Shown here: one piece after another, positions 1 through 53,058 of the stretch
Numbering within the stretch: position 1 is the first letter of the stretch
Layout: the number at the start of each line of letters is the position of its first letter
Source: a virus
Taxonomy: Duplodnaviria; Caudoviricetes
Length of the DNA stretch: 53,058 bases
Strand: one strand, 5' to 3'
Virus record (IMG/VR): IMGVR_UViG_3300044625_001301
Location: 1 to 53,058 of that record
The notes under the pieces: generated by a model
Seen by the model: the letters and a program-made list of their open reading frames with translations, nothing else
Told to the model about the DNA's origin: nothing
The model's database searches: none
Made by a program: the position numbers and the translations under genes

Positions 1-2718
1 GATCTCCTGGTAGCGGTTCATGTCGCCGTAGGCGCGCTGGGCGATGTCGGTCAGGGTGTCCCCGGCCTGCACGGTGTATTCGTTGCCCTTGATGGCTTCG
101 TTGTTACCGTTCTCGGCACCGGCGCGACCACCGTCGGAGACGGTGCCCGAAGTCGGACTGCTGCTCTGCCCTCCGCCGGTGTTTCCGCCGCCGGTGTTTC
201 CGCCGCCCTGTCCTCCGCCACTGTTGGTTGCAGAGCCTCCGCTGTTCTGGCCACCACTCTGGTTGCCACCACCGCCGGAATTTTGGCCGCCACCCTGATT
301 TCCGCCGCCAGAATTTTGCTCGGCAGCAGCGCCAGCTGCCGCAGGAGCCGCAGCAGCGCCAGCAGCGCCAGCAGCGCCAGGAGCGGCAGGAGCGGCAGGT
401 CCTCCGGTCTGGGGCGTGCGAGCCGGGTACACCTTGTCCGGCAGGTTGGCGGCAGGATCATTGGCATAAGGATCTGCAGGCTTTCCATCGCCGTACTGCT
501 CGTTGCGACGACTGGCACCACTCGGATCTTCTGTGTCTAGCTGCTTGCGGACCGCCGAACCGGGCTGCAGGTCGGTCGGAGAGATGAACTTCTCCGGCAG
601 CCCCTTGAACGGGCTTTTCGATCCGGGGGCACCGGCGGGGGTTGTCCGGGGGTTGCCCTCGGAGTCGACGATGTTGTCGAAACCGACGCCGGGGACGGCC
701 TCCTTGCGCATCGCGACGAACCGGTCGGCGTCGACCCCGTGGGCGCGGGCCTCCTCGACCGCGTCCTGGATGGCGTGGACCCGGTCGGCCATCGAGCCGA
801 AGTCCTCCTCCTGCTTGCGGTCGGCGTCGGAGCGGATCTTGTCCAGATACTTGTCGGCGTCGGCGGCGTCGTGGGCCTCGTAGTCGGCCTGGGTGTCGTC
901 GTCGGTGTCGTCGACGCACCCGGCGTAGCGGGACAGGAACGCCACCAGCTCACGCGGGTAGGGGCGCTCGGTGACCTCGCAGTGCCGCATCAGCCGGGCG
1001 AAATGCACGATGTCTTTTTCCGACATCACGTCGTCGGGTCCGGTGTCCTCGCGCTCGTCCTTGGTGACGTCGAGGAAGATGTGGGCGTCGTCGGTGTCGT
1101 TGACCACCATGTCCGGGGTCAGCCGCTGAGGCCCGTTCTGCAGGTTGTCGGCGGTGCGCCGACCGGCGGCCATCTGGAAGGTCGGCAGGTAGCGATCCTT
1201 GGGCTGACGCTTGACGATGACGCCGTCCGACGGGCTGCGCCGCTGTGGGCGTTCCTGGCCCCTCAGTGCCGCCGACTGCATGGTCAGGTAGGAGGCGTAG
1301 GCGTGGCTGCACAGCCGTCCGACGTAGGAGAATTTGCGCTTGAACGCCCACCGGCCCCACTCGCAGCCGCAGTGCCAGTTGGCGATGGACTGCCCGCCCG
1401 ACAAGCCCCCGTAGCTGGCACCCTTGAGGATCACCACGTCGTAGGTGCCGTGGTCGCCGTCCACCGAGGCCATGATCCGGGACGGGGCGATGTCCTTGAC
1501 GTGCACCGCGCCGGAGGTCTTCAGCCGCATCGCCTTCTTGCGGACGTCCTTCCAGGCGGCGGTGCGGATGCCGCTGTCGGCTTCGACCAGGTCCATGTAC
1601 TCGGCGAACCTGGGGTTCAGCCCCTCGTCCATGAGGTGGCCGATCCGGTTGATGTAGGCGTCCGGGTCGTGCCGGAACTGGGCCACCGGGTCGTTGTGGT
1701 AGTCGGCGCTGGCGGTCAGGTCGATGTACTTGTCACTCAGACCGGCGGGGCGGTAGGAGCCGTCCTTGACCAGGTCACCCCAGCCGTCTCCGGGTGCCAT
1801 GTCGGCGTTCGGGTCGGAGGAGGGTCCGCCTTCGTCTCCGCCGAGCAGTCCACCGGCGACCGACGGGCCGAGGGTGCGCAGCAGCGCGGGCAGGATCGCC
1901 GCCGGTCCAAGCGCCTCGTGGCGGCTGCCGCTCTTGATCAGGTCACCCCATCCGGCTCCGGGGGACACCGCGTCGATGACCTGTTCGGCCTGGTTGGTCA
2001 CCAGGTTGCTTCCCGCCGCGACGCCCATCCCGGTCATGTGACCTTGCCAGCCGTCTAAAAGTTTTCTCGGGACAACTTTTTTCAAAACTTCCTGAGACTT
2101 CGGGTGATTCATGAGCAGGCTGTCGACGACAGCTTCTCGATCAAAGGCACTCTCTTTGGCGAACAGATCCGGGTTGGGTCCCGGCTCGTCGCCGTAGTCC
2201 TCGTCGTCGAAGGTCACCGAGTCCGACGGGGACAGCCGCTCGTCGGCGTCGATGTGGTGGATCGGCTGGATGGTCGAGGACCCGTCGTCGAATCCGGGGC
2301 CGTCGATGGAGTTGTGCTGAGGCTCGGGGTTGTAGGGCAGGGTGGTGGAGTTGTCCCGGTCCAGAGGTGCCCAGGCCTGACGGCGGCGGGATTCGTACAT
2401 CCGCTGCTGGTGCTCGTCGAAGTCGTCGAAGTCGTCGCCCCGGCGTCGGTGATACCGCTCGGCCATTCCGGGGTTCTCGACCAGCGGGTGGTCGGGGAAC
2501 TCCTCCTCGAAGATCGGGGCGTGCTCGTCGGAGTGCTCGTTGTGCCAGCCGCCGGACACCACATTGGAGCTGTACGGGTCGTCAAGCTGGGAGGCGATCT
2601 TGGCCTCGTCGAGCCAGACCTCGAAGCCGTCCCCGGCTACCTTGTACTGGGTGCGGCCCCGCACGGTCTCCCGGTCGACAATCGTGCCCGGACCATACGC
2701 GGTGTGAACCGTCGCCAT
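1..2718 (-). CDS. Large virion-associated protein with SWIM-type Zn finger, Gly/Asn/Ser-rich linker and LysM domain (3' end runs off the window)
   Basis: Not in the ORF track because there is no stop in the window. Manual translation from ATG 2718 (RBS GAGGAGG): MATVHTAYGPG...WHCGCEWG...LCSHAY (CxC..CxH)...GGGNTGGG...EYTVQAGDTLTDIAQRAYGDMNRYQEI (LysM). Confidence 0.85.
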   Translation of the reverse strand, partial: MATVHTAYGPGTIVDRETVRGRTQYKVAGDGFEVWLDEAKIASQLDDPYSSNVVSGGWHNEHSDEHAPIFEEEFPDHPLVENPGMAERYHRRRGDDFDDFDEHQQRMYESRRRQAWAPLDRDNSTTLPYNPEPQHNSIDGPGFDDGSSTIQPIHHIDADERLSPSDSVTFDDEDYGDEPGPNPDLFAKESAFDREAVVDSLLMNHPKSQEVLKKVVPRKLLDGWQGHMTGMGVAAGSNLVTNQAEQVIDAVSPGAGWGDLIKSGSRHEALGPAAILPALLRTLGPSVAGGLLGGDEGGPSSDPNADMAPGDGWGDLVKDGSYRPAGLSDKYIDLTASADYHNDPVAQFRHDPDAYINRIGHLMDEGLNPRFAEYMDLVEADSGIRTAAWKDVRKKAMRLKTSGAVHVKDIAPSRIMASVDGDHGTYDVVILKGASYGGLSGGQSIANWHCGCEWGRWAFKRKFSYVGRLCSHAYASYLTMQSAALRGQERPQRRSPSDGVIVKRQPKDRYLPTFQMAAGRRTADNLQNGPQRLTPDMVVNDTDDAHIFLDVTKDEREDTGPDDVMSEKDIVHFARLMRHCEVTERPYPRELVAFLSRYAGCVDDTDDDTQADYEAHDAADADKYLDKIRSDADRKQEEDFGSMADRVHAIQDAVEEARAHGVDADRFVAMRKEAVPGVGFDNIVDSEGNPRTTPAGAPGSKSPFKGLPEKFISPTDLQPGSAVRKQLDTEDPSGASRRNEQYGDGKPADPYANDPAANLPDKVYPARTPQTGGPAAPAAPGAAGAAGAAAAPAAAGAAAEQNSGGGNQGGGQNSGGGGNQSGGQNSGGSATNSGGGQGGGNTGGGNTGGGQSSSPTSGTVSDGGRAGAENGNNEAIKGNEYTVQAGDTLTDIAQRAYGDMNRYQEI

Positions 2719-2743
2719 ATTGGTTGTCCTCCTCGAAGGGGTT

Positions 2744-2783
2744 CTATCACTTCGAGGCGCACAGGCGGCGATCTACAGGATTA
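2744..2783 (-). promoter_or_regulatory. Candidate phage late promoter CCTGTA-N17-CTCGAAGnnnTAG
   Basis: Same bipartite motif with the same 17-nt spacing also at 10725-10760; both lie upstream of large structural-region genes. Confidence 0.6.
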
Positions 2784-3026
2784 GTCCTTGACGTACATCG
2801 GCAGGCCGAACAGCCCGGAATCGGAATGCTCCCAGAACAACGCCCAGGACTTCTTCAGCATCTCGACCCGCTCGAAGACGCTGATGTCGGGCACCGGAAG
2901 CTCCACGCTGTCGCCGACCTGCTGGGCGCACACCCCGTGCTCGTTGAGGTAGTGGGCGAGGCTAGCGGCCTCGTCGAGGTGGTCGGTCTGGATCGCGTGG
3001 TAGGAGACGTTCCGGGTGATGGGCAT
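2781..3026 (-). CDS. Hypothetical protein (81 aa)
   Basis: ORF with RBS GAGGAAGG; codon usage like neighbours. Confidence 0.7.
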   Translation of the reverse strand: MPITRNVSYHAIQTDHLDEAASLAHYLNEHGVCAQQVGDSVELPVPDISVFERVEMLKKSWALFWEHSDSGLFGLPMYVKD

Positions 3027-3095
3027 AAGAATCCTTCCTCGATCCGAGCGCGCGAGCCTCGGTCACAGAGATTGCGTTGAACGGGGGGTTTTACA

Positions 3096-3138
3096 AAACC
3101 GGCCCCGGTACCTTTTCAGGCACCAGCGGGGCCGGTTT
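3096..3138. terminator. Hairpin downstream of portal gene
   Basis: Inverted repeat AAACCGGCCCC...GGGGCCGGTTT in a non-coding gap. Confidence 0.5.
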
Positions 3139-3215
3139 GGAGGTTCTCCCGAAGGGAGTTTTCCACCGCTCTCAGGTTATCGTGAAAGCAGTGACGTGCG
3201 CAACATTTGCTGGGA

Positions 3216-5960
3216 TCACCATTCGGGTTCGACGCCGAAGACTTCGTAGAACTGGGCGAGCAGGTCTTCGAGGATGCGGTGGGAGTCCGCCGCCTTGCCG
3301 GGAGGTGCGTCAGGGTGGGAGGCCATGATCTCGGGCCAGTCGGCCTGGAGCTGACCGCGATAGGTTTGCGCGTTCAGCGCGCGGTAAAACTTCGGGTCCA
3401 TCACCAGATCCGAGACCTTGGGGTGGCGGGCCACCGAGAAGTCCCAGTTGGCCACGATCTCCCGGCGCTTGACCTGCTCGGCGACCTGGTCCTCGCTGGC
3501 GGTCCGGCTGCTGCCGTAGGAGGACGGCCCGACCTCGAACTTGCTCAGCGGTCTGGTCTCTGACTCCTGACCCTTGCGGGTCCTCTTGCGGCGGGAGGCA
3601 CCGACCTGCTTGGGGGTGTTGGAGCGCATGCTATCGGACTCCACCGGGCGCTGCCGGTTGCGCGGAATCTCGGACGGCTCGGGGACCCCAGGGGGCAGCT
3701 CCGGGCCGACCCCGCCCGAGGGCGGGCTGCCGACCGGAGGGGTGGCGTGGGGTCCGTTGATGTCGCCCAGGCTGGCGGTGGCGTAGTACCCGGCGGAGGG
3801 GTTCCCCGGTCCGGGTGCCGCCGGACCGTCGGCGGACAGTGCGGTGATGTTGGGGCCGTGCGCGGGACCCTCGATCATCGCGCCGTTGGGTCCGGCCCCG
3901 ATCTGGACGACGTTGCCCTCCTCGTCGAACAGACCCTCCTGGGCCATCGCCTGCTCGGGTCCGGGAGGCTCGGAGTCTGGCCCCTGGGGACCCATCATCA
4001 TCCCGCCGGGGGGCTGCGGGGCACCGCCCATCATCGGGTCTCCACCACCGGGGGCGGGCTGACCGCCTCCCATCGGGGCCATCCCGGCACCGGCCATCTG
4101 CTGCTCCATCATGGCCTTCTGCATCTCGATCTGCTCGGCCTGCAGCTCGGCCTGGGCCTCACCGGCGATGGCCTGGGCCTCGCCCAGTTCGGTCTGGGTC
4201 TTACCCTGACGCAGCTGCAGTGTCGACATGAGGTGCTGGGCCAGCTCCGGCGGGTAGGGCAGGTTCTGGGCGTCGCACAGATCCTGCACTTTTTTCATCG
4301 CCTGCGCGGTGGCCATCAGCTTGGCCACCGACTCCTCGGCCTGGCGCTCAAGCTCCTGATCGAACTCCATGTCGATGTTGACCGCCAGGGTCTTGTCACT
4401 GACGGGGACGCCCATCGCCTTGAGCTGGGAGATGAACGCCCGCTCCTGGGCCTCGTCGCGGAGGTTCAGGGTCGAGAACTTGATCTCGGGAATCAACAGC
4501 TTGGGTACCTTGCGGATGTACTCCTCGCCGGTGTCGGGGTCGGTCTCGACGATCTCCCGGTAGATCGGGACCCTCTGACCACCCTTGAGGTCATAGTCGT
4601 AGTGGCCCTGGGCCTCGGCGATCACCTCGGCGCGCTTGACGATGTGGCGGCGCAACGAGTTCTGGAAGCCGACCATCATCTGGGTCACAAACTCGCGGTT
4701 CAGCGCCGAGGACGCATACGCCCCTCCGGTACCGCCGGAGATCAGGGCCTCGCCGATCCCCCAGGCCTGCAACAGCTTGGACTGGACCCGGTCGAAGTCG
4801 CCGTCCAGGTTGGGCACGCTCTCGCGCCCGAACACATTTTCGACCTTCAGGCCGAAATTATGGACCATCAGCCGGAAGTCGGCGGCCAGCGCGGCCTGCA
4901 GATCGTCGCGGGCGTCGTCGAGTTCGCCCTGATCCGGTATCCACGGCTCGCCGTCGCCCATGTCCTCGATGCCCAAGGTGGCCAGCACCAGCGGGCTGTA
5001 CAGCCGGTCGGCGACCGCGTCCTGCGCGGCCATCAGCGATTCCTCGGTCATCAGGGTGCGGAAGGAGCGCAGCAGGTGCGGTGTCCCGCGCTTGGCCCAG
5101 GGGGTCGAGCGGTTGACGATCCGGCTGATCAGCGCGTCGGAGATGTCCAGGCCGTCGTTCTGGGCGGCGGCCTGAATGATCTCCGGGTAGTAGCGGATCA
5201 GGTCCTGGTATTCCTGGTTGCGCTGCAACCGCTCCGAGGGGGTCTCGTCGGTGGTACCGATCCCGGCACCGCCGTCGGGTCCCTGCCGGAGGTTGTCGAC
5301 CAGATCCTTGACCAGGAGCTGGACCCGGTCGCGCTGGACGAACAGCGAGCGCGACACCTTGAGCATGTCGGGGTTCAGGATTTCTTCGCTCGACCACACC
5401 CCGAGGGATTCATTGAAGTGTGCCAGGGAAGTGACCTCGCCGACCGTGAAGTATTCCCGGCCCAGCTGGTCGGGCAGGAACTCCATGTAGTTCAATTCGC
5501 CCAGGAACATGTCCTCGTAAAATTTCTTGATCAGCGGGTCTTTGCTGTCAAACTCCAGACCGACCACCGGGAATTTGCTGTAGATGTCGATCAGGAGAGG
5601 CACCAGGTCGTGGGTGGAGTAGAACAGCCGCGACCACCGGCGGATGTCGCGTAGCTCGTCTTCGTCGTCGACGTTGAACGGGATGCCCTTGTCGGCCAGG
5701 CTGCCCAACGGCTGCCTGACCTTGGGAAGGGCTATCTGCATGTTGGTGCCCTGGAAGGCGGTGAACTGGCGTCCCCGGTAGTTGCCGAGTCGGCTGCGGT
5801 TCATGCTGGCGATCAGGCTGCGGTTGTTCACCGACTCCTTCATCGCCATCGCCTCGGTGCGGGCCTGGGTCGGGCTGTAGGGCATCGACGCGCCCATCTT
5901 GCGGAGCTTGGACACCTCGTTGGACCAGTTCGATCCGCCCTGGTGGAGGAAGCTAGTCAC
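3216..5960 (-). CDS. Portal protein with long Pro/Gly-rich C-terminal extension
   Basis: 914 aa; portal-like helical core (LVPLLIDIYSKFP; RGTPHLLRSFRTL; LLQAWGIGEALISG...YASSA); located in the head-gene region. Confidence 0.75.
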   Translation of the reverse strand: MTSFLHQGGSNWSNEVSKLRKMGASMPYSPTQARTEAMAMKESVNNRSLIASMNRSRLGNYRGRQFTAFQGTNMQIALPKVRQPLGSLADKGIPFNVDDEDELRDIRRWSRLFYSTHDLVPLLIDIYSKFPVVGLEFDSKDPLIKKFYEDMFLGELNYMEFLPDQLGREYFTVGEVTSLAHFNESLGVWSSEEILNPDMLKVSRSLFVQRDRVQLLVKDLVDNLRQGPDGGAGIGTTDETPSERLQRNQEYQDLIRYYPEIIQAAAQNDGLDISDALISRIVNRSTPWAKRGTPHLLRSFRTLMTEESLMAAQDAVADRLYSPLVLATLGIEDMGDGEPWIPDQGELDDARDDLQAALAADFRLMVHNFGLKVENVFGRESVPNLDGDFDRVQSKLLQAWGIGEALISGGTGGAYASSALNREFVTQMMVGFQNSLRRHIVKRAEVIAEAQGHYDYDLKGGQRVPIYREIVETDPDTGEEYIRKVPKLLIPEIKFSTLNLRDEAQERAFISQLKAMGVPVSDKTLAVNIDMEFDQELERQAEESVAKLMATAQAMKKVQDLCDAQNLPYPPELAQHLMSTLQLRQGKTQTELGEAQAIAGEAQAELQAEQIEMQKAMMEQQMAGAGMAPMGGGQPAPGGGDPMMGGAPQPPGGMMMGPQGPDSEPPGPEQAMAQEGLFDEEGNVVQIGAGPNGAMIEGPAHGPNITALSADGPAAPGPGNPSAGYYATASLGDINGPHATPPVGSPPSGGVGPELPPGVPEPSEIPRNRQRPVESDSMRSNTPKQVGASRRKRTRKGQESETRPLSKFEVGPSSYGSSRTASEDQVAEQVKRREIVANWDFSVARHPKVSDLVMDPKFYRALNAQTYRGQLQADWPEIMASHPDAPPGKAADSHRILEDLLAQFYEVFGVEPEW

Positions 5961-6345
5961 TGGTGGCCTCCTCGTTCTGGTTGGCGCGGGTCAGGCAATT
6001 CTCGGTGTACCAGGCCTCGTCGGGGGCCTTGTCGTGGGCCTTGGTCGACAGCGCCACCCGCCAGGTGGGGTAGACCGGGGTGCCGCCGTGAGCGAAGACG
6101 GTGTCGATCTCCTGGACCGTCCCGACGCCGTCGTAGATCTGACCGGCGGTCCGGCACTCCACCACGTCCCCGGCCTTGAACGGAGGCCCGTAGGGAGACC
6201 AGGGGGCGGTCAGCAAAATGAACGCCAGCTCGTCGCCGGACAGCGGGAGCTGGTTCAGGCAGTCCTGGCAGTAGGGCCGGTCGGTGCCCTGCTCCAGCCA
6301 GGCCACGTCCCGGAACTTTTTACACACCCCACAGAGATCCTTCAT
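5953..6345 (-). CDS. Hypothetical protein with CxxC...CxxC Zn-binding N-terminus
   Basis: CGVC and CQDC motifs; overlaps portal start. Confidence 0.7.
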   Translation of the reverse strand: MKDLCGVCKKFRDVAWLEQGTDRPYCQDCLNQLPLSGDELAFILLTAPWSPYGPPFKAGDVVECRTAGQIYDGVGTVQEIDTVFAHGGTPVYPTWRVALSTKAHDKAPDEAWYTENCLTRANQNEEATSD

Positions 6346-6357
6346 AGGCTCTATAGC

Positions 6358-9300
6358 CTACTTCTTTTTGCGGGGAATCGAGGGAGGCGTCCAGGTGCCG
6401 CCTTTCTTGGAGGGGTCACCGGCGGGCTTGCGCTTGGCCCAATCCTGCGGCGGCTTGGCCACGCTGGTGGACGGCGGCTTGGGTTTGCCGTAGGCCTTGG
6501 CGACCGGGTCCTCGCCGTCGTACTTGGTCCAGTCGGCGAGGCGCTCAATCTCGGCCACCAGTTCCCGGTGGGTCTTGGCAGACGTCTTCTTGCGGCAGGA
6601 GCCGGACGCGCACGGCTCGGTGTTGGGCACCCGCTCGTAGCCCTCCCAGCAGGTGCAGCCGCCGTCGCCCTTGGCGATCTTGGCGTAGTGCGCGCTTTCA
6701 TCTTCTTCTCTGTCGAGATCGTGCGAGCATTTCACACCGTCAAGGTTGTATATCGAATCTTTTTCGGCGACCCGGTCAGCGTGCTCGACTGCCTCGTCGT
6801 GGCCCATCCCCTGACTTTTGGCTAGATCGAAAGCGTTCTCGTGTGCAGACTGCCAAGCCATGTCCCTGCATGCTTCGCAGTCTGCAGCATCACGAGCAGC
6901 CAGCTTCTTATTCGCCATGATCACATTGTCGCGCACCGGAATCTCGCGGGCGATGAACACCTCGGCGGAGTCCGACGCCAGGTGGTGGGTGTCGCCGATC
7001 GCGTAGACGTTCCAGATTTTCCCGCACGAGCAGGTCTTGTACGACGGCGCGGCGACCTTCTGGCCGCAGGAGCAGGAGAACGGCTTGGCCTCCTTGGCCA
7101 GGTAGCCGTTGAGGTGATCGTCCCAGCGCCATCCCGGCACCTTGCGGGTGAAGAAGCTGGCCTTCTTGGTCGGCTCCCACTCGCCCCAGGTGGCGTCACG
7201 CCGACCGGCACCGATCAGGCGTGGGTCCATCGGGTCCTGGGAGTCGTCGGGGTCCCAGCCGCCGGTGTAGGGGACGATCTCGGCGTCATAATTTTTGGGG
7301 TAGTAGACGGGTCCGTAATTGTCGTTGACGCTGATCTTGCCCTCGGAGTTACCTTCCGGGTACTTGCTGATGCCGAGAAATTTGTCCTGATCGCCCCGGA
7401 AGTTGGTGAGCATGTCACCCGGCTTGAAGAGGGTGCCGTCCTGATGCTGGACCATGTACTTCTCCCCGTTGCGGGGGTTGGTGAACACATGCTCGGGATC
7501 GTCGTCGTCGCGGGTGTGGTAGCCACCGTGCTCGTTGATGAACTTGGAGATCCGGCTGCCCAGTTTCTGCCGGTCACCCTTCTTGGTGACCGGGTTGACC
7601 GCCCTGGCGGGGTTGTTCTTCGGGTTCGGCGGCTCCTCGACGAAGGGGTGCTCGGGGACCCCGATCGCCTGGTGGACCTCCTCCTGGCCGCGCGGCCCGA
7701 CCTTGTGGGTCTGGAGGTACTTCTCGGCCATCGGGTCGCCGCCGGTGTTCAGACCCATCTCGGTCTGCTTGTCCATCCAGCGGCGGACCTTGGTGCCCAG
7801 ATCCAGTGCGGTGCGGCGGCTGTTCTTCTTCGGCTTGGGAAGTCCCTTAAACGTCGGCTGGGGCAGGTCGTTGATCGCCATGTTGTCGGTGATCTCGGGG
7901 GTCTGCCCGGCCTTGGGATGCTCGAAGGCGTCCATCGTCGGGGTGTTCTTCCAGGTCTCACCGGCGGTCCGACCGCCAACCGTGTACCGGCTCGGCTCAG
8001 GGTAGTGCTCCCGGACGTAGTCCTCGTGGTAGGCCTTGTCGGGGTAATCACCGTAGAGGTGGTCGCCCAGGCTGCCGTCGCCCCGGTGGGTGATCTGATA
8101 CGGGTCCTCTTCGTACTCGGCCAGTCCTTCAGCCAGGTCGCGGACACCGTGCTCGTCGCGTCCCCGGTCCCGGCCACTGGCCCAGGCGTCCCACTCCCGG
8201 TCCCTCGGGTCGGAGGCTGTCCGGAAGCCCGCTGCGCGGGCTTGATCAAAAGGGAGGCGGCCCCTAGAACCCTCGCGGTTGTACATCTTGCGGTAGTCGT
8301 ACATCTTGCGGTAGTCGGGGTCGTCTTCCCAATGATTCTGCTCGTCCTCGGCCTGGGCGTCGGCCAGGTCGTTGCGCTTGTGCTCGTCGCGGCCCCGGTC
8401 TCGGGACTGGCTGTAGGCCTTGTCCTGATAGCGGTCCTTGCCGGTGGCGGCCATCCGGGGTCCGACCACCGAGTCCATCCACACGTCGTGGTTGAACAGC
8501 GAGTTGTCGGCACCGAACATCTCGCCGATGTGGCGGGCCGCCGCCCGGACCTCGGGGGTCTGCAGTGCCTGCGGGGGCAGGATGCGGAACGCCTCGGCGA
8601 CGTGCTCGTACTGGCGTCGGCTCATCGCCTCCCGGAGCATCCGCTCGGAGACCCCGTAGGTGCGGGCGATCAGGTGGGCGGCGCTGGCCAGGACCGTGGT
8701 CTTCTTGGCCTTCCGGATCAGCCGGGCCAGCTGCTGCTGGGGGTTTCCCGCGCCGCCCGGTGCCTGGGAGGGGTCGACGTTGACGCTGCCCTCCGGCGGG
8801 GTGACGTCCATCGGATGCTCGGCCTGCTCGACCTGCTGGGCGAACTGGACAGCCTGAAGGGCCTGGCTCAAAGGTCCGATGATCTGCTGGTACTCCTGGG
8901 TCTCCCGGTCGATCATCTGGGTGATGGCCTGACCGGCGGTGTCCAGCAGCGCGTCCTCGGCGGGCTGGTTCTCCATCGGCATCGGGGGCTGCGGGGGTGC
9001 CACCGCCTGGCTGCCGGGAGGAGGCATCATCTGGCCCATCGCGGCGGGGTCACCGCCGCCCATCGCGGCAGCAGGGTCTTGGGCCGGGGCGGCCTGCTCG
9101 CCGCCACCGCCACCTTCGGATTCCTGCTCCTGCTCACCCTCGGCGGCCCAGAACGAGCGGGCGGCGGATTTGGCCTTGCCCTTGAACTCGTGGTCACACT
9201 TGGAGCACTTGAACTCCTTGGACTGGCCGTATGCCGGGTTGCCGGTTTGCTTAGTGCTCTTGGAGCCGCACCCAGAGCAGGCAGGGAAGTCATAAGCGGC

Positions 9301-10686
9301 GGCACGGCGGCGGGCTACACGCGGCGGCTCCTGCTCAGGGTCGCCGCCAGCCCCGCCGAAAAAATCGTCACCACCACCCTGCGGTGCTCCCTGCTCAGGC
9401 ATCGGCGGACCGGACATGCCGGGGTCGCCGCCCTGGCCCTGCTCGACCTCTTCGAGCAGCAGCTGCTCGATGGTGCCCTCGGGCAGACCGAGCAGCGAGT
9501 CGATGACCTCCGGCGGGACCGGGGCCGAGCCGCTGGCGTCGTCCTGGGGGATCTCCTGCATCATCTCCGGGGGCAGCGGAGGGGCTTCCTGCGGGACGGT
9601 GAAGGACTCCCCGCCCGATTCCGGAGCAGCATCGCCACCCACCTGGTCGCCCATACCGCCGCCGAAGTCGCCGCCTCCGGAACCGCTGTCGTCGCTGCCG
9701 CCCTTGTCGCTCTCAGAGTCTTCCGAGTCGTCGTCCTCAGAGTCGTCGTCAGAGTCCTCAGAGTCGTCGCTGCCGCCGAAATCGCCGCCCTTGTCCTTGG
9801 TGGGAGCATCATCGCTGTCACTTTCGGATTCCGACGACTCGGAGTCGTCGCTGTCGTCATCGTCGTCGCTGTCGTCGCAGTCCTCGGCGGCCCGGATGAT
9901 CATCGACTGCAGGAGCCGGTAGTCGGCGTCGTGGATGCCGGTGCTGGCGTAGCGATCCAGGGTGTCCAGGGAGGCCACCCGCATCCCGTTGGAGCGGGCG
10001 AAGTCGGTGTAGATGTCGGCGACCAGACGGGCGGCTTCCTTCTTGTCGTGGTCTTCGACCTGATAGCCGCCGTTCTCGTGGTCGGGGCGGTAGGTCTTGC
10101 CCTTCCAGGAGTGCTGGTCATCCAGTTCTCTGTCCCGACCCGTGTCGGGATCAGCCTCACCGGCCTGGCGGCGGCGGGCGTGCCGGTCGGAGCCGGAGTC
10201 CCCGCCGGGGGTGAAGTCGTTGCCGCTGACCTTCTCGGGGCCGTCCTGGTCGACCGAGTCTTTCCAGCCCTCGAAGTCACCCTTGGGGATCAGGTTGCCC
10301 GACGACGGGTGGTAGGTCTCGTCGAGGTCTTGGTTCTTGGGCGGGCCGTCGCCGGAGGGCATCGAGCCGAACCCGGCCTCGTCGTGGCTCAGAGCCACCT
10401 TGTAGGGGTGGGCGACCTTCCAGTCCTGCTTCATCGCGTTCTGGATGCGGCGCATGGTGCCGGTGTTGGGGAAGATGTACGGCTCGACGGCGGCCCGGAT
10501 GTCGTGCTTGCTGTAGTGCCAGCGGTCACCGAACTCGTCGATCCCGGTCGCGCCCAGCAGGAAGCGCCCGAACTGGGCGCGGACCACGTCGATCGCGGCC
10601 TCCATGTGGCGGGCTGCGGTCTTCGCCGCCAGTCGTGGCTCGTGCTGCGCGGCCTCATCAGATTCGAACAGACCAAAGTCGGACAT
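6358..10686 (-). CDS. Very large (1442 aa) acidic/low-complexity head-associated protein with several Zn-ribbon motifs
   Basis: Long ORF; D/S/E-rich tracts; CSGC..CSKC, CSC..CSC, CTC..C..C motifs; many [RK]xA linker motifs; preceded by late-promoter motif. Confidence 0.8.
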   Translation of the reverse strand: MSDFGLFESDEAAQHEPRLAAKTAARHMEAAIDVVRAQFGRFLLGATGIDEFGDRWHYSKHDIRAAVEPYIFPNTGTMRRIQNAMKQDWKVAHPYKVALSHDEAGFGSMPSGDGPPKNQDLDETYHPSSGNLIPKGDFEGWKDSVDQDGPEKVSGNDFTPGGDSGSDRHARRRQAGEADPDTGRDRELDDQHSWKGKTYRPDHENGGYQVEDHDKKEAARLVADIYTDFARSNGMRVASLDTLDRYASTGIHDADYRLLQSMIIRAAEDCDDSDDDDDSDDSESSESESDSDDAPTKDKGGDFGGSDDSEDSDDDSEDDDSEDSESDKGGSDDSGSGGGDFGGGMGDQVGGDAAPESGGESFTVPQEAPPLPPEMMQEIPQDDASGSAPVPPEVIDSLLGLPEGTIEQLLLEEVEQGQGGDPGMSGPPMPEQGAPQGGGDDFFGGAGGDPEQEPPRVARRRAAAYDFPACSGCGSKSTKQTGNPAYGQSKEFKCSKCDHEFKGKAKSAARSFWAAEGEQEQESEGGGGGEQAAPAQDPAAAMGGGDPAAMGQMMPPPGSQAVAPPQPPMPMENQPAEDALLDTAGQAITQMIDRETQEYQQIIGPLSQALQAVQFAQQVEQAEHPMDVTPPEGSVNVDPSQAPGGAGNPQQQLARLIRKAKKTTVLASAAHLIARTYGVSERMLREAMSRRQYEHVAEAFRILPPQALQTPEVRAAARHIGEMFGADNSLFNHDVWMDSVVGPRMAATGKDRYQDKAYSQSRDRGRDEHKRNDLADAQAEDEQNHWEDDPDYRKMYDYRKMYNREGSRGRLPFDQARAAGFRTASDPRDREWDAWASGRDRGRDEHGVRDLAEGLAEYEEDPYQITHRGDGSLGDHLYGDYPDKAYHEDYVREHYPEPSRYTVGGRTAGETWKNTPTMDAFEHPKAGQTPEITDNMAINDLPQPTFKGLPKPKKNSRRTALDLGTKVRRWMDKQTEMGLNTGGDPMAEKYLQTHKVGPRGQEEVHQAIGVPEHPFVEEPPNPKNNPARAVNPVTKKGDRQKLGSRISKFINEHGGYHTRDDDDPEHVFTNPRNGEKYMVQHQDGTLFKPGDMLTNFRGDQDKFLGISKYPEGNSEGKISVNDNYGPVYYPKNYDAEIVPYTGGWDPDDSQDPMDPRLIGAGRRDATWGEWEPTKKASFFTRKVPGWRWDDHLNGYLAKEAKPFSCSCGQKVAAPSYKTCSCGKIWNVYAIGDTHHLASDSAEVFIAREIPVRDNVIMANKKLAARDAADCEACRDMAWQSAHENAFDLAKSQGMGHDEAVEHADRVAEKDSIYNLDGVKCSHDLDREEDESAHYAKIAKGDGGCTCWEGYERVPNTEPCASGSCRKKTSAKTHRELVAEIERLADWTKYDGEDPVAKAYGKPKPPSTSVAKPPQDWAKRKPAGDPSKKGGTWTPPSIPRKKK
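8281..8316. repeat. Perfect 18-bp tandem duplication (DYRKMY x2)
   Basis: GTACATCTTGCGGTAGTC occurs twice in tandem, in frame. Confidence 0.9.
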
Positions 10687-10724
10687 GTCCCTGCCTACTC
10701 CCAGTTGACGGTGCGGTTGGTTAC

Positions 10725-10764
10725 CTACACCTTCGAGCGGGCGGCGCGGCGTTTTACAGGATCA
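10725..10764 (-). promoter_or_regulatory. Candidate phage late promoter CCTGTA-N17-CTCGAAGnnnTAG
   Basis: Minus strand TGATCCTGTA-aaacgccgcgccgcccg-CTCGAAG-gtg-TAG; matches 2744-2783. Confidence 0.6.
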
Positions 10765-10992
10765 GAAAACCCGGTGCAGGGTCGGCAGCAGGGTCAGGTA
10801 CTCCCCGGCGCTGAGGATCTCGGGCTGCCCGGTGCTGCGGTCGACGAGGACCGTCAGGTTGGCGTACTCGTCGAGGTCGGTGTCGCGGAAACCGATCACG
10901 TAGCCGGTCTCGCTCTCCAGCACCCCGGCGGGGTTCACCGGCTGCTCCAGAGTCTGTCGGGCGATCTGGATCGCCTCGTCGATGTCGATCAA
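10762..10992 (-). CDS. Putative immunity protein (Imm35/YrhB-like)
   Basis: 76 aa acidic protein, IDEAIQIARQ..E.ETGYVI..VLVDRSTG pattern; start overlaps the stop of the upstream toxin-tipped ORF. Confidence 0.6.
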   Translation of the reverse strand: MIDIDEAIQIARQTLEQPVNPAGVLESETGYVIGFRDTDLDEYANLTVLVDRSTGQPEILSAGEYLTLLPTLHRVF

Positions 10993-13900
10993 CGGTCCCC
11001 CTGTGGGTCGTGTGGGGCGAAGATCGGGGTCCCGTCGGCGGTCCCCCGGTCGACCAGGAACTTGGCGGTCTCGGGTGCCAGCGTTTTGTCGTCGGTGCGC
11101 AGGAACCGCAGCGGCGACTCGATCTTGTTGCGTTCCACGATTCTAGCAGCCGGGTCGGTGGTCAGGATGTTTTTCCGGCGGCTGCGGCCATCGAGCGCGG
11201 TGTAGTCGACCCGGTCCCGGTAGTGGTCCCCGCTGCTGCCGCGTATCTGGTGGTCGAGGTAGTGGACCTGGCCGCTGTCACCGACTCGGGCGTTGAAGAC
11301 GTGGCGGACGAACTCGTTGGCGTGGGGGTGGGGGTAGGAGGCCATGATCACGGCCCGACCTCCGGGACCCCAGCTGGCGATCTGGCGGGTCATGTGGTCC
11401 CAGTGGTGGGGGCCGTCGTCGCCCTCGGCGAAGTGGTCCTGGGGGTCGATCCAGGCCGCCGGGACACCGTTGGCATCGCGCCACCAGGCCGCCAGCTCGT
11501 GGTCCTTGGGGATGTAGTCGTTGGTGTGTCCGCCCTTGGGGGAGTGGTACCGCTGCTGGGCCTCGACGTTGAGGCCGTGGTAGTTGGCGTCGGCGGCCAG
11601 CGCGCAACGTTGGCAGTTGATCATGTAGGCCCGCTGGCTGGCCAAATCGGGGTCCCCGGTCCCGGCCTTGAAGCGGGGGTTGATCAGTTCGCCGCCGATG
11701 TGCCGGTCGGGGTCGGGGATGCGGGAGAAGTGCTCCAGGGAGGGGACCGCGAACTTGCGGCTGTGCTGAAGCTCGACCCTGAGCAGGTCCCGGTGGCGCA
11801 GCAGCCGGAGGTGGGAGTCGAGGTCGTTGGGGTTGGCCAGGACCCGCTCGGCGGCCTGGTGGTAGGCACCGGCCATCCGCTTGAGCGCGCCGTAGTGGGT
11901 CTCGGCGGCCCAGGCCGGGGTGAGGTCGATGTGGTGGGCGTTGTGGTGGCCGCGCAGCGACTGCGGACCCTCGGGGTGCGCGCCGTGCAGTGCGTAGTGG
12001 TCGCGGCGGGCCAGGACCTCCTGGGCGTGGGCGATCGCCTCGTCCGGCGCAGCGGCCAGCCGGGCGTTGCGCTGCTCGTAGCTCCGCTGCATCTGGGTGC
12101 GCTTGTCAAAGATACGGGTGAGCCGATCCAAGTCGGCAGACTGATCCATGCGGAAGGGGTGCGACCGGTTGTGCAGCAACAACGCCCCGGCGGCGACCTC
12201 CTTGGGGTCGTAGCCGTGCCGCTCCACCGCCCTCGGGCCGGTCTGATAACGCCTGCCCTTCTCCGGGTAGTCAAGCATGTCTCCGGCCTGCTCCTGGCCC
12301 ATGCTGAAGCCTTTATGCGCCGCCGGGTAGCGCTCCTTGAGGAACTTCTCGATGTTCTTCCAGCTTCGCTCCGGTGGGAACGAGGCCGTGGGGTGCAGGG
12401 CGTCTCGGTTCTGCCCGGCCCATTCGCGAAACTCTTTTGCGATCCTGCTGGTGACTTCTTCGGGATCGAACCCCGCCGTCCGAAGGAATACAGCAGCCTG
12501 GCGAGTGCGCTGCTCGTAGGTGCGCTGCATCTGGTACCGCTTCTGGGCGATGTCGGTGAGGCGCTCGACGTCGCGCTGCTCCATGTCGCCCCGGAGCGGG
12601 TTGGAGCGGTTGTGCAGCAGCAGCATTGAGGCGGCGACCTCGGCGGGGTCGTAGCCATGCTTGGAGACCGCCTCAGGTCCGGTCTCATAGGGGGTCAGGT
12701 CGGCGGTGCCGTGCTGCTGGTAGGGCATCGGCCCGAGACCGTCGAGGGGCCTGGCGGCCTCCTCCAGGCCCATCTCGTGACCCTTGTGGGCCGCCGGGTA
12801 GCGGTCCTTGAGGAACGCCTCGATGTTGGGCCAGTGGCTGACCGGACCCTCGTCCGGGTTGCCGTGGTCAAGCCAGCCCTTCACCTCCGGGGCACCGGCC
12901 TTGTAGCGGGCGGCGAAGGTGTCGGTCCACCAGTCGTGGAACTGCTTGTCCAGCTTGTTGACCAGATCCTGGTTGAGGGCGGCGGTCCGCTCCGCGCGCA
13001 GCCTGTCGTAGTAATCCTTCAGGTGCGCGCTGGCAGCGCCGTGCTCCTCGGGGGGCAGCTTGCGGACGATCCGGGCGCGGGGGGAGACCAGTCGGGGGAA
13101 GTCCTCATCGTTCTCGGTGGGTCGGAACTTGCCGTCATCCCGCAAAATGTTGTTCCAGATCCACGGCCCCTCGTCGAGCGGCTCCAGCTCGTAGACGTTC
13201 TTGTGGTATTTCGTCGCCGGTGCCGGGTGGTTGTACATCCAGACCCAGTCGGCGTGGTTGGGTGCCCCAATGGAGTTCTCGTAGTAGTCGATCCGGTTCT
13301 GGTCGCCTCGGGCGCGGACCGACTCCAGGATGTCTCCGGGCTGATGCTCGTGGTCGCTGCCGTGGTAGAAGCTGCCCTGTTCGGGGATGTCGTCGGTCTT
13401 CTTCTTCCGGTCCATGACCAGGTAGTCGTAGGCGTCCCGTGACGGCATCGCCAGGCGGGCCTGCCGGGGGTGCAGGCCGGTGATGTCGCCGAACACCGAA
13501 GCCGCCTCCGGCCCCAGGTGCTGGTGGTAGAGCGCGTGCAGCAGTTGCTGGAAGCGGGGGCCGTGGCCGTCCCGGTGGTCGGTGTTGGTCAAGACGTGGG
13601 CGGTCTCGTGCAGCAGGGTCAGCGTGTTGGTGTGCTGCCCGGCCAGCGCGATCTTGTTGCCGTCGGTGTAGGCCTGCCCGGACCCCGGCTCCCGCAGCCC
13701 CCAGTCGTTGGGTTCCACCCGGATGCCGCCGCCGTGGCCGTGGCTGCGCAGGATGTCGTTGACGAACCGCTCGGCCTCGGCGGAATGTTCACGCTGCAGC
13801 CGCCGCACGTCGGGCTGGCCGTACTGGTCGTAGTAGCCGTGCTGGTGGGCCTGGGCGACGTTGGCGTTGGGGACGTGGAACGTCTGGCCGCCGAACCCGG

Positions 13901-14387
13901 CCCGCTCCATCACCTGCTCGGCCACCGATACCCGGCCCTCGTCGTCAAGGGAGTGCCCGTCGGCGGCGGCCAGCCTGCGCAAGTCCTCGGTCACGTCGGC
14001 CTCGATCGCGGCGGTGTGGGAGCCATCCTCCAAAATGGCGTCCCAGGCCTGTGGGGGCCGGGTCGGCGACGGGGTGGCTTTGGCCCATGCCTTGCCCGCG
14101 TCCGTCTGGTATTCAGGCCGGTCGTGCATGGGACGGCCCGCCGCTTCCCACATCGCGGTGCCCACACCCTTGCGGCGGTGCTTTTCCTCCACCTCGATGT
14201 TGGCGACATACGGGGTGTCGTCGTCTAGCCGGTCGATCTCTATCCACCCGGCGTGCTCGCCGTTGATGGTGGCCTTCACCATGTCACCTTCGTTGGTGAT
14301 CTCCAGGCCGGGGATGTGCTTGGCGGCAGCAGTCTTGCCTGTGACGTCGTCGTCCAGGCCGTCCAACCCCCACAGCCCCCAACTCAT
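10989..14387 (-). CDS. Multi-domain polyvalent protein: GNAT, HExxH metallopeptidase, Arr-like ADP-ribosyltransferase fold, two internal repeats, C-terminal Tox-PL-like papain-fold domain
   Basis: VANIEVEEKHRRKGVGTAMW (GNAT motif A); LLHETAH...HGPRF (zincin); FYHGSD...VWMY...VYELEP; NCQRC...HVFNA...YLD (Cys-His-Asp). Confidence 0.8.
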   Translation of the reverse strand: MSWGLWGLDGLDDDVTGKTAAAKHIPGLEITNEGDMVKATINGEHAGWIEIDRLDDDTPYVANIEVEEKHRRKGVGTAMWEAAGRPMHDRPEYQTDAGKAWAKATPSPTRPPQAWDAILEDGSHTAAIEADVTEDLRRLAAADGHSLDDEGRVSVAEQVMERAGFGGQTFHVPNANVAQAHQHGYYDQYGQPDVRRLQREHSAEAERFVNDILRSHGHGGGIRVEPNDWGLREPGSGQAYTDGNKIALAGQHTNTLTLLHETAHVLTNTDHRDGHGPRFQQLLHALYHQHLGPEAASVFGDITGLHPRQARLAMPSRDAYDYLVMDRKKKTDDIPEQGSFYHGSDHEHQPGDILESVRARGDQNRIDYYENSIGAPNHADWVWMYNHPAPATKYHKNVYELEPLDEGPWIWNNILRDDGKFRPTENDEDFPRLVSPRARIVRKLPPEEHGAASAHLKDYYDRLRAERTAALNQDLVNKLDKQFHDWWTDTFAARYKAGAPEVKGWLDHGNPDEGPVSHWPNIEAFLKDRYPAAHKGHEMGLEEAARPLDGLGPMPYQQHGTADLTPYETGPEAVSKHGYDPAEVAASMLLLHNRSNPLRGDMEQRDVERLTDIAQKRYQMQRTYEQRTRQAAVFLRTAGFDPEEVTSRIAKEFREWAGQNRDALHPTASFPPERSWKNIEKFLKERYPAAHKGFSMGQEQAGDMLDYPEKGRRYQTGPRAVERHGYDPKEVAAGALLLHNRSHPFRMDQSADLDRLTRIFDKRTQMQRSYEQRNARLAAAPDEAIAHAQEVLARRDHYALHGAHPEGPQSLRGHHNAHHIDLTPAWAAETHYGALKRMAGAYHQAAERVLANPNDLDSHLRLLRHRDLLRVELQHSRKFAVPSLEHFSRIPDPDRHIGGELINPRFKAGTGDPDLASQRAYMINCQRCALAADANYHGLNVEAQQRYHSPKGGHTNDYIPKDHELAAWWRDANGVPAAWIDPQDHFAEGDDGPHHWDHMTRQIASWGPGGRAVIMASYPHPHANEFVRHVFNARVGDSGQVHYLDHQIRGSSGDHYRDRVDYTALDGRSRRKNILTTDPAARIVERNKIESPLRFLRTDDKTLAPETAKFLVDRGTADGTPIFAPHDPQGDR

Positions 14388-14563
14388 GTGTCAACCCACT
14401 CTTTGATCACGGCCTCAGCCCGGTCGCGGGTCATCAGCCAGCCGTCGGGGGATTGGACGGCGGCGATCCGGCCCGCGCGGGCCTCGCCCTGGGCGAACTC
14501 CAAAGTCTTGCGGGCGCGGTGGGCGACCTCCACCAGGGAGGCGTGGGTGCGGGGGTTGATCAC
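14384..14563 (-). CDS. Hypothetical protein (about 59 aa)
   Basis: GTG start overlaps upstream stop; own stop overlaps downstream start. Confidence 0.55.
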   Translation of the reverse strand: MINPRTHASLVEVAHRARKTLEFAQGEARAGRIAAVQSPDGWLMTRDRAEAVIKEWVDT

Positions 14564-14796
14564 GACAGCAGACCCTTGAGCTTGTCCGGGGAGAACCCAC
14601 CCCAGTGCTGCTCCCCGTCGCCGACCACCACCACCGGGGCCTGCTGGTAGCCCAGCCCGGTCACGTAGGCGTGGGCGTCGGGGTCGACCGTGACATCTAT
14701 GACACGGTGCTCGATGCCCAGCCGATCCAACTGCTTCTTGGTCATGGTGCACTGCGGGCAGTTGGGCTTGGTGTAGACGGTGACGGCGGCGGTCAT
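14560..14796 (-). CDS. nrdH: NrdH-like glutaredoxin (in-frame C-terminal module with possible own start)
   Basis: MTAAVTVYTKPNCPQCTMTKKQLD...GYQQAPVV...WGGFSPDKL; purine-rich AGAAAAAGG upstream of the ATG. Confidence 0.85.
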   Translation of the reverse strand: MTAAVTVYTKPNCPQCTMTKKQLDRLGIEHRVIDVTVDPDAHAYVTGLGYQQAPVVVVGDGEQHWGGFSPDKLKGLLS

Positions 14797-17643
14797 GATA
14801 TGGGCCTTTTTCTGGTTGATGTTTGAATTAACAATTTCTCCCCGAACATTCGGGCCGTGATAACCCCACTCATGCAAGTCATTGTTAGTCCAGACATGCT
14901 TGGCGGGAACTGTTGACCGCACTATCGGCCAATCCTCATCAGGATTTTCACTCTGCACGGCGTGTTCGCGTGCATACGGCAGGCTAGTGGTTATCCAGTC
15001 TCCAGTGTTTATGTCGGTTTTACCCGAAGGAATTGCTCGATAAATCACAACAGGATGATCGGGATTTCCCCTAGCCTCATTTAACTGACGCTGAATGTTT
15101 TTGATGCCGTAATCCATCGAGTCATACCATTCAGGGTGCTCATAAATGTCGTCCCCCCACATCTGGTTTAAGTCATGAAACGGAGCACCGTGGTCTGGGC
15201 CACCAGGACGATGCTGTCCTTGATAATCTTCACTGGGCATGGCCAGCCGGGCGGCGGTGTGGGGTTCCTTCCAGGGGTGCGAAAGCTCCTCGGCGATGTG
15301 GGCACCATCAGCAACCCAGCCATCGCTGCCGGTGCCGTTCCAGGGCAGCACATTGCTGCTCGGCTCAACCCGGTAGATGTAGCCGCGCCCGTTGTCGCCC
15401 TTCTTGGGAGTCAAACCGGCCCATCCCACCGCCTCGGTCACGCTCGGTGACAACCACACATAGTTGCGGCGATGCTCGGTGCCGTCCTTCTCATACAGGT
15501 TGTTGCCCCACGGCGAATCGTGGCCGGGAGTGAGGTGGGTGCCGACCGGCAGCTTGGTGGGTGAGTAGTGATACCACGGCCCGTCGTGTGGCTCGGGGCG
15601 CTCGTCTGGGTTGTACTCGTCCTCGTCATAGAAGCCGTCGTACACGTCAAACTCGCTAGGCATGGCCAGCCGGGGGGCGATGCGAGGCCCTTTCTTCCAT
15701 TCGGCGTCAAACTCGGTTGTCGGCTCGTCGTAAGAGAACCTTTTGCTGTACTGGTCCAACGGCTCGATGTGAGGAACTTTCGCACGGGGGTCAAACTGGC
15801 TCATCGTCCAATCCACGACGTGATCCCGCCCCTGATGGTTGATGACCGGGGCGTAGTGATCAGCAGGGGCGTAGACACCGTCATCGACAAGTTCGTCAGT
15901 CTCCCAGTGCCCCGGATCACTCTCGCTGTGCTGCAAGTCTTCTCGCGCCGGATTGGGGAACGCTGAAACTGTGGGAAGAAAGAATTGGTGCAGCCTTGGG
16001 TTAAATGAAGGGTGCAGCCCTTCCATAAAAGAAAGAGAGTTGCTCAAACAATCCCCATACCCCCGTTCCGGCTCTTCTGAATATCCGTTCTGAGCAAAGT
16101 CGGAAATGGCTTTGTTCAGATTGGGCATGGCCAGCCGGGAGGCGGTGTGGGAGGCGGTGTGATGGAACGCTGCTGCGGGGATGGGGTCAGGGGAGTAGAA
16201 CGACCGACCTTCCATCTCGTCGTTCCACTCGTTCTCGGGGTCAGGCAGGGCGAGGGCGTCATGGTTGAAGGGCAGCACGACGTGCCCGTCATTTTCTTCG
16301 TCCCAGTTCATGGAGCCGTACTCCTGCTGATCCCGCTCGTCCAGTTCGTTGGCGTACTGGTCGGCATGGCCGGGATGATCCCAAAAATAATTACCTGGGG
16401 TGGCCCCGTCATGGTGCCACATCGCTTCGCCTTTGGTGTAGTCCAGGCCATGCTGTCGGATGGAGTCCACATTGCGGCGTGGCGTGACGTGGTAGTAAAT
16501 GGGCATGGCCAGCCGGGAGGAAGTGATGTAATCGCCCTGCGCCCAGGACGGCTGCCGGTCATAAGTGCTGGCGATGCTGGCAGGATTGTCTGCCAGGTGC
16601 TGCTGGATCGCCGGATGCAGTGGAGTGCCACCCCACCGCTCCAAGTTGCGGGTGCTCTCCCGCAGGAAACGCACCGGCAGGTGGGTCAACCCCGCCTCGC
16701 GGGCAGCGGCCAGTCGGTGGTTACCGTCGGCCACCAAACCCAGTTCGCCGTCGGTTTCCAGGGTGATCGGCATTTGCACGCCGTGCTCGCGGATGTGGCG
16801 CACCAGGTCGGGGTAATGGTCGGAGTCCGTGGCGGCCACCGGGTCGTACAGGTTGTGTGGTTCTAGGTGTTCGATGGGGAATTGCAGCGGGGCGGGCATG
16901 GCCAGCCGGGCAGCGGTGTGGGGGCCGCGCTCCACCTCGTAATCCTCCAAGGTGTCGATGTCGGGGTCCTGGCGGTTCCACACCGGCGGGTTCCAGCCCA
17001 CCGACCGGCCCCAGGCCCGGCCCAGCGGGGTCTGGTCGGTGGAGTGCCCCAGGTCGGGGTCGACGTTGTTGCGGTGCCAGTCCAGCATCGCGGTGCCGAT
17101 GCCCTGGCGGCGGTACTCGGGGGCCACCTTGATCATGTCGATCTTGCCCTGCGCCGGGCGCAGGTAGCCGATCAGGTGCTCGCCGTCGTAGGCGTGCGTC
17201 CAACCCCGGTGCTCGCGGAAGTGCAGGTTCTCCGGCAGGTCGCCGTTGGCCCCTCCCAGCCGGGCGGCGGTGCGGGGGCCGATCCGGTGCCGTTCGATGT
17301 GCTGATGCGCCGCTGCGACCTCATCGGGGTCAGGTTCGTCGTACCAGTCCAGTTCTTGACCTAGCTCCGGCTCCATGTCGCCATGCACGCCGTAGTAGGG
17401 CAGCGGGTGCGCCCCGGCGGAATCATAGGCGTGGGTGTCGTCGTGGGCAAAGAAGTGGGCCGCCGGGAGGTGCGCCGTGCTCAGCGTCCCGATTCCGAGA
17501 TGGGGAAATCTTTCCTTGAGTGCTTGGGCGTATTCCAGGCAGCTGCCGCCCTGCCAGCGATCCCACTCGTCGGTGTTGTGTCCGGCCTCCGAAAGATCAT
17601 TTAGGCTGCCCATCCGCCAGCCGTAGCCCCACAGGTCGCTCAT
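14560..17643 (-). CDS. Eight-module polyprotein: papain-like, GNAT, ParB-like, ART-like, papain/transglutaminase-like, Arr-like ART, ART-like, NrdH glutaredoxin
   Basis: Modules separated by (H/R)TAARLAMP-type linkers. Motifs: GSCLEYA..H..D; VAPEYRRQGIG; DGNHRLAAA; YHVT..IRQHGL; CLSNS..H..DWTMSQF; WYHYS..VWLS..IYRVEP; IYRA..GDWITTS..EWGY; CPQC. Confidence 0.85.
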   Translation of the reverse strand: MSDLWGYGWRMGSLNDLSEAGHNTDEWDRWQGGSCLEYAQALKERFPHLGIGTLSTAHLPAAHFFAHDDTHAYDSAGAHPLPYYGVHGDMEPELGQELDWYDEPDPDEVAAAHQHIERHRIGPRTAARLGGANGDLPENLHFREHRGWTHAYDGEHLIGYLRPAQGKIDMIKVAPEYRRQGIGTAMLDWHRNNVDPDLGHSTDQTPLGRAWGRSVGWNPPVWNRQDPDIDTLEDYEVERGPHTAARLAMPAPLQFPIEHLEPHNLYDPVAATDSDHYPDLVRHIREHGVQMPITLETDGELGLVADGNHRLAAAREAGLTHLPVRFLRESTRNLERWGGTPLHPAIQQHLADNPASIASTYDRQPSWAQGDYITSSRLAMPIYYHVTPRRNVDSIRQHGLDYTKGEAMWHHDGATPGNYFWDHPGHADQYANELDERDQQEYGSMNWDEENDGHVVLPFNHDALALPDPENEWNDEMEGRSFYSPDPIPAAAFHHTASHTASRLAMPNLNKAISDFAQNGYSEEPERGYGDCLSNSLSFMEGLHPSFNPRLHQFFLPTVSAFPNPAREDLQHSESDPGHWETDELVDDGVYAPADHYAPVINHQGRDHVVDWTMSQFDPRAKVPHIEPLDQYSKRFSYDEPTTEFDAEWKKGPRIAPRLAMPSEFDVYDGFYDEDEYNPDERPEPHDGPWYHYSPTKLPVGTHLTPGHDSPWGNNLYEKDGTEHRRNYVWLSPSVTEAVGWAGLTPKKGDNGRGYIYRVEPSSNVLPWNGTGSDGWVADGAHIAEELSHPWKEPHTAARLAMPSEDYQGQHRPGGPDHGAPFHDLNQMWGDDIYEHPEWYDSMDYGIKNIQRQLNEARGNPDHPVVIYRAIPSGKTDINTGDWITTSLPYAREHAVQSENPDEDWPIVRSTVPAKHVWTNNDLHEWGYHGPNVRGEIVNSNINQKKAHIMTAAVTVYTKPNCPQCTMTKKQLDRLGIEHRVIDVTVDPDAHAYVTGLGYQQAPVVVVGDGEQHWGGFSPDKLKGLLS
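15236..16909 (-). repeat. Five identical 15-nt linker repeats CCGGCTGGCCATGCC (encoding RLAMP)
   Basis: Plus-strand GGCATGGCCAGCCGG at 15236, 15659, 16124, 16502, 16895; degenerate copies near 17257 and 13443. Confidence 0.95.
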
Positions 17644-17858
17644 GACCGCCCCCCGAACCCGAACCCCCGTTTCCGATCCTCCCACTCCCCGTAGTGATCG
17701 GCGGGATCGAGCGGGGCGGTGTCGCGCTCAAAGTCGTGGGAGTAGCCGCCGCCGATGACGGGGGCCTCCTCCTCCTCGGTGTCGTCCTCGGCGCAGTCGC
17801 ACTCACCCAGGTGCAGACTCCACACCTCGGTGCCCAGGATCACCAGCCGGATTCTCAC
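17640..17858 (-). CDS. Hypothetical protein (72 aa, acidic)
   Basis: GTG start overlapping upstream TGA; ends RGFGFGGRS. Confidence 0.6.
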   Translation of the reverse strand: MRIRLVILGTEVWSLHLGECDCAEDDTEEEEAPVIGGGYSHDFERDTAPLDPADHYGEWEDRKRGFGFGGRS

Positions 17859-18286
17859 AGCCCGTCGTCCCGCAGTTCGTCGGCGACCTCGATGAGCATC
17901 CGCACGCTGGCGATCTCGATGCACAGCCCCAGGCCGCCGCCCAGCGCCACCAGCGCCAGACTCGACGACGAGGCGTTGGCGTAGGTGTACCAGGCCAGCG
18001 CGAGGATGATCATCGGCAGACCGAGCAGGTGGAACCGGTAGGAGCACCGTTTCGGGCATTTCGGGAAGAACCAGCGGGTGCCGGTCATCGCCCCGATCAG
18101 GCTGATCCCGGCACCGACCGCCAGGATGACCTCCAGGATCAACTCCAGCCCGTTGTTGACGCCGCCCAGGATCGGCCCGGCCTGCATCAGGAACAGCGCG
18201 GTCAGCAGCAGACCGACCCAGATTTCCGGGGCGTAGCCGTGGTGGTCGATGCGGTGTCCCTGCTCGGGGCGGGTCAGTGCGCTCAT
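17855..18286 (-). CDS. Membrane protein (about 4 TM)
   Basis: MSALTRPE... with four hydrophobic segments. Confidence 0.7.
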   Translation of the reverse strand: MSALTRPEQGHRIDHHGYAPEIWVGLLLTALFLMQAGPILGGVNNGLELILEVILAVGAGISLIGAMTGTRWFFPKCPKRCSYRFHLLGLPMIILALAWYTYANASSSSLALVALGGGLGLCIEIASVRMLIEVADELRDDGL

Positions 18287-18287
18287 C

Positions 18288-18512
18288 TCAGTCGTCCTCG
18301 TCCTCGGCGTCCTTCTCGGCGGCGTCCTTCTTGGCGCTGCTGTTGCGCTTGGCTTCGGTGGCGAACCAGACGCCAAAAGCGGCGACCAGAACCTGATCGA
18401 GGATCGGCGGAGGGCTGGAGTCGAAGATCTGGAACCCCGTCCACAGCCCGGTCAGGGCGAGGATGCCGATGGTGGTGGAGCGGACGTTCGCCAGCGGATT
18501 GCGTGGTGCCAC
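18288..18512 (-). CDS. Small membrane protein (2 TM, acidic tail)
   Basis: Two hydrophobic helices; RBS GAAAGGG. Confidence 0.7.
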   Translation of the reverse strand: MAPRNPLANVRSTTIGILALTGLWTGFQIFDSSPPPILDQVLVAAFGVWFATEAKRNSSAKKDAAEKDAEDEDD

Positions 18513-18572
18513 CGGACTGCCCTTTCCTCATCTCCTCCACAACCTTTCCGCGTCACGCGGACATTTTCCCCG

Positions 18573-20234
18573 TCAGCTGTCAAAGAGCAGATGGTCGTCG
18601 AAATCCCGAATCGAGGCGACCCTCGGTCCGGGATTGAACGTCGGGGTGGACTCCTGCCCGGTCATCGCCGAGCCGTTCCAGACCGCCTTCATCACCGCGC
18701 CGGGGAGGTTGGTAGCCACCGTCCCGGTCTGCATCTCCGGTCCGATGTCGGAGATCCCGGCACCGCCCTCGCCGACCGAGGTCTGCGGTGCGGAAGTCCG
18801 GCGGTGCTTGCCGGGTCCGTTCTGGGGGAATCCCGGACCGCCGCCTTCCATCAGCTGGTCTTCCCACATCCCGTGGTCGTTCTCGTGCAGCCGATGGCGT
18901 CCCGAGTAGCTGCCGTCCAGCGAAAGGTCGGCGAAATCAGGGGTCGGCTGCATGTCCCGGTAGGGGTCGTCGGCCATCGTGTTGCGCCACGGCTCGTCGG
19001 GGTCGACGTCGTGGGCACCGGCCAGCCGGGAGTAGCGGGCAGGGTCGTCGTCGTCGAATTCGGTGTAGCGCAGGTCGCGCTCCAGACCCCGGCGGTCGGT
19101 CGGCTCGGTGTGGTAGTCGTGCTGGCGGAGGTGGTCCTCGTACTCGGCGATGTCCTCGGTCCCGAAGCCGGGCCGGTCATAGCCCGGCCCGAGCGGGTAC
19201 CCGGACACCCGGTGGGAGCCGAGGTGGTTGGGGTTGGCGTAGGGGTTGGGTCCGGGACCGGTGCGGCCCTGCATCCAGGCGAACTCGGCTCCATCGCTGT
19301 GGATGGGGTGCTGTCCGCAGGTCGGGCAGACATCCAGGTCCGGGTCCTGCTCGAAGTCGATGCCCTGCCCGCAGTTCAGGCACTCATCGTCGGGGGCCTC
19401 CATGCCGCCCCAAGAGACTGCGGTCCGGCGAGCCGAACGGTCGCGCCCACCCTTGGTCCGGTCGGCCTTGGGCGGCAGGTATTCGGTGTACTGCTGTCCG
19501 GGACCCTCGGGGGTGCCCTCCAGCCCGCCCATCGGCGAGACCTTCAGGTGCTGCTGGGTGACCGGGTCATAGCCGTACAGGTGGCCGGTCTCATCGGCGT
19601 GGTAGGGGTGTTCTTCGTTGACCAGTCCCCGCATGTCGAACCGTCGGGGGCCTTCCTGGTCGGCGGACATCCCGTCCCAGTCGTCGGGGTAGTAGGGCTT
19701 TGACTGACCGCCGCTGTACTCCTGCCCCGGCTCCAGGGGGGTGCCCTCCAGTCCGCCCATCGGCGAGACCTTCAGGTACTGCTTGGTGTTGGGGTCGTGC
19801 TTGTAGCGGTACCCGCCGACGTTGATCTCGTCGCCTCCGGGCGGGAACATGTTGAACCGGCGGGGGCCTTCCTGGTCCTCGGACAGACCGTCCGCGCCGT
19901 CGTCGTAGTAGCCAGCCTCAACGTCGAAGTCGGCCACCCGGCGGCTGCCCTTGAACGCGCGGGCACCGTCGTCGAGGAAGTCGATGAGCAGCCGGTGCTT
20001 GGCCGACATCAGCTCGCGTCGGGCGGTCTCGGCCTCGTCGGTCAGCGCCAGGTGCGCGGCGGTGAACCCGGATCGGGCCTGGGTGAGCACCTTGTCGGTG
20101 GCGGCGATCCGGGCCTCGATGGACTCCGGGGTGCCGTCGAACCAGCGGCCACGGTCCTGACGCCAGGGTGCGGCGACCCTCTCCAGGGCGCGCATCGCTG
20201 CGGCCAGTCTCAGGTTCTCCGATGAACGGAACAT
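18573..20234 (-). CDS. Probable virion-associated protein with internal duplication and CxxC Zn ribbon
   Basis: 553 aa; DQEGPRRF...LKVSPMGGLEGTP twice; CLNC/CPTC; [RK]xA linkers; RBS GAGGAG. Confidence 0.8.
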   Translation of the reverse strand: MFRSSENLRLAAAMRALERVAAPWRQDRGRWFDGTPESIEARIAATDKVLTQARSGFTAAHLALTDEAETARRELMSAKHRLLIDFLDDGARAFKGSRRVADFDVEAGYYDDGADGLSEDQEGPRRFNMFPPGGDEINVGGYRYKHDPNTKQYLKVSPMGGLEGTPLEPGQEYSGGQSKPYYPDDWDGMSADQEGPRRFDMRGLVNEEHPYHADETGHLYGYDPVTQQHLKVSPMGGLEGTPEGPGQQYTEYLPPKADRTKGGRDRSARRTAVSWGGMEAPDDECLNCGQGIDFEQDPDLDVCPTCGQHPIHSDGAEFAWMQGRTGPGPNPYANPNHLGSHRVSGYPLGPGYDRPGFGTEDIAEYEDHLRQHDYHTEPTDRRGLERDLRYTEFDDDDPARYSRLAGAHDVDPDEPWRNTMADDPYRDMQPTPDFADLSLDGSYSGRHRLHENDHGMWEDQLMEGGGPGFPQNGPGKHRRTSAPQTSVGEGGAGISDIGPEMQTGTVATNLPGAVMKAVWNGSAMTGQESTPTFNPGPRVASIRDFDDHLLFDS

Positions 20235-20254
20235 GGGCGGTTCTCCTCGCTTGT

Positions 20255-20290
20255 CTACCTCTTCGAGGACCTGGCCTGCCGGTTCACACT
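20255..20290 (-). promoter_or_regulatory. Partial late-promoter motif (CTCGAAGnnnTAG)
   Basis: Downstream half matches 2744 and 10725; upstream hexamer diverged. Confidence 0.45.
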
Positions 20291-20571
20291 GCGGGGTCGG
20301 AGACCTTCTTGTCGGACTCCGAGTGGCGGTGGTAACGCAGCTCCCGGTCTCCGGGGACCCCGACTCGGGCCAGCTCGTCGACGAACTTGTAGGCCAGCAC
20401 CGCCAGCTTGTCGGCCAGGACCATCCGCTGCTTGCCGCTGGCGGTGGCGATGGTCTCGTTGTCGATGGCCCTCCAGATGTAGAACATCTCGGGGGTGTCT
20501 CCGCGCAGGTCGATGTTGGTCCGGTAGCCGTCCTGCTCGCCGCCGAACAGCTGGATGTGCACCTCAGCCAT
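20284..20571 (-). CDS. Hypothetical protein (95 aa)
   Basis: RBS GGGAGG; LFGGEQDG N-terminal motif. Confidence 0.75.
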   Translation of the reverse strand: MAEVHIQLFGGEQDGYRTNIDLRGDTPEMFYIWRAIDNETIATASGKQRMVLADKLAVLAYKFVDELARVGVPGDRELRYHRHSESDKKVSDPAV

Positions 20572-20625
20572 TGCGCCTCCCTCGGTTCTTGTCTGTTCAG
20601 AACCGAGGGAGGCGCGTCGGCAGGG

Positions 20626-20964
20626 TCAGGTCAGTTCGCCACGGTGGTCGAACTGCGGGCACAAATTTTCCACCGCGACAATGACAAAGATGGCGGCGTC
20701 CTCCCGGCTGACGTCCAGTCCGGTGTTGGCGTAGATCACGCTGGCGACCTGGGCACCGTTGGCACCGGAGTCCAGCGCCCGGCAGACCGCGTAGCCCTGG
20801 TTGAGCAGGCCCACGTCGCCGTAGGCCCGGTTGTACCAGCCCAGGTCGTGGATGACGTCCAGGAAGCTGCTGGAGTCGGCGTCGGCGCGGGGTCCGGTCA
20901 ATACCGCCAGGGTGGTGCCGATCGTGGCGCAGAAAGCCCACCAGGCCACTTTGCGGCGGCTCAC
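20626..20964 (-). CDS. DUF732-like secreted protein
   Basis: Signal peptide ending ARADAD; FL..I...GYAVCRAL..G...AVENLCP pattern typical of mycobacterial DUF732. Confidence 0.75.
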   Translation of the reverse strand: MSRRKVAWWAFCATIGTTLAVLTGPRADADSSSFLDVIHDLGWYNRAYGDVGLLNQGYAVCRALDSGANGAQVASVIYANTGLDVSREDAAIFVIVAVENLCPQFDHRGELT

Positions 20965-21161
20965 GACAGCACCCGCACGATCAGCTCGGCGGAGAGCCGG
21001 TCGGTGTGCTCGCCGGGGCCGAGATCCAGGAAACGGCGGCGGATCACGGTGTACACCGCCTGGGCGGTGGCGACGGTGTCGCCGGGGAACGGGGTCTCGG
21101 CCAGGTAGGCCCGGCCCCGGCTGGCTTTGGAGTCGGCGTCGATCAGCTCGGCGATGATCAC
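20961..21161 (-). CDS. Hypothetical protein
   Basis: GTG start with AGGAG RBS; coupled overlaps. Confidence 0.6.
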   Translation of the reverse strand: MIIAELIDADSKASRGRAYLAETPFPGDTVATAQAVYTVIRRRFLDLGPGEHTDRLSAELIVRVLS

Positions 21162-21313
21162 AGCTGGTTCTCCTTGAGTCGGGCGATGTCCTTCTTGACG
21201 TCGGTGATGGCGTAGATCAGCTGGTTGAAGGTGAACGAGTAGTTGCGCTGCAGCTGCTGCAGCCAGGCCGGGCACATTCCCGGAAGGGTGTACTCCAGGT
21301 TGTCGCGGATCAC
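21158..21313 (-). CDS. Hypothetical protein
   Basis: GTG start after CCA-rich leader and GAAAGG RBS. Confidence 0.55.
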   Translation of the reverse strand: MIRDNLEYTLPGMCPAWLQQLQRNYSFTFNQLIYAITDVKKDIARLKENQL

Positions 21314-21361
21314 GGCGGCGGTCCTTTCAGGGTGGGTGGGTGGGTTGGGTGGTGAGTTGAG

Positions 21362-21436
21362 GCAGGCCCCTCCGGGGTGGGTTCCCGGAGGGGCCTGCGG
21401 TGCGTCCCCCGCCACCACCACAGAGTCGGGGGACGC
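21362..21436. terminator. Two tandem GC-rich hairpins
   Basis: GCAGGCCCCTCCGGG...CCCGGAGGGGCCTGC and GCGTCCCC...GGGGACGC directly downstream of the DUF932-like gene. Confidence 0.6.
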
Positions 21437-21451
21437 GGGGGAGGTCCGCTC

Positions 21452-22669
21452 CTAGGCGGTCACCTCCTCGCGGGCCACCCGCGCCGCCACCTTGAGGGCG
21501 TCGAAGGCGGTGGACTCGATGTCGAAGGCCCGCTCGGGGTCCTCGATCTGCTGGACGGCGGCGGTGATGGCCTGCAGGACCCCACCGGCGGTGCGCTGAC
21601 CGCCGTCGATGAAGAAGTTGAGGATCGAGTCGGCCTCGGCCTCGGTGTAGCCCTGCTCCTTGGCGACCACCTCGATGGTCTTCTTGACCTCCTTGACGGG
21701 GGTGTCGGCGTCGGCCTCCAGGGAGTCGATGACCTTCTGGACGTAGGTGGCGTTCAGGAAGGACTTGACCGCGTCAGCGGCCTGGGTGCGGGCCAGCTCG
21801 TTGGCCGCGCGGCGGGTCTCGGCGGACCACTCCACCTCGCCCTCGGCCAGCTTCGCGCCCAGGTGGACCTGACGCATCGCGTCCTTGGTGACCTGCAGCC
21901 CGTTGGAGCAGGCGCGCACCACCAGGCGCGGGGTGATCTTGGCGGCGGAGCCGCCGGTCTCGGAGTTCTGGATCAGCAGGCCCGCCGAGATGATCGGCAG
22001 GTTCTCGGCGTCGCTGCCGCCGTGCCCGGTGCCCGACCCGTTGCCGTAGGGGCTGCGGTAGCCCTCCAGCAGCTTCCAGCCGTAGCCCTGGATCTCGGGG
22101 GCGTTGATGGTGACGTACATCCGGTCCTCGGTGAGGTCGCCCTTGATGTCGAGCTGGTCGGCGCGCAGACCCGCCGAGCGGATGCCGTCGAGCGCGGCGA
22201 GCAGGAACGGCAGGTTGTCGCGGGCACCGTAGCGGTCCGAGAGCAGCGCCCGGACCTGACCGGCCAGCTCGGGGTTGTTGGAGTCCAGCCCGACCAGAAG
22301 CCGCACCAGGATGTTCTTGTCGTCGAGGCTGTCGTGGGTCAGCCAGCCGTTGACGTTGGCGTCGAACAGGGCCGGGTGCAGGGACTGGGTCCGGCGCAGG
22401 TAGCGGGTGGGGATGTCGGTGATCCCGGCGATGTGGCCGACGGCGGTGGAGGTGAAGGCGAAGCTGCCGTTGACGTCGGTGACCCCGGAGTCGCCGATGA
22501 TGGGGTCGACGTCGGCCAGGACCAGGCGGGTGTCGGCGACCGCCAGGCGGGAGGCCGGGAGGACCAGGTCGACGGTCTGGCGGTCGATGCCCTGCAGGAT
22601 GTTGACCAGCTGGGGCAGGTCCCCGCCGCGCAGGTGCTGGCCGGGGAGGGTGTTGGTGGTGACGGTCAT
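21452..22669 (-). CDS. DUF932/DUF945-like protein
   Basis: RALLSDRY, IQNSETG, RLVVRACSNG motifs; RBS AGGAG; own SigA promoter. Confidence 0.7.
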   Translation of the reverse strand: MTVTTNTLPGQHLRGGDLPQLVNILQGIDRQTVDLVLPASRLAVADTRLVLADVDPIIGDSGVTDVNGSFAFTSTAVGHIAGITDIPTRYLRRTQSLHPALFDANVNGWLTHDSLDDKNILVRLLVGLDSNNPELAGQVRALLSDRYGARDNLPFLLAALDGIRSAGLRADQLDIKGDLTEDRMYVTINAPEIQGYGWKLLEGYRSPYGNGSGTGHGGSDAENLPIISAGLLIQNSETGGSAAKITPRLVVRACSNGLQVTKDAMRQVHLGAKLAEGEVEWSAETRRAANELARTQAADAVKSFLNATYVQKVIDSLEADADTPVKEVKKTIEVVAKEQGYTEAEADSILNFFIDGGQRTAGGVLQAITAAVQQIEDPERAFDIESTAFDALKVAARVAREEVTA

Positions 22670-22719
22670 GAGGAACTCTCCTGTGGTGATGGTGGCCGGA
22701 CACTTTCCGGCACGACTCA

Positions 22720-22762
22720 AGAATGCGCTCTGCAGGATGACTTGTCAACACCTACAGCTTGA
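22720..22762 (-). promoter_or_regulatory. SigA-like promoter TTGACA-N17-CATTCT with two 11-bp boxes
   Basis: -35 at 22743-22748, -10 at 22720-22725; boxes at 22730-22740 and 22752-22762. Confidence 0.75.
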
Positions 22763-22780
22763 TTTAGTTGTTTGCCCTGC

Positions 22781-22921
22781 TCACTGCCCTGATTTTGCTC
22801 GCCAGTTGTCGCGTTCGGCGGTGACCTGGGCGATCTGTCGACGCAGATGGGTGAGTTCGGCCAGCGCCGCGTCGAGCTGGGCCAGGGTGCTCAGCCAGCT
22901 CTGCCACCCCTCATCGGTCAT
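22781..22921 (-). CDS. Small coiled-coil hypothetical protein
   Basis: ATGA-coupled; MTDEGWQSW... Confidence 0.55.
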   Translation of the reverse strand: MTDEGWQSWLSTLAQLDAALAELTHLRRQIAQVTAERDNWRAKSGQ

Positions 22922-23373
22922 GGGTTGGCGTCCTGCAGCATCTGGCGTGCCCGCGCCGCGACCCGCCCCGGCTCGGCCTCGATCCGGGCGTGGTCCAGCT
23001 CGAAGAGCCGGTGCGGGCCGATCCGGTACAGCGTCAGCTCCACCGCCTGCTGACCGCCGACCAGCACCCGCTTGGCCATCCACACCGTCCCCGGCGGGGC
23101 CATCGGCAGCCGAAAGTCGTTGGCGGAAGCCACAACTGGCAGATTCCGCCCCCAGGCCGCGACCCAGATGTCGTGGTTCCACCGGTCGGTCGGGCCGGTC
23201 AGGTCGGGGGCCTGCTGCTCGGCCAGCCGGACATCGGCCCAGGCCACGCTGGGAGGACAGAACTTGTGGTCGGGGGTGTCGTCGTCGCACCCGCAGTCGG
23301 GCAGCCCCGCATCCAGGTGCCACTGGGTGATCAGGTTGCGCCAGGCCATCGCGGCGTTCTCGTCGGCGGTCAC
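22918..23373 (-). CDS. Hypothetical protein
   Basis: GTGA-coupled start with GGAGG RBS. Confidence 0.65.
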   Translation of the reverse strand: MTADENAAMAWRNLITQWHLDAGLPDCGCDDDTPDHKFCPPSVAWADVRLAEQQAPDLTGPTDRWNHDIWVAAWGRNLPVVASANDFRLPMAPPGTVWMAKRVLVGGQQAVELTLYRIGPHRLFELDHARIEAEPGRVAARARQMLQDANP

Positions 23374-23606
23374 CGGTCGTCCTCCCGGTCGGCGAGCCGG
23401 GAGACGGCGGTGGCGAGCAGCGCCGCGTAGCTGGCCGGTGAGCTGGCGGCGAGGATGTGGGTCAGCACGGCGACCTCGTCGGACTTGCCGCCGGTGGCGT
23501 ATCCGGTTCGGGCCTGGCCCCACCAGCCGATCAGCTCGTCGAGGGTGTCCTCGGCCTCGGCGTGGGCCTGGTCGGCGGCGGCGACGACGGCGGGGTGATC
23601 ACTCAT
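23370..23606 (-). CDS. Hypothetical protein
   Basis: Coupled ORF in a dense operon. Confidence 0.6.
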   Translation of the reverse strand: MSDHPAVVAAADQAHAEAEDTLDELIGWWGQARTGYATGGKSDEVAVLTHILAASSPASYAALLATAVSRLADREDDR

Positions 23607-23826
23607 TGTCAGGTTCCCAGTCGGTGATGTAGCGGTGGCGACCGTAGTTGATGCCGTCACCTTCGATGAAGTTGACGATGTCGCCTGTCTGTGACTGCTT
23701 TCGCAGACCCAGTTCCGCGATCACCGCGTCGGCCATCTCGTAATCGCACGACGCTGGCTCCATGCCCGGTTCGTCGCCGTCAGCTTGAGCTATCGCGTAG
23801 GCGATGCGGGTGCGGAGGTCAGTCAT
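23599..23826 (-). CDS. Hypothetical protein (mycobacteriophage-type MTDLRTRIA...ADAVIAELGL)
   Basis: ATGA-coupled; pattern resembles small mycobacteriophage proteins. Confidence 0.65.
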   Translation of the reverse strand: MTDLRTRIAYAIAQADGDEPGMEPASCDYEMADAVIAELGLRKQSQTGDIVNFIEGDGINYGRHRYITDWEPDNE

Positions 23827-23975
23827 GCACCATCCCCTGTCAGTCCTAGCTTTTCCGCAGAGCGTCCGCACTTGGCGTCGTCGGTGTGGTCTACAGATGC
23901 GTTCATCTGTAGACGTTTTGTGTCGGCGAAGTCGGCGTCGCAGATCGAGCAGGGGCAGCCGGGCTGGTCACTCAT
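23823..23975 (-). CDS. Small Cys-rich hypothetical protein
   Basis: CPCSIC motif; fills the gap with overlaps at both ends. Confidence 0.5.
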   Translation of the reverse strand: MSDQPGCPCSICDADFADTKRLQMNASVDHTDDAKCGRSAEKLGLTGDGA

Positions 23976-24207
23976 AGCCGCACTTCTTTCTCGCCTCGTA
24001 GACATCATCACTTGGTTCAGGTGCGGTCGGCGCAGTCGGCGCAGTCGCAGCGAACAGTGCGGCGGTGTCGGTCACTCCATCGACCCAGCCCAGCCGGATT
24101 TCGTTGTCGGAGACCCCGATCACCAGAAACGGGTCGCCCTCGGTCAGGGCGTTAAGGGCAGCCAGCACCAGCCGGTCGCGCAACAAATCCGGTGTCTCGG
24201 CGCTCAT
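23968..24207 (-). CDS. Hypothetical protein
   Basis: ATGA-coupled. Confidence 0.55.
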   Translation of the reverse strand: MSAETPDLLRDRLVLAALNALTEGDPFLVIGVSDNEIRLGWVDGVTDTAALFAATAPTAPTAPEPSDDVYEARKKCGYE

Positions 24208-24437
24208 CGGGGCACCACCAGCCTGCGGGGGCTGCCCTCCAGGTAGGAGGCGGTGTCGTAGAGGGTCACCGCGACGTCCTGGGCGCGGTGGTCGCCGCCC
24301 TGGTTCAGCACCTCCCGCAGGAACGACCGGGCCGACTCCAGGTGGACGGGATCGTCGGTGCGGACGTACTCGGCCAGCCACCAGACCGCCGACCGGATCA
24401 GGTTGCCGCAGGCGGCGCTCATCAGCTCGGTGCTCAT
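24204..24437 (-). CDS. Hypothetical protein
   Basis: ATGA-coupled, 77 aa. Confidence 0.6.
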   Translation of the reverse strand: MSTELMSAACGNLIRSAVWWLAEYVRTDDPVHLESARSFLREVLNQGGDHRAQDVAVTLYDTASYLEGSPRRLVVPR

Positions 24438-24604
24438 TGCAAAAACCCCCAGCGGGCCATCCGCTCGCGCAGCCGGTGCAGCGCCCTGGAGCGGGCCTCG
24501 TCCTCGGTGTCGGCGATCGCGTAGTCGCTCACCCCGTCCTGCTCGGCGACGGCCAGGTGCTGATCCTTGCGGAACACGGTGACCGTCACCTCCGGCTCGC
24601 TCAC
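24434..24604 (-). CDS. Hypothetical protein
   Basis: GTGA-coupled. Confidence 0.5.
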   Translation of the reverse strand: MSEPEVTVTVFRKDQHLAVAEQDGVSDYAIADTEDEARSRALHRLRERMARWGFLQ

Positions 24605-24819
24605 GGGCCGATCCTGCCGGTCGCCAGAAGCCGACGGGCCTGCCGGGCCAGCCGCAGCACCTCCCAGTTGGAGGCCTCCTCGGAGGTGATGGACAGACCC
24701 ACCGGGTGGCCGGTGTCGGAGCGGTGCCGGTTGGTCACCTCGCGCAGGCAGTCCTCGCAGTTCTCCCTCCAGACCCGACCGCAGCCGGGGGCCTCGCAGG
24801 TGCCCCGGTGGCGGATCAC
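24601..24819 (-). CDS. Small Zn-finger-like protein
   Basis: CEAPGC...CEDC...H..H; GTGA-coupled. Confidence 0.55.
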   Translation of the reverse strand: MIRHRGTCEAPGCGRVWRENCEDCLREVTNRHRSDTGHPVGLSITSEEASNWEVLRLARQARRLLATGRIGP

Positions 24820-25082
24820 CGGGCGGCACCCCACTCGCAGCTGGCGGCGATCGTGCCGGGGAAGATCAGGCACAGCACCCTGCGCCCGTCCTGGAGCTGG
24901 AGACGCTGCTCGGTGACCCCGGCCTGACCGGCGGGGACCGCACCGGACCCCGACCGGGAGGGCGGCTCGGCGACCATCGCCAGCCAGCCGATCAGGGCGA
25001 ACAGCACACCGAGCAGGGTCAGGGTGATCCCCCGCAGGTGGGGGATCTCGGGTCGTTCGGGTGTCAGCGGGCTTTCCCTCAC
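24816..25082 (-). CDS. Membrane protein
   Basis: One TM helix; C-terminal Cys pair. Confidence 0.6.
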   Translation of the reverse strand: MRESPLTPERPEIPHLRGITLTLLGVLFALIGWLAMVAEPPSRSGSGAVPAGQAGVTEQRLQLQDGRRVLCLIFPGTIAASCEWGAAR

Positions 25083-25669
25083 GGCACCACCACGTAGCGG
25101 GTGTTGCCGACCACCCGGACGGTCTCGGCGTCCCGGTCGAACAGGTCGACTCCCCAGTAGTTGGTGTGGACCCCGCCGAACATCGCCAGGGCCTTGTTCT
25201 TGCCGTGCTTCTTGGGGTCGTAGTCGGCCCAGTTGTCGCCCCGGCGGGTCACGTCTCGGACCCGGTACTGGGTGTCGTCGGGGGTGGTCTTCAGGGTCCA
25301 GGGCTGCTTGCCGAACCGGCGTTCGGGGTTGCCGATCAAGATGAACGACAGCCGCTCCGGGTCGGGGGCATCGGCGCGGGAGGCGAACATCCGCAGCCAG
25401 GTCCCGGCCACCTGAGCGCCCTGGGAGTAGCCCAGCACGGTCAGCGGCCCGTCCAGGGACCGGATCAGCCCGTCGAGGCGTCGGGCACCGACCTGTATCG
25501 AGCCGTTGGGCTTGTCGCCCGCCGACGGGTCGAGCATCGCCGGGTAGCGCACCTGCACCTGGGTCCGGCCCCCGGTCACCGCGTAGCTGCGGCAGACCCT
25601 CTTCATGTAGTTCACCGTCTTGTCGATGCCCAGGTCGAGGGCGCTGACGGTCAGCACGGTTTCACTCAA
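25079..25669 (-). CDS. PE-PPE/cutinase-like serine hydrolase
   Basis: VRYPA, GYSQGA nucleophile elbow, FILIGNP, D..AD, H.NY. Confidence 0.8.
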   Translation of the reverse strand: MSETVLTVSALDLGIDKTVNYMKRVCRSYAVTGGRTQVQVRYPAMLDPSAGDKPNGSIQVGARRLDGLIRSLDGPLTVLGYSQGAQVAGTWLRMFASRADAPDPERLSFILIGNPERRFGKQPWTLKTTPDDTQYRVRDVTRRGDNWADYDPKKHGKNKALAMFGGVHTNYWGVDLFDRDAETVRVVGNTRYVVVP

Positions 25670-25958
25670 TGTCGTTGTCTCCTAACGGTTTTGGGTCCTT
25701 GTCGCGCACCCGGCCCAGGAGGTCCGACCAGCGGGTCGACTTGTCCTTGGACCTGGACTCCCGGTCGCGGCGGCGCTCCAGCTTGGCCTGTCGGCGGTTG
25801 CGCCACTCCAGGTAGGACTCGGCCTCGGCCTGGTCGTAGAAGGTCGCCACGATCCGGCCCAGGTTTTCGTCGTAGATCGGCCAGCTGTCCTGGTGATCCA
25901 TCTCGAAGGGCAGGAAGGTCCAGGGCTTTCCCCACGGCTCGGGGTTGGGGGCGCTCAC
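25662..25958 (-). CDS. Hypothetical protein
   Basis: GTGA-coupled with GGAGG RBS. Confidence 0.6.
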   Translation of the reverse strand: MSAPNPEPWGKPWTFLPFEMDHQDSWPIYDENLGRIVATFYDQAEAESYLEWRNRRQAKLERRRDRESRSKDKSTRWSDLLGRVRDKDPKPLGDNDIE

Positions 25959-26191
25959 GCCGAAACCTCCAGACGGCTCCGGACCCGCTCTGCCATCGCC
26001 GAGGCGGCGTTCTTGGCCTCGGTGTAGGAGGCCACCCGGCGCAGCTCCTGGCGGCAGTTCTGGCCGGTGAACACGATCGCCCAGTGGGCGTCCCAGACCG
26101 CGTCCGGGACCCACTCGACGTCCAGGGTCTGGCGGGGTCCGAGGTCGGCCTGGAAGATCACCATCCGGTTGTCCGGGTTGCTGTCGGTCAT
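25955..26191 (-). CDS. Hypothetical protein
   Basis: RBS GAGAGG; TATACT -10 element at 26229-26234. Confidence 0.65.
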   Translation of the reverse strand: MTDSNPDNRMVIFQADLGPRQTLDVEWVPDAVWDAHWAIVFTGQNCRQELRRVASYTEAKNAASAMAERVRSRLEVSA

Positions 26192-26270
26192 CGGGGTCCT
26201 CTCGTTGTGTGGGTGAAGGTGTAGCACCAGTATAGGTTTGGGGTGCGACAAAGTGGGTAGCGGCGCGCGG

Positions 26271-26549
26271 TCAGTTCCGCGTCGACCAAACCGTGATCGC
26301 CGCCTTGCGTAGACCCTCGGCGACCTTCCAGGACTGCCGGGAGGGCATGAACTGGCTGAGCAGCCGGGCCAGGGAACCCGCCGTGTCGTAGGCCCGAGCG
26401 GGGGTGTACTTCAGCTCGGTCAGAGTTTCGTCGTCGGGTCCGGCGAGGATCAGCCGGATCGGCAGGTCGGCGTCCTTGGCGGTGGGGACGCACTCGACCC
26501 TGATCCGGACATCGACGCTGCCGTCGAGGTAGCGGGCGAACTCGAACAT
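26271..26549 (-). CDS. Hypothetical protein
   Basis: RBS GGAGGG; 92 aa. Confidence 0.65.
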   Translation of the reverse strand: MFEFARYLDGSVDVRIRVECVPTAKDADLPIRLILAGPDDETLTELKYTPARAYDTAGSLARLLSQFMPSRQSWKVAEGLRKAAITVWSTRN

Positions 26550-26689
26550 CAGGAGACCCTCCGGTGTCGACCGACGTAGCGTCCGGGGTTGCGGAACACC
26601 ACCAGACCGCTCCGGTCGCGGGCGACGTGAAGGTTGCCCAGCCAGTCCGGGGAGCGGTTTCCGTAGAGCGGTGGGATCAGCCCCAGCAC
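26549..26689 (-). CDS. Small hypothetical protein (46 aa, not in ORF track)
   Basis: GTG with GGGGAG RBS; TGATG overlap with the next gene. Confidence 0.45.
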   Translation of the reverse strand: MLGLIPPLYGNRSPDWLGNLHVARDRSGLVVFRNPGRYVGRHRRVS

Positions 26690-26850
26690 GTCTCCCCCTG
26701 CGAGTTGGGGTGGGACATCGTGCACGGCTTGACCACGGTGCGCTCGACGGCGATCTGGGAGACCGACAGGCTCAGCCAGACCAGCGCCAGAAGCCAGCCG
26801 GTGATCACCAGCACCGCGAGCGCGGTGTGGGCCAGGAGACGGCGGGTCAT
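26677..26850 (-). CDS. Small membrane protein
   Basis: One TM; ATGA-coupled. Confidence 0.55.
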   Translation of the reverse strand: MTRRLLAHTALAVLVITGWLLALVWLSLSVSQIAVERTVVKPCTMSHPNSQGETCWG

Positions 26851-26936
26851 CGCATTCCCCCGCCGAGCAGGAAAACCATCAGCCCGGTGACCGCGATGCT
26901 GAACGCACCCAGCCCGAAGATCACGACCTCGCTCAT
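26847..26936 (-). CDS. 29-aa membrane peptide
   Basis: Hydrophobic; ATGA overlaps at both ends. Confidence 0.5.
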   Translation of the reverse strand: MSEVVIFGLGAFSIAVTGLMVFLLGGGMR

Positions 26937-27115
26937 GAGAACCGCGCGGTCCGGCCCGGAAGCAGACCGACCACAAAGCAGCCCGCCCCCAGCCCGGTCA
27001 TCGCGGGTGCCGCGACGACCACCAGCTCGGCGGCGGGCTGGTCGGCGAAGACCATTCCGGCGCACCAGGTGAATAGGCCGAACGCCAGCAGGCGCAGGCG
27101 GTGGGTGGGGGTCAT
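26933..27115 (-). CDS. Small membrane protein (2 TM)
   Basis: RBS GAAAGG. Confidence 0.6.
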   Translation of the reverse strand: MTPTHRLRLLAFGLFTWCAGMVFADQPAAELVVVAAPAMTGLGAGCFVVGLLPGRTARFS

Positions 27116-27130
27116 GTGGGTGGGTTCCTT

Positions 27131-28255
27131 TCACATCGTGTCGATGGGCCGAATGTCGGCCCGGTCATGGAGATCTTCGCTGTCGATGCACCGCTCGCAG
27201 ACCGGGAATTCGTAGCCCGAGAGATCCCGCGCTCCGTGGGTCGCCGGGCCGTCGCAGTACCGGCACTCAACGTGCGACGCGGCATAGGGGTCATCGTTCT
27301 GAGGACCCTCGCCCAGCACTTGGTCGATGTGGGCGAGAGTGTCCTCCCAGGACATGCCGTCCCCGGCCAGCCGGATCAGGTCGACCATGTCCAGGGCGGC
27401 GCGGTGGATGGTGGTCTGCCACAGGTCGCCGTCCTCACCGAGGCCGCAGCGCGGGCAGTAGGGGTCGCTCTTGCCCTCGGGTCCGTTGCAGGTCGGGCAG
27501 ATCGGGTCATCGGGGTCGGCGTGCTGGCCGGGTCGGGGCAGGGTGCCGGGATGCGGGCCGTCCAGATAGTCGTCGTTGAAATAATCGTCGAGGTTCGTCT
27601 TCTCCCCCTCAGTGAGGGTCTCGTCGATGTAGCGCATGGTGTCATCCCAGGACATCCCGTCTCCGGCGAGACGGTAGATGTCGGCGGGGTCGAGGCGGGC
27701 GACCACCCTCCGACCGGCACCGATCAGCCGAGGGTCGAAGGGGTCCTGGCGGTCGTCGGGGTTGAAGGACTCCTCGGGGTGGCGGGACTGGACCCAGTCC
27801 ATCGCGTGCTGCATCGAGTCGAATCCGTGCGGGCTGACCCCGTCCACCGGCTCAGCGTTTTTGTTCAGCGCGGTGGGTCCGTAGATGTCGCCTATGTAGC
27901 CCTCCGGGTCGTGGCCGTACTCCGGCGGCAGGTGGTCGACCTCCCAGTGACCACGGTCTCCGGTGTGCTTGTGGGGATGGTCGTCGGGCAGGGTGTTGAA
28001 GAGTGACCCGGCGGGCCGGATGTAGTAGTGGTCGCCCGCATCGGAGCGGGTCTGCCAGGCCCGCATGTCGACCCCGCTGCCGTCCCACAGGTCGTTGTCT
28101 TTCAGCTCCTGAACCAGACTTGGAGTGTAGGGCTTCCAGTCGTAGACGCTGGCCTGCCGGTTGGGCTGCATCTGAGAGCGGGTCCGGACGATCTCGGAGA
28201 GCCGGTCCCCGGAACGGGACTCACCCTCAGGGTCGTGCTGCCAGTCGTAGCTCAC
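27131..28255 (-). CDS. Acidic modular protein with duplicated RLAGDGMSW unit and CxxC ribbons
   Basis: 374 aa; CPTC..CPRC and CRYC..CERC; shares DPxDPRLIGAGRR with the 1442-aa protein. Confidence 0.75.
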   Translation of the reverse strand: MSYDWQHDPEGESRSGDRLSEIVRTRSQMQPNRQASVYDWKPYTPSLVQELKDNDLWDGSGVDMRAWQTRSDAGDHYYIRPAGSLFNTLPDDHPHKHTGDRGHWEVDHLPPEYGHDPEGYIGDIYGPTALNKNAEPVDGVSPHGFDSMQHAMDWVQSRHPEESFNPDDRQDPFDPRLIGAGRRVVARLDPADIYRLAGDGMSWDDTMRYIDETLTEGEKTNLDDYFNDDYLDGPHPGTLPRPGQHADPDDPICPTCNGPEGKSDPYCPRCGLGEDGDLWQTTIHRAALDMVDLIRLAGDGMSWEDTLAHIDQVLGEGPQNDDPYAASHVECRYCDGPATHGARDLSGYEFPVCERCIDSEDLHDRADIRPIDTM

Positions 28256-28451
28256 TGGTCGTCCCCGTCCTCGGTGATCTGTCGGGCCATCAGGGCCTCA
28301 GCGTGCACGGCGGCGGCGATCGCATCCTCGACCTGGTTGCACACCGGTGTGCCCCTTCCCGCTTTCCTATTCCTGTCCTAGACCCCGCCGTTGGCAGGGC
28401 TTGGTGACCGCCCGCCCTCAAGGAACCCCGACACCTGGGGGCGGGCGGCTG

Positions 28452-28700
28452 TCAGCGGGCGACAGCGGCCTCGGCGGCGACGACGAACTCCTCCCAGACC
28501 CCGACCGTGCTGTCGTCCTCGGGCGGTCGGGGGCGACCGGCGGCGACCCAGGCCTGGTGCTCGCGCCCCCACTTCCAGGGGCGCTCGAAGTATTCGTCCT
28601 CGTCGTGCGGCATCAGATCGGCGGCGCGCAGGATCTCGGCGAAGGTGAACACCTTGGCGATCGTGTGCCGCTCGGTGGGTGAGATGAACTCGGCGGGCAT
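28452..28700 (-). CDS. Hypothetical protein
   Basis: CCA-rich leader plus AGGAG RBS. Confidence 0.7.
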   Translation of the reverse strand: MPAEFISPTERHTIAKVFTFAEILRAADLMPHDEDEYFERPWKWGREHQAWVAAGRPRPPEDDSTVGVWEEFVVAAEAAVAR

Positions 28701-28778
28701 GGGGGTCTCCTGGTGGGTGGGTGGATCTTCCGGACAACTATACGCTGATTGTCGGCCCCCTGTAGGCCGACACGCGGG

Positions 28779-29837
28779 CTACCTGACGGCCCGGACGGTC
28801 TTGGTGTCGACCAGGTGCATCTGGTCCTTGTGGACCCAGTAGGGCGCGATGAACACGGTCTTGGGCACGGTCCGGCCACGACCGGTCCAGACCGTCTTGA
28901 AGTGCGCGCGGCGCTGGTGCGGGGGCAGGGTCCGGCCAGGCTGGTCGGAGGCCTGCTTGGTCCGGGACTCGGCTCGCGCTGCGGACAGCGCGGGTCCGAT
29001 CCGCCAGCCGACGTTGATCAGGTTGGGGGGCTTGCGGGTGGTGTCCCCCCAGGCCCTTTTGATCCGGCTGACGGGGACCGACTCGGCGTCGAGGACCGTC
29101 GAGCACAGGTACATCACGGTCCCGAGCATCGCCGCCAGCTGGGAGCGCATGAAGGCCTGCTGGGCGATGGTGTCGCCGTCACGCCAGTCGTTGACCCGTT
29201 TGTCGTCCCACCCGTAGTTGGCGACCTTCTGGTCGATGATCTCCTTGAGCGTGATCGGACCGGACAGCGGGAAGGTGACCCGGTTGTACTCCAGGATCGG
29301 ATCTCGCTGCCCGGTGACCAGGTTGACGATGATCACCGAGAACGCCTGGGAGTCGGGGTCGTGGGTGCTGGTGATCGTGACCGCCTCGTCGAAGACTTCG
29401 TCGAGGGTCGCGCCGGGGCGGACGTCGAATCGGTCGGAGCGGTCGATCCGACCGTGGGTGAAGAACCCCAGGCAGCGCATCTGCTCGTGGTCCTTCCAGG
29501 AGGGGATCTCGATCCCTCCGGGGAAGACGACCAGAGGCTCCCGGTAGGGCAGGGTCCGGAAGACCTCCGGCTCGATCTTGGCCGAGGTGGCCATCCGGAC
29601 CTCGGCGGTCAGCTCGGGGTGCATCGCCAGGACCTGACGTCCCTGGGAGCGCCAGAGCTTCTCGACCCGGTTGCACTGGGCGACCCCGATCGCGTTGGAG
29701 TCGATCTTGTCGACCCCGTACTCCTGGGCGAGCTGGAGGGTCCGGCGCTGGTTGGCCAGCCCGATCAGAATCCGCTTGGCGGTGTCGATGCCGTCCCCGG
29801 TCAGGGGCAGCGCGGGGGTGTGGGTGGGGGTGGACAT
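28779..29837 (-). CDS. Hypothetical protein with C-terminal PHxRRxH motif, possibly leaderless
   Basis: PPHQRRAHFKTVW...FIAPYWV; TACAAT -10 lies 7 nt before ATG 29837. Confidence 0.75.
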   Translation of the reverse strand: MSTPTHTPALPLTGDGIDTAKRILIGLANQRRTLQLAQEYGVDKIDSNAIGVAQCNRVEKLWRSQGRQVLAMHPELTAEVRMATSAKIEPEVFRTLPYREPLVVFPGGIEIPSWKDHEQMRCLGFFTHGRIDRSDRFDVRPGATLDEVFDEAVTITSTHDPDSQAFSVIIVNLVTGQRDPILEYNRVTFPLSGPITLKEIIDQKVANYGWDDKRVNDWRDGDTIAQQAFMRSQLAAMLGTVMYLCSTVLDAESVPVSRIKRAWGDTTRKPPNLINVGWRIGPALSAARAESRTKQASDQPGRTLPPHQRRAHFKTVWTGRGRTVPKTVFIAPYWVHKDQMHLVDTKTVRAVR

Positions 29838-29850
29838 GAGAGCCATTGTA

Positions 29851-29988
29851 CTACAGTTCGTCTACAGCATCTGACGGGTCGGGGTGGAGCGCCGAGAGGG
29901 CGACCCCGGCCAGCTCCCCGATCGCCTGGTCGACGCTGATCCCCCGATCGCAGGCGTACTCCAGGACCGCCCGGCGAAGGCCGCTCAC
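29851..29988 (-). CDS. Small hypothetical protein
   Basis: GTGA-coupled. Confidence 0.45.
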   Translation of the reverse strand: MSGLRRAVLEYACDRGISVDQAIGELAGVALSALHPDPSDAVDEL

Positions 29989-30197
29989 AGCGAACCGGCC
30001 AGGCTCGCCGCGACCAGGAACCCCGCCGAGGTCAGTCGGGCCTCCTCGGAGGGGGTGGAGATCAGCTGGCGGGCCGCGAGGCTGGCCAGCACCGCGCGGT
30101 CGTCGAACCGGATCTTCCAGCTCGGGGGCCAGCCTCCGTCGCCGTGGTAGCGCATGTTCAGCAGCATCCTCTGCTGCTTGCTGCCCAGACCGTTCAT
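29985..30197 (-). CDS. Small protein, possible winged-helix
   Basis: LASLAARQLI...RLTSAG pattern. Confidence 0.6.
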   Translation of the reverse strand: MNGLGSKQQRMLLNMRYHGDGGWPPSWKIRFDDRAVLASLAARQLISTPSEEARLTSAGFLVAASLAGSL

Positions 30198-30409
30198 TTG
30201 CGCCCCCTGGAGTGGCGCTGGGCGATCTTCTGGGCATCCCCGAGGGTGGAGGCACGTCCCAGCTCGGTCGAGCCTTCCGGGGTCGACACCGTCGCGGTCC
30301 AGCTGGACAGCCGGTGCCGGTACTCGATCAGGTAGCGGCGCTCCCCGACCACGGCGGTGTAGCGACCGATCGAGCGCCGCGAGGACGGCGCGAAGGACAG
30401 CGCGCTCAC
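30194..30409 (-). CDS. Hypothetical protein
   Basis: RBS GAGGGGG; ends TLGDAQKIA. Confidence 0.6.
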   Translation of the reverse strand: MSALSFAPSSRRSIGRYTAVVGERRYLIEYRHRLSSWTATVSTPEGSTELGRASTLGDAQKIAQRHSRGRK

Positions 30410-30581
30410 GGGTGGACCCCCTCGTCGGTCAGGGTCGCCCCGCAGACCGCGCAGAACTCGGGTTCCGGGGATCGCGACGGGTACCCCCAGGCGGCGTCCC
30501 GGAGCCGGTCATCGGAGACCGGCAGGGTTCCCCACGGGATCACCGGATCGGTCGGGCTTCCCATCAGCGGGGCCGGTCCGC

Positions 30582-30836
30582 TCACGCGGTCACCCCCTGG
30601 GGGGCGTAGAACTCGGCGATCGAGGACTCGGCGGCGGTCACCGAGTCGGCGATCGAGTCGGTGGTCCCGGAGGCGTAGAAGCCGCCCGCGTAGGCGTCGA
30701 GGTAGACCTCCCAGTCGACCCTGCCCTGGCGGTCGGGCTGCTGGACCTCGCCGACCAGAGCGCCGACCTGGATGCGCTTGGCCGGGAAGGCCGCGCTCTC
30801 GTAGCTCTGCCAGTCGGCGTTGATGGTGATCTGCAT
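30582..30836 (-). CDS. Hypothetical protein
   Basis: RBS GAAGGGAG. Confidence 0.65.
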   Translation of the reverse strand: MQITINADWQSYESAAFPAKRIQVGALVGEVQQPDRQGRVDWEVYLDAYAGGFYASGTTDSIADSVTAAESSIAEFYAPQGVTA

Positions 30837-30895
30837 GAATCTCTCCCTTCTGTGGGTGAATCGGACTGCCGTCATACTACAGGGTGAACGGTCGC

Positions 30896-31105
30896 TCAGC
30901 GGTCGGCCAGGGCCGCAGCCTTGGCCTGGGCCAGGCTGCTGTGGCTGGAGACGAACTCCCAGTCGCCGCCCTCGCCGTAGGCCAGCCGGTGGACGGCCCA
31001 GACCGTGCCCAGGGCCGGGGAGACCCGGTGGGTGTGGCCGGGCACGCTGTCGGTGAAGTAGCGGCCCGCGCGGCGGACCCAGGTCTGGTGTGCGGTGGTG
31101 CTCAT
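30896..31105 (-). CDS. Hypothetical protein
   Basis: RBS GAGAGG; CCA leader; ends SLAQAKAAA. Confidence 0.65.
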   Translation of the reverse strand: MSTTAHQTWVRRAGRYFTDSVPGHTHRVSPALGTVWAVHRLAYGEGGDWEFVSSHSSLAQAKAAALADR

Positions 31106-31160
31106 TTGAGGCCTCTCAGTGGCTCGTGGGCGGACGATCGGGGTGGGGGTGGGGTGGTTA

Positions 31161-31547
31161 CTAGCCGAACGAGATCTCGGCGTTGTGGGCGATCGCCCAG
31201 TCGGCCAGCTCCCGGAGCTGGGAGAGCCGCTCCTGGGTGTAGCCCTCCCGGCGTCCGCACTCGATCCAGCGGACCTGGCCCGGCTCTCGGGGCAGCTCGT
31301 GGGTCGGGACACCGGGGTCGGTCGGGGAGACCGCCAGCGCGACCAGGACCCGTCCCAGGAAGTCGGCGGCGGGGAGGCTCCCGCACCATCCCTCCTCCTC
31401 CAGGTCGATGCCCAGTGCGGCGCAGACCACGACGGCGTTCGCGCTGCTCATGTTGACCTCCAGCTCCTCGGGGGAGACGGCGGTCAGCAGGTCGGCGTTG
31501 AACTGCGCGCAGAACTGGCGGGTGGCGGCTTCGAAGGTGACGCTCAT
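31161..31547 (-). CDS. Hypothetical protein
   Basis: 128 aa; ATGA-coupled. Confidence 0.7.
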   Translation of the reverse strand: MSVTFEAATRQFCAQFNADLLTAVSPEELEVNMSSANAVVVCAALGIDLEEEGWCGSLPAADFLGRVLVALAVSPTDPGVPTHELPREPGQVRWIECGRREGYTQERLSQLRELADWAIAHNAEISFG

Positions 31548-31783
31548 CGGGTCGCCGCCGTCCGGACCAGGTGGTCGACGGCGTCCTTGCGGGTGGGGAA
31601 GGCGGAGAGCGGGACACGATCGCTGTCCTGGGCGACCCAGCGACCGCTGACGCCCCGAAAGACCCAGCCCAGGCTGGAGCTGAAGCCGAACGCCACGTCG
31701 GGGCTGAACGGGGTGAACAGCAGGACCTCGGCCTGTCCGGTGGCCACGTTCGCGAGCTTGACGTGGGGCAGATAACGGGTCAT
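31544..31783 (-). CDS. Hypothetical protein
   Basis: CCA leader plus GAGAGG RBS. Confidence 0.7.
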   Translation of the reverse strand: MTRYLPHVKLANVATGQAEVLLFTPFSPDVAFGFSSSLGWVFRGVSGRWVAQDSDRVPLSAFPTRKDAVDHLVRTAATR

Positions 31784-31817
31784 GGGGGAATCCTCTCGGT
31801 GGGTGGTGGGTGGGGTT

Positions 31818-31832
31818 CTAAACGAAGGCCAT
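31818..31832 (-). CDS. Four-codon minigene M-A-F-V
   Basis: First ATG after the cassette promoter, with GAGGAG RBS: ATG GCC TTC GTT TAG. Confidence 0.45.
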   Translation of the reverse strand: MAFV

Positions 31833-31850
31833 GAGGGTCTCCTCGTGCTC

Positions 31851-31952
31851 GGTGGTGGTGGAGACCCCAGGATAGCACAGATCAGGCTGTAGAAAGCCGA
31901 AAGCCCCCAGGGTGTTTCACCTGGGGGCTTCGGGCCGGTTGAGCTGGGGTTA
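31851..31952 (-). promoter_or_regulatory. Terminator + promoter + CACCACCACC leader cassette
   Basis: Hairpin AAGCCCCCAGG..CCTGGGGGCTT, box 31882-31892, -10 TATCCT. Confidence 0.8.
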
Positions 31953-32192
31953 CTCCGGGATGGCGCAGCCGGTCTTCTTGACCACCGACTGGACGATGCC
32001 CAGCTCCTGGCGCAGACCGACGCCGAGCTTGGGGGCGACCGCGACGGCCAGGTCGAAGGCGTCGACCGCGACGCCCAGCCGGGTGGAGTTCTCGGCCTGC
32101 GCGATGATCAGGTCGGCGGCGTCGTCGAGGGTGAATCCGGTCCGGGACTGCTGGGACTGGGCGATGCGGGTGATGGTGATCTCGATGAGCAT
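31950..32192 (-). CDS. Hypothetical protein
   Basis: Cassette promoter, GAAAGG RBS. Confidence 0.7.
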   Translation of the reverse strand: MLIEITITRIAQSQQSRTGFTLDDAADLIIAQAENSTRLGVAVDAFDLAVAVAPKLGVGLRQELGIVQSVVKKTGCAIPE

Positions 32193-32210
32193 GGTGGTGG
32201 CCTTTCGCCT

Positions 32211-32290
32211 CGGTGGTGGTGTGCCCCCAGGATAGCGCGGATCATCCTATAGCGCCAGCGGCCCCCTGGGGCGGTCCGCGCCAGGGGGTC
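32211..32290 (-). promoter_or_regulatory. Terminator + promoter cassette (variant)
   Basis: CCCCCTGG..CCAGGGGG hairpin; TGGCGC-N17-TATCCT; box 32242-32252. Confidence 0.7.
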
Positions 32291-32307
32291 GGGGCGATCT
32301 CCCAGGG

Positions 32308-32703
32308 TCAGAGGACGAACGGCACCAGCGGCCTCTGGAGCGGGCGGTGGACCTCGTCGGGGGTCAGGTAGTAGCGCGACTTCATCGTCGAGTCCTCGTG
32401 CTCACCGGCGGGCTTGAACGCCAGCGCCTCCTGGCCGTGCTGCTCGACCCGGCCCAGGAAGACCCACCTCTCGCGGGGCTGTGCGTTGTGGGCGGAGGCG
32501 GACCTCTTGCACCCGGCGATGGTCATGTGGGAGTAGTAGGTCCGGGGACGACGCCAGGTCGCGGTGCTGTCCTTGTCCCAGCGGTACTCCAGTGCGTAGG
32601 GCCAGCCCGGCGCTGCGCGGTAGATCCGGTAGCTGTAGCCGTTGTAGGAGCGGACGCTCTCGTAGTGGCCGGGCTTGATCCGCTTCCACTTGATCTCGGT
32701 CAT
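32308..32703 (-). CDS. Hypothetical protein
   Basis: GAAAGG RBS; basic and aromatic. Confidence 0.7.
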   Translation of the reverse strand: MTEIKWKRIKPGHYESVRSYNGYSYRIYRAAPGWPYALEYRWDKDSTATWRRPRTYYSHMTIAGCKRSASAHNAQPRERWVFLGRVEQHGQEALAFKPAGEHEDSTMKSRYYLTPDEVHRPLQRPLVPFVL

Positions 32704-32750
32704 CTGAGTGCCTTTCGGTCGTGGGTGGTGGGTTGGGGGGGGGGTGGGGG

Positions 32751-32787
32751 TGGAAAGGCCCCCAGCGTCGATTCTGGGGGCCTTTCC
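32751..32787. terminator. Intrinsic terminator hairpin
   Basis: GGAAAGGCCCCCAG...CTGGGGGCCTTTCC. Confidence 0.7.
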
Positions 32788-32794
32788 GGCGGTT

Positions 32795-33373
32795 CTAGGC
32801 GGGCAGCGCGTAGTTCGGCTGGGAGTCGGTCAGCCGGACCACGATCGCCTGGTACTGCTCGGCGTTCTCGCCGTCGGCCCAGAACGCGGCCTGGTTGCGG
32901 GCGTGGACGTCGCTGTTGGCCCCGGTGTAGATCTCGCCGACCGTCCGGCTGGAGCCGTCGTGCAGGTTGACCAGGACCACGGCGTGGCGCTGGTTGACCT
33001 TCTCAGCGGCCTGGCGTGCCTGCTCGGCCTCGAACGCGGCCTGGGTGGCTGCCTTCTCGGCGGCGACCCTCTCGGCCTCCTGGCGGGTCAGGATCTCGCG
33101 GTACTCGGAGAGCCGGGACTTGGCCTCGTCGGTGAGGAAGAACTGGGAGCGGTGGCCCTCGCTCTTGTCGACGAGCAGGCCCTTGGCGACCAGCGCGCGG
33201 GCCAGGCGCAGCGACTCGCTGCGGGTGCTGTAGGTCCAGGAGAAGCCGCTGCCGTAGCCACCGTGCTCGACGGCGGCTGCGTAGAAGGACTTGAGCTTGG
33301 TGGCGTTGGCGGGAAGCCCGGACTGGCTGACGACGATGTGTGCGGCCTGCCAGCGGATCTTGGATTCGGACAT
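32795..33373 (-). CDS. Hypothetical protein with winged-helix-like segment and coiled coil
   Basis: LARALVAKGLL...FFLTDEA; RBS GAAGGAG. Confidence 0.7.
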   Translation of the reverse strand: MSESKIRWQAAHIVVSQSGLPANATKLKSFYAAAVEHGGYGSGFSWTYSTRSESLRLARALVAKGLLVDKSEGHRSQFFLTDEAKSRLSEYREILTRQEAERVAAEKAATQAAFEAEQARQAAEKVNQRHAVVLVNLHDGSSRTVGEIYTGANSDVHARNQAAFWADGENAEQYQAIVVRLTDSQPNYALPA

Positions 33374-33389
33374 CGGGTTCTCCTTCGGA

Positions 33390-33494
33390 GTGGGTGGTGG
33401 TGTCCCCCAAGGATAGCGACGCTCATGCTGTAGCGCAACCAAAAGCCCCCAGGGTGTTATCCCTGGGGGCTTTGAGCCGGTTGAGCTGGGGTTA
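33390..33494 (-). promoter_or_regulatory. Terminator + SigA promoter (TTGCGC-N17-TATCCT) + leader cassette
   Basis: Hairpin 33441-33473; box 33423-33433. Confidence 0.85.
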
Positions 33495-33495
33495 C

Positions 33496-33738
33496 TCAGG
33501 CGGACTCGTTGCGGCGGTAGGGGTAGTGCTCGGAGCGGTAGAACAGCCGCAGCTCCTGCAGGTAGTCGCCGACCAGACGGTTGAGCACGCGAGCCGCAGC
33601 CAGGGACTCGGCGGTGCCCTGGGCCTCCAGCAGCGCCATGCTGCGCTCCAGGGTGACGATGTGCTTGTTGGTGGCTTTCTGGCCGGACAGGCTGGTGATG
33701 GTCTTGACCTTGGCGTAGGCCGGGATCTTGGTGGTCAT
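33496..33738 (-). CDS. Hypothetical protein
   Basis: Flanked by two cassettes. Confidence 0.7.
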   Translation of the reverse strand: MTTKIPAYAKVKTITSLSGQKATNKHIVTLERSMALLEAQGTAESLAAARVLNRLVGDYLQELRLFYRSEHYPYRRNESA

Positions 33739-33754
33739 GGCGGGTGCTCGCTTT

Positions 33755-33862
33755 CGGTGGTGGGGTGGTGTCCCCCAAGGCTACGGAAGATCAAACTGTA
33801 GCGCAACCAAAAGCCCCCAGGGTGTTATCCCTGGGGGCTGAAGGCTATCTGGGCTGGGGTTA
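33755..33862 (-). promoter_or_regulatory. Terminator + SigA promoter (TTGCGC-N17-TAGCCT) + leader cassette
   Basis: Shares CTGTAGCGCAACCAAAAGCCCCCAGGGTGTTATCCCTGGGGGCT with the 33390 cassette. Confidence 0.85.
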
Positions 33863-34264
33863 CTGGTTGTCGCGCAGGTCGTCGTAGAGCGCGTAGTAAA
33901 CCGCTTCGGTGACCGCCCTGATCGCGGTGGCGCGGGACCGGACCTGCTCGCGGCTCTCCCGCTTGCCGTTGTCGGTCAGGTGGCTGGCCTCGTTGGCCAG
34001 CCAGCGGAGCTGAGCGGCCAGCGCCAGACGGGGGTCCTGGCCGTCGCGGACCGTCGCGGCCAGCTGGGACTCGATGTAGGACAGCTGGCTGGCGTAGGCC
34101 AGCTGCCCCGCCAGGTCGTCGGCCAGGGTCGGGAGCCAGCCGGACTGGGTGTCGGGGGAGGCGATCTGGGCGCGGAGGCTGGCGATCTCGCCCTGGGCGA
34201 GGGCCTTCTGGGTGTTGATCTCCCCGGCGACGGCGTGGTGCAGGGTGCGGGTGGTGGTGCTCAT
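33860..34264 (-). CDS. Helical hypothetical protein
   Basis: CCA leader; MSTTTRTL... Confidence 0.7.
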   Translation of the reverse strand: MSTTTRTLHHAVAGEINTQKALAQGEIASLRAQIASPDTQSGWLPTLADDLAGQLAYASQLSYIESQLAATVRDGQDPRLALAAQLRWLANEASHLTDNGKRESREQVRSRATAIRAVTEAVYYALYDDLRDNQ

Positions 34265-34314
34265 GTCGGGTGCTCGTTTCTCTCGTGGGTGGGTGGGTTG
34301 TCTGGGTGGGGTGC

Positions 34315-34626
34315 TCAGGAGGTGGCTCGCCAGTGGAGCCGGGACAGCTCCGCGACGATCTTGCGGGGGTGCTGGTCGACGGGGATGACCACCAGCTTCT
34401 GGCCGGGGGCGTGGGCGTGCCAGGCGCTGCCGTCGTCGGTCGGCCACAGCTCGACCACGACCGGGCCGTTGATCTTCTGGCGGGTCCGCAGGTACGGCAG
34501 CTTGTGATCGGAGTCGGGGACCACCTCGACGGCGATGTTGCCGAGGACGAGGTTGGCGGCGAGGGTGAACGCATCGAACCAGAGGTTCTGGATGGCGAGG
34601 TTCTGGATGGCGGTCTGGGTGCTCAT
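34315..34626 (-). CDS. Hypothetical protein
   Basis: CCA leader plus GAAAG. Confidence 0.7.
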   Translation of the reverse strand: MSTQTAIQNLAIQNLWFDAFTLAANLVLGNIAVEVVPDSDHKLPYLRTRQKINGPVVVELWPTDDGSAWHAHAPGQKLVVIPVDQHPRKIVAELSRLHWRATS

Positions 34627-34670
34627 GGTGGGTGCTCGCTTTCGGTGGTGGTGGGTGGGTGGTGGGGTGA

Positions 34671-34913
34671 TTAGGCGGATTCGAGGTACAGGTTGGCGTT
34701 GATCCGGCTGAGGTCGAAGAGCAGCTCGCGAACGACATCGCTGTTCCGGTCCTCGTCCTGGGCGTTGATGATGTTGATGATCTCGACCGAGACCAGGGCG
34801 TGCTTGACGACGTCGTTCTGGAACCGGAAGACGTCGGCCCCGATGGCCCCGACGGCGTTGTTGTGGGCCAGGTTGTAGAGCCGGTCGGCCTTGCTGGTTG
34901 AGTGTGTGCTCAT
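34671..34913 (-). CDS. Hypothetical protein
   Basis: Follows promoter at 34950-34978. Confidence 0.7.
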   Translation of the reverse strand: MSTHSTSKADRLYNLAHNNAVGAIGADVFRFQNDVVKHALVSVEIINIINAQDEDRNSDVVRELLFDLSRINANLYLESA

Positions 34914-34949
34914 GGGATTCTCCCCTGGGTTGGTGGTGGTGTAGCTCCC

Positions 34950-34978
34950 AAGGTAGGTGCAACAGGATGATGTGTCAA
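34950..34978 (-). promoter_or_regulatory. SigA-like promoter TTGACA-N17-TACCTT
   Basis: Consensus -35; degenerate box at 34960-34970. Confidence 0.75.
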
Positions 34979-35009
34979 ACACTGCAGTTCAGCAGTGGTG
35001 CGTTTGGTG

Positions 35010-35054
35010 TTCTCCACAGTTGTTCCACAGTCTGTGGATGAAGGATGTGGACTG
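35010..35054. promoter_or_regulatory. Cluster of four DnaA-box-like elements
   Basis: TTCTCCACA 35010, TGTTCCACA 35021, inverted TGTGGATGA 35033 and TGTGGACTG 35046. Confidence 0.55.
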
Positions 35055-35077
35055 GTGGGGGAGGGTTTCTTCGGCCC

Positions 35078-35368
35078 TCAGGGGGTGTCAGCCTGGTGAT
35101 CGGGGTTACCTGCACAACGGCACCCCCCGTGAGGTGGCACCGCAGGTGACGCCACGGTCGGCCAGAGCGCGAGCCTGGAGGTCGTCGAGGGCAGAGCCAG
35201 CATCAGACCCCCGAGGTGGTCTGCGTAGTGGTTGACGATCTCGTTCATGGTCCCGAGCATCGTGTTCATGGTCCTCACGACCCCGATCAGGGCCGCGACC
35301 GTGTCCTCCATCTCCAGGACCCTCAGCTCCAGCTTCGCGCTCTGGGTCTCGTAGTTGAACGTGGGCAT
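35078..35368 (-). CDS. Hypothetical protein (coiled-coil N-terminus)
   Basis: RBS GAGAGG. Confidence 0.6.
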   Translation of the reverse strand: MPTFNYETQSAKLELRVLEMEDTVAALIGVVRTMNTMLGTMNEIVNHYADHLGGLMLALPSTTSRLALWPTVASPAVPPHGGCRCAGNPDHQADTP

Positions 35369-35372
35369 CGGG

Positions 35373-35561
35373 TCAGCCTCTCAGGTAGGGCGGAAGCCCG
35401 CTGCTGTCGGGCCAGCAGCTGTAGCCGTTGGGGGTGCACTGCATGCGGCTGCCGTCCCCCTGGGTGATGTAGGTCGGGGGGAGCGGGAACGACGGTTCCG
35501 GGTTCGGCTCGGCTGGTGCCAGGACGAAGGCGCTGGCCGCGATCAGGATTGCGGCGATCAT
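35373..35561 (-). CDS. Small secreted protein
   Basis: Signal peptide; Cys pair. Confidence 0.6.
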   Translation of the reverse strand: MIAAILIAASAFVLAPAEPNPEPSFPLPPTYITQGDGSRMQCTPNGYSCWPDSSGLPPYLRG

Positions 35562-35749
35562 GGTCGTGGTGACTCCTCGGCGTCGATGTCGTAGATGTTG
35601 GGGTTGGTTTTGCGCTGGATGTTCTCGACCGTGGCCTGCATCCGCTCGCCGAGCCTGCGGACCTTTCGGCTCAGCCAGATCAGGGTGGAGAACCAGCCCG
35701 CCAGCATGCCGAACAGGAAGATCGCCAGGTTGGTCAGGAACTGGCTCAC
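35558..35749 (-). CDS. Small membrane protein
   Basis: GTGA-coupled; one TM. Confidence 0.6.
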   Translation of the reverse strand: MSQFLTNLAIFLFGMLAGWFSTLIWLSRKVRRLGERMQATVENIQRKTNPNIYDIDAEESPRP

Positions 35750-35982
35750 GCCCTGCGCTCCCAGGGCACCGTCTGGCGGTCCCATTCCAGCCACTTGTCG
35801 GCCTCCTGGCGCTGCCAGGCCCTCAGCTCGTCGTACTCACGCTCGGCGTCCAGACGCGACAGGGTGTGGTCGATGATGGCGTCCACCCGGCGCGACTCGG
35901 TGGCGTAGCGGTAGCCGATCCAGACCCCGACGCTCAGGCAGATCAGCAGACCCAGGATTCCGATCAGCGGTTCGACGGTCAT
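35746..35982 (-). CDS. Small membrane protein
   Basis: N-terminal TM. Confidence 0.65.
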   Translation of the reverse strand: MTVEPLIGILGLLICLSVGVWIGYRYATESRRVDAIIDHTLSRLDAEREYDELRAWQRQEADKWLEWDRQTVPWERRA

Positions 35983-36176
35983 GGCTTGCGCTCCCTGACG
36001 GTCGTCTCCAGGGACTGGGCGATCGAGACCAGGGACTCGGCGATCGACTCCAGCAGACGTGCCGTGGACGGCATGCTCGTGGACTGCACGTCGTGGTTCT
36101 CGTAGAACAGCTCCAGGGTGGCCTGGGCCTCCTCGACGTAGGAGGGGCGGCGGGAATTGCCGTGGGTGTCAGGCAT
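35979..36176 (-). CDS. Hypothetical protein
   Basis: Operon-coupled. Confidence 0.6.
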   Translation of the reverse strand: MPDTHGNSRRPSYVEEAQATLELFYENHDVQSTSMPSTARLLESIAESLVSIAQSLETTVRERKP

Positions 36177-36178
36177 GG

Positions 36179-36406
36179 TCAGGATTCCGTTTCGCTCAGG
36201 TACTCGTCGATGATCACGTCGATCTTGGTCTCCGGCATCTCCCTGAGCAGACCGGCGCTGGACTGCAGGTAGGTGATGAAGTGGTGCAGGTCCACGCTGT
36301 GCTTGACGCGGGCGTCGCGGGCGTTCGCGGCCTTGATGTACTCCGGCGGTGACAGGTAGCGGACCTGCTGCTCGTCGGCGGTGGTGTCGGTGTCGGTGTC
36401 AGGCAT
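36179..36406 (-). CDS. Hypothetical protein
   Basis: GGAGG RBS. Confidence 0.6.
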   Translation of the reverse strand: MPDTDTDTTADEQQVRYLSPPEYIKAANARDARVKHSVDLHHFITYLQSSAGLLREMPETKIDVIIDEYLSETES

Positions 36407-37358
36407 TGCTGTCCTCCAGAACAGGCTCGGGGGCGGCTGGGGTGGGGTTCTCATTGAGGTGATCGCGGCGGTACACGAGGCGGTCGGGGTTCCACCGCCA
36501 CGTCTGGGAGATGCCGTCGAAGTCGTGGCTGGCGATCAGCGCGGCGGCGACCCCGACCGGCTCGGCGTGCAGAGGCTCGGCTGCCCAGGCGGGCCAGGCC
36601 CGCAGGACGGTCACCAGGCCGTCAACCGTGACCCCCAGATCCAGCGCGTAGCCGGGTGGGGCGTGGACCTCCCTGGCGATCACCTGGGCGGTGTCCACGG
36701 CCCCCTGGGTGAGCTTCTGGCCCTCGGCGTTGAACATCATTTCCAGGAACAGCGCCGACTCCCAGCCGACCATCCCCAGCCGGTAGGGGGCGGCGGCGGT
36801 GACCTCCCCGCTGGCGATCCAGCAGCGCACCTCGGCGACGCAGGCCAGCATCTGGTCGAGCTGCAGCAGGGTGGAATCGGGCAGCCGGTCGAAGCCGGGA
36901 GGCAGCAGACCGGCGGCGAGATCCTCGGCCTGAACCACCTGGGGAGGCATCAGCTCGGTGATCTCGCCGGGCACCGAGAGGACCACCTGGGGGTGGTCCT
37001 GCGCGGACTGCGGGTGCTTGGCGTAGTAGCGGGCGATGTCGGCCTTGCGCAGGGTCCCGACCTGGCGGTGCAAAAACCGCTGCGGGAGACCGGCCAGCCA
37101 GCCCGCAGGAGGTGCGGTCAGCTGGGGCAGCTCGATCCCGGCATTGAGGACCTGCACCGCCCAGTCCTGGGCCATCCACCACAGGGTCTGGGAGGCGGTG
37201 TCGGACTGGACGCTGATACCCAGATCGGCTTTCCCGCCGAACGGCTCGAAAAGCTTCACCATCCCGGTCTTGTGGGAGACCACCCGGAAATCCCGAAGCG
37301 GGGACCCGGCGGTGTCGGGGAGGTCGGCGACCTCCACGTCGAGGATCTCGTCGTCCAT
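36399..37358 (-). CDS. ATP-grasp-fold protein (DUF4343/R2K-like)
   Basis: EVRCWIASGEVTAAAPY and YALDLG resemble DUF4343 motifs; some catalytic residues appear diverged. Confidence 0.55.
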   Translation of the reverse strand: MDDEILDVEVADLPDTAGSPLRDFRVVSHKTGMVKLFEPFGGKADLGISVQSDTASQTLWWMAQDWAVQVLNAGIELPQLTAPPAGWLAGLPQRFLHRQVGTLRKADIARYYAKHPQSAQDHPQVVLSVPGEITELMPPQVVQAEDLAAGLLPPGFDRLPDSTLLQLDQMLACVAEVRCWIASGEVTAAAPYRLGMVGWESALFLEMMFNAEGQKLTQGAVDTAQVIAREVHAPPGYALDLGVTVDGLVTVLRAWPAWAAEPLHAEPVGVAAALIASHDFDGISQTWRWNPDRLVYRRDHLNENPTPAAPEPVLEDSNA

Positions 37359-37643
37359 TTAGCGGGTCCTGTTCGGGGTCGGCGCTACCACGGCGGACAA
37401 CGAGGGGTCGAAGGTGTCCTCGGGGTGGACCCCGAGCATCCTCATCAGGAGGGTGGCGTCGGCGACCTGAGCCTTCTTCGAGCGGCCCTTGGCGCTCCCG
37501 GCGATGATCCGCTGGGCCTTGGCCTTCAGCTCCTCGCCGAACGGGGCGACCTCACCGATCTGGCTGGCGCTGGTCTCGAAATCACGGGCGGAGTGGAACT
37601 GGCGCTCCCGTTTCGCGGCCCTGACGTCGTCGCTGACCGTCAC
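37359..37643 (-). CDS. Hypothetical protein
   Basis: GTG start coupled to an upstream peptide. Confidence 0.6.
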   Translation of the reverse strand: MTVSDDVRAAKRERQFHSARDFETSASQIGEVAPFGEELKAKAQRIIAGSAKGRSKKAQVADATLLMRMLGVHPEDTFDPSLSAVVAPTPNRTR

Positions 37644-37741
37644 AGGCCGGACCTCAGCAGGTACAGCTGGCCGAGCGCCGCGACGATCGCGGAGGAAGCG
37701 AGAGCTGTCAGCAAAACAACTCTCCAACTGGGGGTTTCCAT
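37640..37741 (-). CDS. 33-aa membrane peptide (not in ORF track)
   Basis: METPSWRVVLLTALASSAIVAALGQLYLLRSGL; GTGA overlap; extended -10 TGTTATAGT at 37782-37790. Confidence 0.5.
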   Translation of the reverse strand: METPSWRVVLLTALASSAIVAALGQLYLLRSGL

Positions 37742-37819
37742 GCCATTCTCGCTTTCTGCGCGGGTAAATGCCAACCGTGTCACTATAACACGGCTACACC
37801 AGGAGTTGAGGTTGATACG

Positions 37820-40012
37820 TCATCCCCGGTTCCCGCGTGTCCGGTCCCCGGTGTAGGTGGTCCGGGAGCCGAAGGCGTTGCGCCGGGCGCGGGCCAGCTT
37901 GTTGTTGTGCAGGACCTGCTTGTTGCGGTCGGCGCGCAGCCCGCGTCGCTCGGATTTCTCGGCCTCCTCGGCGAGGTACTTCTGCAGGGGGTCGGTGTAC
38001 TGGTTCTTGTCGTTCTCGTGGTAGAGCAGACGCTCCTGCTCGCGCCCCGAGCGCAGGCCGTCGATCTTGGTGGAGCCGATGCTGGTCCGGTTGATCGCCT
38101 GCCACCAGCGGTCCAGGGACTCGTGCAGCAGCTCGGTGGTCACCACCATCACGGCGTCGGCCAGGTCCTTGGTCTGGATCGGCCCCACCTCCTGGCGATC
38201 GACTTTTCCGTTTTTCTCCTGAAGGAATTTCAATTCCAATTCCAGCAGCGACTGGCTGTCCTCGGCGTAAGTGTCGCGATAGGAATGCACCCACCCCAGA
38301 TTCAGCGCCGATTTAAATTTCTCAAAACGATCCTGATTTTCTTTGACGGTAAATGTTTTCTCAATGATTCTGATGCTGGGAAATGCGCGTTTCTGATGAG
38401 CGATGAATCCGGCGGAGTTGAATTGGTCGTAGCTCATCTTGACCATGCTGGGGTAGCGCATCAGGTAGTCGTCCAGCTCCTCACCCACCTGCACGTAGTC
38501 AATGGTGTGGTTGGGAAAATTCTCCGGCTTCCACACCTTCAGGACGTCGATCACGACGTGCGGCCAGGAAATGCCGTGCTCGTCGGGAGGTGCCTCCTCC
38601 AGGTGTCCGATGCAGAACCCGAAATTGGCGTTGGTGCGGGACGGGTCGGCGTGCGCGCGGTAGGCGATCGACAATTTACCCTGATATTGCTCGACCAGCG
38701 GGTCACGCCAATTCGGTGGGGCGAACATGGAGTCCACCATCACCTCATTCAAATAAGCGTTCTGGACGGTGGCGAACTGGGCACCGCGCTCCACCGCAAA
38801 TTTATCGGGGTTGCGCTGCTGACGTCGGAATTGCACCCTCTCGTCGGGGGAGCCGTCGGGCTTCGGCTCGAACTGCACCGGGTTGTTCCAGCGCGGGAAG
38901 GTCCGGGTGCGGTTGGGCCGGACCAGGATCTCCCGGCTGCGTTCCCAGTCCCGGTACGGCTCCCAGGACGGCAGCTGGATGATCAGGAAAGTCGGCTCGG
39001 CGAACGCTTCGGTGATGTCGTCCGGCTCGACGTCGATGTCCTGGGCGGCGGCCTCCTCCAGGAAGCTGGAGGTCTTGAGTTTGCCCTCGCGGGAGTTGTA
39101 CTCATCCATCGTGACCCTGCCCTGCTGGTACAAATCGTAAAATTTGCCGATCTTCGAGTAGGGGCTGGAAGCGATGTATGTCATTGCGCTGGAACCGAAC
39201 TGGTCCAGGGAGGGCTGGAATGCGTCGTAGATCTCTTCGCCTGTCTTCATCGAGCCGGTGCCCGAAATCATGTGCGCCATCTCGTCGTAGGCGTTCATGA
39301 AGCCGGTGCCACCACGGCCACTGGAGGACACCGATGAGGATGCCTTGCAGTAGATGGTGGCGATCTCCCGGTCGGTGGAGATCCCGGAGAGCCGGTTCTC
39401 CTCGATCATCTGCTCGTCTCCAGCAGTGCGGATGTAGAACTCGGTGTACTTGTCCCCGACGATGTGCTCGCGAAGGTACTCGCAGTTGAGAACCGTGTTG
39501 CGGATGTCGCGAAACTGTCGTGTCACCGCCTGGGTGAGACTTGTTGCGACAACCATGATTTCGGCAACCTGACCGGGAACCTGATTGAAGTGCTGCTGCC
39601 AGGAACCGAGGCTGTAGAGGTAGGCGATCCGCTCGCACCCCAGGATGCCACCCAGGATGCCTTTGGAGGCGCGTCGTCCCATCACCATCTGAACATGCGG
39701 AAAGTGGGTGAAGCCATGCGTTTTCAGATACTCGATGCGATCCCAGATGTCGGGCTGCACGCCGAAAGGCTTGTGGTGGTTCTTGAATCCCTCGGCCCAC
39801 TGACCGATCACGTCGCGATCGTAGTCGGTCATCGTCTCGGTCTCCAGATAGATAAGCTTGAGCAGCGTCATCTGCCGTGGGTATAACCTCTTGCCGCAGA
39901 ACGATTTATGGGTGGCGAAGTCGACAATGGACCCCCAGGGTGGTCCGGTGGCGACCCCGGACTTGAACTGTCCGATCGGGTCGAAGTTGTTGACCAGGAC
40001 GGGTTTGGTCAC
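37820..40012 (-). CDS. terL: Terminase large subunit
   Basis: YPRQ Q-motif, Walker A MGRRASKG, VATSLTQA, Walker B AYDE, coupling motif SSP, nuclease residues HADP, YDQFN, KDLADA. Confidence 0.9.
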   Translation of the reverse strand: MTKPVLVNNFDPIGQFKSGVATGPPWGSIVDFATHKSFCGKRLYPRQMTLLKLIYLETETMTDYDRDVIGQWAEGFKNHHKPFGVQPDIWDRIEYLKTHGFTHFPHVQMVMGRRASKGILGGILGCERIAYLYSLGSWQQHFNQVPGQVAEIMVVATSLTQAVTRQFRDIRNTVLNCEYLREHIVGDKYTEFYIRTAGDEQMIEENRLSGISTDREIATIYCKASSSVSSSGRGGTGFMNAYDEMAHMISGTGSMKTGEEIYDAFQPSLDQFGSSAMTYIASSPYSKIGKFYDLYQQGRVTMDEYNSREGKLKTSSFLEEAAAQDIDVEPDDITEAFAEPTFLIIQLPSWEPYRDWERSREILVRPNRTRTFPRWNNPVQFEPKPDGSPDERVQFRRQQRNPDKFAVERGAQFATVQNAYLNEVMVDSMFAPPNWRDPLVEQYQGKLSIAYRAHADPSRTNANFGFCIGHLEEAPPDEHGISWPHVVIDVLKVWKPENFPNHTIDYVQVGEELDDYLMRYPSMVKMSYDQFNSAGFIAHQKRAFPSIRIIEKTFTVKENQDRFEKFKSALNLGWVHSYRDTYAEDSQSLLELELKFLQEKNGKVDRQEVGPIQTKDLADAVMVVTTELLHESLDRWWQAINRTSIGSTKIDGLRSGREQERLLYHENDKNQYTDPLQKYLAEEAEKSERRGLRADRNKQVLHNNKLARARRNAFGSRTTYTGDRTRGNRG

Positions 40013-40776
40013 CGGCTGTCGCCGTTCAGGTAAGCTCGCAGACCAGGGCCGTGCGGCGTTTCATATTCATCACCCAGGTGGGGGTCGTTGGTGATGTGCA
40101 CGGGCACCTTGCCCCATCCCAGCGCCTGTGCCGCCAGCGCCCGGTGGTGGCCGTCTTCGATCACGGCGTGTTCCGGCCCTGCTCCAATGTAAATTGGCTC
40201 CAGCATGCCGTGCTCGCTGAGATGACCCATCAGCTTGTCCATGTTGTCAAGGTTCCGCCATTCGTTGTCGTGGCGGGCGTAGCTCACGACTTCGTCGGGG
40301 TGAAGGTGAGCATGAACAGCAGCCGAAACGTCCGGCTCGTCCCAATCTAGGTGAGGGTTGAAAACACCACCTGCGGTGTGCAGCGGCCACGGCCCGTCGT
40401 AGGCAGCAGTATGGTAGTCCAGGCCATCCCAGGGCTGCCTTTTTCGAGTCGGTGCCGGGGTAGTTGCAGCCCACGCCCTACCGGCATCAGTCTGGAACTC
40501 AGGCAGGTCATGCGGAGGTCGACCGGCGGCCTCCCACATTGCCGTACCGACCCCCTTTCGGCGATGCTGTGGCTCAACCTCAATATTGCCGACGAACGGC
40601 GCATCATCATCGGTGCGGGAGATTTCTATCCAACCGGCAGGTTCTCCGTTGATGTGCGCCCGCACCACATCACCCTCATTGGTGATGGTGAGTCCAGGGA
40701 CATCTCGGGCAGCCTGACGCCAGGGCGACAGCATCGCGTGCTGTTCCCTGGCCGTAACAATCCGCCGTGTCATCAC
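40009..40776 (-). CDS. GNAT + ParB-like two-module protein
   Basis: VGNIEVEPQHRRKGVGTAMW; HGMLEPI...EDGHHRALAA; RQAA/HTAA linkers. Confidence 0.8.
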   Translation of the reverse strand: MMTRRIVTAREQHAMLSPWRQAARDVPGLTITNEGDVVRAHINGEPAGWIEISRTDDDAPFVGNIEVEPQHRRKGVGTAMWEAAGRPPHDLPEFQTDAGRAWAATTPAPTRKRQPWDGLDYHTAAYDGPWPLHTAGGVFNPHLDWDEPDVSAAVHAHLHPDEVVSYARHDNEWRNLDNMDKLMGHLSEHGMLEPIYIGAGPEHAVIEDGHHRALAAQALGWGKVPVHITNDPHLGDEYETPHGPGLRAYLNGDSR

Positions 40777-41789
40777 GACCTCAGATACGCAATCGCTTCT
40801 GCGACACTATAATTCAAGTGAGGGCCGGTGCGCTTACCGAAGAAGATCAGCGCGTCGAGCATCGCTTTGAACATGCCGGTGACCTCGGCCAGCTGGGTGC
40901 CGTCGGTGACCACACCGGTCAGCTCCAGAACCTGCCGGAGCAGGCTGTCCGGACCCTGACGCAGATCGCCGGATCTGATCAATTGCCATATCGCGGTACG
41001 ATTTTCGCCAGACTCGTCGGGAGGAACATCGGTGTACAGGTCACCCTTGTGGGCATACTCCCGCCACCAGTCCGGGGTGTCGACCATCAGGTCGGCGGTC
41101 ACCCCACCGTGGGTCTTCGGCGACGGCGGACCACCGGCGTCGGGCCAGACCCTGCCCCGCTCGCGCATCGGGTTGCCCCAGGTGACTGCTTTGCGGATGT
41201 GCGGCTTGGCCCAGTGCAGCCTTCCGCTCTCCGGCTTGATGTCGGCCTCCCAGGTCTCGGCGACCACGATCGCGCCCTGGCTGTACCCGGCCAGAGCCGC
41301 GCCCTGGCTGACGATCTGGGCACGGTGGGTGGTGAACTGGACGTACAGCTCGTCGCGACCGGCGCTGATCGACGGCCCCATCGGCACCGGCCTGGCCGGG
41401 TAGCCGATCGGCTGCCAGCGGTATTTGTCCTCCACCGCGCGGGCGGTGTCGGCGTCCGGCCCGACCCACCAGGGGACCCCGGTCCCGCACACCGTGAACA
41501 GCACCGGGCGCAGGTCGGGGCGGGCGGGCCAGGGCACGTATCCCATCGCGATCTTGGTCTGGAAGTTCAGGACTCCGGGGATGTACTTGCCTGTCGGCAG
41601 CTTGCCGAAGCCGCTGTTGTAGCGGGCCTGCATCTCGGCGACCGCGACGACCATCGGCTCGTCGTAGTCCGGGGTGTCGGCCAGCGCCTTGGCGTAGGAG
41701 AACTTGCGCCGCATGAACGCCTTGAGGGTGCGGATTTCCTCGTCTCGGTCGCCCAGCCCCCAGCCGACCCACTGACCGGCAATCTTCAC
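40773..41789 (-). CDS. lysB: Lysin B (mycolylarabinogalactan esterase)
   Basis: N-terminal peptidoglycan-binding-like region; VCGTG, IGYPA, GYSQG, WGNPMR; position in lysis cassette. Confidence 0.9.
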   Translation of the reverse strand: MKIAGQWVGWGLGDRDEEIRTLKAFMRRKFSYAKALADTPDYDEPMVVAVAEMQARYNSGFGKLPTGKYIPGVLNFQTKIAMGYVPWPARPDLRPVLFTVCGTGVPWWVGPDADTARAVEDKYRWQPIGYPARPVPMGPSISAGRDELYVQFTTHRAQIVSQGAALAGYSQGAIVVAETWEADIKPESGRLHWAKPHIRKAVTWGNPMRERGRVWPDAGGPPSPKTHGGVTADLMVDTPDWWREYAHKGDLYTDVPPDESGENRTAIWQLIRSGDLRQGPDSLLRQVLELTGVVTDGTQLAEVTGMFKAMLDALIFFGKRTGPHLNYSVAEAIAYLRS

Positions 41790-42079
41790 GGGACGTAGTC
41801 AGCAGCCGCAGGGTCGCCGCTGGTGGCGCTGAGAGACGCTGAGGGGGCCGTAACGGGCACCGTGGCGGGGGTGGTGCTGCCACCGACGGCGCGCTCGCGG
41901 TCCACCGACTGCAAAAGGCTGATCAGTGCGGCCACCCCGGAGGCGTAGAGCAGGCCCAGCCAGGAGGCGTTCAGGTTGGTCGAGACGGTCTCCACCGTGA
42001 GCAGCCCGGCCAGGGACTGGCAGAACGTCCGGAATGCCCTCCAGCTGCTGTCGAGCCAGAATTGCCTATTCGTCCACAT
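41786..42079 (-). CDS. Holin (r1t-like)
   Basis: FW...RAFRTFCQ, two TM helices; between lysin A and lysin B. Confidence 0.85.
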   Translation of the reverse strand: MWTNRQFWLDSSWRAFRTFCQSLAGLLTVETVSTNLNASWLGLLYASGVAALISLLQSVDRERAVGGSTTPATVPVTAPSASLSATSGDPAAADYVP

Positions 42080-42082
42080 CGT

Positions 42083-43267
42083 TTACAGCTCCTTCGGGGT
42101 GATCTTGGAAACCTTGCGCCAGAGGTCTTCGAGCAGCTCGCGGTCGGTGACATCGCGCGGCCATTCCTTGGCCTTGTCAGGGACGGGCGGCGGCGGTGGT
42201 GGTGGTGGTGCAGGGACGGGCTTGAACGCTCCCCGCTGAGCCTTGCCCACCTCGTTGCGAAACCAGTTCATGTCGAGGTTGCCGGGGTCCCATTTGCCCT
42301 GACGTCGACCGGCCCACTCCTTGTGGGCGATGACCCGGTCGGGTCCGTACCCGAGCCGGGACAGGATCGCGGCGACGGTGTCGCGCATCGCGACGATCTG
42401 CGGGTCGGGCCACCGCTCTCGGGTCTGGGTGGCCGGGGTGATCGAGGTGTCGCGGGGCCAGGCGCACTCGATGCCGATGGTGTGGAAGTTGGCGTTATCG
42501 GTGGGCAGCCCTGGGTACTCCCCGGCACCGGCGTGCCAGGACACCCCGGCGGCGACCACGGTGACGGTGCCGTCCTGGGCGATGTGCAGCTGGGACAGCG
42601 GTCCGGGAAGGTCGGGGCGTCCACGCCGGATGGACTCTGCGGTCTCCCTCGCGTTGCCGGTGTGGTGCACCATCACGCCCCAGATGGACCGGAAATCGCC
42701 GTGCCCGTACTGCTGCCAGTTCGGCAGCTCGCGGACCTTCAGCGTGGGCTGCTGGGCCTTGAGCACCTCGGCCAGCCAGATCGGGTCACCTGTCCATCCC
42801 ACGGTCTTTACCTCCTTGGTCAGGGCCACCGCCGGGTCGTGTGCGCCGCCCAAAACCGGCATCGGGTCTTGCTTGTTGTTCGGTTGGTAGCCGTCGAGCA
42901 TGAAGCTCAGGTGCAGGTGCGGGGCGGTGCCCCCGTTGGTCGCGCTGTTGGGGTTGATCACCGCGATGCGCTGCCCGGCCTCGACCCGGAGGCCGGGTCG
43001 GATGTGCGGCTCCCGGACGACGTGCCCGTACTCCCAGACCTGGCCGTCGTCGGACTGGACGACCACCCATCCCGCCGGGTCGGGTCCCCCGTAGCCCTGA
43101 GCGGCCCCGCAGTACAAGATCTCGCCGTCGTCGATGGAGAACACCGGACGCCCCGCAGAGCCTCCTGAGAAGCCGAAATCGGTGCCGTAATGGAAGCCCC
43201 CGGCGCGCGGCCCGTAGGGGCTGGTGACGATCCTGCCGCGCTCCAGCGGCCAGTACCGTGCTGCCAT
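42083..43267 (-). CDS. lysA: Lysin A: M23 peptidase + amidase-2
   Basis: HYGTD, YGH and HLH (M23); VMVHHTG, WHAG, IGIE, HKEW..KWDPG (amidase). Confidence 0.9.
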   Translation of the reverse strand: MAARYWPLERGRIVTSPYGPRAGGFHYGTDFGFSGGSAGRPVFSIDDGEILYCGAAQGYGGPDPAGWVVVQSDDGQVWEYGHVVREPHIRPGLRVEAGQRIAVINPNSATNGGTAPHLHLSFMLDGYQPNNKQDPMPVLGGAHDPAVALTKEVKTVGWTGDPIWLAEVLKAQQPTLKVRELPNWQQYGHGDFRSIWGVMVHHTGNARETAESIRRGRPDLPGPLSQLHIAQDGTVTVVAAGVSWHAGAGEYPGLPTDNANFHTIGIECAWPRDTSITPATQTRERWPDPQIVAMRDTVAAILSRLGYGPDRVIAHKEWAGRRQGKWDPGNLDMNWFRNEVGKAQRGAFKPVPAPPPPPPPPVPDKAKEWPRDVTDRELLEDLWRKVSKITPKEL

Positions 43268-43326
43268 CACCACCACCTCCAGTGATTCAAGGCCGAATCC
43301 GGGCCGCTGGCAGGCCCGGAAACGAG

Positions 43327-43356
43327 AAAACCCCCGCCGGGATGGCGGGGGTCTCT
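43327..43356 (-). terminator. Intrinsic terminator
   Basis: ACCCCCGCC..GGCGGGGGT stem followed by TTT on the minus strand. Confidence 0.75.
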
Positions 43357-43370
43357 CGGTCGGCTGAGGG

Positions 43371-43802
43371 TTACCGCACGACGTCCAAGTTCTTAGTCGG
43401 AATGAAGAACGCTTCGCCGGACTCGGGCTGGACGCGGGCGCGCTCACCCCACTCGTTCTCGCCGACCCAGGTGATCTTGCCGGTGATGCCTGTGGGCACC
43501 TTGCGCCCGCGTGCGACAACGACCTGCTGGCCGGGAACCATCTCGCCCGCCGCAATGGACCGCTGTACCGCCGACTGGAACTCCTCGACGCGCTCGGGGT
43601 TGCAGCTGTGCGAGCGGGTGTAGCAGGAGAAGTTGAAACGCTCATTGCCATACTCGGTGGTGTAACGCTGAACTCCGAACACCTTGCCGTCCTCGCGGCG
43701 GGCCACGTAGGTTCCGCACTTCTTGCAGTGGGTGATCTTGCCGGTATCGCTGTGGTTGATGCCGTTGCAGCGGATGGTTGTGCCGGTGATGGTGTCGGCC
43801 AT
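43371..43802 (-). CDS. Hypothetical protein with CxxC and SH3/KOW-like C-terminus
   Basis: CKKC; GQQVVVARGRKVPTGITGKI. Confidence 0.75.
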   Translation of the reverse strand: MADTITGTTIRCNGINHSDTGKITHCKKCGTYVARREDGKVFGVQRYTTEYGNERFNFSCYTRSHSCNPERVEEFQSAVQRSIAAGEMVPGQQVVVARGRKVPTGITGKITWVGENEWGERARVQPESGEAFFIPTKNLDVVR

Positions 43803-43814
43803 GATGCTCCTTGG

Positions 43815-43896
43815 GGTCGGTAGTGGTGTGGCTCCAGGATAGCCTTTCATCCTGTAGCGCGCAACAAGAGACCCCCGCCCTGGTGGGCGGGGGTCT
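43815..43896 (-). promoter_or_regulatory. Terminator + promoter (TTGCGC-N17-TATCCT) cassette
   Basis: 46 bp (43839-43884) identical to 46085-46130. Confidence 0.85.
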
Positions 43897-43919
43897 GTTG
43901 GGGCTGGAAAGGGGTGGGG

Positions 43920-44534
43920 TCAGGCGAATGCCCGCCCGGCCCGCTCGCTCTCGCGTTCCTCCTCCAGGGTCTCGCGCAGACCGTCGCAGACCGCCGCGCC
44001 GTAGCCGTCGGCGAGCTGGCTCAGCAACCCAACCTCGATCTCGTCCAGCTCCGCGTCGGTGGTCTCGGCGGTGATCTGGGCGTAGATGTCATCGAGGTCG
44101 CCGACCGACTCCAGGGTCCACACAGCGACGATCTCGTCGTCGGTGAACGGGTCCTCCAGGGCCGCGCGCAGATCGCTCAGCGCGTCCTGGAGCGAGTCGT
44201 CGGCCTGGCTGGGGCCGTCCTCGTAGGACCGCTGCGGTTGGGCCTCCACGGCCTCCTCAGCGTCCAGCACGGCCTGCGCCAGGGGAGCGATCCGGGCCAG
44301 CAGCGCGTTGGCACCGGCGGTGGTCGGGGTGACCGGGAGCGGGAACCGCAGCACCACTCCGCTGTTGACGGCGAAGGTGGTGCCGGGGCCGACGGTGCCG
44401 TCGTAGTCGACGAGCAGCTCGCCGTCGCGGGTGTCCAGCTCGACGTAGACCGGCTGGGGGTTGGACTGCCCCTGGTAATGCCGGTGGAGGTCGGTCGGGT
44501 CTGCGTCGGACTCGGTGATGTTGATTTCGGTCAT
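43920..44534 (-). CDS. Acidic hypothetical protein
   Basis: GAAGGGG RBS after cassette. Confidence 0.75.
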   Translation of the reverse strand: MTEINITESDADPTDLHRHYQGQSNPQPVYVELDTRDGELLVDYDGTVGPGTTFAVNSGVVLRFPLPVTPTTAGANALLARIAPLAQAVLDAEEAVEAQPQRSYEDGPSQADDSLQDALSDLRAALEDPFTDDEIVAVWTLESVGDLDDIYAQITAETTDAELDEIEVGLLSQLADGYGAAVCDGLRETLEEERESERAGRAFA

Positions 44535-44550
44535 GATGTCCCCTTCGGGT

Positions 44551-44652
44551 CGGTGGTGGTGTGGCTCCAGAATAGCGACGATCATGCTGTAGTGCAACCA
44601 AAAGCCCCCAAGGTGTTATCCCTGGAGGCTGAAGGCTATCTGAGCTGGGGTT
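44551..44652 (-). promoter_or_regulatory. Terminator + promoter (TTGCAC-N17-TATTCT) cassette
   Basis: Near-identical to the 33755-33862 cassette. Confidence 0.85.
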
Positions 44653-44946
44653 TCAGGCGAGACCCTCGGTCAGCCAGTGGGACAGCCGGGTGGTCTTGAA
44701 CCGGCTCGGTGCCAGCCTCACTCCGGCGACGGGGTCGATGCCCTCCAGCACGGTCAGGCGACCGGACGGCGAGAAGCGCGCCCAGATCACCGCGACGTTG
44801 TGCGGATGTGCGGGATCGGAGGACTGCCTGGTCCAGGCGTGGGTCCAGTGCCCGCCCGAATCCAACTCGATGAGGTGCCAGCCGGTCTTCGATGCCAGCA
44901 GGGTGGCCTGCGCGAGGTCGGCGGAGGTGGTGGTGGTGGTGGGCAT
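44653..44946 (-). CDS. Hypothetical protein
   Basis: MPTTTTTS; GAAAGG RBS. Confidence 0.7.
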   Translation of the reverse strand: MPTTTTTSADLAQATLLASKTGWHLIELDSGGHWTHAWTRQSSDPAHPHNVAVIWARFSPSGRLTVLEGIDPVAGVRLAPSRFKTTRLSHWLTEGLA

Positions 44947-44980
44947 GATGGCCTTTCGGTCGGGGTGGCGGTGTCCCTCA

Positions 44981-45039
44981 ATCGTACACGAGCTACAGGA
45001 TGAACGCACGAGGCCCCGCCCGGTGAGGGGCGGGGCCTG
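44981..45039 (-). promoter_or_regulatory. Terminator + promoter (GTGCGT-N17-TACGAT)
   Basis: Hairpin AGGCCCCGCCC..GGGCGGGGCCT; box 44993-45003. Confidence 0.7.
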
Positions 45040-45054
45040 GTGGCCGGTGGACGG

Positions 45055-46047
45055 CTAGCGACCGCTACGGGCGTTCTTGGCCTGGAGCTTCTTGTTCATC
45101 TCGGCCTTGACCTCGGCGACGGTCTTGCCGTGCTTCGCGGCCAGCGCGCCGTAGGCGTAGTCGAGCCATTCCCCGTAGGTCGGGTAGGACTCGTCGATGC
45201 TGATGACCTCCCAGGTCTTGCGGTCCCGCTTGGTGGCCGAGGAGCTGCGCTGATCCAGGCCGAAGGCGTTGTAGCCGGTCCGGGACAGGACGTCGACGAT
45301 CTCGGTGACCAGGGTCCGCTCGGTCTTGATCTCGCGCAGGTCGGCGTCGAGGACCAGGTCGGTGGTTCCGGGGACGAAGACCGCCTTGGCGTTCTTAGCG
45401 GCAAGCTTCGCGGCCTTCTCGGCGTCGCGGGCGTCCCTGATGGCCTGGGCCTCGGCCTTGGTCAGGACGTTGCCGTCGGCGTCGGTGAGGGTCTTGCCGC
45501 CGGTCTTCTCGACCGGGGCATCGGGGTAGCAGTGGGTGCAGAGCACGGTCCCGTAGACCTCGATGGCCTCGTCGACCGAGTCGCCGCTGGCCTGGTAGGC
45601 CCACAGCACGGTGGTCGAGGGGCGCAGGGTGTGGCAGTCGCGCCAGTTGGTGTGGATGTGCCCACCGGGGACCACGCTGTAGCGGTTCCAGCGGCCATGC
45701 TGCGCCCACAGCGCGGACTGCTTGCGCACAGCCAACTCGGCGCAGACCAGCGTGTCCTGGGCGTCCTCCAGCTTGTCGAGCGCGGCCTGGGCCTCGCGCT
45801 GGGTCCACGGCTTCTCCGGGTCTGCGGTCTCGGCGATGGCGGTGACCTCGGCGAGGGCCTGCTCGAAGGACTTGCCCCAGGCGCGGTCGCGGCCCCAGCC
45901 GGTCTCACGGTCGACCAGGCGGCGCAGCGAGTCCTTGGCCCAGCCCAGTTTGCCCTCGGCTTTGGCGGACTCGAAGTGCAGCTCGTTGAGGATGCGGTCG
46001 GCCTCCTTGGCCTGCTCGCGGGTGTAGATCTCGGTCGTGGTGGTCAT
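45055..46047 (-). CDS. Hypothetical protein with His/Cys metal-binding motif
   Basis: GHIH...CHTL...LCTHCYP; 330 aa. Confidence 0.8.
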   Translation of the reverse strand: MTTTTEIYTREQAKEADRILNELHFESAKAEGKLGWAKDSLRRLVDRETGWGRDRAWGKSFEQALAEVTAIAETADPEKPWTQREAQAALDKLEDAQDTLVCAELAVRKQSALWAQHGRWNRYSVVPGGHIHTNWRDCHTLRPSTTVLWAYQASGDSVDEAIEVYGTVLCTHCYPDAPVEKTGGKTLTDADGNVLTKAEAQAIRDARDAEKAAKLAAKNAKAVFVPGTTDLVLDADLREIKTERTLVTEIVDVLSRTGYNAFGLDQRSSSATKRDRKTWEVISIDESYPTYGEWLDYAYGALAAKHGKTVAEVKAEMNKKLQAKNARSGR

Positions 46048-46060
46048 GATGCCCCTTTCG

Positions 46061-46142
46061 GGTTGGTGGTGGTGTCCCTCCAGAATAGCCTTTCATCCTG
46101 TAGCGCGCAACAAGAGACCCCCGCCCTGGTAGGGCGGGGGTC
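46061..46142 (-). promoter_or_regulatory. Terminator + promoter (TTGCGC-N17-TATTCT) cassette
   Basis: Duplicate of the 43815 cassette. Confidence 0.85.
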
Positions 46143-46155
46143 CTGGGGAGGGTGA

Positions 46156-46677
46156 CTAGGACCGCTTGGCGGCGTACTTGCGCCAGCAGCCGTTGCCGTC
46201 GGCGGCGATCACGCTGTGCTCGTCGAGGTAGCGCAGCACGGTGTAGACCAGGTTCGAGTCGACCTTGGCGCGGCGGGCGATCGTGGACGGGTTGTAGAGC
46301 TGTCCGGGGTGGGCTTTGAGCCAGGCCTCAACGGTCTCGCAGGACGACCAGAAGCCAGGGAATTGGTCGTAGTATTCGACGCTGCCGACCGCGACCTTCT
46401 CGGTGCGCCGGGTGACCGAGGACCGGAAGTGGCCGAGTCCGCCGGACCACGCGGCGTAGGTCCAGCCGCCGATGCGGACGTAGCCCTGCCGGGTGATCTC
46501 GGCGTCGGCCTCGTCGAGCAGCTCCCGGAGGTCGTCCTCGCGGTCGCTGCGGGGCAGGGGCACCGCGCCGCCGAAACGCAGAGCGCGATGTCCGGTGTGG
46601 AATTTGGTGTCGAAGGCGACGCCGGTCTGGGAGACGACGGCCTGGGTGTACACGCGGGTGTGGGTGTGGGTGGTCAT
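46156..46677 (-). CDS. Protein with C-terminal HTH/winged-helix, likely leaderless
   Basis: NPSTIARRAKVDSNLVYTVLRYL; -10 TACGGT 6 nt upstream of the ATG; box 46695-46705. Confidence 0.7.
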   Translation of the reverse strand: MTTHTHTRVYTQAVVSQTGVAFDTKFHTGHRALRFGGAVPLPRSDREDDLRELLDEADAEITRQGYVRIGGWTYAAWSGGLGHFRSSVTRRTEKVAVGSVEYYDQFPGFWSSCETVEAWLKAHPGQLYNPSTIARRAKVDSNLVYTVLRYLDEHSVIAADGNGCWRKYAAKRS

Positions 46678-46711
46678 GGCACCACCGTACAGCACTATAG
46701 GATGATGTGCA

Positions 46712-47503
46712 TCAGCCCAGGACCACGGCGGTGTACTGGCCGGACAGCGGAGGGCTGGCGAACTCGATGAGCAGTCCGTTGCCGTCAGCGTTGGGCCGGA
46801 TCACCGCGCCGGGAACCGGGATGCGGGTGGCGGTCTCGCGGACCACCGCCAGGACATGGATGGTGCCCAGGTTGTGGGTGACCGTGCCCAAGTTTCCGGT
46901 GGTGGGCACCACCAGACCCGACCATTTCCGAACCGCTTCGTCGGGGTCCAGCCGGAACGTGTAGATGGTGTCCCCGCTGGTGTTGGTGGAGGTGATCTTC
47001 TCGATACCCCCGCTGGCGACGATCGCCAGCGCCGAGGCGGCGTCGTCGGAGGAGATCACCGGGTTCCCGGCGGCGTCGATGACCTGGCCGAGGCTGTTCA
47101 GCGCCGCGACCCCTCCGGGCACACCCCGGTCGTCCCACTGGAGATAGGTTTCACCGCCCAGGATGCTGCCCAGATCGGACAGATCGGCGAAGTTGACGTT
47201 GGCGTTGGGCATGACGAAATCGTGGGTGTACTGGCGTCCCAGGAACCGTTCCCGCCAGGCGATCCGGTAGATCACCCGCTGGTCGAGTTCGGGGCTGTCG
47301 GTGGGAACCAGCTCGAAGCTGACCGGGGTGGTCTCGTTGGCCAGGACCACCACCCGGTTCTGGGTGCCGCCGACCAGGGACAGATCCTGCTCGGGTGCCC
47401 TCGGCTCGGAGAGCGGGGTCACCGCGACCTCCATCGTGTTGGGCACCCCGGCGGTGATGGACCGCTGGAAATTAACGGTGAGAGTGCGTTTCTGGATCGG
47501 CAT
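46712..47503 (-). CDS. Probable structural or minor tail-type protein
   Basis: Beta-rich; GVPGGVAALNSLG and VTHNLGT motifs common in phage virion proteins. Confidence 0.6.
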   Translation of the reverse strand: MPIQKRTLTVNFQRSITAGVPNTMEVAVTPLSEPRAPEQDLSLVGGTQNRVVVLANETTPVSFELVPTDSPELDQRVIYRIAWRERFLGRQYTHDFVMPNANVNFADLSDLGSILGGETYLQWDDRGVPGGVAALNSLGQVIDAAGNPVISSDDAASALAIVASGGIEKITSTNTSGDTIYTFRLDPDEAVRKWSGLVVPTTGNLGTVTHNLGTIHVLAVVRETATRIPVPGAVIRPNADGNGLLIEFASPPLSGQYTAVVLG

Positions 47504-47518
47504 GGGCGGCGGCGGTCC

Positions 47519-47716
47519 TCACAGCTTGAAGGGAAACGGAAGCCGGGAGGTCAGCCGGGAAATGACCTTTTCGGCGATCTGCTCGTAGGCATCCGGCAGC
47601 GCCTCGATGGCGTGGTCGATGGAGTCCTCGATGATGCCGGGCAGTGCTTCCATGATCTCCTCGGCGACCTTCGCGGCGATCGCCCCCACCAGCTTCTGTA
47701 GCAGCTTGTCCAACAT
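47519..47716 (-). CDS. Small amphipathic helical protein
   Basis: MLDKLLQKLVGAIA..; RBS GAAGG. Confidence 0.65.
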   Translation of the reverse strand: MLDKLLQKLVGAIAAKVAEEIMEALPGIIEDSIDHAIEALPDAYEQIAEKVISRLTSRLPFPFKL

Positions 47717-47757
47717 CGGCGCACCTTCCCTCACCGATTCAGGGCGCTGCCGGGCCG

Positions 47758-48465
47758 CTAGGCAGGTTCGGGGATCGCCGCCCGGCTGTCCTGCCAGGAC
47801 GGTCGGGTGCCGAACGCCCAGGCCTGCCTCAGCTCGCTGGCCGGGCGCTGGCCGGTCTCGGTCGGGTGCTGGCTGACGTGCCTGCCGATCACGGTCGGCA
47901 TCTTGGTGTCGTGGTTGACGATCGAGGGGTGGCTGTAGAGCACCGGCATCCCGGCGGTGCGGGCGAAGTCTCCGATCGCCTCGTCGATCGGCAGCCTGCC
48001 GACCTGGTAGCGCCGGTCGGCCCGGATGTGGGCCAGCATCACCGGGATCAGCGGGGTGCGGATCGCCACCGCGACGTGGTGGAGCAGTTCGGAGGCGCTG
48101 AGGAAATGCTCGTCTCGGCTGATGACCTGGGCGATCGAGGGCTGCCAGTGCGGGGGACGCCAGCGGCCCAGGTACAGGCTCAGCAGACCGGCCTCGGCGG
48201 GAGCTGCGGTGAGCACCTGGGTGAGCTGGTCGCGGAAACGGCGGACCGGGACCGCGTCGTCCTCCAGGAGCACGCTCCAGGGGCTTCCGGTCTCGGCCAG
48301 CCACTCGTAGCACCGCTCGTGGTTGCGTCCGGCCCCGACCCTGCCGTCGTAGTCGACCGCGACCACATCGGCGTCGAGGTGCTCGGCCAGTTTCCCGGCC
48401 CGCAGCCAGCGGCTGTGGTGGGCGACGATCCCGATGCTGAACAGGCCGCTCACTTGTGCGCCCAC
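47758..48465 (-). CDS. Glycosyltransferase (GT-A fold)
   Basis: IGIVAH..R, LLEDDAVP (DxD), PIDEAI, PSIVNH. Confidence 0.75.
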   Translation of the reverse strand: MGAQVSGLFSIGIVAHHSRWLRAGKLAEHLDADVVAVDYDGRVGAGRNHERCYEWLAETGSPWSVLLEDDAVPVRRFRDQLTQVLTAAPAEAGLLSLYLGRWRPPHWQPSIAQVISRDEHFLSASELLHHVAVAIRTPLIPVMLAHIRADRRYQVGRLPIDEAIGDFARTAGMPVLYSHPSIVNHDTKMPTVIGRHVSQHPTETGQRPASELRQAWAFGTRPSWQDSRAAIPEPA

Positions 48466-49808
48466 CAGGAGGTGGGGTGGTTGGAGGCGAAACTTTTGAA
48501 CAACGTGGTGACCTGGATGCCGGTGACAACCTCGCGGTGTCGGCGGGCGGCGATGTTGAACAGGGTCATCTCCTCAAGCGGATCGAATTTGTCGCTGGCA
48601 GCCCATAGCTCAATGATGTTCTGGCACAGGCGAATTATAGTCTGCCTGTCGCCTCCGACAACTCCGGCGTTGAGCAGCATCTCCTGGCCGTGCTCGGTGA
48701 CCCAGTCGCCGTAATTGACCGCGTGCTCGCGCATCCAGCGGCAGCCCACCGTCTCGGCTTCCCATCCGCAGTACAGGGTGCCGGGGCGCATCTCCGGGAA
48801 CGGGTTGTTGAGCATCCTCACGTCGGTGCCGTCCACGCACCAGACGTAGCGCACCTCGGGGTGGGCCTGCAGGTACTGCCGGTAGCCGATCCACCGCTGT
48901 AGGTAGGGGTTGGTGCCGACCCGGACCGTCACCCCGCCGGGCAGCCGGGTCAGGTCGGTGAGCACCACCGGCGACAGATCGTGGACCGCCAGGCTGGTGG
49001 TCAGGTCGGCCAGAGCCGAGCCGTCGGCGGGCAGCCTGGACCCGCCGCGCTGCGGGTCACCGCCGGTGAAGTAGGCGGTCAGCACCGAGTCACGGTGTCC
49101 GGTGTAGGGGACGAACGAGTCGTCCTCGGCCAGCGCGATCCGCAGCTTCTCGTTGCGGGCCAGCAGAGCCTTGCGGCTCTCAACGGGCAGGGTCCGGGGC
49201 ACCGCCCCGTAGCGGTCGCAGGCCCAGATCGTGTTCCGGTCCGGAACGTTCTGGTGGACGAAGGTGCTCAGCCCGGCGTTGTGGATGCGCTGGGAGTATT
49301 CGATGTGCTCGTTCATGCCCAGCCCGAACTCGGGGCGCATCCCGCCGACCCGGTGGACCACCCCGGCGGTGACGTAGAGCAGGCATCCCATGCTCCACCC
49401 GTAGGCCACCAGGTCGGGGTCGGCGTAGACCACGTCCATGCCGGGGACCGGCTCGCCGCCGTGGCTGTGAGTCCAGCTGAACTGCAGGTGCGGCTCGGGG
49501 GAGGCGACGTAGTGCTGCCACCAGTCCGGGTGTGTCGGGTAGACGTCGTTGTCGGCCAGGAACAGGTGCTCGACGCCCAGTTCCATCAGCGCGGCCAGGC
49601 ACCTGTTCTTGGCCTGCGGGATGCCGCGCGCGGTGTCGTGCCGGATCAGAGTCACCCCGGCGGGCACGATTGCTGGCGGCTCAGAGCCGTCGTCGACGAC
49701 GATCAGCGGGATGTGGGGGGAATGCCTGCGCCAGGCCTGAAGCGCCGCAGCGAGGACGTCAGGGCGGTTGTGGGTGGTGATCGCCACCCCCACCGAGGGC
49801 CGCTTCAC
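48450..49808 (-). CDS. Glycosyltransferase, GT2 N-domain plus second GT-like domain
   Basis: ITTHNRP, VVDDGS, AKNRCL, LADND, GGM..FG...EHIEY; C-domain CVDGTDV, LNAGVVGG. Confidence 0.85.
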   Translation of the reverse strand: MKRPSVGVAITTHNRPDVLAAALQAWRRHSPHIPLIVVDDGSEPPAIVPAGVTLIRHDTARGIPQAKNRCLAALMELGVEHLFLADNDVYPTHPDWWQHYVASPEPHLQFSWTHSHGGEPVPGMDVVYADPDLVAYGWSMGCLLYVTAGVVHRVGGMRPEFGLGMNEHIEYSQRIHNAGLSTFVHQNVPDRNTIWACDRYGAVPRTLPVESRKALLARNEKLRIALAEDDSFVPYTGHRDSVLTAYFTGGDPQRGGSRLPADGSALADLTTSLAVHDLSPVVLTDLTRLPGGVTVRVGTNPYLQRWIGYRQYLQAHPEVRYVWCVDGTDVRMLNNPFPEMRPGTLYCGWEAETVGCRWMREHAVNYGDWVTEHGQEMLLNAGVVGGDRQTIIRLCQNIIELWAASDKFDPLEEMTLFNIAARRHREVVTGIQVTTLFKSFASNHPTSWWAHK

Positions 49809-50023
49809 CCGCCGAGGGGGTCGAGGTCGTCGGCCTGGTTGAGCAAGCTGGCGGCGACCTGGCGGGCACCGGCGGGGGAGGTCTGGAAGATCAGGGTCAT
49901 GTCGAACTCGGGGTTGGCCAGGACGACGACGACGCTGCCGTCCTTCTTGCCGATCGAGATCCGGTCGGTGAGATAGCCGGTAACCCGCTTCTTGTCGAAC
50001 CGCTCCGGGGGTGGGAGGGTCAT
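49805..50023 (-). CDS. Hypothetical protein
   Basis: AAAGAGG RBS. Confidence 0.6.
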   Translation of the reverse strand: MTLPPPERFDKKRVTGYLTDRISIGKKDGSVVVVLANPEFDMTLIFQTSPAGARQVAASLLNQADDLDPLGG

Positions 50024-50036
50024 GGGCGTGACCTCT

Positions 50037-50213
50037 TTACGAGAAGTTGTCCTCCAGCATCCCCACGGTGTTGGGGATGCTGCGCCAGCCGTCGAGGGCG
50101 AGCTGGCAGTGAGGGGCGAAGCCGGTGTCGACGACCACCTGGTCGTAGACCGGCGTCTCGCTGCACGCAGCAGGGGCTGGGGTGATGCTCTTGGCCCTCT
50201 TCTTCTTAGCCAT
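50037..50213 (-). CDS. Small hypothetical protein (58 aa, not in ORF track)
   Basis: MAKKKRAK...; AGGAGG RBS. Confidence 0.55.
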   Translation of the reverse strand: MAKKKRAKSITPAPAACSETPVYDQVVVDTGFAPHCQLALDGWRSIPNTVGMLEDNFS

Positions 50214-50225
50214 CCGGTCCGCCTC

Positions 50226-50357
50226 CTAGTCATTCCTGTGCGCTGGGCAGTACCAACCCAGGACCCCGTTACGGATTCTTAGCTCGACGGCGGGCACCCG
50301 GCAGTCCGGAACCCGGCAATTGGGTTTACGGGTCCTCTTGTCGGAGTAGCGGCTCAT
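50226..50357 (-). CDS. Small Zn-finger-like peptide (43 aa, not in ORF track)
   Basis: CRVPDC...YCPAH; extended -10 TGCTATGGT just upstream. Confidence 0.5.
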   Translation of the reverse strand: MSRYSDKRTRKPNCRVPDCRVPAVELRIRNGVLGWYCPAHRND

Positions 50358-50381
50358 GTTGCGCCGACCATAGCACGACAA

Positions 50382-50409
50382 CAGCCCCGGCCTGGGGAGG
50401 CCGGGGCTG
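50382..50409. terminator. Intrinsic terminator hairpin
   Basis: CAGCCCCGGCCT..AGGCCGGGGCTG. Confidence 0.7.
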
Positions 50410-50423
50410 CGGGTGTCGCCGGT

Positions 50424-51113
50424 CTAGTCGTCGTCGCCGACCTTGGCGGTGATGACCGCCTTGACCCGGATCAGGACCGTCTGGTCCTGGCCGTTGTAGG
50501 CCTCGTGGGCCTTGACCGCGCCGGTCAGCTCGACCTGGTCGCCCCGGTCCAGGGCGAACACGCTCTGGCTGGAGCTGAAGGTCTTGACGATGTGGCCGGT
50601 GTCGGCCTTGACCACCAGGAAGACCGAGGAGCTGCGGTTCCAGCTGCCCGAGATGTACTTGGCGACCTGGACGGTGCCGGTGACGGTGATCTTGTCGCCG
50701 ACCTCGCCGAGGAAACCGTTGACCAGGGCCGCGCGGCGGGCCTGCTCGGCGTGGGCCTCGTCCCAGGCTGCGGCGAACTCAGCGGCCTTGGCGGCTGCCT
50801 GCTCGGCGGCGTTGCGCTCGGCCCAGTAGGCCTGGATCTCGGCTTCGTAGTCGCGGTAGTAGGCGTCGGCCTTGGCGCGCTTGCGGACGGTGACGGCGGC
50901 GGCGTAGTGGGTGCCGGTACCGCCGCAGTGGAAGCAGACGCCGTTGGCGACCCACTTGAAGCAGGTGTAGCCAGTGCCGTCGCAGCGCCAGCAGGACTCG
51001 GGGACCCGGTCGGAGTTGGCCGCGCCGGGTGCCGGGTCGACGTAGGACAGCAGCGGCTTGACGCCCAGGATGCCCTTGAAGGTGACCGGCTTGGTGGTGG
51101 TGGTGGTGGTCAT
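50424..51113 (-). CDS. Protein with CxxCxGxG zinc finger and OB-fold-like C-terminus
   Basis: CWRCDGTG, CFHCGGTG; GEVGDKITV...G.VKAH..YNG..QT. Confidence 0.75.
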   Translation of the reverse strand: MTTTTTTKPVTFKGILGVKPLLSYVDPAPGAANSDRVPESCWRCDGTGYTCFKWVANGVCFHCGGTGTHYAAAVTVRKRAKADAYYRDYEAEIQAYWAERNAAEQAAAKAAEFAAAWDEAHAEQARRAALVNGFLGEVGDKITVTGTVQVAKYISGSWNRSSSVFLVVKADTGHIVKTFSSSQSVFALDRGDQVELTGAVKAHEAYNGQDQTVLIRVKAVITAKVGDDD

Positions 51114-51130
51114 GATCGGCCTTTCGGTCG

Positions 51131-51207
51131 GGTGGTGGTGTAGCTCCAGGATAGGCGCATTCAGGCTATAGCGCAACCAAAAGCCCCCGGAGCGTATCCG
51201 GGGGCTT
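51131..51207 (-). promoter_or_regulatory. Terminator + promoter (TTGCGC-N17-TATCCT) cassette
   Basis: AAGCCCCCGGA..TCCGGGGGCTT; box 51161-51171. Confidence 0.85.
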
Positions 51208-51225
51208 CTGGAGTCGATCGGCGGG

Positions 51226-51924
51226 TCAGAACAACGCCTCGACCGAACGGCGCTCGGCCTCGGCCTCGGCGTCGATCATATCCTCGAACGAGGCCTTCTG
51301 AGCGGCGACCAGGATCATGGCCTTCTCAGCGGCTTTCTGGGCCTCGATCTTGGCCAGAGCCTCGGCGACGTGCGGGACCAGCTTTGCCGCGCGGCGGGCG
51401 GCGTTGTAGTTCTCCCGGCCCAGGATGTCCGGCCCGCACTTGGTGCCCAGGCCGATCTCCACCGAGATCGGGTCCTCCAGCTCGACCGAGCAGTTGGCGC
51501 AGATGCCGACGGTGCGGCTGTAGACCCGGACCTCCTCAGCGGTCATCAGGTCGCTGGCTTTGAGAACCCGCATCATGCCCTTGCCCGCCTCGAAGTCCCA
51601 GCCGTGACGGGTGACCTTCTGAGCGTAGGGGTAGCCGCTGGTCCGGGAGAGAACCACCTTATACACGTCCTCGCCGTGCCGGTAGAAACCCGGCTCGGTG
51701 ACCTTGTCGGCGGCGGGGACGGTGACCTCGGCGGTGACGACGGCCTGGGCCGCGATCTTCTCGGCCACGGTGTAGCCGTCGGCAGCCCTGAACACGATAT
51801 TGCCAACGACGAACTGGGAGGTCTCGCCGTTCTTCTTGGTGACGGTGACAGTGTCGCCCTCAACCAGGTTGCGCCCGGCGATGCCCCAGGTGTTGGTTTT
51901 CTTGATCAGGGTGTGGGTGATCAT
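51226..51924 (-). CDS. DUF6011-like zinc-finger protein
   Basis: CANCSVELEDPISVEIGLGTKC. Confidence 0.7.
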   Translation of the reverse strand: MITHTLIKKTNTWGIAGRNLVEGDTVTVTKKNGETSQFVVGNIVFRAADGYTVAEKIAAQAVVTAEVTVPAADKVTEPGFYRHGEDVYKVVLSRTSGYPYAQKVTRHGWDFEAGKGMMRVLKASDLMTAEEVRVYSRTVGICANCSVELEDPISVEIGLGTKCGPDILGRENYNAARRAAKLVPHVAEALAKIEAQKAAEKAMILVAAQKASFEDMIDAEAEAERRSVEALF

Positions 51925-51941
51925 GGTGAGCCTTTCTGCTC

Positions 51942-52029
51942 GGTGGTGGTGTCCCTCAAGATTACGCGCACTACAGGATGATGCGCAACCCGGAAAAGAA
52001 GAATCCCCCCGGAATCGCTTCCGGGGGGA
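51942..52029 (-). promoter_or_regulatory. Terminator + promoter (TTGCGC-N18-TAATCT) cassette
   Basis: TCCCCCCGGAA..TTCCGGGGGGA hairpin; box 51971-51981 in reverse orientation. Confidence 0.8.
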
Positions 52030-52056
52030 CCTCCTGCCGTGGACGATCGGAGGGAA

Positions 52057-52878
52057 TTAGTGCACCACCACCTCTTCCTCGACGAGAGCCACGGCGGCTT
52101 TGAGGGCCTCCAGCAGGGCGACCGCGTCGCTCTTGCCGTTGGCGTTGACGATGTCACGAGCGGCCTGGCGCAGGGTGCCCCAGCTCGGGGCCAGGGGGCG
52201 GGCCTTCGCGGCGTCGTCGGCCTTGCGCCGGGCCTCGGCCTCGGCCTCGCGGACCTTGCGGGCGTTCTGCAGCTCGGCGGCGATCCAGAGCACCAGCTCG
52301 GGGTTGGTGGCCAGCCGCTCGACCTGAGTCCGCAGGGTGTAGCCGCCGTCCTCGTCGCGGGTGGCCTGCCAGATCCAGTTGGTCGCGGCGTAGGAGGCGG
52401 TGGACTGCTTCTCCAGCACGACCTCGGTGCTGTTGCCGCGATCGCCGATGCTGGTGGTGGGGATGTAGGCGGACAGCGAGGCCGGGTACCGGGTCTGGGT
52501 GCCGTCGGCGGCGGTGTGGGTCAGCTTCGCGCCCTTGAGGGTCTTGGAGAAGCCACGTCTTCCGTAGTGGCTGTACTCGCGGCTGACGTAGTCCAGGACC
52601 AGCGTCCAGGTCCCGCCGTCGGCGGCAACCTTGACGAAGGTGAACGGGTGCTGCACGAGGAATTCCGGGCGGCGAGCGGGGTCGAGCCGGTCCAGGCCCC
52701 AGCCGTAGGTGTTGTGCACGGCGGTCGGGTCGAGGGTCCAGCCCAGTGCGATGACGGTGTCGACGAGGTCCTGCTGGCCCTTGGTGTAGCTGTGCCGCAC
52801 CGGCAGCGGCAGGGTCAGGACGGTCTCGGTGTCGCCGTAGCGGTGGGTGAAGGTCTGGGGGGAGAGGGTGCTGGTCAT
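52057..52878 (-). CDS. Hypothetical protein (273 aa)
   Basis: CCA leader, GAAAG, own promoter. Confidence 0.8.
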   Translation of the reverse strand: MTSTLSPQTFTHRYGDTETVLTLPLPVRHSYTKGQQDLVDTVIALGWTLDPTAVHNTYGWGLDRLDPARRPEFLVQHPFTFVKVAADGGTWTLVLDYVSREYSHYGRRGFSKTLKGAKLTHTAADGTQTRYPASLSAYIPTTSIGDRGNSTEVVLEKQSTASYAATNWIWQATRDEDGGYTLRTQVERLATNPELVLWIAAELQNARKVREAEAEARRKADDAAKARPLAPSWGTLRQAARDIVNANGKSDAVALLEALKAAVALVEEEVVVH

Positions 52879-52917
52879 GGTGGTCGCTTTCTGTGGGTGG
52901 TGGTGGTGACCCTGTCG

Positions 52918-52946
52918 ATGTTACGGGAACTACAGGATCATGGCAA
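52918..52946 (-). promoter_or_regulatory. SigA-like promoter TTGCCA-N17-TAACAT
   Basis: Box-like CTACAGGATCA at 52930-52940. Confidence 0.7.
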
Positions 52947-53057
52947 GGGGGTCTCGTCTTCGCCCTCGCACAGCTCGACGAACTCGGCGGCGTCGGCGGC
53001 GGACATCCCGGACACCGACTCGGTGAGTAAGGTCCTGGCCTGGGAGTCGGCCACCAG
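52938..53057 (-). CDS. C-terminal fragment of a gene entering from the right edge
   Basis: Open frame LVADSQART...EDETPLP-stop. Confidence 0.55.
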   Translation of the reverse strand: MVADSQARTLLTESVSGMSAADAAEFVELCEGEDETPLP

Positions 53058-53058
53058 A

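What the first reader, a model, noticed from the sequence alone, without database searches (positions are those of the whole stretch)
10762..11720. Polymorphic-toxin-like pair on a phage: Tox-PL papain-fold tip plus Imm35/YrhB-like immunity gene
Seen: the 1132-aa protein ends in NCQRC...HVFNA...YLD and is followed, with a 4-nt overlap, by a 76-aa acidic ORF containing VLVDRSTG. Known: an NCxxC/H/D triad marks the Tox-PL papain-like toxin family, which is often followed by Imm35 in bacterial polymorphic toxin loci. Inference: a phage toxin-immunity system carried on a non-MuF polyprotein in the head-gene region.
Basis: partly seen in the sequence, partly recalled or inferred. Interest (0 to 1): 0.85.

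Follow-up and report, generated by a model that had tools for sequence, protein, structure and literature searches.

The report
Phage polyprotein peptidase with its inhibitor
A large phage related to the Bxz1 group of mycobacteriophages encodes a giant multi-enzyme protein that ends in a papain-type cysteine peptidase and is followed by a tiny matching inhibitor gene, and the peptidase probably cuts this and a neighbouring giant protein into separate enzymes.

Summary
A 1132-aa ORF (10989-14387, minus strand) overlaps by 4 nt a 76-aa acidic ORF (10762-10992).

- **Peptidase:** the large protein's C-terminus passes Pfam Gln_amidase (Tox-PL1) at 35.7 bits against a cut-off of 24.1. It keeps the NC-H-DxQ signature in 6 of 6 family members, and its model has a papain fold.
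- **Small ORF:** it misses the Pfam Imm35 model, but its family profile matches an Imm35/YrhB profile (hhalign 95.1%, E 3.3e-8; 0 of 100 shuffles above 8.7%). Its model has a PepSY-like fold.
- **Logic:** this is not the polymorphic-toxin arrangement. The peptidase end is the constant part and the N-terminal enzyme modules (GNAT, HExxH, ART-like) vary.
- **Junctions:** modules in this protein and in the adjacent 1041-aa protein are joined by a recurring R-L-A-M-P motif. It occurs 6 times in the window, all in these two ORFs, against 0.0015 expected.

Best reading (about 0.45): a peptidase that releases the modules of virion-delivered polyvalent proteins, held in check by its co-translated inhibitor. 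The main rival (about 0.3) is an injected effector with an immunity protein. The co-fold never ran. I class it as a new variant of a known kind, of moderate interest.

The parts
10989..14387 (-). 1132-aa polyvalent polyprotein. Order of parts: N-terminal leader MSWGLWG, GNAT, HExxH metallopeptidase-like module, ART/Arr-like module, two helical repeat modules, conserved C-terminal core with Tox-PL1.
   Evidence: ORF; Pfam; NCBIfam; module BLAST; homologue in L002.
14130..14294 (-). GNAT acetyltransferase module (residues 32-86).
   Evidence: Pfam Acetyltransf_1 at 26.3 bits, cut-off 20.7.
13491..13631 (-). HExxH (SprT-like / Rv0185-like) metallopeptidase-like module, residues 253-299. The match is weak.
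   Evidence: Pfam SprT-like at 18 bits, below its cut-off of 25.6; TIGR04338 at 23.5 bits, far below 90. The HETAH string is in the translation. No such hit in the L002 homologue.
13443..13457 (-). R-L-A-M-P junction (residues 311-315). Homology to the L002 protein begins exactly here.
12993..13442 (-). Strongly conserved module (residues 316-465), possibly ART/Arr-like. The family is not established.
   Evidence: Near-identical to L002 over residues 311-460. No Pfam hit and no PDB sequence hit. The Arr-like reading rests on a weak Arr-ms hit (E 0.0015) to a different module of L002 and on a pattern I recalled.
12054..12992 (-). Two copies of a helical module (residues about 466-632 and 635-778). 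Homologous to separate genes gp108/gp109 of Gordonia phage Pupper.
11244..11621 (-). Tox-PL1 / Pfam Gln_amidase papain-fold domain (residues 923-1048). Catalytic Cys925 at 11613-11615, His1029 at 11301-11303, Asp1045 at 11253-11255.
   Evidence: Pfam at 35.7 bits, cut-off 24.1; 41.8 bits in the six-frame search; N, C, H, D and Q invariant in 6 of 6 sequences; papain-fold matches.
10992..11243 (-). Conserved C-terminal tail (residues 1049-1132), including the SPLRFLRTDDK...VDRGTA stretch. Function unknown.
   Evidence: Conserved in L002 and P0011-P0014. Residues 1093-1114 are modelled at high confidence and the last 17 at low confidence.
10762..10992 (-). 76-aa acidic Imm35-like protein with a PepSY-like fold; the presumed cognate inhibitor. 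Its TTG start overlaps the TGA stop of the polyprotein.
14560..17685 (-). Second polyvalent polyprotein, 1041 aa from the GTG. The real start is probably the ATG at 17643, which gives MSDLWGYGW. Contains GNAT, a weak ParB_N-like module, further shuffled modules and an NrdH-like glutaredoxin at the C-terminus. No peptidase domain was found.
16894..16908 (-). R-L-A-M-P junction 1 of the 1041-aa protein, preceded by HTAA.
16501..16515 (-). R-L-A-M-P junction 2.
16123..16137 (-). R-L-A-M-P junction 3, preceded by HTASHTAS.
15658..15672 (-). R-L-A-M-P junction 4.
15235..15249 (-). R-L-A-M-P junction 5, preceded by HTAA.

Best explanation
The 1132-aa protein and the 1041-aa protein just upstream are polyvalent effector polyproteins of a phage of about 150 kb related to the Cluster C (Bxz1-like) mycobacteriophages. 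They are made with the head genes and, by inference, are packaged and delivered with the DNA.

Their enzyme modules (GNAT, HExxH, ART-like, ParB_N-like, glutaredoxin, helical modules) are joined by a conserved peptide junction, (H-T-A-[AS])-R-[LT]-A-M-[PA]. The Tox-PL1 papain-fold domain at the end of the 1132-aa protein is the only peptidase present in every family member. I infer that it is the releasing peptidase that cuts these junctions, in its own chain and in trans in the 1041-aa protein.

The 76-aa Imm35-like protein is translationally coupled to the end of the peptidase gene. I infer that it is the cognate inhibitor, which keeps the peptidase silent in the producing cell so that intact polyproteins can be assembled, and that the block is lifted after packaging or delivery.

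Shown here: the two family assignments, the fold, the catalytic signature, the conserved gene pairing, the constancy of the peptidase end, and the junction motif with its statistics. Inferred: cleavage at the junctions, the identity of the protease, inhibition by the small protein, and packaging and injection.
For: **Peptidase domain**
- Pfam Gln_amidase at 35.7 bits against a cut-off of 24.1.
- N924, C925, H1029, D1045 and Q1047 are invariant in 6 of 6 aligned sequences, one of which is 99% identical to the window. This matches the NC-H-DxQ signature described by Zhang et al. 2012 (PMC3482391, passages).
- AF2 model with pLDDT 72.8. The rows shown by VIA-align are dominated by papain-fold (transglutaminase-like) cysteine peptidases and deamidases. 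Best are SpvD (Z 9.5, rmsd 3.1 over 146 residues), staphopain C (7.6) and OspI (7.1).

**Inhibitor**
- Family profile A1 against an Imm35/YrhB profile of 14 sequences: hhalign probability 95.1%, E 3.3e-8, 61 columns starting at residue 1.
- Controls: 0 of 100 column shuffles of A1 exceed 8.7%, and 0 of 100 shuffles of the Imm35 alignment exceed 2.5%.
- AF2 model with pLDDT 87.7. Its best structural matches are PepSY-domain proteins, with peptidase propeptides and cystatins further down the list.
- Zhang et al. 2012 state that Imm35 is associated specifically with Tox-PL1 and probably acts as a peptidase inhibitor. They also state that some Tox-PL1 domains are releasing peptidases.

**Pairing**
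- The same peptidase end, 4-nt overlap and small ORF are present in L002, where the small proteins are 33% identical. That is 2 of 2 loci in which both genes can be seen.
- There is one Tox-PL1 copy per record in G000 and in G062.
- The small ORF is absent from 50,697 phage records. No Cluster C record is among the 21 records that match the large protein. Phage Cali has tRNA genes and gp78 in place of the 1041-aa, 1132-aa and 76-aa genes.

**Processing**
- RLAMP occurs 6 times in the six-frame translation of the 53-kb window, and all 6 lie in the two adjacent ORFs.
- From composition, 0.0015 occurrences are expected. In 20,000 shuffles, 31 have one occurrence and none has more.
- The motif recurs in L002 and L006 with different codons, so it is the peptide that is conserved.
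- Homology between the window protein and L002 starts exactly at a junction.
- Modules are shuffled between the two polyprotein genes in different phages.
- In the 97%-complete relative G062, the junction DNA pattern occurs 4 times, 3 of them in this locus. The reversed-pattern control gives 2.
- In Gordonia phage Pupper the helical module is encoded by stand-alone genes. None of the 5 genes examined carries a junction motif, and no Tox-PL1 match was found.
- Leu or Thr two residues before the Ala-Met pair would suit the hydrophobic S2 preference of papain-type enzymes. This point is recalled general knowledge, not a test.

**Polyvalent-protein frame**
- Large multi-enzyme phage proteins with GNAT, ART and metallopeptidase domains, encoded beside portal and terminase genes, are described by Iyer et al. 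2017 (PMC5512222, passages) and by PMC9503650 (passages).
Against: - No cleavage, binding or toxicity data exist, and the co-fold job never entered the queue.
- The Pfam Imm35 model does not hit the small ORF or any of its 7 relatives at E<=10. The conserved Trp of Imm35 is Tyr or Phe in this family.
- An extreme C-terminal Tox-PL1 is the position that Zhang et al. 2012 read as a toxin.
- The nearest solved structures, SpvD and OspI, are injected effectors, not processing enzymes.
- The neighbouring 1442-aa protein and its Cali homologue gp83 share the N-terminal leader. It is followed by R-L-A-A in the window and R-I-A-A in Cali, although Cali has no Tox-PL1. If those are cleavage sites, another enzyme such as the prohead protease must cut them.
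- The window's protein also has a weak HExxH module that could do the processing.
- The five junctions in the 1041-aa ORF share identical codons. This is also what recent duplication or recombination joints would give.
- Only two loci show both genes. The contexts of the other six small proteins and of P0012-P0014 could not be fetched.
Confidence: 0.45

Rival explanations
1. This is a classical effector-immunity pair. The Tox-PL1 domain is itself an injected effector, either a protease or a glutamine deamidase acting on a host or competitor protein. The 76-aa Imm35-like protein protects the producing cell until the protein is packaged. The junctions are cut by something else or are only linkers.
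For: - The domain sits at the extreme C-terminus, and an Imm35-like gene follows directly. That is the arrangement Zhang et al. 2012 read as toxin plus immunity.
- The structural neighbours include the effectors SpvD, OspI, AvrPphB and a CdiA-CT toxin.
- Cluster A mycobacteriophages carry a stand-alone Gln_amidase protein (52.7 bits) that depositors annotate as a toxin, followed by a gene they annotate as an immunity protein.
- Other modules of the same polyprotein are plausible host-modifying enzymes.
Against: - The domain is the constant part of the family while the other modules vary. Toxin tips of polymorphic systems behave the opposite way.
- This reading leaves the highly non-random junction motif without an enzyme.
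- The two roles do not exclude each other.
Confidence: 0.3
2. The junctions are cut by another protease, either the phage's prohead protease (as T4 gp21 trims Alt and the internal proteins; recalled) or the HExxH module. On this reading Tox-PL1 and its inhibitor form an independent module pair with no role in processing.
For: - The shared N-terminal leader, followed by R-[LI]-A-A, also occurs in the 1442-aa protein and in Cali gp83. Cali lacks Tox-PL1.
- Iyer et al. 2017 propose metallopeptidase modules as the processing enzymes of polyvalent proteins.
- The window's protein has a weak HExxH module.
Against: - No HExxH hit was found in the L002 homologue, and none is on record among the precomputed Pfam families of P0011-P0014. 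All of these proteins have junctions.
- In the 97%-complete relative, the junction pattern is confined to this locus apart from one hit at control level.
- No junction motif occurs in the 24.6-kb Cali locus around the portal gene.
- The capsid and protease genes of this phage are outside the window, so the prohead protease could not be examined.
Confidence: 0.17
3. The small ORF is not a partner of the peptidase. It would be a small PepSY-like protein with another role, such as assembly or anti-defence, or a chance ORF.
For: - There is no Pfam hit.
- The structural Z-scores, 7.7 at best, lie in the range the tool calls common.
- The nearest named cluster in the ESM Atlas, Imm35 at 0.78, is in the noise range.
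Against: - The position, the overlap and the length are all conserved at 33% identity.
- There is a family of 8 with 9 invariant columns.
- The AF2 model is confident.
- The profile match to the one immunity family reported as specific to Tox-PL1 reaches 95.1% with clean controls.
Confidence: 0.05

Closest known systems
Tox-PL1 / Imm35 pairs of bacterial polymorphic toxin systems (Zhang et al. 2012, PMC3482391; passages read)
   Same: Same peptidase family: Pfam Gln_amidase, the NC-H-DxQ signature and a papain fold. The gene directly downstream is an Imm35 relative. The paper calls Imm35 specific to Tox-PL1 and a likely peptidase inhibitor, and it allows a releasing-peptidase role for some Tox-PL1 domains.
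   Different: There is no secretion or trafficking domain (WXG, RHS, SpvB). The carrier is a phage polyvalent protein. The Tox-PL1 end is constant and the N-terminal modules vary. The small ORF is too divergent for the Pfam Imm35 model and lacks the conserved Trp.
MuF-Tox-PL1 fusions in prophage-like neighbourhoods (Zhang et al. 2012) and MuF polymorphic toxins (Jamet et al. 2017, PMC5576092)
   Same: An enzymatic C-terminal domain on a head-associated phage protein encoded beside portal and terminase genes. Zhang et al. suggest that Tox-PL1 there may process proteins during assembly or release.
   Different: No MuF domain is present. In the Jamet paper the terms Tox-PL1, papain and Imm35 each occur 0 times. 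Here several enzymes are chained by a repeated junction motif.
Polyvalent proteins of phages and conjugative elements (Iyer et al. 2017, PMC5512222; passages read)
   Same: Giant multi-enzyme proteins with GNAT, ART and metallopeptidase modules, encoded with the late or structural genes. They are proposed to be packaged, injected and released by autoproteolysis.
   Different: In that paper's main text the word 'papain' occurs 0 times. A Tox-PL1 peptidase, a dedicated inhibitor gene and a repeated R-L-A-M-P junction did not appear in the passages I saw. I did not read the paper's figures or supplements.
Cluster A mycobacteriophage gene pair, for example Equemioh13 gp03 and gp04 (NC_028852.1)
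   Same: gp03 carries Gln_amidase at 52.7 bits. It is 26-30% identical to residues about 900-1122 of the window's protein. The small gene that follows it is annotated as an immunity protein.
   Different: gp03 is a stand-alone protein of 333 aa at the left end of a 53-kb genome. gp04 (104 aa) shows no BLAST similarity to the 76-aa ORF and only weak profile similarity to the Imm35 profile (5.7%) and to A1 (1.5%).
PepSY domains and peptidase propeptide inhibitors; cystatins
   Same: The fold is a helix followed by a four-stranded sheet, with a D-x-x-T-G turn. VIA-align matches: 4exr_A (Z 7.7, rmsd 1.7 over 56 residues), the YpeB C-terminal domain (7.1), YpmB (6.8), the vibriolysin chain 3nqz_A (5.2) and tarocystatin in complex with papain (4.3). 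hhalign against 18 PepSY domains gives 79.4%, E 1.5e-5.
   Different: There is no Pfam PepSY hit. The Z-scores are in the range the tool calls common. The family lies closer to Imm35 (95.1%) than to PepSY, and the Imm35 profile itself matches PepSY at only 11.5%.

Membership tests
Tox-PL1 / Pfam PF15644 Gln_amidase | Match to the family HMM above its curated cut-off | tested here: met
   35.7 bits against 24.1 for residues 923-1048, covering profile positions 1-112 of 114. The six-frame search gives 41.8 bits.
Tox-PL1 / Pfam PF15644 Gln_amidase | Conserved NC-H-DxQ catalytic signature (Zhang et al. 2012) | tested here: met
   N924-C925, H1029 and D1045-x-Q1047 are invariant in 6 of 6 aligned family members.
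Tox-PL1 / Pfam PF15644 Gln_amidase | Papain-like fold, with the Cys on a helix and the His and Asp on the following strands | tested here: met
   AF2 model at pLDDT 72.8. Cys36 lies in helix 26-47, His140 in strand 137-146, and Asp156 just after strand 152-155. Best VIA-align match is SpvD at Z 9.5, and the rows shown are dominated by papain-fold (transglutaminase-like) enzymes. Foldseek E-values are weak, 0.04 at best.
Tox-PL1 / Pfam PF15644 Gln_amidase | Peptidase or deamidase activity | not testable with these tools
   This needs biochemistry.
Imm35 (PF15567, YrhB-like) | Match to the Pfam Imm35 HMM | tested here: not met
   No hit at E<=10 for any of the 8 family members, nor in the six-frame window. 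As a positive control, E. coli YrhB scores 81.8 bits.
Imm35 (PF15567, YrhB-like) | Profile-profile homology to Imm35 members | tested here: met
   hhalign of A1 against 14 YrhB relatives: 95.1%, E 3.3e-8, 61 columns starting at residue 1. Shuffle controls reach at most 8.7% and 2.5%. Against YrhB alone the probability is 19%.
Imm35 (PF15567, YrhB-like) | Conserved W and [ST] residues (table in Zhang et al. 2012) | tested here: not met
   In the hhalign alignment the invariant G-W of Imm35 aligns with G-Y or G-F in the small-ORF family. No Trp is conserved in A1.
Imm35 (PF15567, YrhB-like) | Encoded next to a Tox-PL1 protein | tested here: met
   Directly downstream with a 4-nt overlap, both in the window and in L002.
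Imm35 (PF15567, YrhB-like) | Binds and neutralises the peptidase | not tested
   The complex-prediction job was never accepted because the queue was full. Binding and inhibition need an experiment.
PepSY (PF03413) | HMM match, profile similarity and fold | tested here: inconclusive
   No Pfam hit. hhalign against 18 PepSY domains: 79.4%, E 1.5e-5; shuffled target reaches at most 7.4%. The three top VIA-align matches are PepSY-type chains at Z 6.8-7.7.
Polymorphic toxin system | Constant N-terminal trafficking part with a variable C-terminal toxin tip | tested here: not met
   In the 6 family members (window, L002, P0011-P0014) the C-terminal core from about residue 788 to the end is shared. 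The N-terminal modules differ.
Polyvalent protein (Iyer et al. 2017) | Very large phage protein that combines several unrelated enzymatic domains and is encoded with the virion or packaging genes | tested here: met
   The 1132-aa protein has GNAT, an HExxH-like module and Tox-PL1. The neighbouring 1041-aa protein has GNAT, a ParB_N-like module and a glutaredoxin. The portal gene lies two genes downstream.
Polyvalent protein (Iyer et al. 2017) | Packaged in the virion and injected with the DNA | not testable with these tools
   Inferred only, from gene position and from the shared N-terminal leader.
MuF-fused phage toxins | N-terminal MuF domain | tested here: not met
   No MuF family appears among the Pfam hits at E<=1 for the 1132-aa protein.

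The most novel reading that the evidence does not exclude
A phage carries a dedicated protease-inhibitor timer for its injected arsenal. One Tox-PL1 peptidase, kept silent by a co-translated Imm35-like inhibitor that is left behind at packaging, is delivered with two polyproteins. It then cuts them at R-[LT]-A-M-[PA] junctions, in cis and in trans, into about ten separate host-modifying enzymes. The junction would act as a standard connector that lets phages swap effector modules freely. The small-ORF family would also be the sequence link showing that Imm35 immunity proteins are PepSY-type peptidase inhibitors.
Probability: 0.35. Interest if true: 0.75.

Novelty: new variant of a known kind. 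Interest (0 to 1): 0.55.

Why it matters
Polyvalent phage proteins are thought to be injected as single giant chains and then released as separate enzymes, but no releasing enzyme or cut site has been pinned down for them.

This locus offers three things that can each be tested directly:
- a candidate enzyme, the one domain that is constant across the family;
- a candidate cut site, a five-residue motif repeated at module borders;
- a candidate off-switch, the small inhibitor gene.

If the reading is right, the junction motif would allow effector modules of uncultured actinophages to be delimited and catalogued by eye. It would also extend the Tox-PL1/Imm35 pair from bacterial warfare to control of phage effector delivery. 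If the rival reading is right, the locus is simply one more phage-borne effector-immunity pair of known families.

Tried and rejected
**Co-fold of the C-terminal core with the small protein (complex prediction).** I handed it in, unchanged. Each time the queue was full or no usable answer came back. The job never ran, so there is no result.

**Searches for relatives that found nothing useful**
- Megablast of 10500-14500 against phages: no match.
- tblastn of the 76-aa ORF against phages: no match.
- Word-index search with the 76-aa ORF: only the ORF itself.
- Word-index search with the C-terminal 243 aa among proteins of 133-426 aa: nothing.
- The search for related loci with P0002: two partial matches covering residues 5-33 only, which I did not follow.
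- The search for related loci with P0003 and with P0014: nothing.
- Genome-contig search with the C-terminal alignment: nothing.
- Metagenome contigs: one relative, L006, but its contig ends before the C-terminus.
- Linking small and large proteins by shared contig length: no lengths coincide.

**Structure and sequence searches with the small ORF**
- Foldseek against the PDB gave nothing at E<=0.001 for either model.
- The PDB sequence search with A1 gave a best E of 0.59.
- The ESM Atlas gave only unnamed clusters at 0.87-0.88. The nearest named cluster was Imm35 at 0.78, which is in the noise range.
- BFVD gave small unnamed phage proteins (best TM 0.75, E 0.005-0.02) and one protein named 'Immunity protein' at E 0.066. 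These are leads only.

**ART/Arr-like module (residues 301-470).** There is no PDB sequence hit at E<=10 and no Pfam hit.

**RNA genes.** No tRNA gene was found in the window, and no Rfam family in 10000-19000.

**Rows dropped.** P0007 and P0009, long low-complexity proteins, were left out of alignment A1.

**Literature and earlier findings**
- 'PF15644' returned 1 paper.
- 'Imm35' returned 5 papers, of which one was relevant.
- 'Tox-PL1' returned 1 paper.
- 'Polyvalent proteins' with 'bacteriophages' and 'papain-like' returned 4 papers.
- 'Mycobacteriophage' with 'polymorphic toxin' and 'immunity protein' returned 10 papers, seen as a listing only.
- 'Bxz1' with 'virion proteins' and 'mass spectrometry' returned 1 paper, not relevant.
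- None of the listings or passages I saw describes this arrangement. I did not search for the junction motif itself.
- The search of earlier findings returned nothing for this genome.

Full report
**1. What is there**

The window is one IMG/VR virus record, estimated 34% complete. Nearly all of its genes lie on the minus strand.

One search lists a 1132-aa ORF at 10989-14387 (-) and a 76-aa ORF at 10762-10992 (-). The small ORF's TTG start overlaps the TGA stop of the large one (TTGA), and GGGGGA lies just upstream. The small protein is acidic, with pI 4.08 and 13 D+E against 4 K+R.

**2. Genomic setting**

PHROGs names the following on the minus strand:
- terminase large subunit, 37820-40012;
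- LysA-type and LysB-type endolysins, 42083-43651 and 40773-41789;
- portal protein, 3216-5960.

The portal protein is about 75% identical to those of Cluster C (Bxz1-like, about 155 kb) mycobacteriophages. Of the 227 matching records, 209 are Mycobacterium phages.

The gene order towards the portal is:
1. a 1041-aa ORF (14560-17685);
2. the 1132-aa ORF;
3. the 76-aa ORF;
4. a 1442-aa ORF (phrog_2922);
5. a 130-aa ORF (DUF7245);
6. the portal gene.

In phage Cali the homologues gp83, gp84 and portal follow four tRNA genes and gp78. Nothing there corresponds to the 1041-aa, 1132-aa and 76-aa genes. The window has no tRNA gene.

**3. The C-terminal domain**

- Pfam Gln_amidase ('Papain fold toxin 1', the Tox-PL1 of Zhang et al. 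2012) matches residues 923-1048 at 35.7 bits, above its cut-off of 24.1.
- Five large proteins share this end: P0011 (98% identical in this part), P0012, P0013, P0014 and the 1003-aa protein of L002.
- In their alignment N924, C925, H1029, D1045 and Q1047 are invariant in 6 of 6 sequences. This is the NC-H-DxQ signature of the family (PMC3482391, passages).
- The AF2 model (pLDDT 72.8) places the Cys on a helix and the His and Asp on the following strands.
- Foldseek E-values are weak, 0.04 at best, but the hits are papain-fold enzymes.
- With VIA-align the best match is SpvD (Z 9.5, rmsd 3.1 over 146 residues). Staphopain C (7.6), OspI (7.1), C39 peptidase domains and AvrPphB follow.

The papain fold is therefore supported by sequence, signature and model.

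**4. The small ORF**

Sequence searches:
- Pfam, PHROGs and NCBIfam give nothing.
- The Imm35 model gives no match in the window at E<=10.
- An exhaustive HMMER search of 1.84 billion representatives found 8 hits at E<=0.001. Six are proteins of 71-75 aa. The other two are long low-complexity proteins, which I dropped.
- With the L002 protein these form alignment A1: 8 sequences, 9 invariant columns, including the D-x-x-T-G turn.

Structure:
- The AF2 model (pLDDT 87.7) is a helix, four strands and a helix.
- VIA-align ranks PepSY-type chains first: 4exr_A (Z 7.7), the YpeB C-terminal domain (7.1) and YpmB (6.8). The vibriolysin chain 3nqz_A (5.2), a fungal metalloproteinase chain (4.9) and tarocystatin bound to papain (4.3) come lower.
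- These Z-scores are in the range the tool calls common, so on their own they show only a fold type.

Direct test of the Imm35 claim:
- I took E. coli YrhB, which scores 81.8 bits on Imm35.
- I collected 29 relatives from genome contigs and aligned 14 complete ones.
- hhalign of A1 against that alignment gives 95.1% probability, E 3.3e-8, over 61 collinear columns starting at residue 1.
- Controls: 0 of 100 column shuffles of A1 exceed 8.7%, and 0 of 100 shuffles of the Imm35 alignment exceed 2.5%.
- Against YrhB alone the probability is only 19%.

Comparison with PepSY:
- Against 18 PepSY domains A1 scores 79.4%, E 1.5e-5.
- The Imm35 profile scores 11.5% against the same PepSY domains.
- So the family is a remote Imm35 relative that also leans towards PepSY.
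- The conserved Trp of Imm35 is Tyr or Phe here.

**5. Pairing**

- L002 comes from a 150,100-bp record that is 97% complete. It has the same order: large protein, 4-nt overlap, 75-aa ORF, then the homologue of the 1442-aa protein. The small proteins are 33% identical and the large ones 43%.
- Each record has one Gln_amidase match.
- None of 50,697 phage records matches the small ORF.
- Of those records, 21 match part of the large protein. Four Gordonia phage records match the helical module, and 17 Cluster A Mycobacterium phage records match the peptidase domain.
- In Equemioh13 that peptidase domain is a stand-alone 333-aa protein (Gln_amidase at 52.7 bits). It is followed by a 104-aa gene annotated as an immunity protein, which is not detectably related to the 76-aa ORF.
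- I could not fetch the contexts of the other six small proteins. The pairing therefore rests on 2 of 2 loci.

**6. Not a polymorphic toxin**

- Module BLAST and the sequences themselves show that the shared part of the family is the C-terminal core, from about residue 788 to the end, plus one or two helical modules.
- The N-terminal parts differ: GNATs, an HExxH module, ART-like modules and others.
- Modules of the neighbouring 1041-aa protein recur inside the large proteins of other phages.
- The 1041-aa protein carries GNAT, a weak ParB_N-like module and an NrdH-like glutaredoxin.
- This is the pattern of the polyvalent proteins of Iyer et al. 2017 (PMC5512222, passages; see also PMC7824862, and PMC9503650). 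In the 2017 main text the word 'papain' does not occur.

**7. The junction motif**

- Module borders carry (H-T-A-[AS])-R-[LT]-A-M-[PA].
- Exact RLAMP occurs 6 times in all six frames of the window: five times in the 1041-aa ORF and once in the 1132-aa ORF.
- Composition predicts 0.0015 occurrences. In 20,000 shuffles, 31 have one occurrence and none has two.
- The motif recurs in L002 and L006, including the variants RTAMP and RLAMA, with different codons. The five copies in the 1041-aa ORF share identical codons.
- Homology between the window's protein and that of L002 begins exactly at a junction.
- In the near-complete relative, the junction DNA pattern occurs 4 times, 3 of them in this locus, against 2 for the reversed control.
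- No junction was found in the Cali locus, nor in the five Pupper genes examined, where the helical module is encoded by separate genes.

**8. Mechanism**

The simplest reading has three steps:
1. The junctions are cleavage sites.
2. The one peptidase domain present in every family member cuts them.
3. The translationally coupled Imm35-like protein keeps that peptidase off until the polyproteins are assembled or delivered.

Zhang et al. 2012 foresaw both a toxin role and a releasing role for Tox-PL1, and a peptidase-inhibitor role for Imm35.

Points against this reading:
- The domain sits at the extreme C-terminus, and its nearest solved relatives are effectors.
- The HExxH module in the window's protein could do the cutting.
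- The 1442-aa protein and Cali gp83 share the N-terminal leader (MSDFGLFE), followed by R-L-A-A in the window and R-I-A-A in Cali, although Cali lacks Tox-PL1. That would fit a different protease.

I put the releasing-peptidase reading at 0.45, the effector-immunity reading at 0.30, another protease at 0.17 and an unrelated small ORF at 0.05. That the pair is a cognate peptidase and inhibitor, whichever role the peptidase has, I put at about 0.8.

**9. Novelty**

- The two families and their association are in print. So are phage-borne Tox-PL1 fused to MuF and polyvalent proteins.
- Cluster A phage records already annotate a related pair.
- What the listings and passages I saw do not contain is this combination: a constant Tox-PL1 end, an Imm35-like gene, and a repeated junction shared by two adjacent polyproteins, in a Bxz1-related phage.
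- I did not see figures or supplements, and I did not search for the motif itself.
- I rate it a new variant of a known kind, with interest 0.55.

Noticed in passing
window 14560-17685 (-): A second giant ORF directly upstream of the finding. My GC3 filter at 0.80 missed it. It carries GNAT, a weak ParB_N-like module and five R-L-A-M-P junctions. The likely true start is the ATG at 17643.
   Followed up: partly
window 14569-14784 (-): An NrdH-like glutaredoxin (TIGR02194 at 84.6 bits, cut-off 85.75) is fused in frame to the C-terminus of the 1041-aa polyprotein. No R-L-A-M-P junction precedes it.
   Followed up: no
window 14364-14387, 17620-17643 and 10663-10686 (-); L002 5458 and 8775; L038 6900: All three giant proteins upstream of the portal gene start with a similar short leader: MSWGLWG, MSDLWGYGW and MSDFGLFE. 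So do their homologues in L002, P0012 and P0018, and so does Cali gp83. This could be a shared packaging or targeting signal. In the 1442-aa protein and in gp83 the leader is followed by R-[LI]-A-A.
   Followed up: partly
window 15235-16908 (-): The five junctions of the 1041-aa ORF share the same 16 bases (C CGG CTG GCC ATG CC). Junctions in the 1132-aa ORF, L002 and L006 use other codons. This could reflect recent duplication or recombination joints as well as selection on the peptide.
   Followed up: partly
L002 4833-5465 (+): In the 150-kb relative, an ART-like module is a separate 210-aa gene that keeps an R-T-A-M-P motif 16 residues after its start. It looks like a short leader followed by a junction.
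   Followed up: no
window 6358-10686 (-): A 1442-aa protein (phrog_2922, E 7.6e-224; homologue of Cali gp83) with long acidic Asp/Ser/Glu-rich runs and several Cys-x-x-Cys pairs. It has no Pfam family, and its function is unknown.
   Followed up: no
alignments A1, A4 and the PepSY set: The small-ORF family matches both Imm35 (95.1%) and PepSY (79.4%), while Imm35 against PepSY gives only 11.5%. The family may be a sequence bridge indicating that Imm35 has a PepSY-type fold.
   Followed up: partly
window 47758-49808 (-): Two adjacent glycosyltransferase genes (phrog_854 and phrog_1579) lie upstream of the lysis cassette.
   Followed up: no
window 1-2718 (-): A large ORF after the portal gene, cut off by the window end. 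It matches phrog_2940 at E 2.4e-170, and its last 40 residues give a weak endolysin/LysM-like match.
   Followed up: no
BFVD hits of model ma608a991bc31: Several unnamed phage proteins of 90-105 aa resemble the small-ORF model (TM up to 0.75, E 0.005-0.02). One metagenomic myovirus protein named 'Immunity protein' appears at E 0.066.
   Followed up: no

Follow-up and report, generated by a model that had tools for sequence, protein, structure and literature searches.

Polyvalent genes between the terminase and portal genes

The window, that is, the whole 53,058-nucleotide stretch of DNA analysed here, is a virus record and represents a 53-kb fragment of the ~150-kb genome of an actinophage that is kin to Bixzunavirus and Pupper phages. 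Its genes run TerL ... P0002, P0001, P0003, DUF7245 and portal, which places P0001 in a late-gene position between TerL and the portal gene; a near-complete relative, G001, is syntenic, and there the portal gene is followed by phrog_2940, a protease fusion and the major head protein. P0001 is one open reading frame, of the extent given by a first-pass annotation of this DNA (Table 1). From its N terminus it encodes a leader, a GNAT acetyltransferase, a zincin-like module, an Arr-like ADP-ribosyltransferase (ART) fold, a duplicated helical domain and a Gln_amidase toxin. With GNAT and Gln_amidase domains above their Pfam cut-offs, an ART fold and a zincin motif, P0001 combines at least two unrelated effector-type domains, and its architecture is that of a multi-module polyvalent effector.

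Table 1. Features of P0001 and of the other motif-bearing genes in the window
Feature	Position	Strand	Remark
P0002, upstream polyvalent gene	14560..17643	-	start taken as ATG 17643
P0001, polyvalent protein, whole ORF	10989..14387	-	1132 aa + stop; GC3 0.90
Type-1 leader MSWGLWGL...KTAAA, aa1-22 of P0001	14322..14387	-	
GNAT acetyltransferase module, aa23-123	14019..14321	-	PF00583
Linker cassette aa124-142, HTAA-IEADVTEDLR-RLAAA, degenerate junction	13962..14018	-	
Zincin-like module, aa143-307, HETAHVLTNTDH at aa260-271	13467..13961	-	
Canonical junction RQARLAMP, aa308-315	13443..13466	-	
Arr-like ADP-ribosyltransferase-fold module, aa316-466	12990..13442	-	fold
Degenerate junction RTAA, aa467-470	12978..12989	-	112 HSP endpoints within 15 aa
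Helical domain copy 1, aa471-628	12504..12977	-	function unassigned by searches
Degenerate junction RQAAVFLRTAG, aa629-639	12471..12503	-	128-133 HSP endpoints within 15 aa
Helical domain copy 2, aa640-775	12063..12470	-	DNA repeats D2, D3, D5
Degenerate junction RLAAAP, aa776-781	12045..12062	-	129 HSP endpoints within 15 aa
Helical pre-toxin region and papain-fold Gln_amidase toxin, aa782-1132	10992..12044	-	
P0003 (phrog_2922), downstream gene	6358..10686	-	leader MSDFGLFE... then RLAA-KTAA
GNAT-ParB_N two-module gene, type-3 leader MTRRIVTAREQHAMLSPWRQAA, internal HTAA	40009..40776	-	

Identity of the modules

The GNAT and toxin assignments of the first-pass annotation are upheld by Pfam. 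PF00583 matches aa32-83 with 26.3 bits (cut-off 20.7), and a GNAT paralogue at 40396-40716 is 70% identical over P0001 aa20-129. PF15644 scores 35.7 bits on the whole protein and 38.4 on the module against a cut-off of 24.1. In 11 of 11 toxin-bearing rows we find Cys925 (in NCQR), the RH(V/I/M) histidine and the Y.D(P/H)Q aspartate conserved; judged from the papain fold, these three are probably the catalytic residues. The AlphaFold2 (AF2) pLDDT is mostly 65-94 over aa782-1132, and the pre-toxin and toxin parts move as one unit in 9 homologues. The helical domain is duplicated, the two copies being 50% identical. This domain is the commonest module among the homologues; it gave no Pfam match and no usable Atlas match.

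The zincin call stands as a motif, HETAH at aa260-264 followed by another His at aa270, but not as a Pfam assignment, since the SprT-like family PF10263 reaches 18.0 bits on the whole protein and 21.7 on the module against a cut-off of 25.6. On the same module eCIS_core scores 16.5 bits. Look-alikes found with a language model are stand-alone proteins of 140-173 aa from phages and Actinomycetota, and 11% of one cluster of them carry the SprT-like family.

The Arr-like module likewise is supported by fold and lacks a Pfam match. Arr (PDB 2hw2, 9iaf, 9iba) is both the closest fold and the closest sequence-profile match of aa312-470, whose AF2 model has a pLDDT of 86.1. Arr entries occupy Foldseek ranks 1-3 (E 2.4e-3 to 4.7e-2), with 2hw2 at E 2.4e-3, prob 1.00 and TM 0.39/0.44. 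VIA gives Z 8.1/7.8/7.4 for Arr (rmsd 6.2-6.5, 110-113 aligned), a Z near 8 being middling, and other ARTs follow at Z of at most 6.3. In a profile search against the PDB, ARR-2 was best with E 0.062. Arr-ms (PF12120) did not match aa312-470 at E up to 5, short of the Pfam cut-off, and matched two of nine aligned module members (best E 0.0031). The catalytic residues of Arr are His-Tyr-Asp. Candidates for the first two are His342 (YH motif) and Tyr399, each invariant in 21 sequences. The stretches (F/W)YH(G/x)(S/T)...G..L.PG and Y.(V/L)EP are common to both, whereas identity to Arr is 14-18% and aa312-470 has in addition a DAYD segment at its N terminus and a helix at its C terminus.

Junction motifs at module borders

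All eight junction motifs reported in the first-pass annotation were found at their places in P0001: KTAAA (aa18-22), HTAA (aa124-127), RRLAAA (aa137-142), RQARLAMP (aa308-315), RTAA (aa467-470), RQAA (aa629-632), RTAG (aa636-639) and RLAAAP (aa776-781). The canonical junction reads (H/R)-T-A-A-R-(L/T/I)-A-M-P. The RLAMP near 13443 (aa311-315) had been called degenerate, but it has the canonical form and is the sole canonical copy in P0001; it is RRLAAA, RTAA, RQAA/RTAG and RLAAAP that are degenerate. In alignments with homologues, RRLAAAD and NARLAAAP are matched by VAEDLxRLAMP and YEQRNARLAMAW, so it is the two P0001 forms that are degenerate. The whole cassette aa124-142 is represented in homologues by HTAS-TDGIRYAHI(I/V)EADVAEDLxRLAMP, RLAAAP by YEQRNARLAMAW(D/Q) or ...RLAMP, and the RTAA border in G001 by ARLAAV; RQAAVFLRTAG aligns to copy-2 YEQRNARLAAAP. 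With M-P present in one motif out of eight, P0001 itself may undergo little processing.

In 2000 shufflings of P0001, neither the three observed copies of R[LTIV]A[AM][APV] (0.06 expected) nor the four of [HRK]TA[AGS] (0.26 expected) were reached once; plain TAA is weaker (3 observed, 0.64 expected, 50/2000 shuffles). Their placement follows the module borders: of 526 internal BLAST HSP endpoints, 79% are no more than 15 aa away from a motif, and the corresponding windows make up 18% of P0001. The endpoints are mutually non-independent, and the duplicated domain dominates them. The first three motifs have 0-2 endpoints each; their border support comes instead from the match of aa20-129 to the GNAT paralogue at 40396-40716. 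No Pfam match crosses any motif in P0001, and a block of DNA homology to G001 has one of its ends at the RLAMP. The comparison with AlphaFold domain borders proposed in the first-pass annotation was partly informative, as the model of whole P0001 has a mean pLDDT of 52 and, below 50 over most of aa1-471, is too poor there to test domain borders; in this low-confidence model a helix break occurs at aa468-472.

Spread of the motif in neighbouring genes and relatives

The linker system is indeed common to adjacent genes, with motifs in P0002 and P0003; the GNAT-ParB gene at 40009-40776 carries one too. P0002 has five RLAMP junctions (first base 16908, 16515, 16137, 15672 and 15249; 0.00 expected for R[LTIV]AM[PA] from shuffles) and a degenerate sixth, RTAARLGG, at ~17243-17284; between them lie GNAT, ParB_N, Arr-ms (weak), phrog_2579 and glutaredoxin domains. 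The P0003 orthologue in G001 keeps RLAA-RTAA, and Alice gp81 has HRIAARKMAAA.

Across 92 related proteins (95,830 residues), R[LTIV]AM[PA] occurs 124 times, against a shuffle mean of 0.47 and maximum of 3, and 34 of the 64 gaps between copies fall in the main spacing mode of 100-171 aa. A module search of 1.84 billion proteins yielded 39 clusters, of which 35 rows were tabulated, leaving out the query and three multi-stretch partial matches (P0225, P0229, P0234). R-x-A-M-P stands immediately before the module in 22 of the 35 rows and x-x-A-M-P in 4 more, and 2 proteins start at M-P itself; one module is preceded by the same R-x-A-M-P motif in many unrelated contexts.

Could the Met of R-x-A-M-P be a start codon left over from a formerly independent gene, or an active internal start? 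The canonical form always has this Met, with Pro or Ala after it, and P0221, P0233, P0006 and P0011 begin exactly at M-P plus module, although some MP-starting proteins may be truncated gene calls. No ribosome-binding sequence precedes the junctions, however, whereas GGAGG-like sites accompany many real starts in the window; conservation is as high in the residues just ahead of Met (R-x-A, often HTAA) as in Met itself, and Met gives way to Ala in degenerate junctions. We find this explanation hardly credible.

Codon usage bears on a second explanation, in which the junction is an uncut linker and recombination joint, modules are swapped through short shared DNA and the protein works as one chain. 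All five P0002 RLAMP sites use identical codons, CGGCTGGCCATGCC(C/T), at P about 1.5e-4 from codon usage, and lie in a six-member family of 42-nt DNA repeats; the codon identity hints at a DNA-level process. P0002 also has a lower GC content than the genes around it, homologues carry their modules in heavily reshuffled order, and a block of DNA homology to G001 (82.9% identity) runs from 13457, exactly the R codon of RLAMP, to 12996. Across other genomes, however, the peptide stays as R-T-A-M-P, R-I-A-M-P or R-L-A-M-P while synonymous codons vary, and the RLAMP sites of P0001 and P0002 differ by three synonymous changes; this variation suggests that selection at the junction acts mainly on the protein. 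A recombination joint would also leave unexplained both the leaders that end in the junction peptide and the junction peptide in the tail of the protease protein, described below. As the sole explanation we regard it as unlikely; module shuffling and junction cleavage can coexist.

Shared leaders and a candidate protease

Among the 92 related proteins, 30 have type-1, 20 type-2 and 3 type-3 leaders, and many type-1 leaders read MSWGLWGLHTAA. Leaders end in a junction unit, for example MTWGLWG..HRTAMP, MKIQRQREAFAYRIEQRTAMP and MARRIITAREQHEMLLPWTRTAMP. Within the window the MSWGLWG-type leader pattern is found only in three consecutive genes before the portal, P0002, P0001 and P0003, and in both the window and G001 it is confined to this gene cluster. 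Type-2 leaders are similar to the final helix of the duplicated domain (KRxQMQRxYEQRNARLAM).

A cutter within P0001 itself would be the zincin-like module, acting in cis on the junctions and first on the RLAMP right after it. The HExxHxxxxxH motif with its weak SprT-like match and the position of the only canonical P0001 site, directly after the module, agree with this, and autoproteolysis by MPTase domains in polyvalent proteins was put forward by Iyer, Burroughs, Anand, de Souza and Aravind (2017, PMC5512222). The distribution of the module does not: it has no BLAST match in 91 homologues, and among 59 site-bearing proteins the LHExxH pattern occurs in P0001 alone, the other pattern match, P0082, being unrelated. 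The pattern is absent from P0002 despite five canonical sites, and in G001, whose polyvalent proteins have sites, no DNA homology to the zincin module was found. With the module in 1 of 59 site-bearing proteins, self-cutting is unlikely as a general rule and an enzyme acting in trans would be needed; self-processing by the zincin is therefore not favoured, and we consider it very improbable.

The protease protein of G001 (1312 aa) carries at aa68-221 a head-maturation-protease domain, phrog_18299 (E 1.4e-20). A single PHROG family name underlies this assignment, and searches against Pfam and PDB sequences returned no protease match. Among 20 aligned homologues, His90 and Ser143 do not vary. 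Of 120 homologues, 94 have RTA[A/S]..R[L/T/V]AA[H/N]DP within their last 45 residues, where the remaining 26 have RTAG..AANDP or a sequence close to it; the background density of the unit is 0.07 per 45 aa. Because the junction unit, here RTA[A/S/G]...R-x-A-A-[H/N]-D-P, ends the protein in 120 of 120 homologues, the head-maturation protease is the favoured candidate for the cutter; as one conserved feature of one family, the parallel counts as a single observation. An N-terminal RFRQ(K/R)LAADG is conserved in close relatives only, the junction motif was not found in the G001 major head protein, and a literature search on Bxz1-like phages found no relevant virion mass spectrometry.

Discussion

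On balance, we think it somewhat more likely than not that P0001 is an effector polyprotein that is targeted to the prohead by its leader, cut at its junctions by a trans-acting head-maturation protease and injected in pieces. P0001 would be made late, within the head-gene block, and taken into the prohead by its N-terminal leader. Cutting would follow the unit [H/R/K]-[T/L/I]-A-[A/M], in full form HTAA-RLAM-P, with the scissile bond presumably before or after Met. The enzyme is most likely a trans-acting one common to the lineage, with the head-maturation protease rather than the P0001 zincin as first choice. The degenerate junctions of P0001, with A for M-P, have drifted and may be poorer cleavage sites, or none. 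Cleavage would release a GNAT acetyltransferase, a zincin-like peptidase, an Arr-like ADP-ribosyltransferase, helical domains and a papain-fold deamidase-type toxin, which, if packaged and injected as we propose, would act in the newly infected cell. The earlier suggestion that P0001 may share the delivery and processing logic of the upstream array fits the gene position, the shared leaders and the protease-tail motif.

In T4, cargo is directed by a capsid-targeting sequence and gp21 cleaves at L/I-x-E. As with T4 IPI-III/Alt and gp21 and the ejection proteins of SPN3US and phiKZ, the genes here are late genes near head genes, the proteins begin with a putative targeting or propeptide-like piece, and a short motif, here a candidate cleavage motif, is reused in many proteins. 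In SPN3US the prohead protease is reported to process the ejection proteins (PMC7411985, PMC10052503), the motif being of the A-x-E type (PMC5694885, PMC10052503). The candidate motif here, [H/R][T/L]A[A/M], differs from both; unlike the cargo of these phages, many modules sit on one chain.

Polyvalent proteins were predicted by Iyer et al. (PMC5512222) to be packaged and processed. P0001 resembles them in joining unrelated effector-type domains in one chain (GNAT, ART and peptidase, with ParB in the neighbouring gene) and in being encoded beside phage packaging genes, with a predicted journey alongside the DNA. By comparison with PMC5512222, in whose text 'linker' has 0 occurrences and whose consulted passages name no cleavage motif, the P0001 lineage has N-terminal leaders in common and a defined peptide at its junctions; the zincin is rare here and not a hub, and the ART is Arr-like, whereas that described there is of the Tox-ART-HYD2 type.

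More tentatively, it is possible that in Bixzunavirus- and Pupper-like actinophages the head-maturation protease recognises the four-residue code [H/R/K]-[T/L/I]-A-[A/M], which, together with a leader of the MSWGLWG or M.RIQRQ.E.FAYR type, forms a plug-and-play system of capsid loading followed by cutting. If so, any enzyme module flanked by a junction could join the injected arsenal, which would explain why these genomes, otherwise syntenic, vary most in the pre-portal region.

A junction motif recurs in P0001 and its relatives

The polyvalent protein P0001 is encoded by a single open reading frame of 1132 codons plus stop (GC3 = 0.90). The first-pass annotation had read eight motifs in it as linkers (KTAAA, HTAA, RRLAAA, RQARLAMP, RTAA, RQAA, RTAG and RLAAA(P)), and all eight were found where it had placed them. 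They are not chance occurrences: R[LTIV]A[AM][APV] matches P0001 three times against a shuffle mean of 0.06, a count reached by 0/2000 shuffles, and [HRK]TA[AGS] four times against 0.26 (0/2000 shuffles reach 4). The bare TAA gives a weaker signal (3 versus 0.64, with 50/2000 shuffles reaching 3). The proposal that adjacent genes share the linker also held up, as the upstream polyvalent protein P0002 contains RLAMP five times plus a sixth, degenerate RTAARLGG, and the downstream gene product P0003 contains RLAA-KTAA.

P0001, P0002 and 90 other proteins from the homology search (95,830 residues) contain 124 matches to R[LTIV]AM[PA], where shuffles average 0.47; a stricter count, which requires the full flanks, gives 123 sites in 59 of the 92 proteins. 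The 122 unique sites yield the consensus (H/R)-T-A-A-R-(L66/T39/I13/V4)-A-M-(P98/A24). Homologues have VAEDLxRLAMP at the place of VTEDLRRLAAAD in P0001 and YEQRNARLAMAW at the place of YEQRNARLAAAP. Because RLAMP-type forms thus stand at the 'AAA' sites of P0001, the RLAMP near 13443 (aa311-315), previously called degenerate, is in fact the canonical junction, and the 'AAA' sites are its drifted copies. HTAA and RLAM resemble each other in sequence, as if a single unit, [H/R/K]-[T/L/I]-A-[A/M], were present twice; this unit covers all eight motifs except RQAA and RTAG, and the 92 proteins contain 305 copies of it where 19.6 are expected. A 2A-like ribosome skip at the junction was rejected, as Met is followed by Ala instead of Pro in 24 of the 122 unique sites.

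A scan of metagenomes with back-translated TAARLAMP returned 120 loci, whose open-frame lengths and flanks marked nearly all of them as chance matches or an unrelated conserved protein (ANHARLNRTAARLAMPEIPEEI); a second TAARLAMP-type site was present at 0/120. The same scan of viral contigs gave six loci, none convincing. Junction-like units also lie near the start of a 553-aa protein of the window, whose N-terminus is MFRSSENLRLAAAMRALERVAAPW; gp70 of mycobacteriophage Alice begins MFRSASVVEAEAAQRKLDKL.

At the codon level, the RLAMP site of P0001 differs from those of P0002 by three synonymous changes, and other genomes encode R-T/I/L-A-M-P as CGCACCGCCATGCCC, ...CCG, ...GCG..., CGCATCGCC... 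or CGGCTGGCT.... We read this as selection on the junction peptide, from a small DNA sample in which searches for related loci gave one locus for P0001, none for P0002 and five for the domain alignment. The five RLAMP sites of P0002 have identical codons (P ~1.5e-4 from codon usage alone), and recent duplication or conversion within P0002 may have acted in addition. These five junctions sit in a 42-nt repeat family with a spacing of 354-465 nt, and P0002 lies in the lower-GC stretch of the window (0.61-0.65 versus about 0.68 in P0001); repeats and composition suggest recent module gain or gene conversion.

Module composition of P0001

The domain list of the first-pass annotation was right, with two assignments more weakly grounded: 'zincin', for which the SprT-like score is below cut-off, and 'Arr-like', for which the module gave no Pfam match of its own. 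The nearest language-model neighbours of the zincin-like module are stand-alone proteins of 140-173 aa from phages and Actinomycetota. For the ADP-ribosyltransferase (ART) module, an AF2 model built from a 21-row alignment reached pLDDT 86.1, and its top three Foldseek matches were all Arr: 2hw2 (E 2.4e-3, probability 1.00, TM 0.39/0.44), 9iaf and 9iba. VIA-align gave the Arr entries Z scores of 8.1, 7.8 and 7.4 (rmsd 6.2-6.5 over 110-113 aligned residues), on a scale where about 8 is middling, and ranked Scabin, Tpt1/KptA and cholera-toxin-type ARTs below them. A nine-row sequence profile placed ARR-2 first (E 0.062). The agreement of sequence and fold rankings points to Arr as the closest match of the module. 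Three residues of the C-terminal toxin are conserved in 11/11 toxin-bearing rows: Cys in NCQR (aa925), His in RH(V/I/M) and Asp in Y.D(P/H)Q. The duplicated helical domain had no family match and no usable match in an Atlas search. With P0001 as query, a PDB sequence search gave no match at E up to 1, and Foldseek with a whole-protein AF2 model gave none at E up to 0.001; its weak top rows were papain-like clippases, SpvD, AvrPphB and NTAQ1.

Modules of P0001 and features of the window, with genes from lysins to phrog_2940 in listed order
Feature	Location	Strand	Remarks
GNAT module	aa23-123		PF00583, 26.3 bits versus cut-off 20.7
Zincin-like module	aa143-307		HETAHxxxxxH; SprT-like 21.7 bits, below 25.6 cut-off
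ART fold nearest Arr	aa312-470		AF2 model, Foldseek, VIA-align, sequence profile
Helical domain, two copies	aa471-628, aa640-775		50% mutual identity
Helical region and PF15644 Gln_amidase	aa782-1132		35.7-38.4 bits versus cut-off 24.1
Lysins			first in order
GNAT-ParB_N gene	40009-40776	-	second GNAT copy at 40396-40716
Large terminase	37820-40012	-
Genes without assigned function	between large terminase and P0002
P0002 polyvalent protein	14560-17643	-
P0001 polyvalent protein	10989-14387	-	1132 codons plus stop
P0003, phrog_2922	6358-10686	-
DUF7245 gene	between P0003 and portal
Portal	3216-5960	-
phrog_2940 protein	beyond portal		start only; last in order
553-aa protein	18573-20234	-	junction-like units near start
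Intergenic element, two copies	44540-44660, 51120-51240	-	~80% identical

Motifs lie at module borders

The occurrence of the motif at the module borders of P0001 was confirmed. In P0001 and P0002, every Pfam and PHROG domain match falls between motifs. On P0001, 79% of 526 BLAST HSP endpoints (those forced by a subject end excluded) lie within 15 aa of a motif, windows that make up 18% of the chain; most of them stem from the duplicated domain, and they cannot be treated as independent. Only 0-2 endpoints lie near each of the first three motifs, whose border role is indicated by the second GNAT copy, which matches aa20-129 at 70% identity behind a different leader. The only strong DNA block shared inside P0001 with G001, a syntenic relative genome, begins at the R codon of RLAMP (13457) and ends at 12996 (82.9% identity). 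Spacings between neighbouring canonical sites concentrate at 100-171 aa (34/64 gaps), the size of a single domain.

A search for the ART module over 1.84 billion representative proteins returned only 39 clusters, of which 35 rows were tabulated after exclusion of the query itself and three partial multi-stretch matches. In 22 of the 35, R-x-A-M-P immediately precedes the xDAYD start of the module, and x-x-A-M-P does so in four more. Two proteins (P0221 and P0233) have their N-terminus at the M-P itself, and the remaining seven show variants such as AAR(T/S)DAYD or RVAAAD. An N-terminal MP plus module is likewise found in P0011 and in P0006, which is encoded on a contig of 148.5 kb; a search for stand-alone shorter forms of the ART module found two proteins only. 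The proposed comparison of AlphaFold domain boundaries with linker positions was less informative: whole P0001, modelled from a 16-row mosaic alignment, gave a poor model (mean pLDDT 52; most of aa1-471 below 50), in which helix breaks at 468-472, 638-641 and 779-780 coincide with RTAA, RTAG and RLAAAP and carry little weight.

Shared leaders and genomic setting

Of the 92 proteins, 30 start with a type-1 leader, MS(S/D)WGLWGL, often followed directly by HTAA; 20 with a type-2 leader, M.RIQRQ.E.FAYR(L/I)A; and 3 with a type-3 leader, MARRILTAREQHEML.PWR(L/T)A. The other 39 belong to none of these classes, and several of them are plain fragments. Leaders often terminate in the junction itself, as in MTWGLWGIGVPDEPWHRTAMP of G001 and in MKIQRQREAFAYRIEQRTAMP and MARRIITAREQHEMLLPWTRTAMP elsewhere, and type-2 leaders are similar to the helix that closes the duplicated domain (KRxQMQRxYEQRNARLAM). 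The type-1 pattern matches only P0002, P0001 and P0003 in the window and only their counterparts in G001; MSWGLWGLHTAA is a candidate capsid-loading leader. Behind the leader, the RLAA-KTAA of P0003 corresponds to RLAA-RTAA in G001 and RIAA-RKMAA in Alice gp81. Type-3 leaders also occur on the two-module GNAT-ParB_N protein (MTRRIVTAREQHAMLSPWRQAA), whose gene shares its last 4 nt with the start of the terminase gene, and, as MARR(I/V)(M/V)TAREQ, on gp101 and gp109 from the structural region of Gordonia phage Pupper; gp109 runs on as ...LAPWRTAP and contains the helical domain that P0001 has in duplicate.

The window, a virus record of 53,058 bases, represents an estimated 34% of its genome, with every confident gene on the minus strand in the order obtained from PHROG and Pfam scans. 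G001 (150,100 bases, 97% complete) is syntenic, with portals 88-92% identical, and continues past the portal with phrog_2940, a 1312-aa protease-domain protein, phrog_2783 and the major head protein. Homologues of the 1312-aa protein include those of the Bixzunavirus mycobacteriophages Cali, Myrna and Nappy and the Gordonia phages SCentae and Skog, and on these relationships we therefore place the source phage as an uncultured member of the Bixzunavirus-containing group of ~150-kb actinophages. In the mycobacteriophage Alice, gp75, annotated 'ParB-like protein', occupies the same place, upstream of gp81-gp82-portal, and contains GLHTAAD, MQTAAV, LRTAAV and ARTAD.

The polyvalent region (10989-17643 versus 124130-127766 in G001) varies most between the two genomes, which are syntenic elsewhere: in place of the 1027-aa and 1132-aa proteins of the window, G001 encodes a leader-ART-glutaredoxin protein of 211 aa and another protein of 1004 aa. 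P0003 (1442 aa) combines a long acidic Asp/Ser/Glu-rich low-complexity stretch with Cys-pair (zinc-ribbon-like) motifs; it is kept in 223 cultured actinophage records and is hypothetical in all matches listed (for example Alice gp81). Elsewhere in the window, the repeated intergenic element consists of GGGGGCTTTTGG (terminator-like) followed by TTGC(A/G)CTA...CTAT(T/C)CTGGAGC and ACACCACCACC, and 'caccaccacc' leaders resembling its own lie ahead of three starts (46047, 51924 and 52878). The element is probably a repeated phage promoter plus leader.

Candidate enzymes for junction cleavage

The zincin-like module could in principle cut its own chain. It has no BLAST match in other proteins of the homologue set, and LHExxH occurs among the 92 proteins only in P0001 and P0082, being absent from P0002; P0082 was rejected as a second carrier of the P0001-type zincin, its LHExxH being unrelated. 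Because the zincin was not found in other site-bearing proteins, P0002 included, a lineage-wide enzyme acting in trans fits better than self-cutting in cis.

One protease was seen in the head block of G001, where aa68-221 of the 1312-aa protein (L138:7924-11862, -) match 'head maturation protease' (phrog_18299, E 1.4e-20). Its His90 and Ser143 do not vary across an alignment of 20 homologues; Ser/His enzymes of this kind are typical prohead proteases. This fusion protein and 120 homologues (P0094-P0213) share a conserved C-terminal tail whose last ~30 residues read GLGGGT-RTAAA-Gx-R(L/T/V)AA-(H/N)DPxNDSxLFI, resembling RTAG..DP, RLAAADG and RLAAAPD of P0001 itself. R[TLIVM]A[AMS] occurs within the last 45 residues of 94 of the 120 homologues, against a background density of the unit of 0.07 per 45 aa; the other 26, mostly from cultured mycobacteriophages, show QRTAGRAVVAANDP or a very similar sequence, and the tail in cultured Bixzunavirus mycobacteriophages is QRTAGRAVVAANDPRNDASLFI. 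As one conserved feature, the tail counts as one observation. Its look would be expected of a self-trimming protease tail, and it may serve as a capsid anchor that contains sites for self-cleavage. Against this protease as the cutter, its head-maturation assignment comes from the PHROG name only, and no junction-like motif was found in the G001 major head protein, decoration protein or phrog_2783. A predicted complex of the protease domain (aa40-230) with a 45-aa leader-plus-site peptide scored 0.02 (mark 0.32) and has no weight either way. The N-terminal RFRQ(K/R)LAADG of the protease was dropped as a self-cleavage site, being conserved in close relatives only.

Discussion

Both architecture and context place P0001 among polyvalent proteins as defined in the accessible text of PMC5512222 (2017), which predicts that such proteins are cut into separate effectors and proposes MPTase-mediated processing; that text has 0 occurrences of 'linker' and names no cut site. 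Full-text literature searches, including for RLAMP and for actinobacteriophage polyvalent proteins, found no named cut site for polyvalent proteins. In SPN3US, processing of ejected head proteins by the prohead protease is described as established (PMC7411985 and PMC10052503, in their accessible parts). New here are the junction motif and its presence in the protease tail, the leaders common to several genes, the absence of a zincin that travels with the junctions, and the close relatives in culture.

Effector processing is a plausible interpretation of P0001. Proteins of this type would be made late, enter the prohead by virtue of their leaders, be cut at canonical junctions by the head protease and be ejected together with the DNA, whereupon the acetyltransferase, ADP-ribosyltransferase, peptidase and deamidase-type toxin would act on host targets. 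Because it has one canonical site only, P0001 may be split into two large pieces (aa1-~313 and aa~314-1132), and some seven pieces may arise from P0002. A putative cut before Met would leave MP..., as in the stand-alone forms, and one after Met would leave P..., as in those forms once Met, which is removed before Pro or Ala, is gone. The lineage offers an exact, countable motif together with a candidate protease, matching leaders and cultured relatives that grow on a harmless laboratory host. If the interpretation is true, the junction could serve as a tool for loading selected proteins into the capsids of actinophages and for delimiting modules in hundreds of giant phage proteins from metagenomes.

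Follow-up and report, generated by a model that had tools for sequence, protein, structure and literature searches.

We found that a single open reading frame of a lake-water phage, Q1, is a chain of eight small modules, five of whose junctions carry the same conserved peptide. The modules of Q1 and its relatives are independent cassettes joined by this (H)TA(A/S)-R-(L/T)-A-M-P peptide, which is predicted to be disordered, and the same cassettes recur in many orders among related phages, with exchange points at the linkers. From sequence and structure comparisons, Q1 is predicted to combine in one polypeptide several small host-modifying enzymes, among them an acetyltransferase and a ParB-like domain, together with three domains of ADP-ribosyltransferase fold and papain-like Cys-His domain(s). 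The explanation that we consider probable as a whole makes Q1 and the adjacent Q2 polyvalent proteins encoded by a Cluster-C-like actinophage, Q1 being an array of shuffled cassettes whose linker serves as an exchange joint and as a predicted protease site. Polyvalent proteins are a known class; the new part is the conserved-linker variant, which we did not find described in the articles consulted. The window, i.e. the whole stretch of 53,058 nucleotides that was analysed, is a virus record with a completeness of 34%, so its 53 kb represent a part of the genome. The features discussed here, with domains as predicted, are as follows.

14560..17643, minus strand: Q1, polyvalent multi-module ORF of 1027 aa, ATG at 17643
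17608..17643, minus strand: type A N-terminal leader MSDLWGYGWRMG, common to 39 of 188 related proteins
17278..17643, minus strand: M1, YunG-like domain, Cys, His and Asp conserved; GC3 0.77
17251..17274, minus strand: J0, M1/M2 junction, degenerate linker RTAARLGG
16910..17238, minus strand: M2, GNAT acetyltransferase; GC3 0.97
16895..16909, minus strand: L1, invariant 15-mer, HTAARLAMP
16517..16890, minus strand: M3, ParB-like N-terminal domain (Pfam, PHROG and PDB searches); GC3 0.80
16502..16516, minus strand: L2, invariant 15-mer, TSSRLAMP
16139..16497, minus strand: M4, ART-fold domain, Tpt1/KptA-like; GC3 0.77
16124..16138, minus strand: L3, invariant 15-mer, HTASHTASRLAMP; left breakpoint of contig X17 lies 2 nt beyond
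15674..16119, minus strand: M5, papain-like Cys-His domain (SseI / PMT-C3-like); GC3 0.63
15659..15673, minus strand: L4, invariant 15-mer, IAPRLAMP
15251..15654, minus strand: M6, Arr-like ADP-ribosyltransferase; GC3 0.82
15236..15250, minus strand: L5, invariant 15-mer, HTAARLAMP
14815..15231, minus strand: M7, widespread phage domain (phrog_2579), weakly ART-like; GC3 0.47
14794..14811, minus strand: M7/NrdH junction KKAHIM, AAAAAGG (Shine-Dalgarno-like) plus ATG; right breakpoint of contig X17
14563..14796, minus strand: M8, NrdH-redoxin (CPQC), constant C-terminal module of the family; GC3 0.90
10989..14387, minus strand: Q2, second polyvalent ORF, 1132 aa, adjoining Q1
13596..13610, minus strand: HETAH zinc-peptidase motif in Q2, preceding the Q2 linker by about 50 aa
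13444..13458, minus strand: Q2 linker RQARLAMP, sixth copy, with two synonymous changes (CGC CTG GCG)
40009..40776, minus strand: two-module gene (GNAT + ParB-like), separate from Q1; its leader, MTRRIVTAREQHAMLSPWRQAA, is of type B and its junction reads HTAA

The ORF listing stretches Q1 upstream to a GTG at 17685. Relatives start with MSDLWGYGW, which places the true start at the ATG at 17643, in agreement with the preliminary description. Fold searches of the kind suggested there returned GNAT, NrdH, Arr, ART and papain-like matches, together with a ParB match that is backed by PHROG. M2 scores 27.8 bits with the Pfam GNAT model (above the cut-off of 20.7) and is 99% identical to the GNAT module of a related protein (P0008), yet the neighbouring modules differ there. 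M8 reaches 51.9 bits against a Pfam cut-off of 22.9, matches solved NrdH structures in the PDB (E 1e-20) and has a glutaredoxin fold with CPQC as its CxxC. For M3, the Pfam ParB_N score of 19.6 bits is under the cut-off of 26.3, and PHROG ParB-like families match with E values of 1e-10 to 1e-5. M6 resembles the Arr fold (Foldseek E 8e-6, Z 10.3, 25% identity); with Pfam Arr-ms it scores 13.4 bits in Q1 and 24.1 in a relative (P0047), versus a cut-off of 25. Structure comparison relates M4 to ART-fold chains (Tpt1/KptA, Z 7.9) and M5 to papain-like chains (PMT-C3, Z 6.1; SseI, Foldseek probability 0.98), and shows a weak ART likeness for M7 (Z 5.7 and 4.7). Pfam did not recognise M1, M4, M5 or M7, stand-alone relatives included, and the YunG-like family of M1 is only a lead. 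In profile-profile comparison (hhalign) every pair of Q1 modules stayed below 25% probability, none being related, which confirms the earlier observation of eight apparently unrelated modules fused in frame. Their base composition differs, as had also been claimed: GC3 is different (p<0.05) in 6 of the 7 adjacent pairs, with p 8e-10 for M6/M7. Around L5 it is 0.72 in the 25 codons before and 0.36 in the 25 after, the drop starting straight after the linker. The M7/NrdH junction is a conserved sequence that is unlike the RLAMP linker.

The exact 15-mer CCGGCTGGCCATGCC occurs in five copies on the minus strand (L1 to L5), all sharing one frame of ORF 14560..17685 and reading xRLAMP, with Met-Pro opening each downstream module as originally described. 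At up to 2 mismatches there are 6 matches versus 0.53 expected, a number reached in 0 of 100 shuffles. The exact core shared by Q1 linkers measures 16-21 nt, 16 nt being identical in all five. Since identical R, L and A codons in five linkers have a probability of about 2e-4 under the codon usage of the window, this identity goes beyond the demands of the peptide alone: within this lineage, homogenisation has left the linkers with one identical 16-nt core. In the relative L125, six linkers are encoded by six different nucleotide strings, with the peptide retained. That distant relatives encode the same linker peptide with other codons indicates that selection acts on the peptide. The absence of synonymous variation noted at the outset thus holds in this lineage and fails elsewhere, and the conserved unit is the peptide, which also occurs as RTAMP and in degenerate versions, rather than an invariant 15-nt sequence. 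It is also worth mentioning that nucleotide identity inside Q1 could arise by gene conversion alone.

The family was defined as 188 related proteins, which do not count as independent samples, with module families and junction counts obtained by BLAST clustering. R[LT]A[ML][PAS] is present in 71 of the 188, with the family consensus (H)TA(A/S)R(L/T)AMP; among 65 distinct RLAM(P/A/S) occurrences, T is found at -3 in 40, A at -2 in 43 and P at +4 in 56. The linker lies at the junction in 93 of 126 adjacent non-NrdH module pairs, and most of the other 33 junctions are degenerate. The 71 linker-bearing proteins display 66 architectures and 82 distinct ordered module pairs, and four different modules are found downstream of one and the same context, EVERGPHTAARLAMP. 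Internal HSP ends (at least 70% identity) fall within 10 aa of a junction in 37 of 50 cases, versus 14% expected. In all, the family defines about 30 small portable phage domains. Rather than having identical content, relatives thus vary in module number and order with breakpoints at the linker, and the proposal of an exchangeable effector array of the polyvalent kind is upheld. Searches with the motif itself returned few relatives. The bare 15-mer was uninformative in IMG/VR, with at least 116 single unrelated matches and more than one copy in none of the loci listed. Back-translated HTAARLAMP gave 0 loci in IMG/VR, 7 in JGI metagenomes (with L125 and L128 as the sole relatives) and 5 in species-representative genomes, all in unrelated proteins, and back-translated TAxRTAMP gave 89 loci in IMG/VR, including 1 relative (L165).

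Natural variants record the same exchange. A lake-water contig, X17, is 99% identical to the window over GNAT-ParB-M4 (10 differences in 1151 nt) and has 337 foreign bases in place of the 1324 nt of M5-M6-M7, with its left breakpoint 2 nt past L3 and its right one at the NrdH ATG. Run X4 contains an in-frame joint of M4, linker and ParB. An M6-linker-M4 joint in the same run was dropped, as the contig may fit two linker copies. Because homology, GC3 steps and the 99%-identical natural variant all break at or near linkers, the cassette-exchange reading is well supported, and the linker marks the exchange joints, in line with the preliminary description.

The same motif closes the N-terminal leaders. 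R-x-A-x follows the type A leader in 32 of 39 proteins, at residues 9-23, and the type B leader in 10 of 12, at residues 17-19 in eight of these and at 30 and 43 in the other two. Leader-closing R-x-A-(A/M) occurs in single-module proteins too, and leader junctions end in RTAA, without Pro. Two structural models show pLDDT below 50 exactly over PWKEPHTAARLAMPSE and over the tract that ends in HTASHTASRLAMP, respectively; the domains on either side are confidently modelled in the first, and in the second M4 is confident and M5 of moderate confidence. Given a linker that is predicted to be disordered and a motif that also closes leaders, proteolytic release is plausible, and so is the linker as a processing site. 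Pro following Met is disfavoured by many proteases. Some polyvalent proteins are delivered uncleaved, such as N4 vRNAP and TraC1 (PMC5512222; this and the other articles are cited for the accessible parts of their text). Precedents for a processing site are described in the same article and in PMC10052503.

The array is built between a conserved N-terminal leader and the constant C-terminal NrdH. In the mechanism that we propose, recombination in or beside linker codons between co-infecting relatives would create new in-frame combinations, and the linker peptide would be kept by selection as a protease recognition site. A putative protease would cut off the leader and release the modules from one another, each enzyme then reaching its own target. 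The HExxH peptidase of Q2 could be this protease, or else a phage head-maturation enzyme encoded outside the fragment. The array itself may be packaged into the head and injected, or may simply be synthesised early in the cell. More tentatively, and with less than even confidence, we suggest that the linker may be dual-purpose, the peptide (H/R)-(T/L)-A-(A/M) being a candidate protease site and its codons an in-frame crossover point. The candidate protease would then strip a head-targeting leader and cut the array into single enzymes, and co-infecting phages would trade enzymes at the crossover point. The locus would thereby be a plug-and-play system that assembles an injected cocktail of host-modifying enzymes, possibly a serial phage counterpart of the toxin-swapping motifs of VENN and Rhs type.

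Q2 consists of a leader, a GNAT, a SprT-like HExxH peptidase, a linker, an Arr-like module, two repeats and a papain-fold Gln_amidase. Its SprT-like HExxH domain scores 18 bits, below the cut-off. A zincin-type peptidase motif occurs in Q2 only among the 71 linker-bearing proteins, and an HExxH peptidase is missing from both polyvalent ORFs of the relative G001. The HExxH peptidase was rejected as a partner of the linker family, being found with it in Q2 alone. No protease was found elsewhere in the 53-kb window (34% of the genome), Pfam, PHROGs and PDB searches of the neighbouring large proteins returned no protease and no MuF domain, and no maturation protease is annotated in Cluster C records.

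Could the array be an assembly chimera joined at the repeated 15-mer? Base composition varies among modules, none of the contigs listed from four runs covers the stretch from end to end, and one record can be placed at two positions. The shared core is however just 16-21 nt, which usual assembly word sizes exceed, and seven runs contain at least 0.91 of the sampled words. Every module adjacency is also found independently: GNAT/ParB/M4 in P0002 and in the X17 contig, M4/M5/M6 within one X4 contig, M6/M7 in P0004, P0016 and P0003, and M7-NrdH in P0037 and P0041. We therefore regard a chimera as extremely unlikely. It is very improbable, too, that the ORF is a string of once-separate genes in which the linker Met is an internal start, modules or nested C-terminal sets being made. 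Linker ATGs are without an upstream purine-rich Shine-Dalgarno, the products would be nested multi-module proteins and not single modules, and the residues ahead of the Met (TAAR-L/T-A) are conserved as a peptide despite codon variation. These points outweigh the invariance of the linker Met, the Met-Pro opening of the modules and the RNA around the five linker AUGs, which is no more structured than shuffles (z -0.07 to +1.5), as well as the conserved Shine-Dalgarno-like sequence plus ATG at the NrdH junction and the NrdH of G001, a separate gene with an ATGA overlap.

Another reading makes the linker a flexible spacer and recombination scar in a protein that is active at full length, the motif persisting through exchange and homogenisation and the peptide being unrecognised. 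Breakpoints at linkers, the 16-nt core common to all five Q1 linkers (P about 2e-4), the sharing of CGCACCGCCATGCCC by both strict linkers of G001 (2 of 2) and the want of a consistent protease partner are in line with it, as is the existence of uncleaved polyvalent proteins (PMC5512222). Against it, the peptide is retained under other codons in L125 (all six differ) and in Q2, the RLAMP, RTAMP and RLAA variants hold the pattern with no free drift, and R-x-A-(A/M) follows the leaders of single-module proteins, without any cassette joint. We judge this alternative rather unlikely. The end of the linker also resembles 2A and Pro-dependent arrest peptides, and the chain might be split co-translationally without a protease, as by the 2A peptides of eukaryotic viruses: a conserved nascent stretch ends in Ala-Met, then Pro, and no dedicated protease is consistently linked. 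However, Ala or Ser stands in place of Pro in 9 of 65 distinct linkers, RTAA leader junctions have no Pro, and the Arg-to-Pro spacing is unlike that of RAGP/RAPP arrest motifs. To our knowledge, 2A peptides do not act in bacteria, and such splitting is most improbable here.

The portal of the window phage is 75% identical to portals of Cluster C mycobacteriophages (Bixzunavirus). The genes follow in the order Q1, Q2, a phrog_2922 protein and the portal, which is the third gene downstream from Q1; G001 keeps this order, and the large terminase is also encoded within the window. This position suggests that the array may be delivered by the virion. NrdH, the constant C-terminal partner, is a nucleotide-metabolism protein and is not expected in a virion; both this role and the Shine-Dalgarno-like sequence and ATG that it retains argue that the locus does not have to encode a virion protein. 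Near-identical DNA was absent from the phage collection, which gave weak single-module matches only and no cultured relative, and a protein-level search of IMG/VR for close relatives found none.

Polyvalent proteins are thought to be a main route by which enzymes of phages and plasmids enter a new host, and how they are cut and how they diversify so fast have been conjectural since 2017. The linker family offers a short and concrete candidate processing motif, which can be mutated and searched for by N-terminal proteomics. Natural variants that match at 99% identity up to a linker and differ beyond it capture cassette exchange in progress. Several of the about 30 portable domains (M1, M7 and others) are widespread and uncharacterised, and their presence in arrays marks them as probable host-directed effectors. 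The array makes it possible to read how viruses rearrange their anti-host toolkits.

Polyvalent proteins were described as a class in 2017 by Iyer, Burroughs, Anand, de Souza and Aravind, with 2 to 15 distinct domains per polypeptide as the criterion and processing by a resident metallopeptidase as a proposal (PMC5512222). Q1 and Q2 share with them unrelated ART, GNAT, ParB-like, zincin peptidase and papain-like domains in one chain, genes beside portal/head genes and extensive mosaicism; eight modules, nearby virion/packaging genes and an ART and GNAT repertoire are what we found here. Unlike the proteins of that study, the modules of Q1 are small (80-155 aa), stand between a conserved leader and NrdH, and are parted by one conserved peptide that coincides with exchange points. 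In the accessible part of that article, the words 'linker' and 'glutaredoxin' have 0 occurrences each. The linker motif is absent from the giant M7-bearing polyvalent proteins examined, a linker-joined family was not found described in the literature on polyvalent proteins and their processing, and the motif strings matched unrelated words only in literature text.

The internal proteins of phage T4 are substrates of a head-maturation protease, and the head-maturation motifs of SPN3US and T4 end in Glu, in contrast to the R-x-A-(A/M) of the Q1 family. Their substrates are mostly N-terminally trimmed, whereas for Q1 a split into a series of enzymes is predicted. The ejection/internal proteins of the giant phage SPN3US are likewise substrates of such a protease (PMC10052503): they have short N-terminal propeptides, are cut several times at one short consensus motif, are packed into the head and enter the host, features that the array may share. 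In polymorphic toxins, demarcation motifs (VENN in CdiA, PxxxxDPxGL in Rhs) border the toxin, and release of CdiA-CT through proteolysis has been reported (PMC3150448; PMC9424206). There, as here, a short conserved peptide borders a variable module and marks the swap site. These bacterial systems have one variable C-terminal toxin and an immunity gene, whereas the Q1 family has up to seven serial junctions in a phage protein; the layout of a variable C-terminal toxin on a large constant part is absent, the C-terminal NrdH of Q1 being constant and its internal modules serial. Head-packaged MuF-fused phage effectors, i.e. ART or other enzymes on a constant part encoded near terminase-portal genes (PMC9503650), are similar in attaching effector enzymes to a constant part beside these genes. 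Each MuF fusion bears one effector, whereas in Q1 the constant part is a short leader plus NrdH and the effectors are many.

The IMG/VR virus record (53,058 bases) is judged 34% complete. An open frame runs on its minus strand from 17685 to 14560, and the start of the array protein, here Q1, was placed at the ATG at 17643, giving 1027 residues, because its relatives begin MSDLWGYGW. The in-frame repetition of a single 15-mer announced in the preliminary description was confirmed: Q1 holds five exact copies of CCGGCTGGCCATGCC in one common frame, all reading xRLAMP, and the exact common core spans 16 to 21 bases. When up to two mismatches are allowed the 15-mer has six matches, a number never reached in 100 shuffles; 0.53 would be expected. 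The sixth copy encodes RLAMP in Q2, a second array and the next gene downstream, with two synonymous changes. From the codon usage of eleven window genes, identical Arg, Leu and Ala codons in all five Q1 copies have a probability of about 2e-4. The Q1 modules are, in order:

M1, YunG-like with conserved Cys, His and Asp (family assignment a lead only)
M2, GNAT (27.8 bits versus a cut-off of 20.7)
M3, ParB-like (ParB_N 19.6 bits, under the cut-off of 26.3; several ParB-like PHROGs too)
M4, ART fold (Tpt1/KptA, Z 7.9, rmsd 2.6, 78 aligned)
M5, papain-like Cys-His (SseI, Foldseek probability 0.98; PMT-C3, Z 6.1; low-confidence half of the model)
M6, Arr rifampin ADP-ribosyltransferase fold (Foldseek E 8e-6, Z 10.3, 109 aligned, 25% identity)
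M7, 14815-15231, minus strand, widespread phage domain phrog_2579 (ART-like matches weak, Z 5.7 and 4.7)
M8, C-terminal NrdH-redoxin (E 1e-20 against a solved NrdH)

The top 23 rows of structure matches for M4 are all ART-fold chains. Module searches and structure matches show that the fold list first put forward (GNAT, ParB, ART, papain) was broadly right. The eight modules were also described as apparently unrelated, and profile comparison found no kinship among them, every pair staying below 25% probability. The PHROGs label of phrog_2579, 'ParB C-terminal domain', is probably wrong, the model of M7 being weakly ART-like instead. Conserved YRA, TTS and EWGY stretches in M7 are compatible with an ART of the R-S-E type, and of the 984 members of its nearest Atlas cluster, 89% are viral.

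The modules were said to differ in base composition, and they do. GC3 is 0.77, 0.97, 0.80, 0.77, 0.63, 0.82, 0.47 and 0.90 for M1 to M8, versus 0.82 to 0.91 in most other window genes, and it differs at p<0.05 in six of the seven adjacent pairs; the module histories therefore differ. The steps are located at the junctions. At the M6/M7 linker, for instance, GC3 is 0.72 over the 25 codons upstream and 0.36 over the 25 codons downstream.

No near DNA match to the window was found in the phage collection, and protein search found no close relative in IMG/VR. An exhaustive protein search gave 4794 matches at E <=0.001, mostly via M7 or NrdH. Protein searches led to 188 related proteins, and 71 of them contain R[LT]A[ML][PAS], a count that takes in Q1 and Q2 and omits two pieces of the window itself. 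The two main linker forms are TAARLAMP and TA(A/H/S)RTAMP, with degenerate ones including RLGG, RLAA and RLAS. Among 65 distinct RLAM(P/A/S) contexts, His stands at -4 in 27, Thr at -3 in 40, Ala at -2 in 43 and at -1 in 42, and Pro at +4 in 56. The smallest family member, P0127 (107 aa), consists of leader and NrdH alone. Among the other cargo modules of relatives are a PTS-HPr domain and DUF7251 (noted in P0081 and P0046).

Module-sized segments were clustered into 30 families, which were then used to annotate all related proteins. Between them, the 71 linker-bearing proteins display 66 architectures, in which modules adjoin in 82 distinct ordered pairs. The strict motif lies at the junction in 93 of 126 adjacent non-NrdH pairs, and a degenerate one in most of the other 33; one upstream linker context precedes up to six different modules. 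The GNAT module of Q1 is 99% identical to a module of P0008 whose neighbours differ. For HSPs between Q1 and relatives at >=70% identity, 37 of 50 internal ends fall within 10 residues of a junction, windows that make up 14% of Q1 (binomial p 3e-21, which overstates the case because the ends are not independent). Module order varies across relatives, with breaks clustering at linkers.

Natural variants bear on the same point. The Q1 stretch is present in lake-water metagenomes, seven runs containing 0.91 or more of the words sampled from it (three of these may be the source sample) and 17 runs 0.30 to 0.39. Variants were read from contigs, with depth left out of the interpretation. A contig of 4987 bases in run X17 matches 17272..16122 (GNAT, ParB, M4) with 10 differences in 1151 bases; beyond M4 come 337 other bases and then 14797..14400 (NrdH), with 22 differences in 398. 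One module-sized insert has here replaced M5-M6-M7 (1324 bases), the left break lying 2 bases past the 15-mer of the M4/M5 linker and the right one at the NrdH ATG. In run X4, 16149 is joined to 16910, an in-frame M4-linker-ParB junction on the gene strand that rests on one contig with a shorter side of 55 bases. Four of the seven internal contig ends in X4 fall on the M6/M7 linker, the M3/M4 linker, the degenerate M1/M2 junction and the leader; the remaining three are places with listed single-base variants. At the sequence level, the proposed exchange of cassettes at the linker is well supported by the architectures, the HSP ends, the GC3 steps and these variants.

The invariance noted for the linker nucleotides holds only locally. 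Synonymous variation is indeed lacking within this lineage, whereas in the relative L125, whose open frame covers 1197 residues or more, each of six linkers has its own coding string. In the relative G001, both strict linkers have CGCACCGCCATGCCC in common. The peptide has thus been kept through codon changes, and codons tend to homogenise within a lineage; as both loci were found by searches requiring the peptide, non-synonymous change is not measurable there.

In both structure models pLDDT drops below 50 over just one long inter-domain stretch, the linker. Model 1 (mean 83.9) shows this at residues 130-145, PWKEPHTAARLAMPSE, flanked by two confident domains, and model 2 (mean 65.5) at residues 114-125, in a tract ending HTASHTASRLAMP, where M4 is confident and M5 only moderate. 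The conserved N-terminal leaders are of type A (MSxxLWGYG, 39 proteins) or type B (MxRRIITAREQVExLSPW, 12 proteins). R-x-A-(A/M/S...) follows the leader in 32 of the former, at residues 9 to 23, and in 10 of the latter, at residues 17 to 19 in eight and at 30 and 43 in the others. This pattern resembles the propeptide and internal sites of T4-like and giant-phage head proteins; in the T4-like ones, short N-terminal propeptides and internal sites have one protease motif in common. For giant phages, PMC10052503 describes short N-terminal propeptides and internal sites in head proteins under one protease motif. A putative processing site would also fit the proposal, made in PMC5512222, that polyvalent proteins must be cut into functional units; against it, the same paper has some delivered uncut. 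We consider a putative processing site the best reading of the linker, with proteolysis plausible from motif and models, and delivery of the array in the virion is likewise plausible.

That the linker is a pure spacer plus scar seems improbable, if by no means negligible: leader and R-x-A also occur together in single-module proteins, which have no cassette joint that could account for them. The linker AUGs lack a Shine-Dalgarno sequence, which makes internal initiation there unlikely. A 2A-like co-translational separation is very unlikely, since Pro is replaced in 9 of the 65 linkers, and so is an assembly chimera, since every module adjacency has been seen independently. Counting against the processing site is the constant partner NrdH, which is not an expected head protein. 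Also against it, an HExxH peptidase occurs, among linker-bearing proteins, only in Q2, with the linker directly after it, and is absent from both arrays of G001; elsewhere the window showed no protease, and none is annotated in Cluster C records. The Q1 locus may be expressed early inside the cell instead of coding for a virion protein. The NrdH junction reads K(K/E)A(R/K)xMTAAVTVYT in the majority of the listed NrdH-bearing proteins. Its part K(K/E)A(R/K)xM (14794-14811, minus strand, in the window; L224 13090-13215) corresponds in the DNA to a Shine-Dalgarno-like sequence followed by ATG, and G001 has NrdH as a gene of its own that overlaps the array stop as ATGA. These features suggest that NrdH is probably produced separately as well, and that a shift of one or two bases would convert fused into separate NrdH or back.

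On the minus strand Q1 is followed by Q2, a phrog_2922 protein (1442 aa) and the portal. Phage Cali has the phrog_2922 homologue and the portal, with four tRNA genes at the place of Q1 and Q2. The genes concerned are:

10989..14387, minus strand, Q2: leader, GNAT, SprT-like HExxH peptidase, linker, Arr-like, two repeats, papain-fold Gln_amidase
3216..5960, minus strand, portal, sharing 75% identity with those of Cluster C mycobacteriophages (genus Bixzunavirus), a similarity that makes Mycobacteriales the probable hosts
1-2718, minus strand, large phrog_2940 protein downstream of the portal: N-terminus MATVHTAY, weak LysM/endolysin-like stretch near residue 880
6358-10686 and 18573-20234, both minus strand, large proteins with RLAA/KTAA-type motifs at the N-terminus (MSDFGLFESDEAAQHEPRLAAKTAARHME; MFRSSENLRLAAAM)
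40009-40776, minus strand, separate 255-aa GNAT and ParB-like gene adjoining the large terminase: type B leader (MTRRIVTAREQHAMLSPWRQAA), HTAA junction, GC3 only 0.66 versus 0.82-0.91 in most genes, no match in the phage collection

The RLAA/KTAA-type N-termini might be sites of the same kind, or have arisen by chance in a proteome rich in Ala. In Q2, residues 465-628 and 643-797 are tandem copies of an uncharacterised domain of ~160 aa (…RYPAAHKG…GYDP.EVAA..LLLHNRS.P…), which has no Pfam match and recurs in many relatives.

The Q1 array belongs to the polyvalent-protein class. Our literature search, with subscription journals and supplements outside its scope, found no description of the inter-module peptide, its match with exchange points, the leaders or the NrdH anchor; the accessible text of PMC5512222 has no occurrence of 'linker' or 'glutaredoxin', and that of PMC9503650 none of 'NrdH' or 'actinophage'. 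Q1-type arrays carry the motif, whereas it is absent from the giant polyvalent proteins that share M7. The nearest functional analogy is found in the VENN and PxxxxDPxGL motifs that, according to PMC3150448, mark off swappable toxin modules in CdiA and Rhs; in Q1 the same principle appears serially, within a phage protein.
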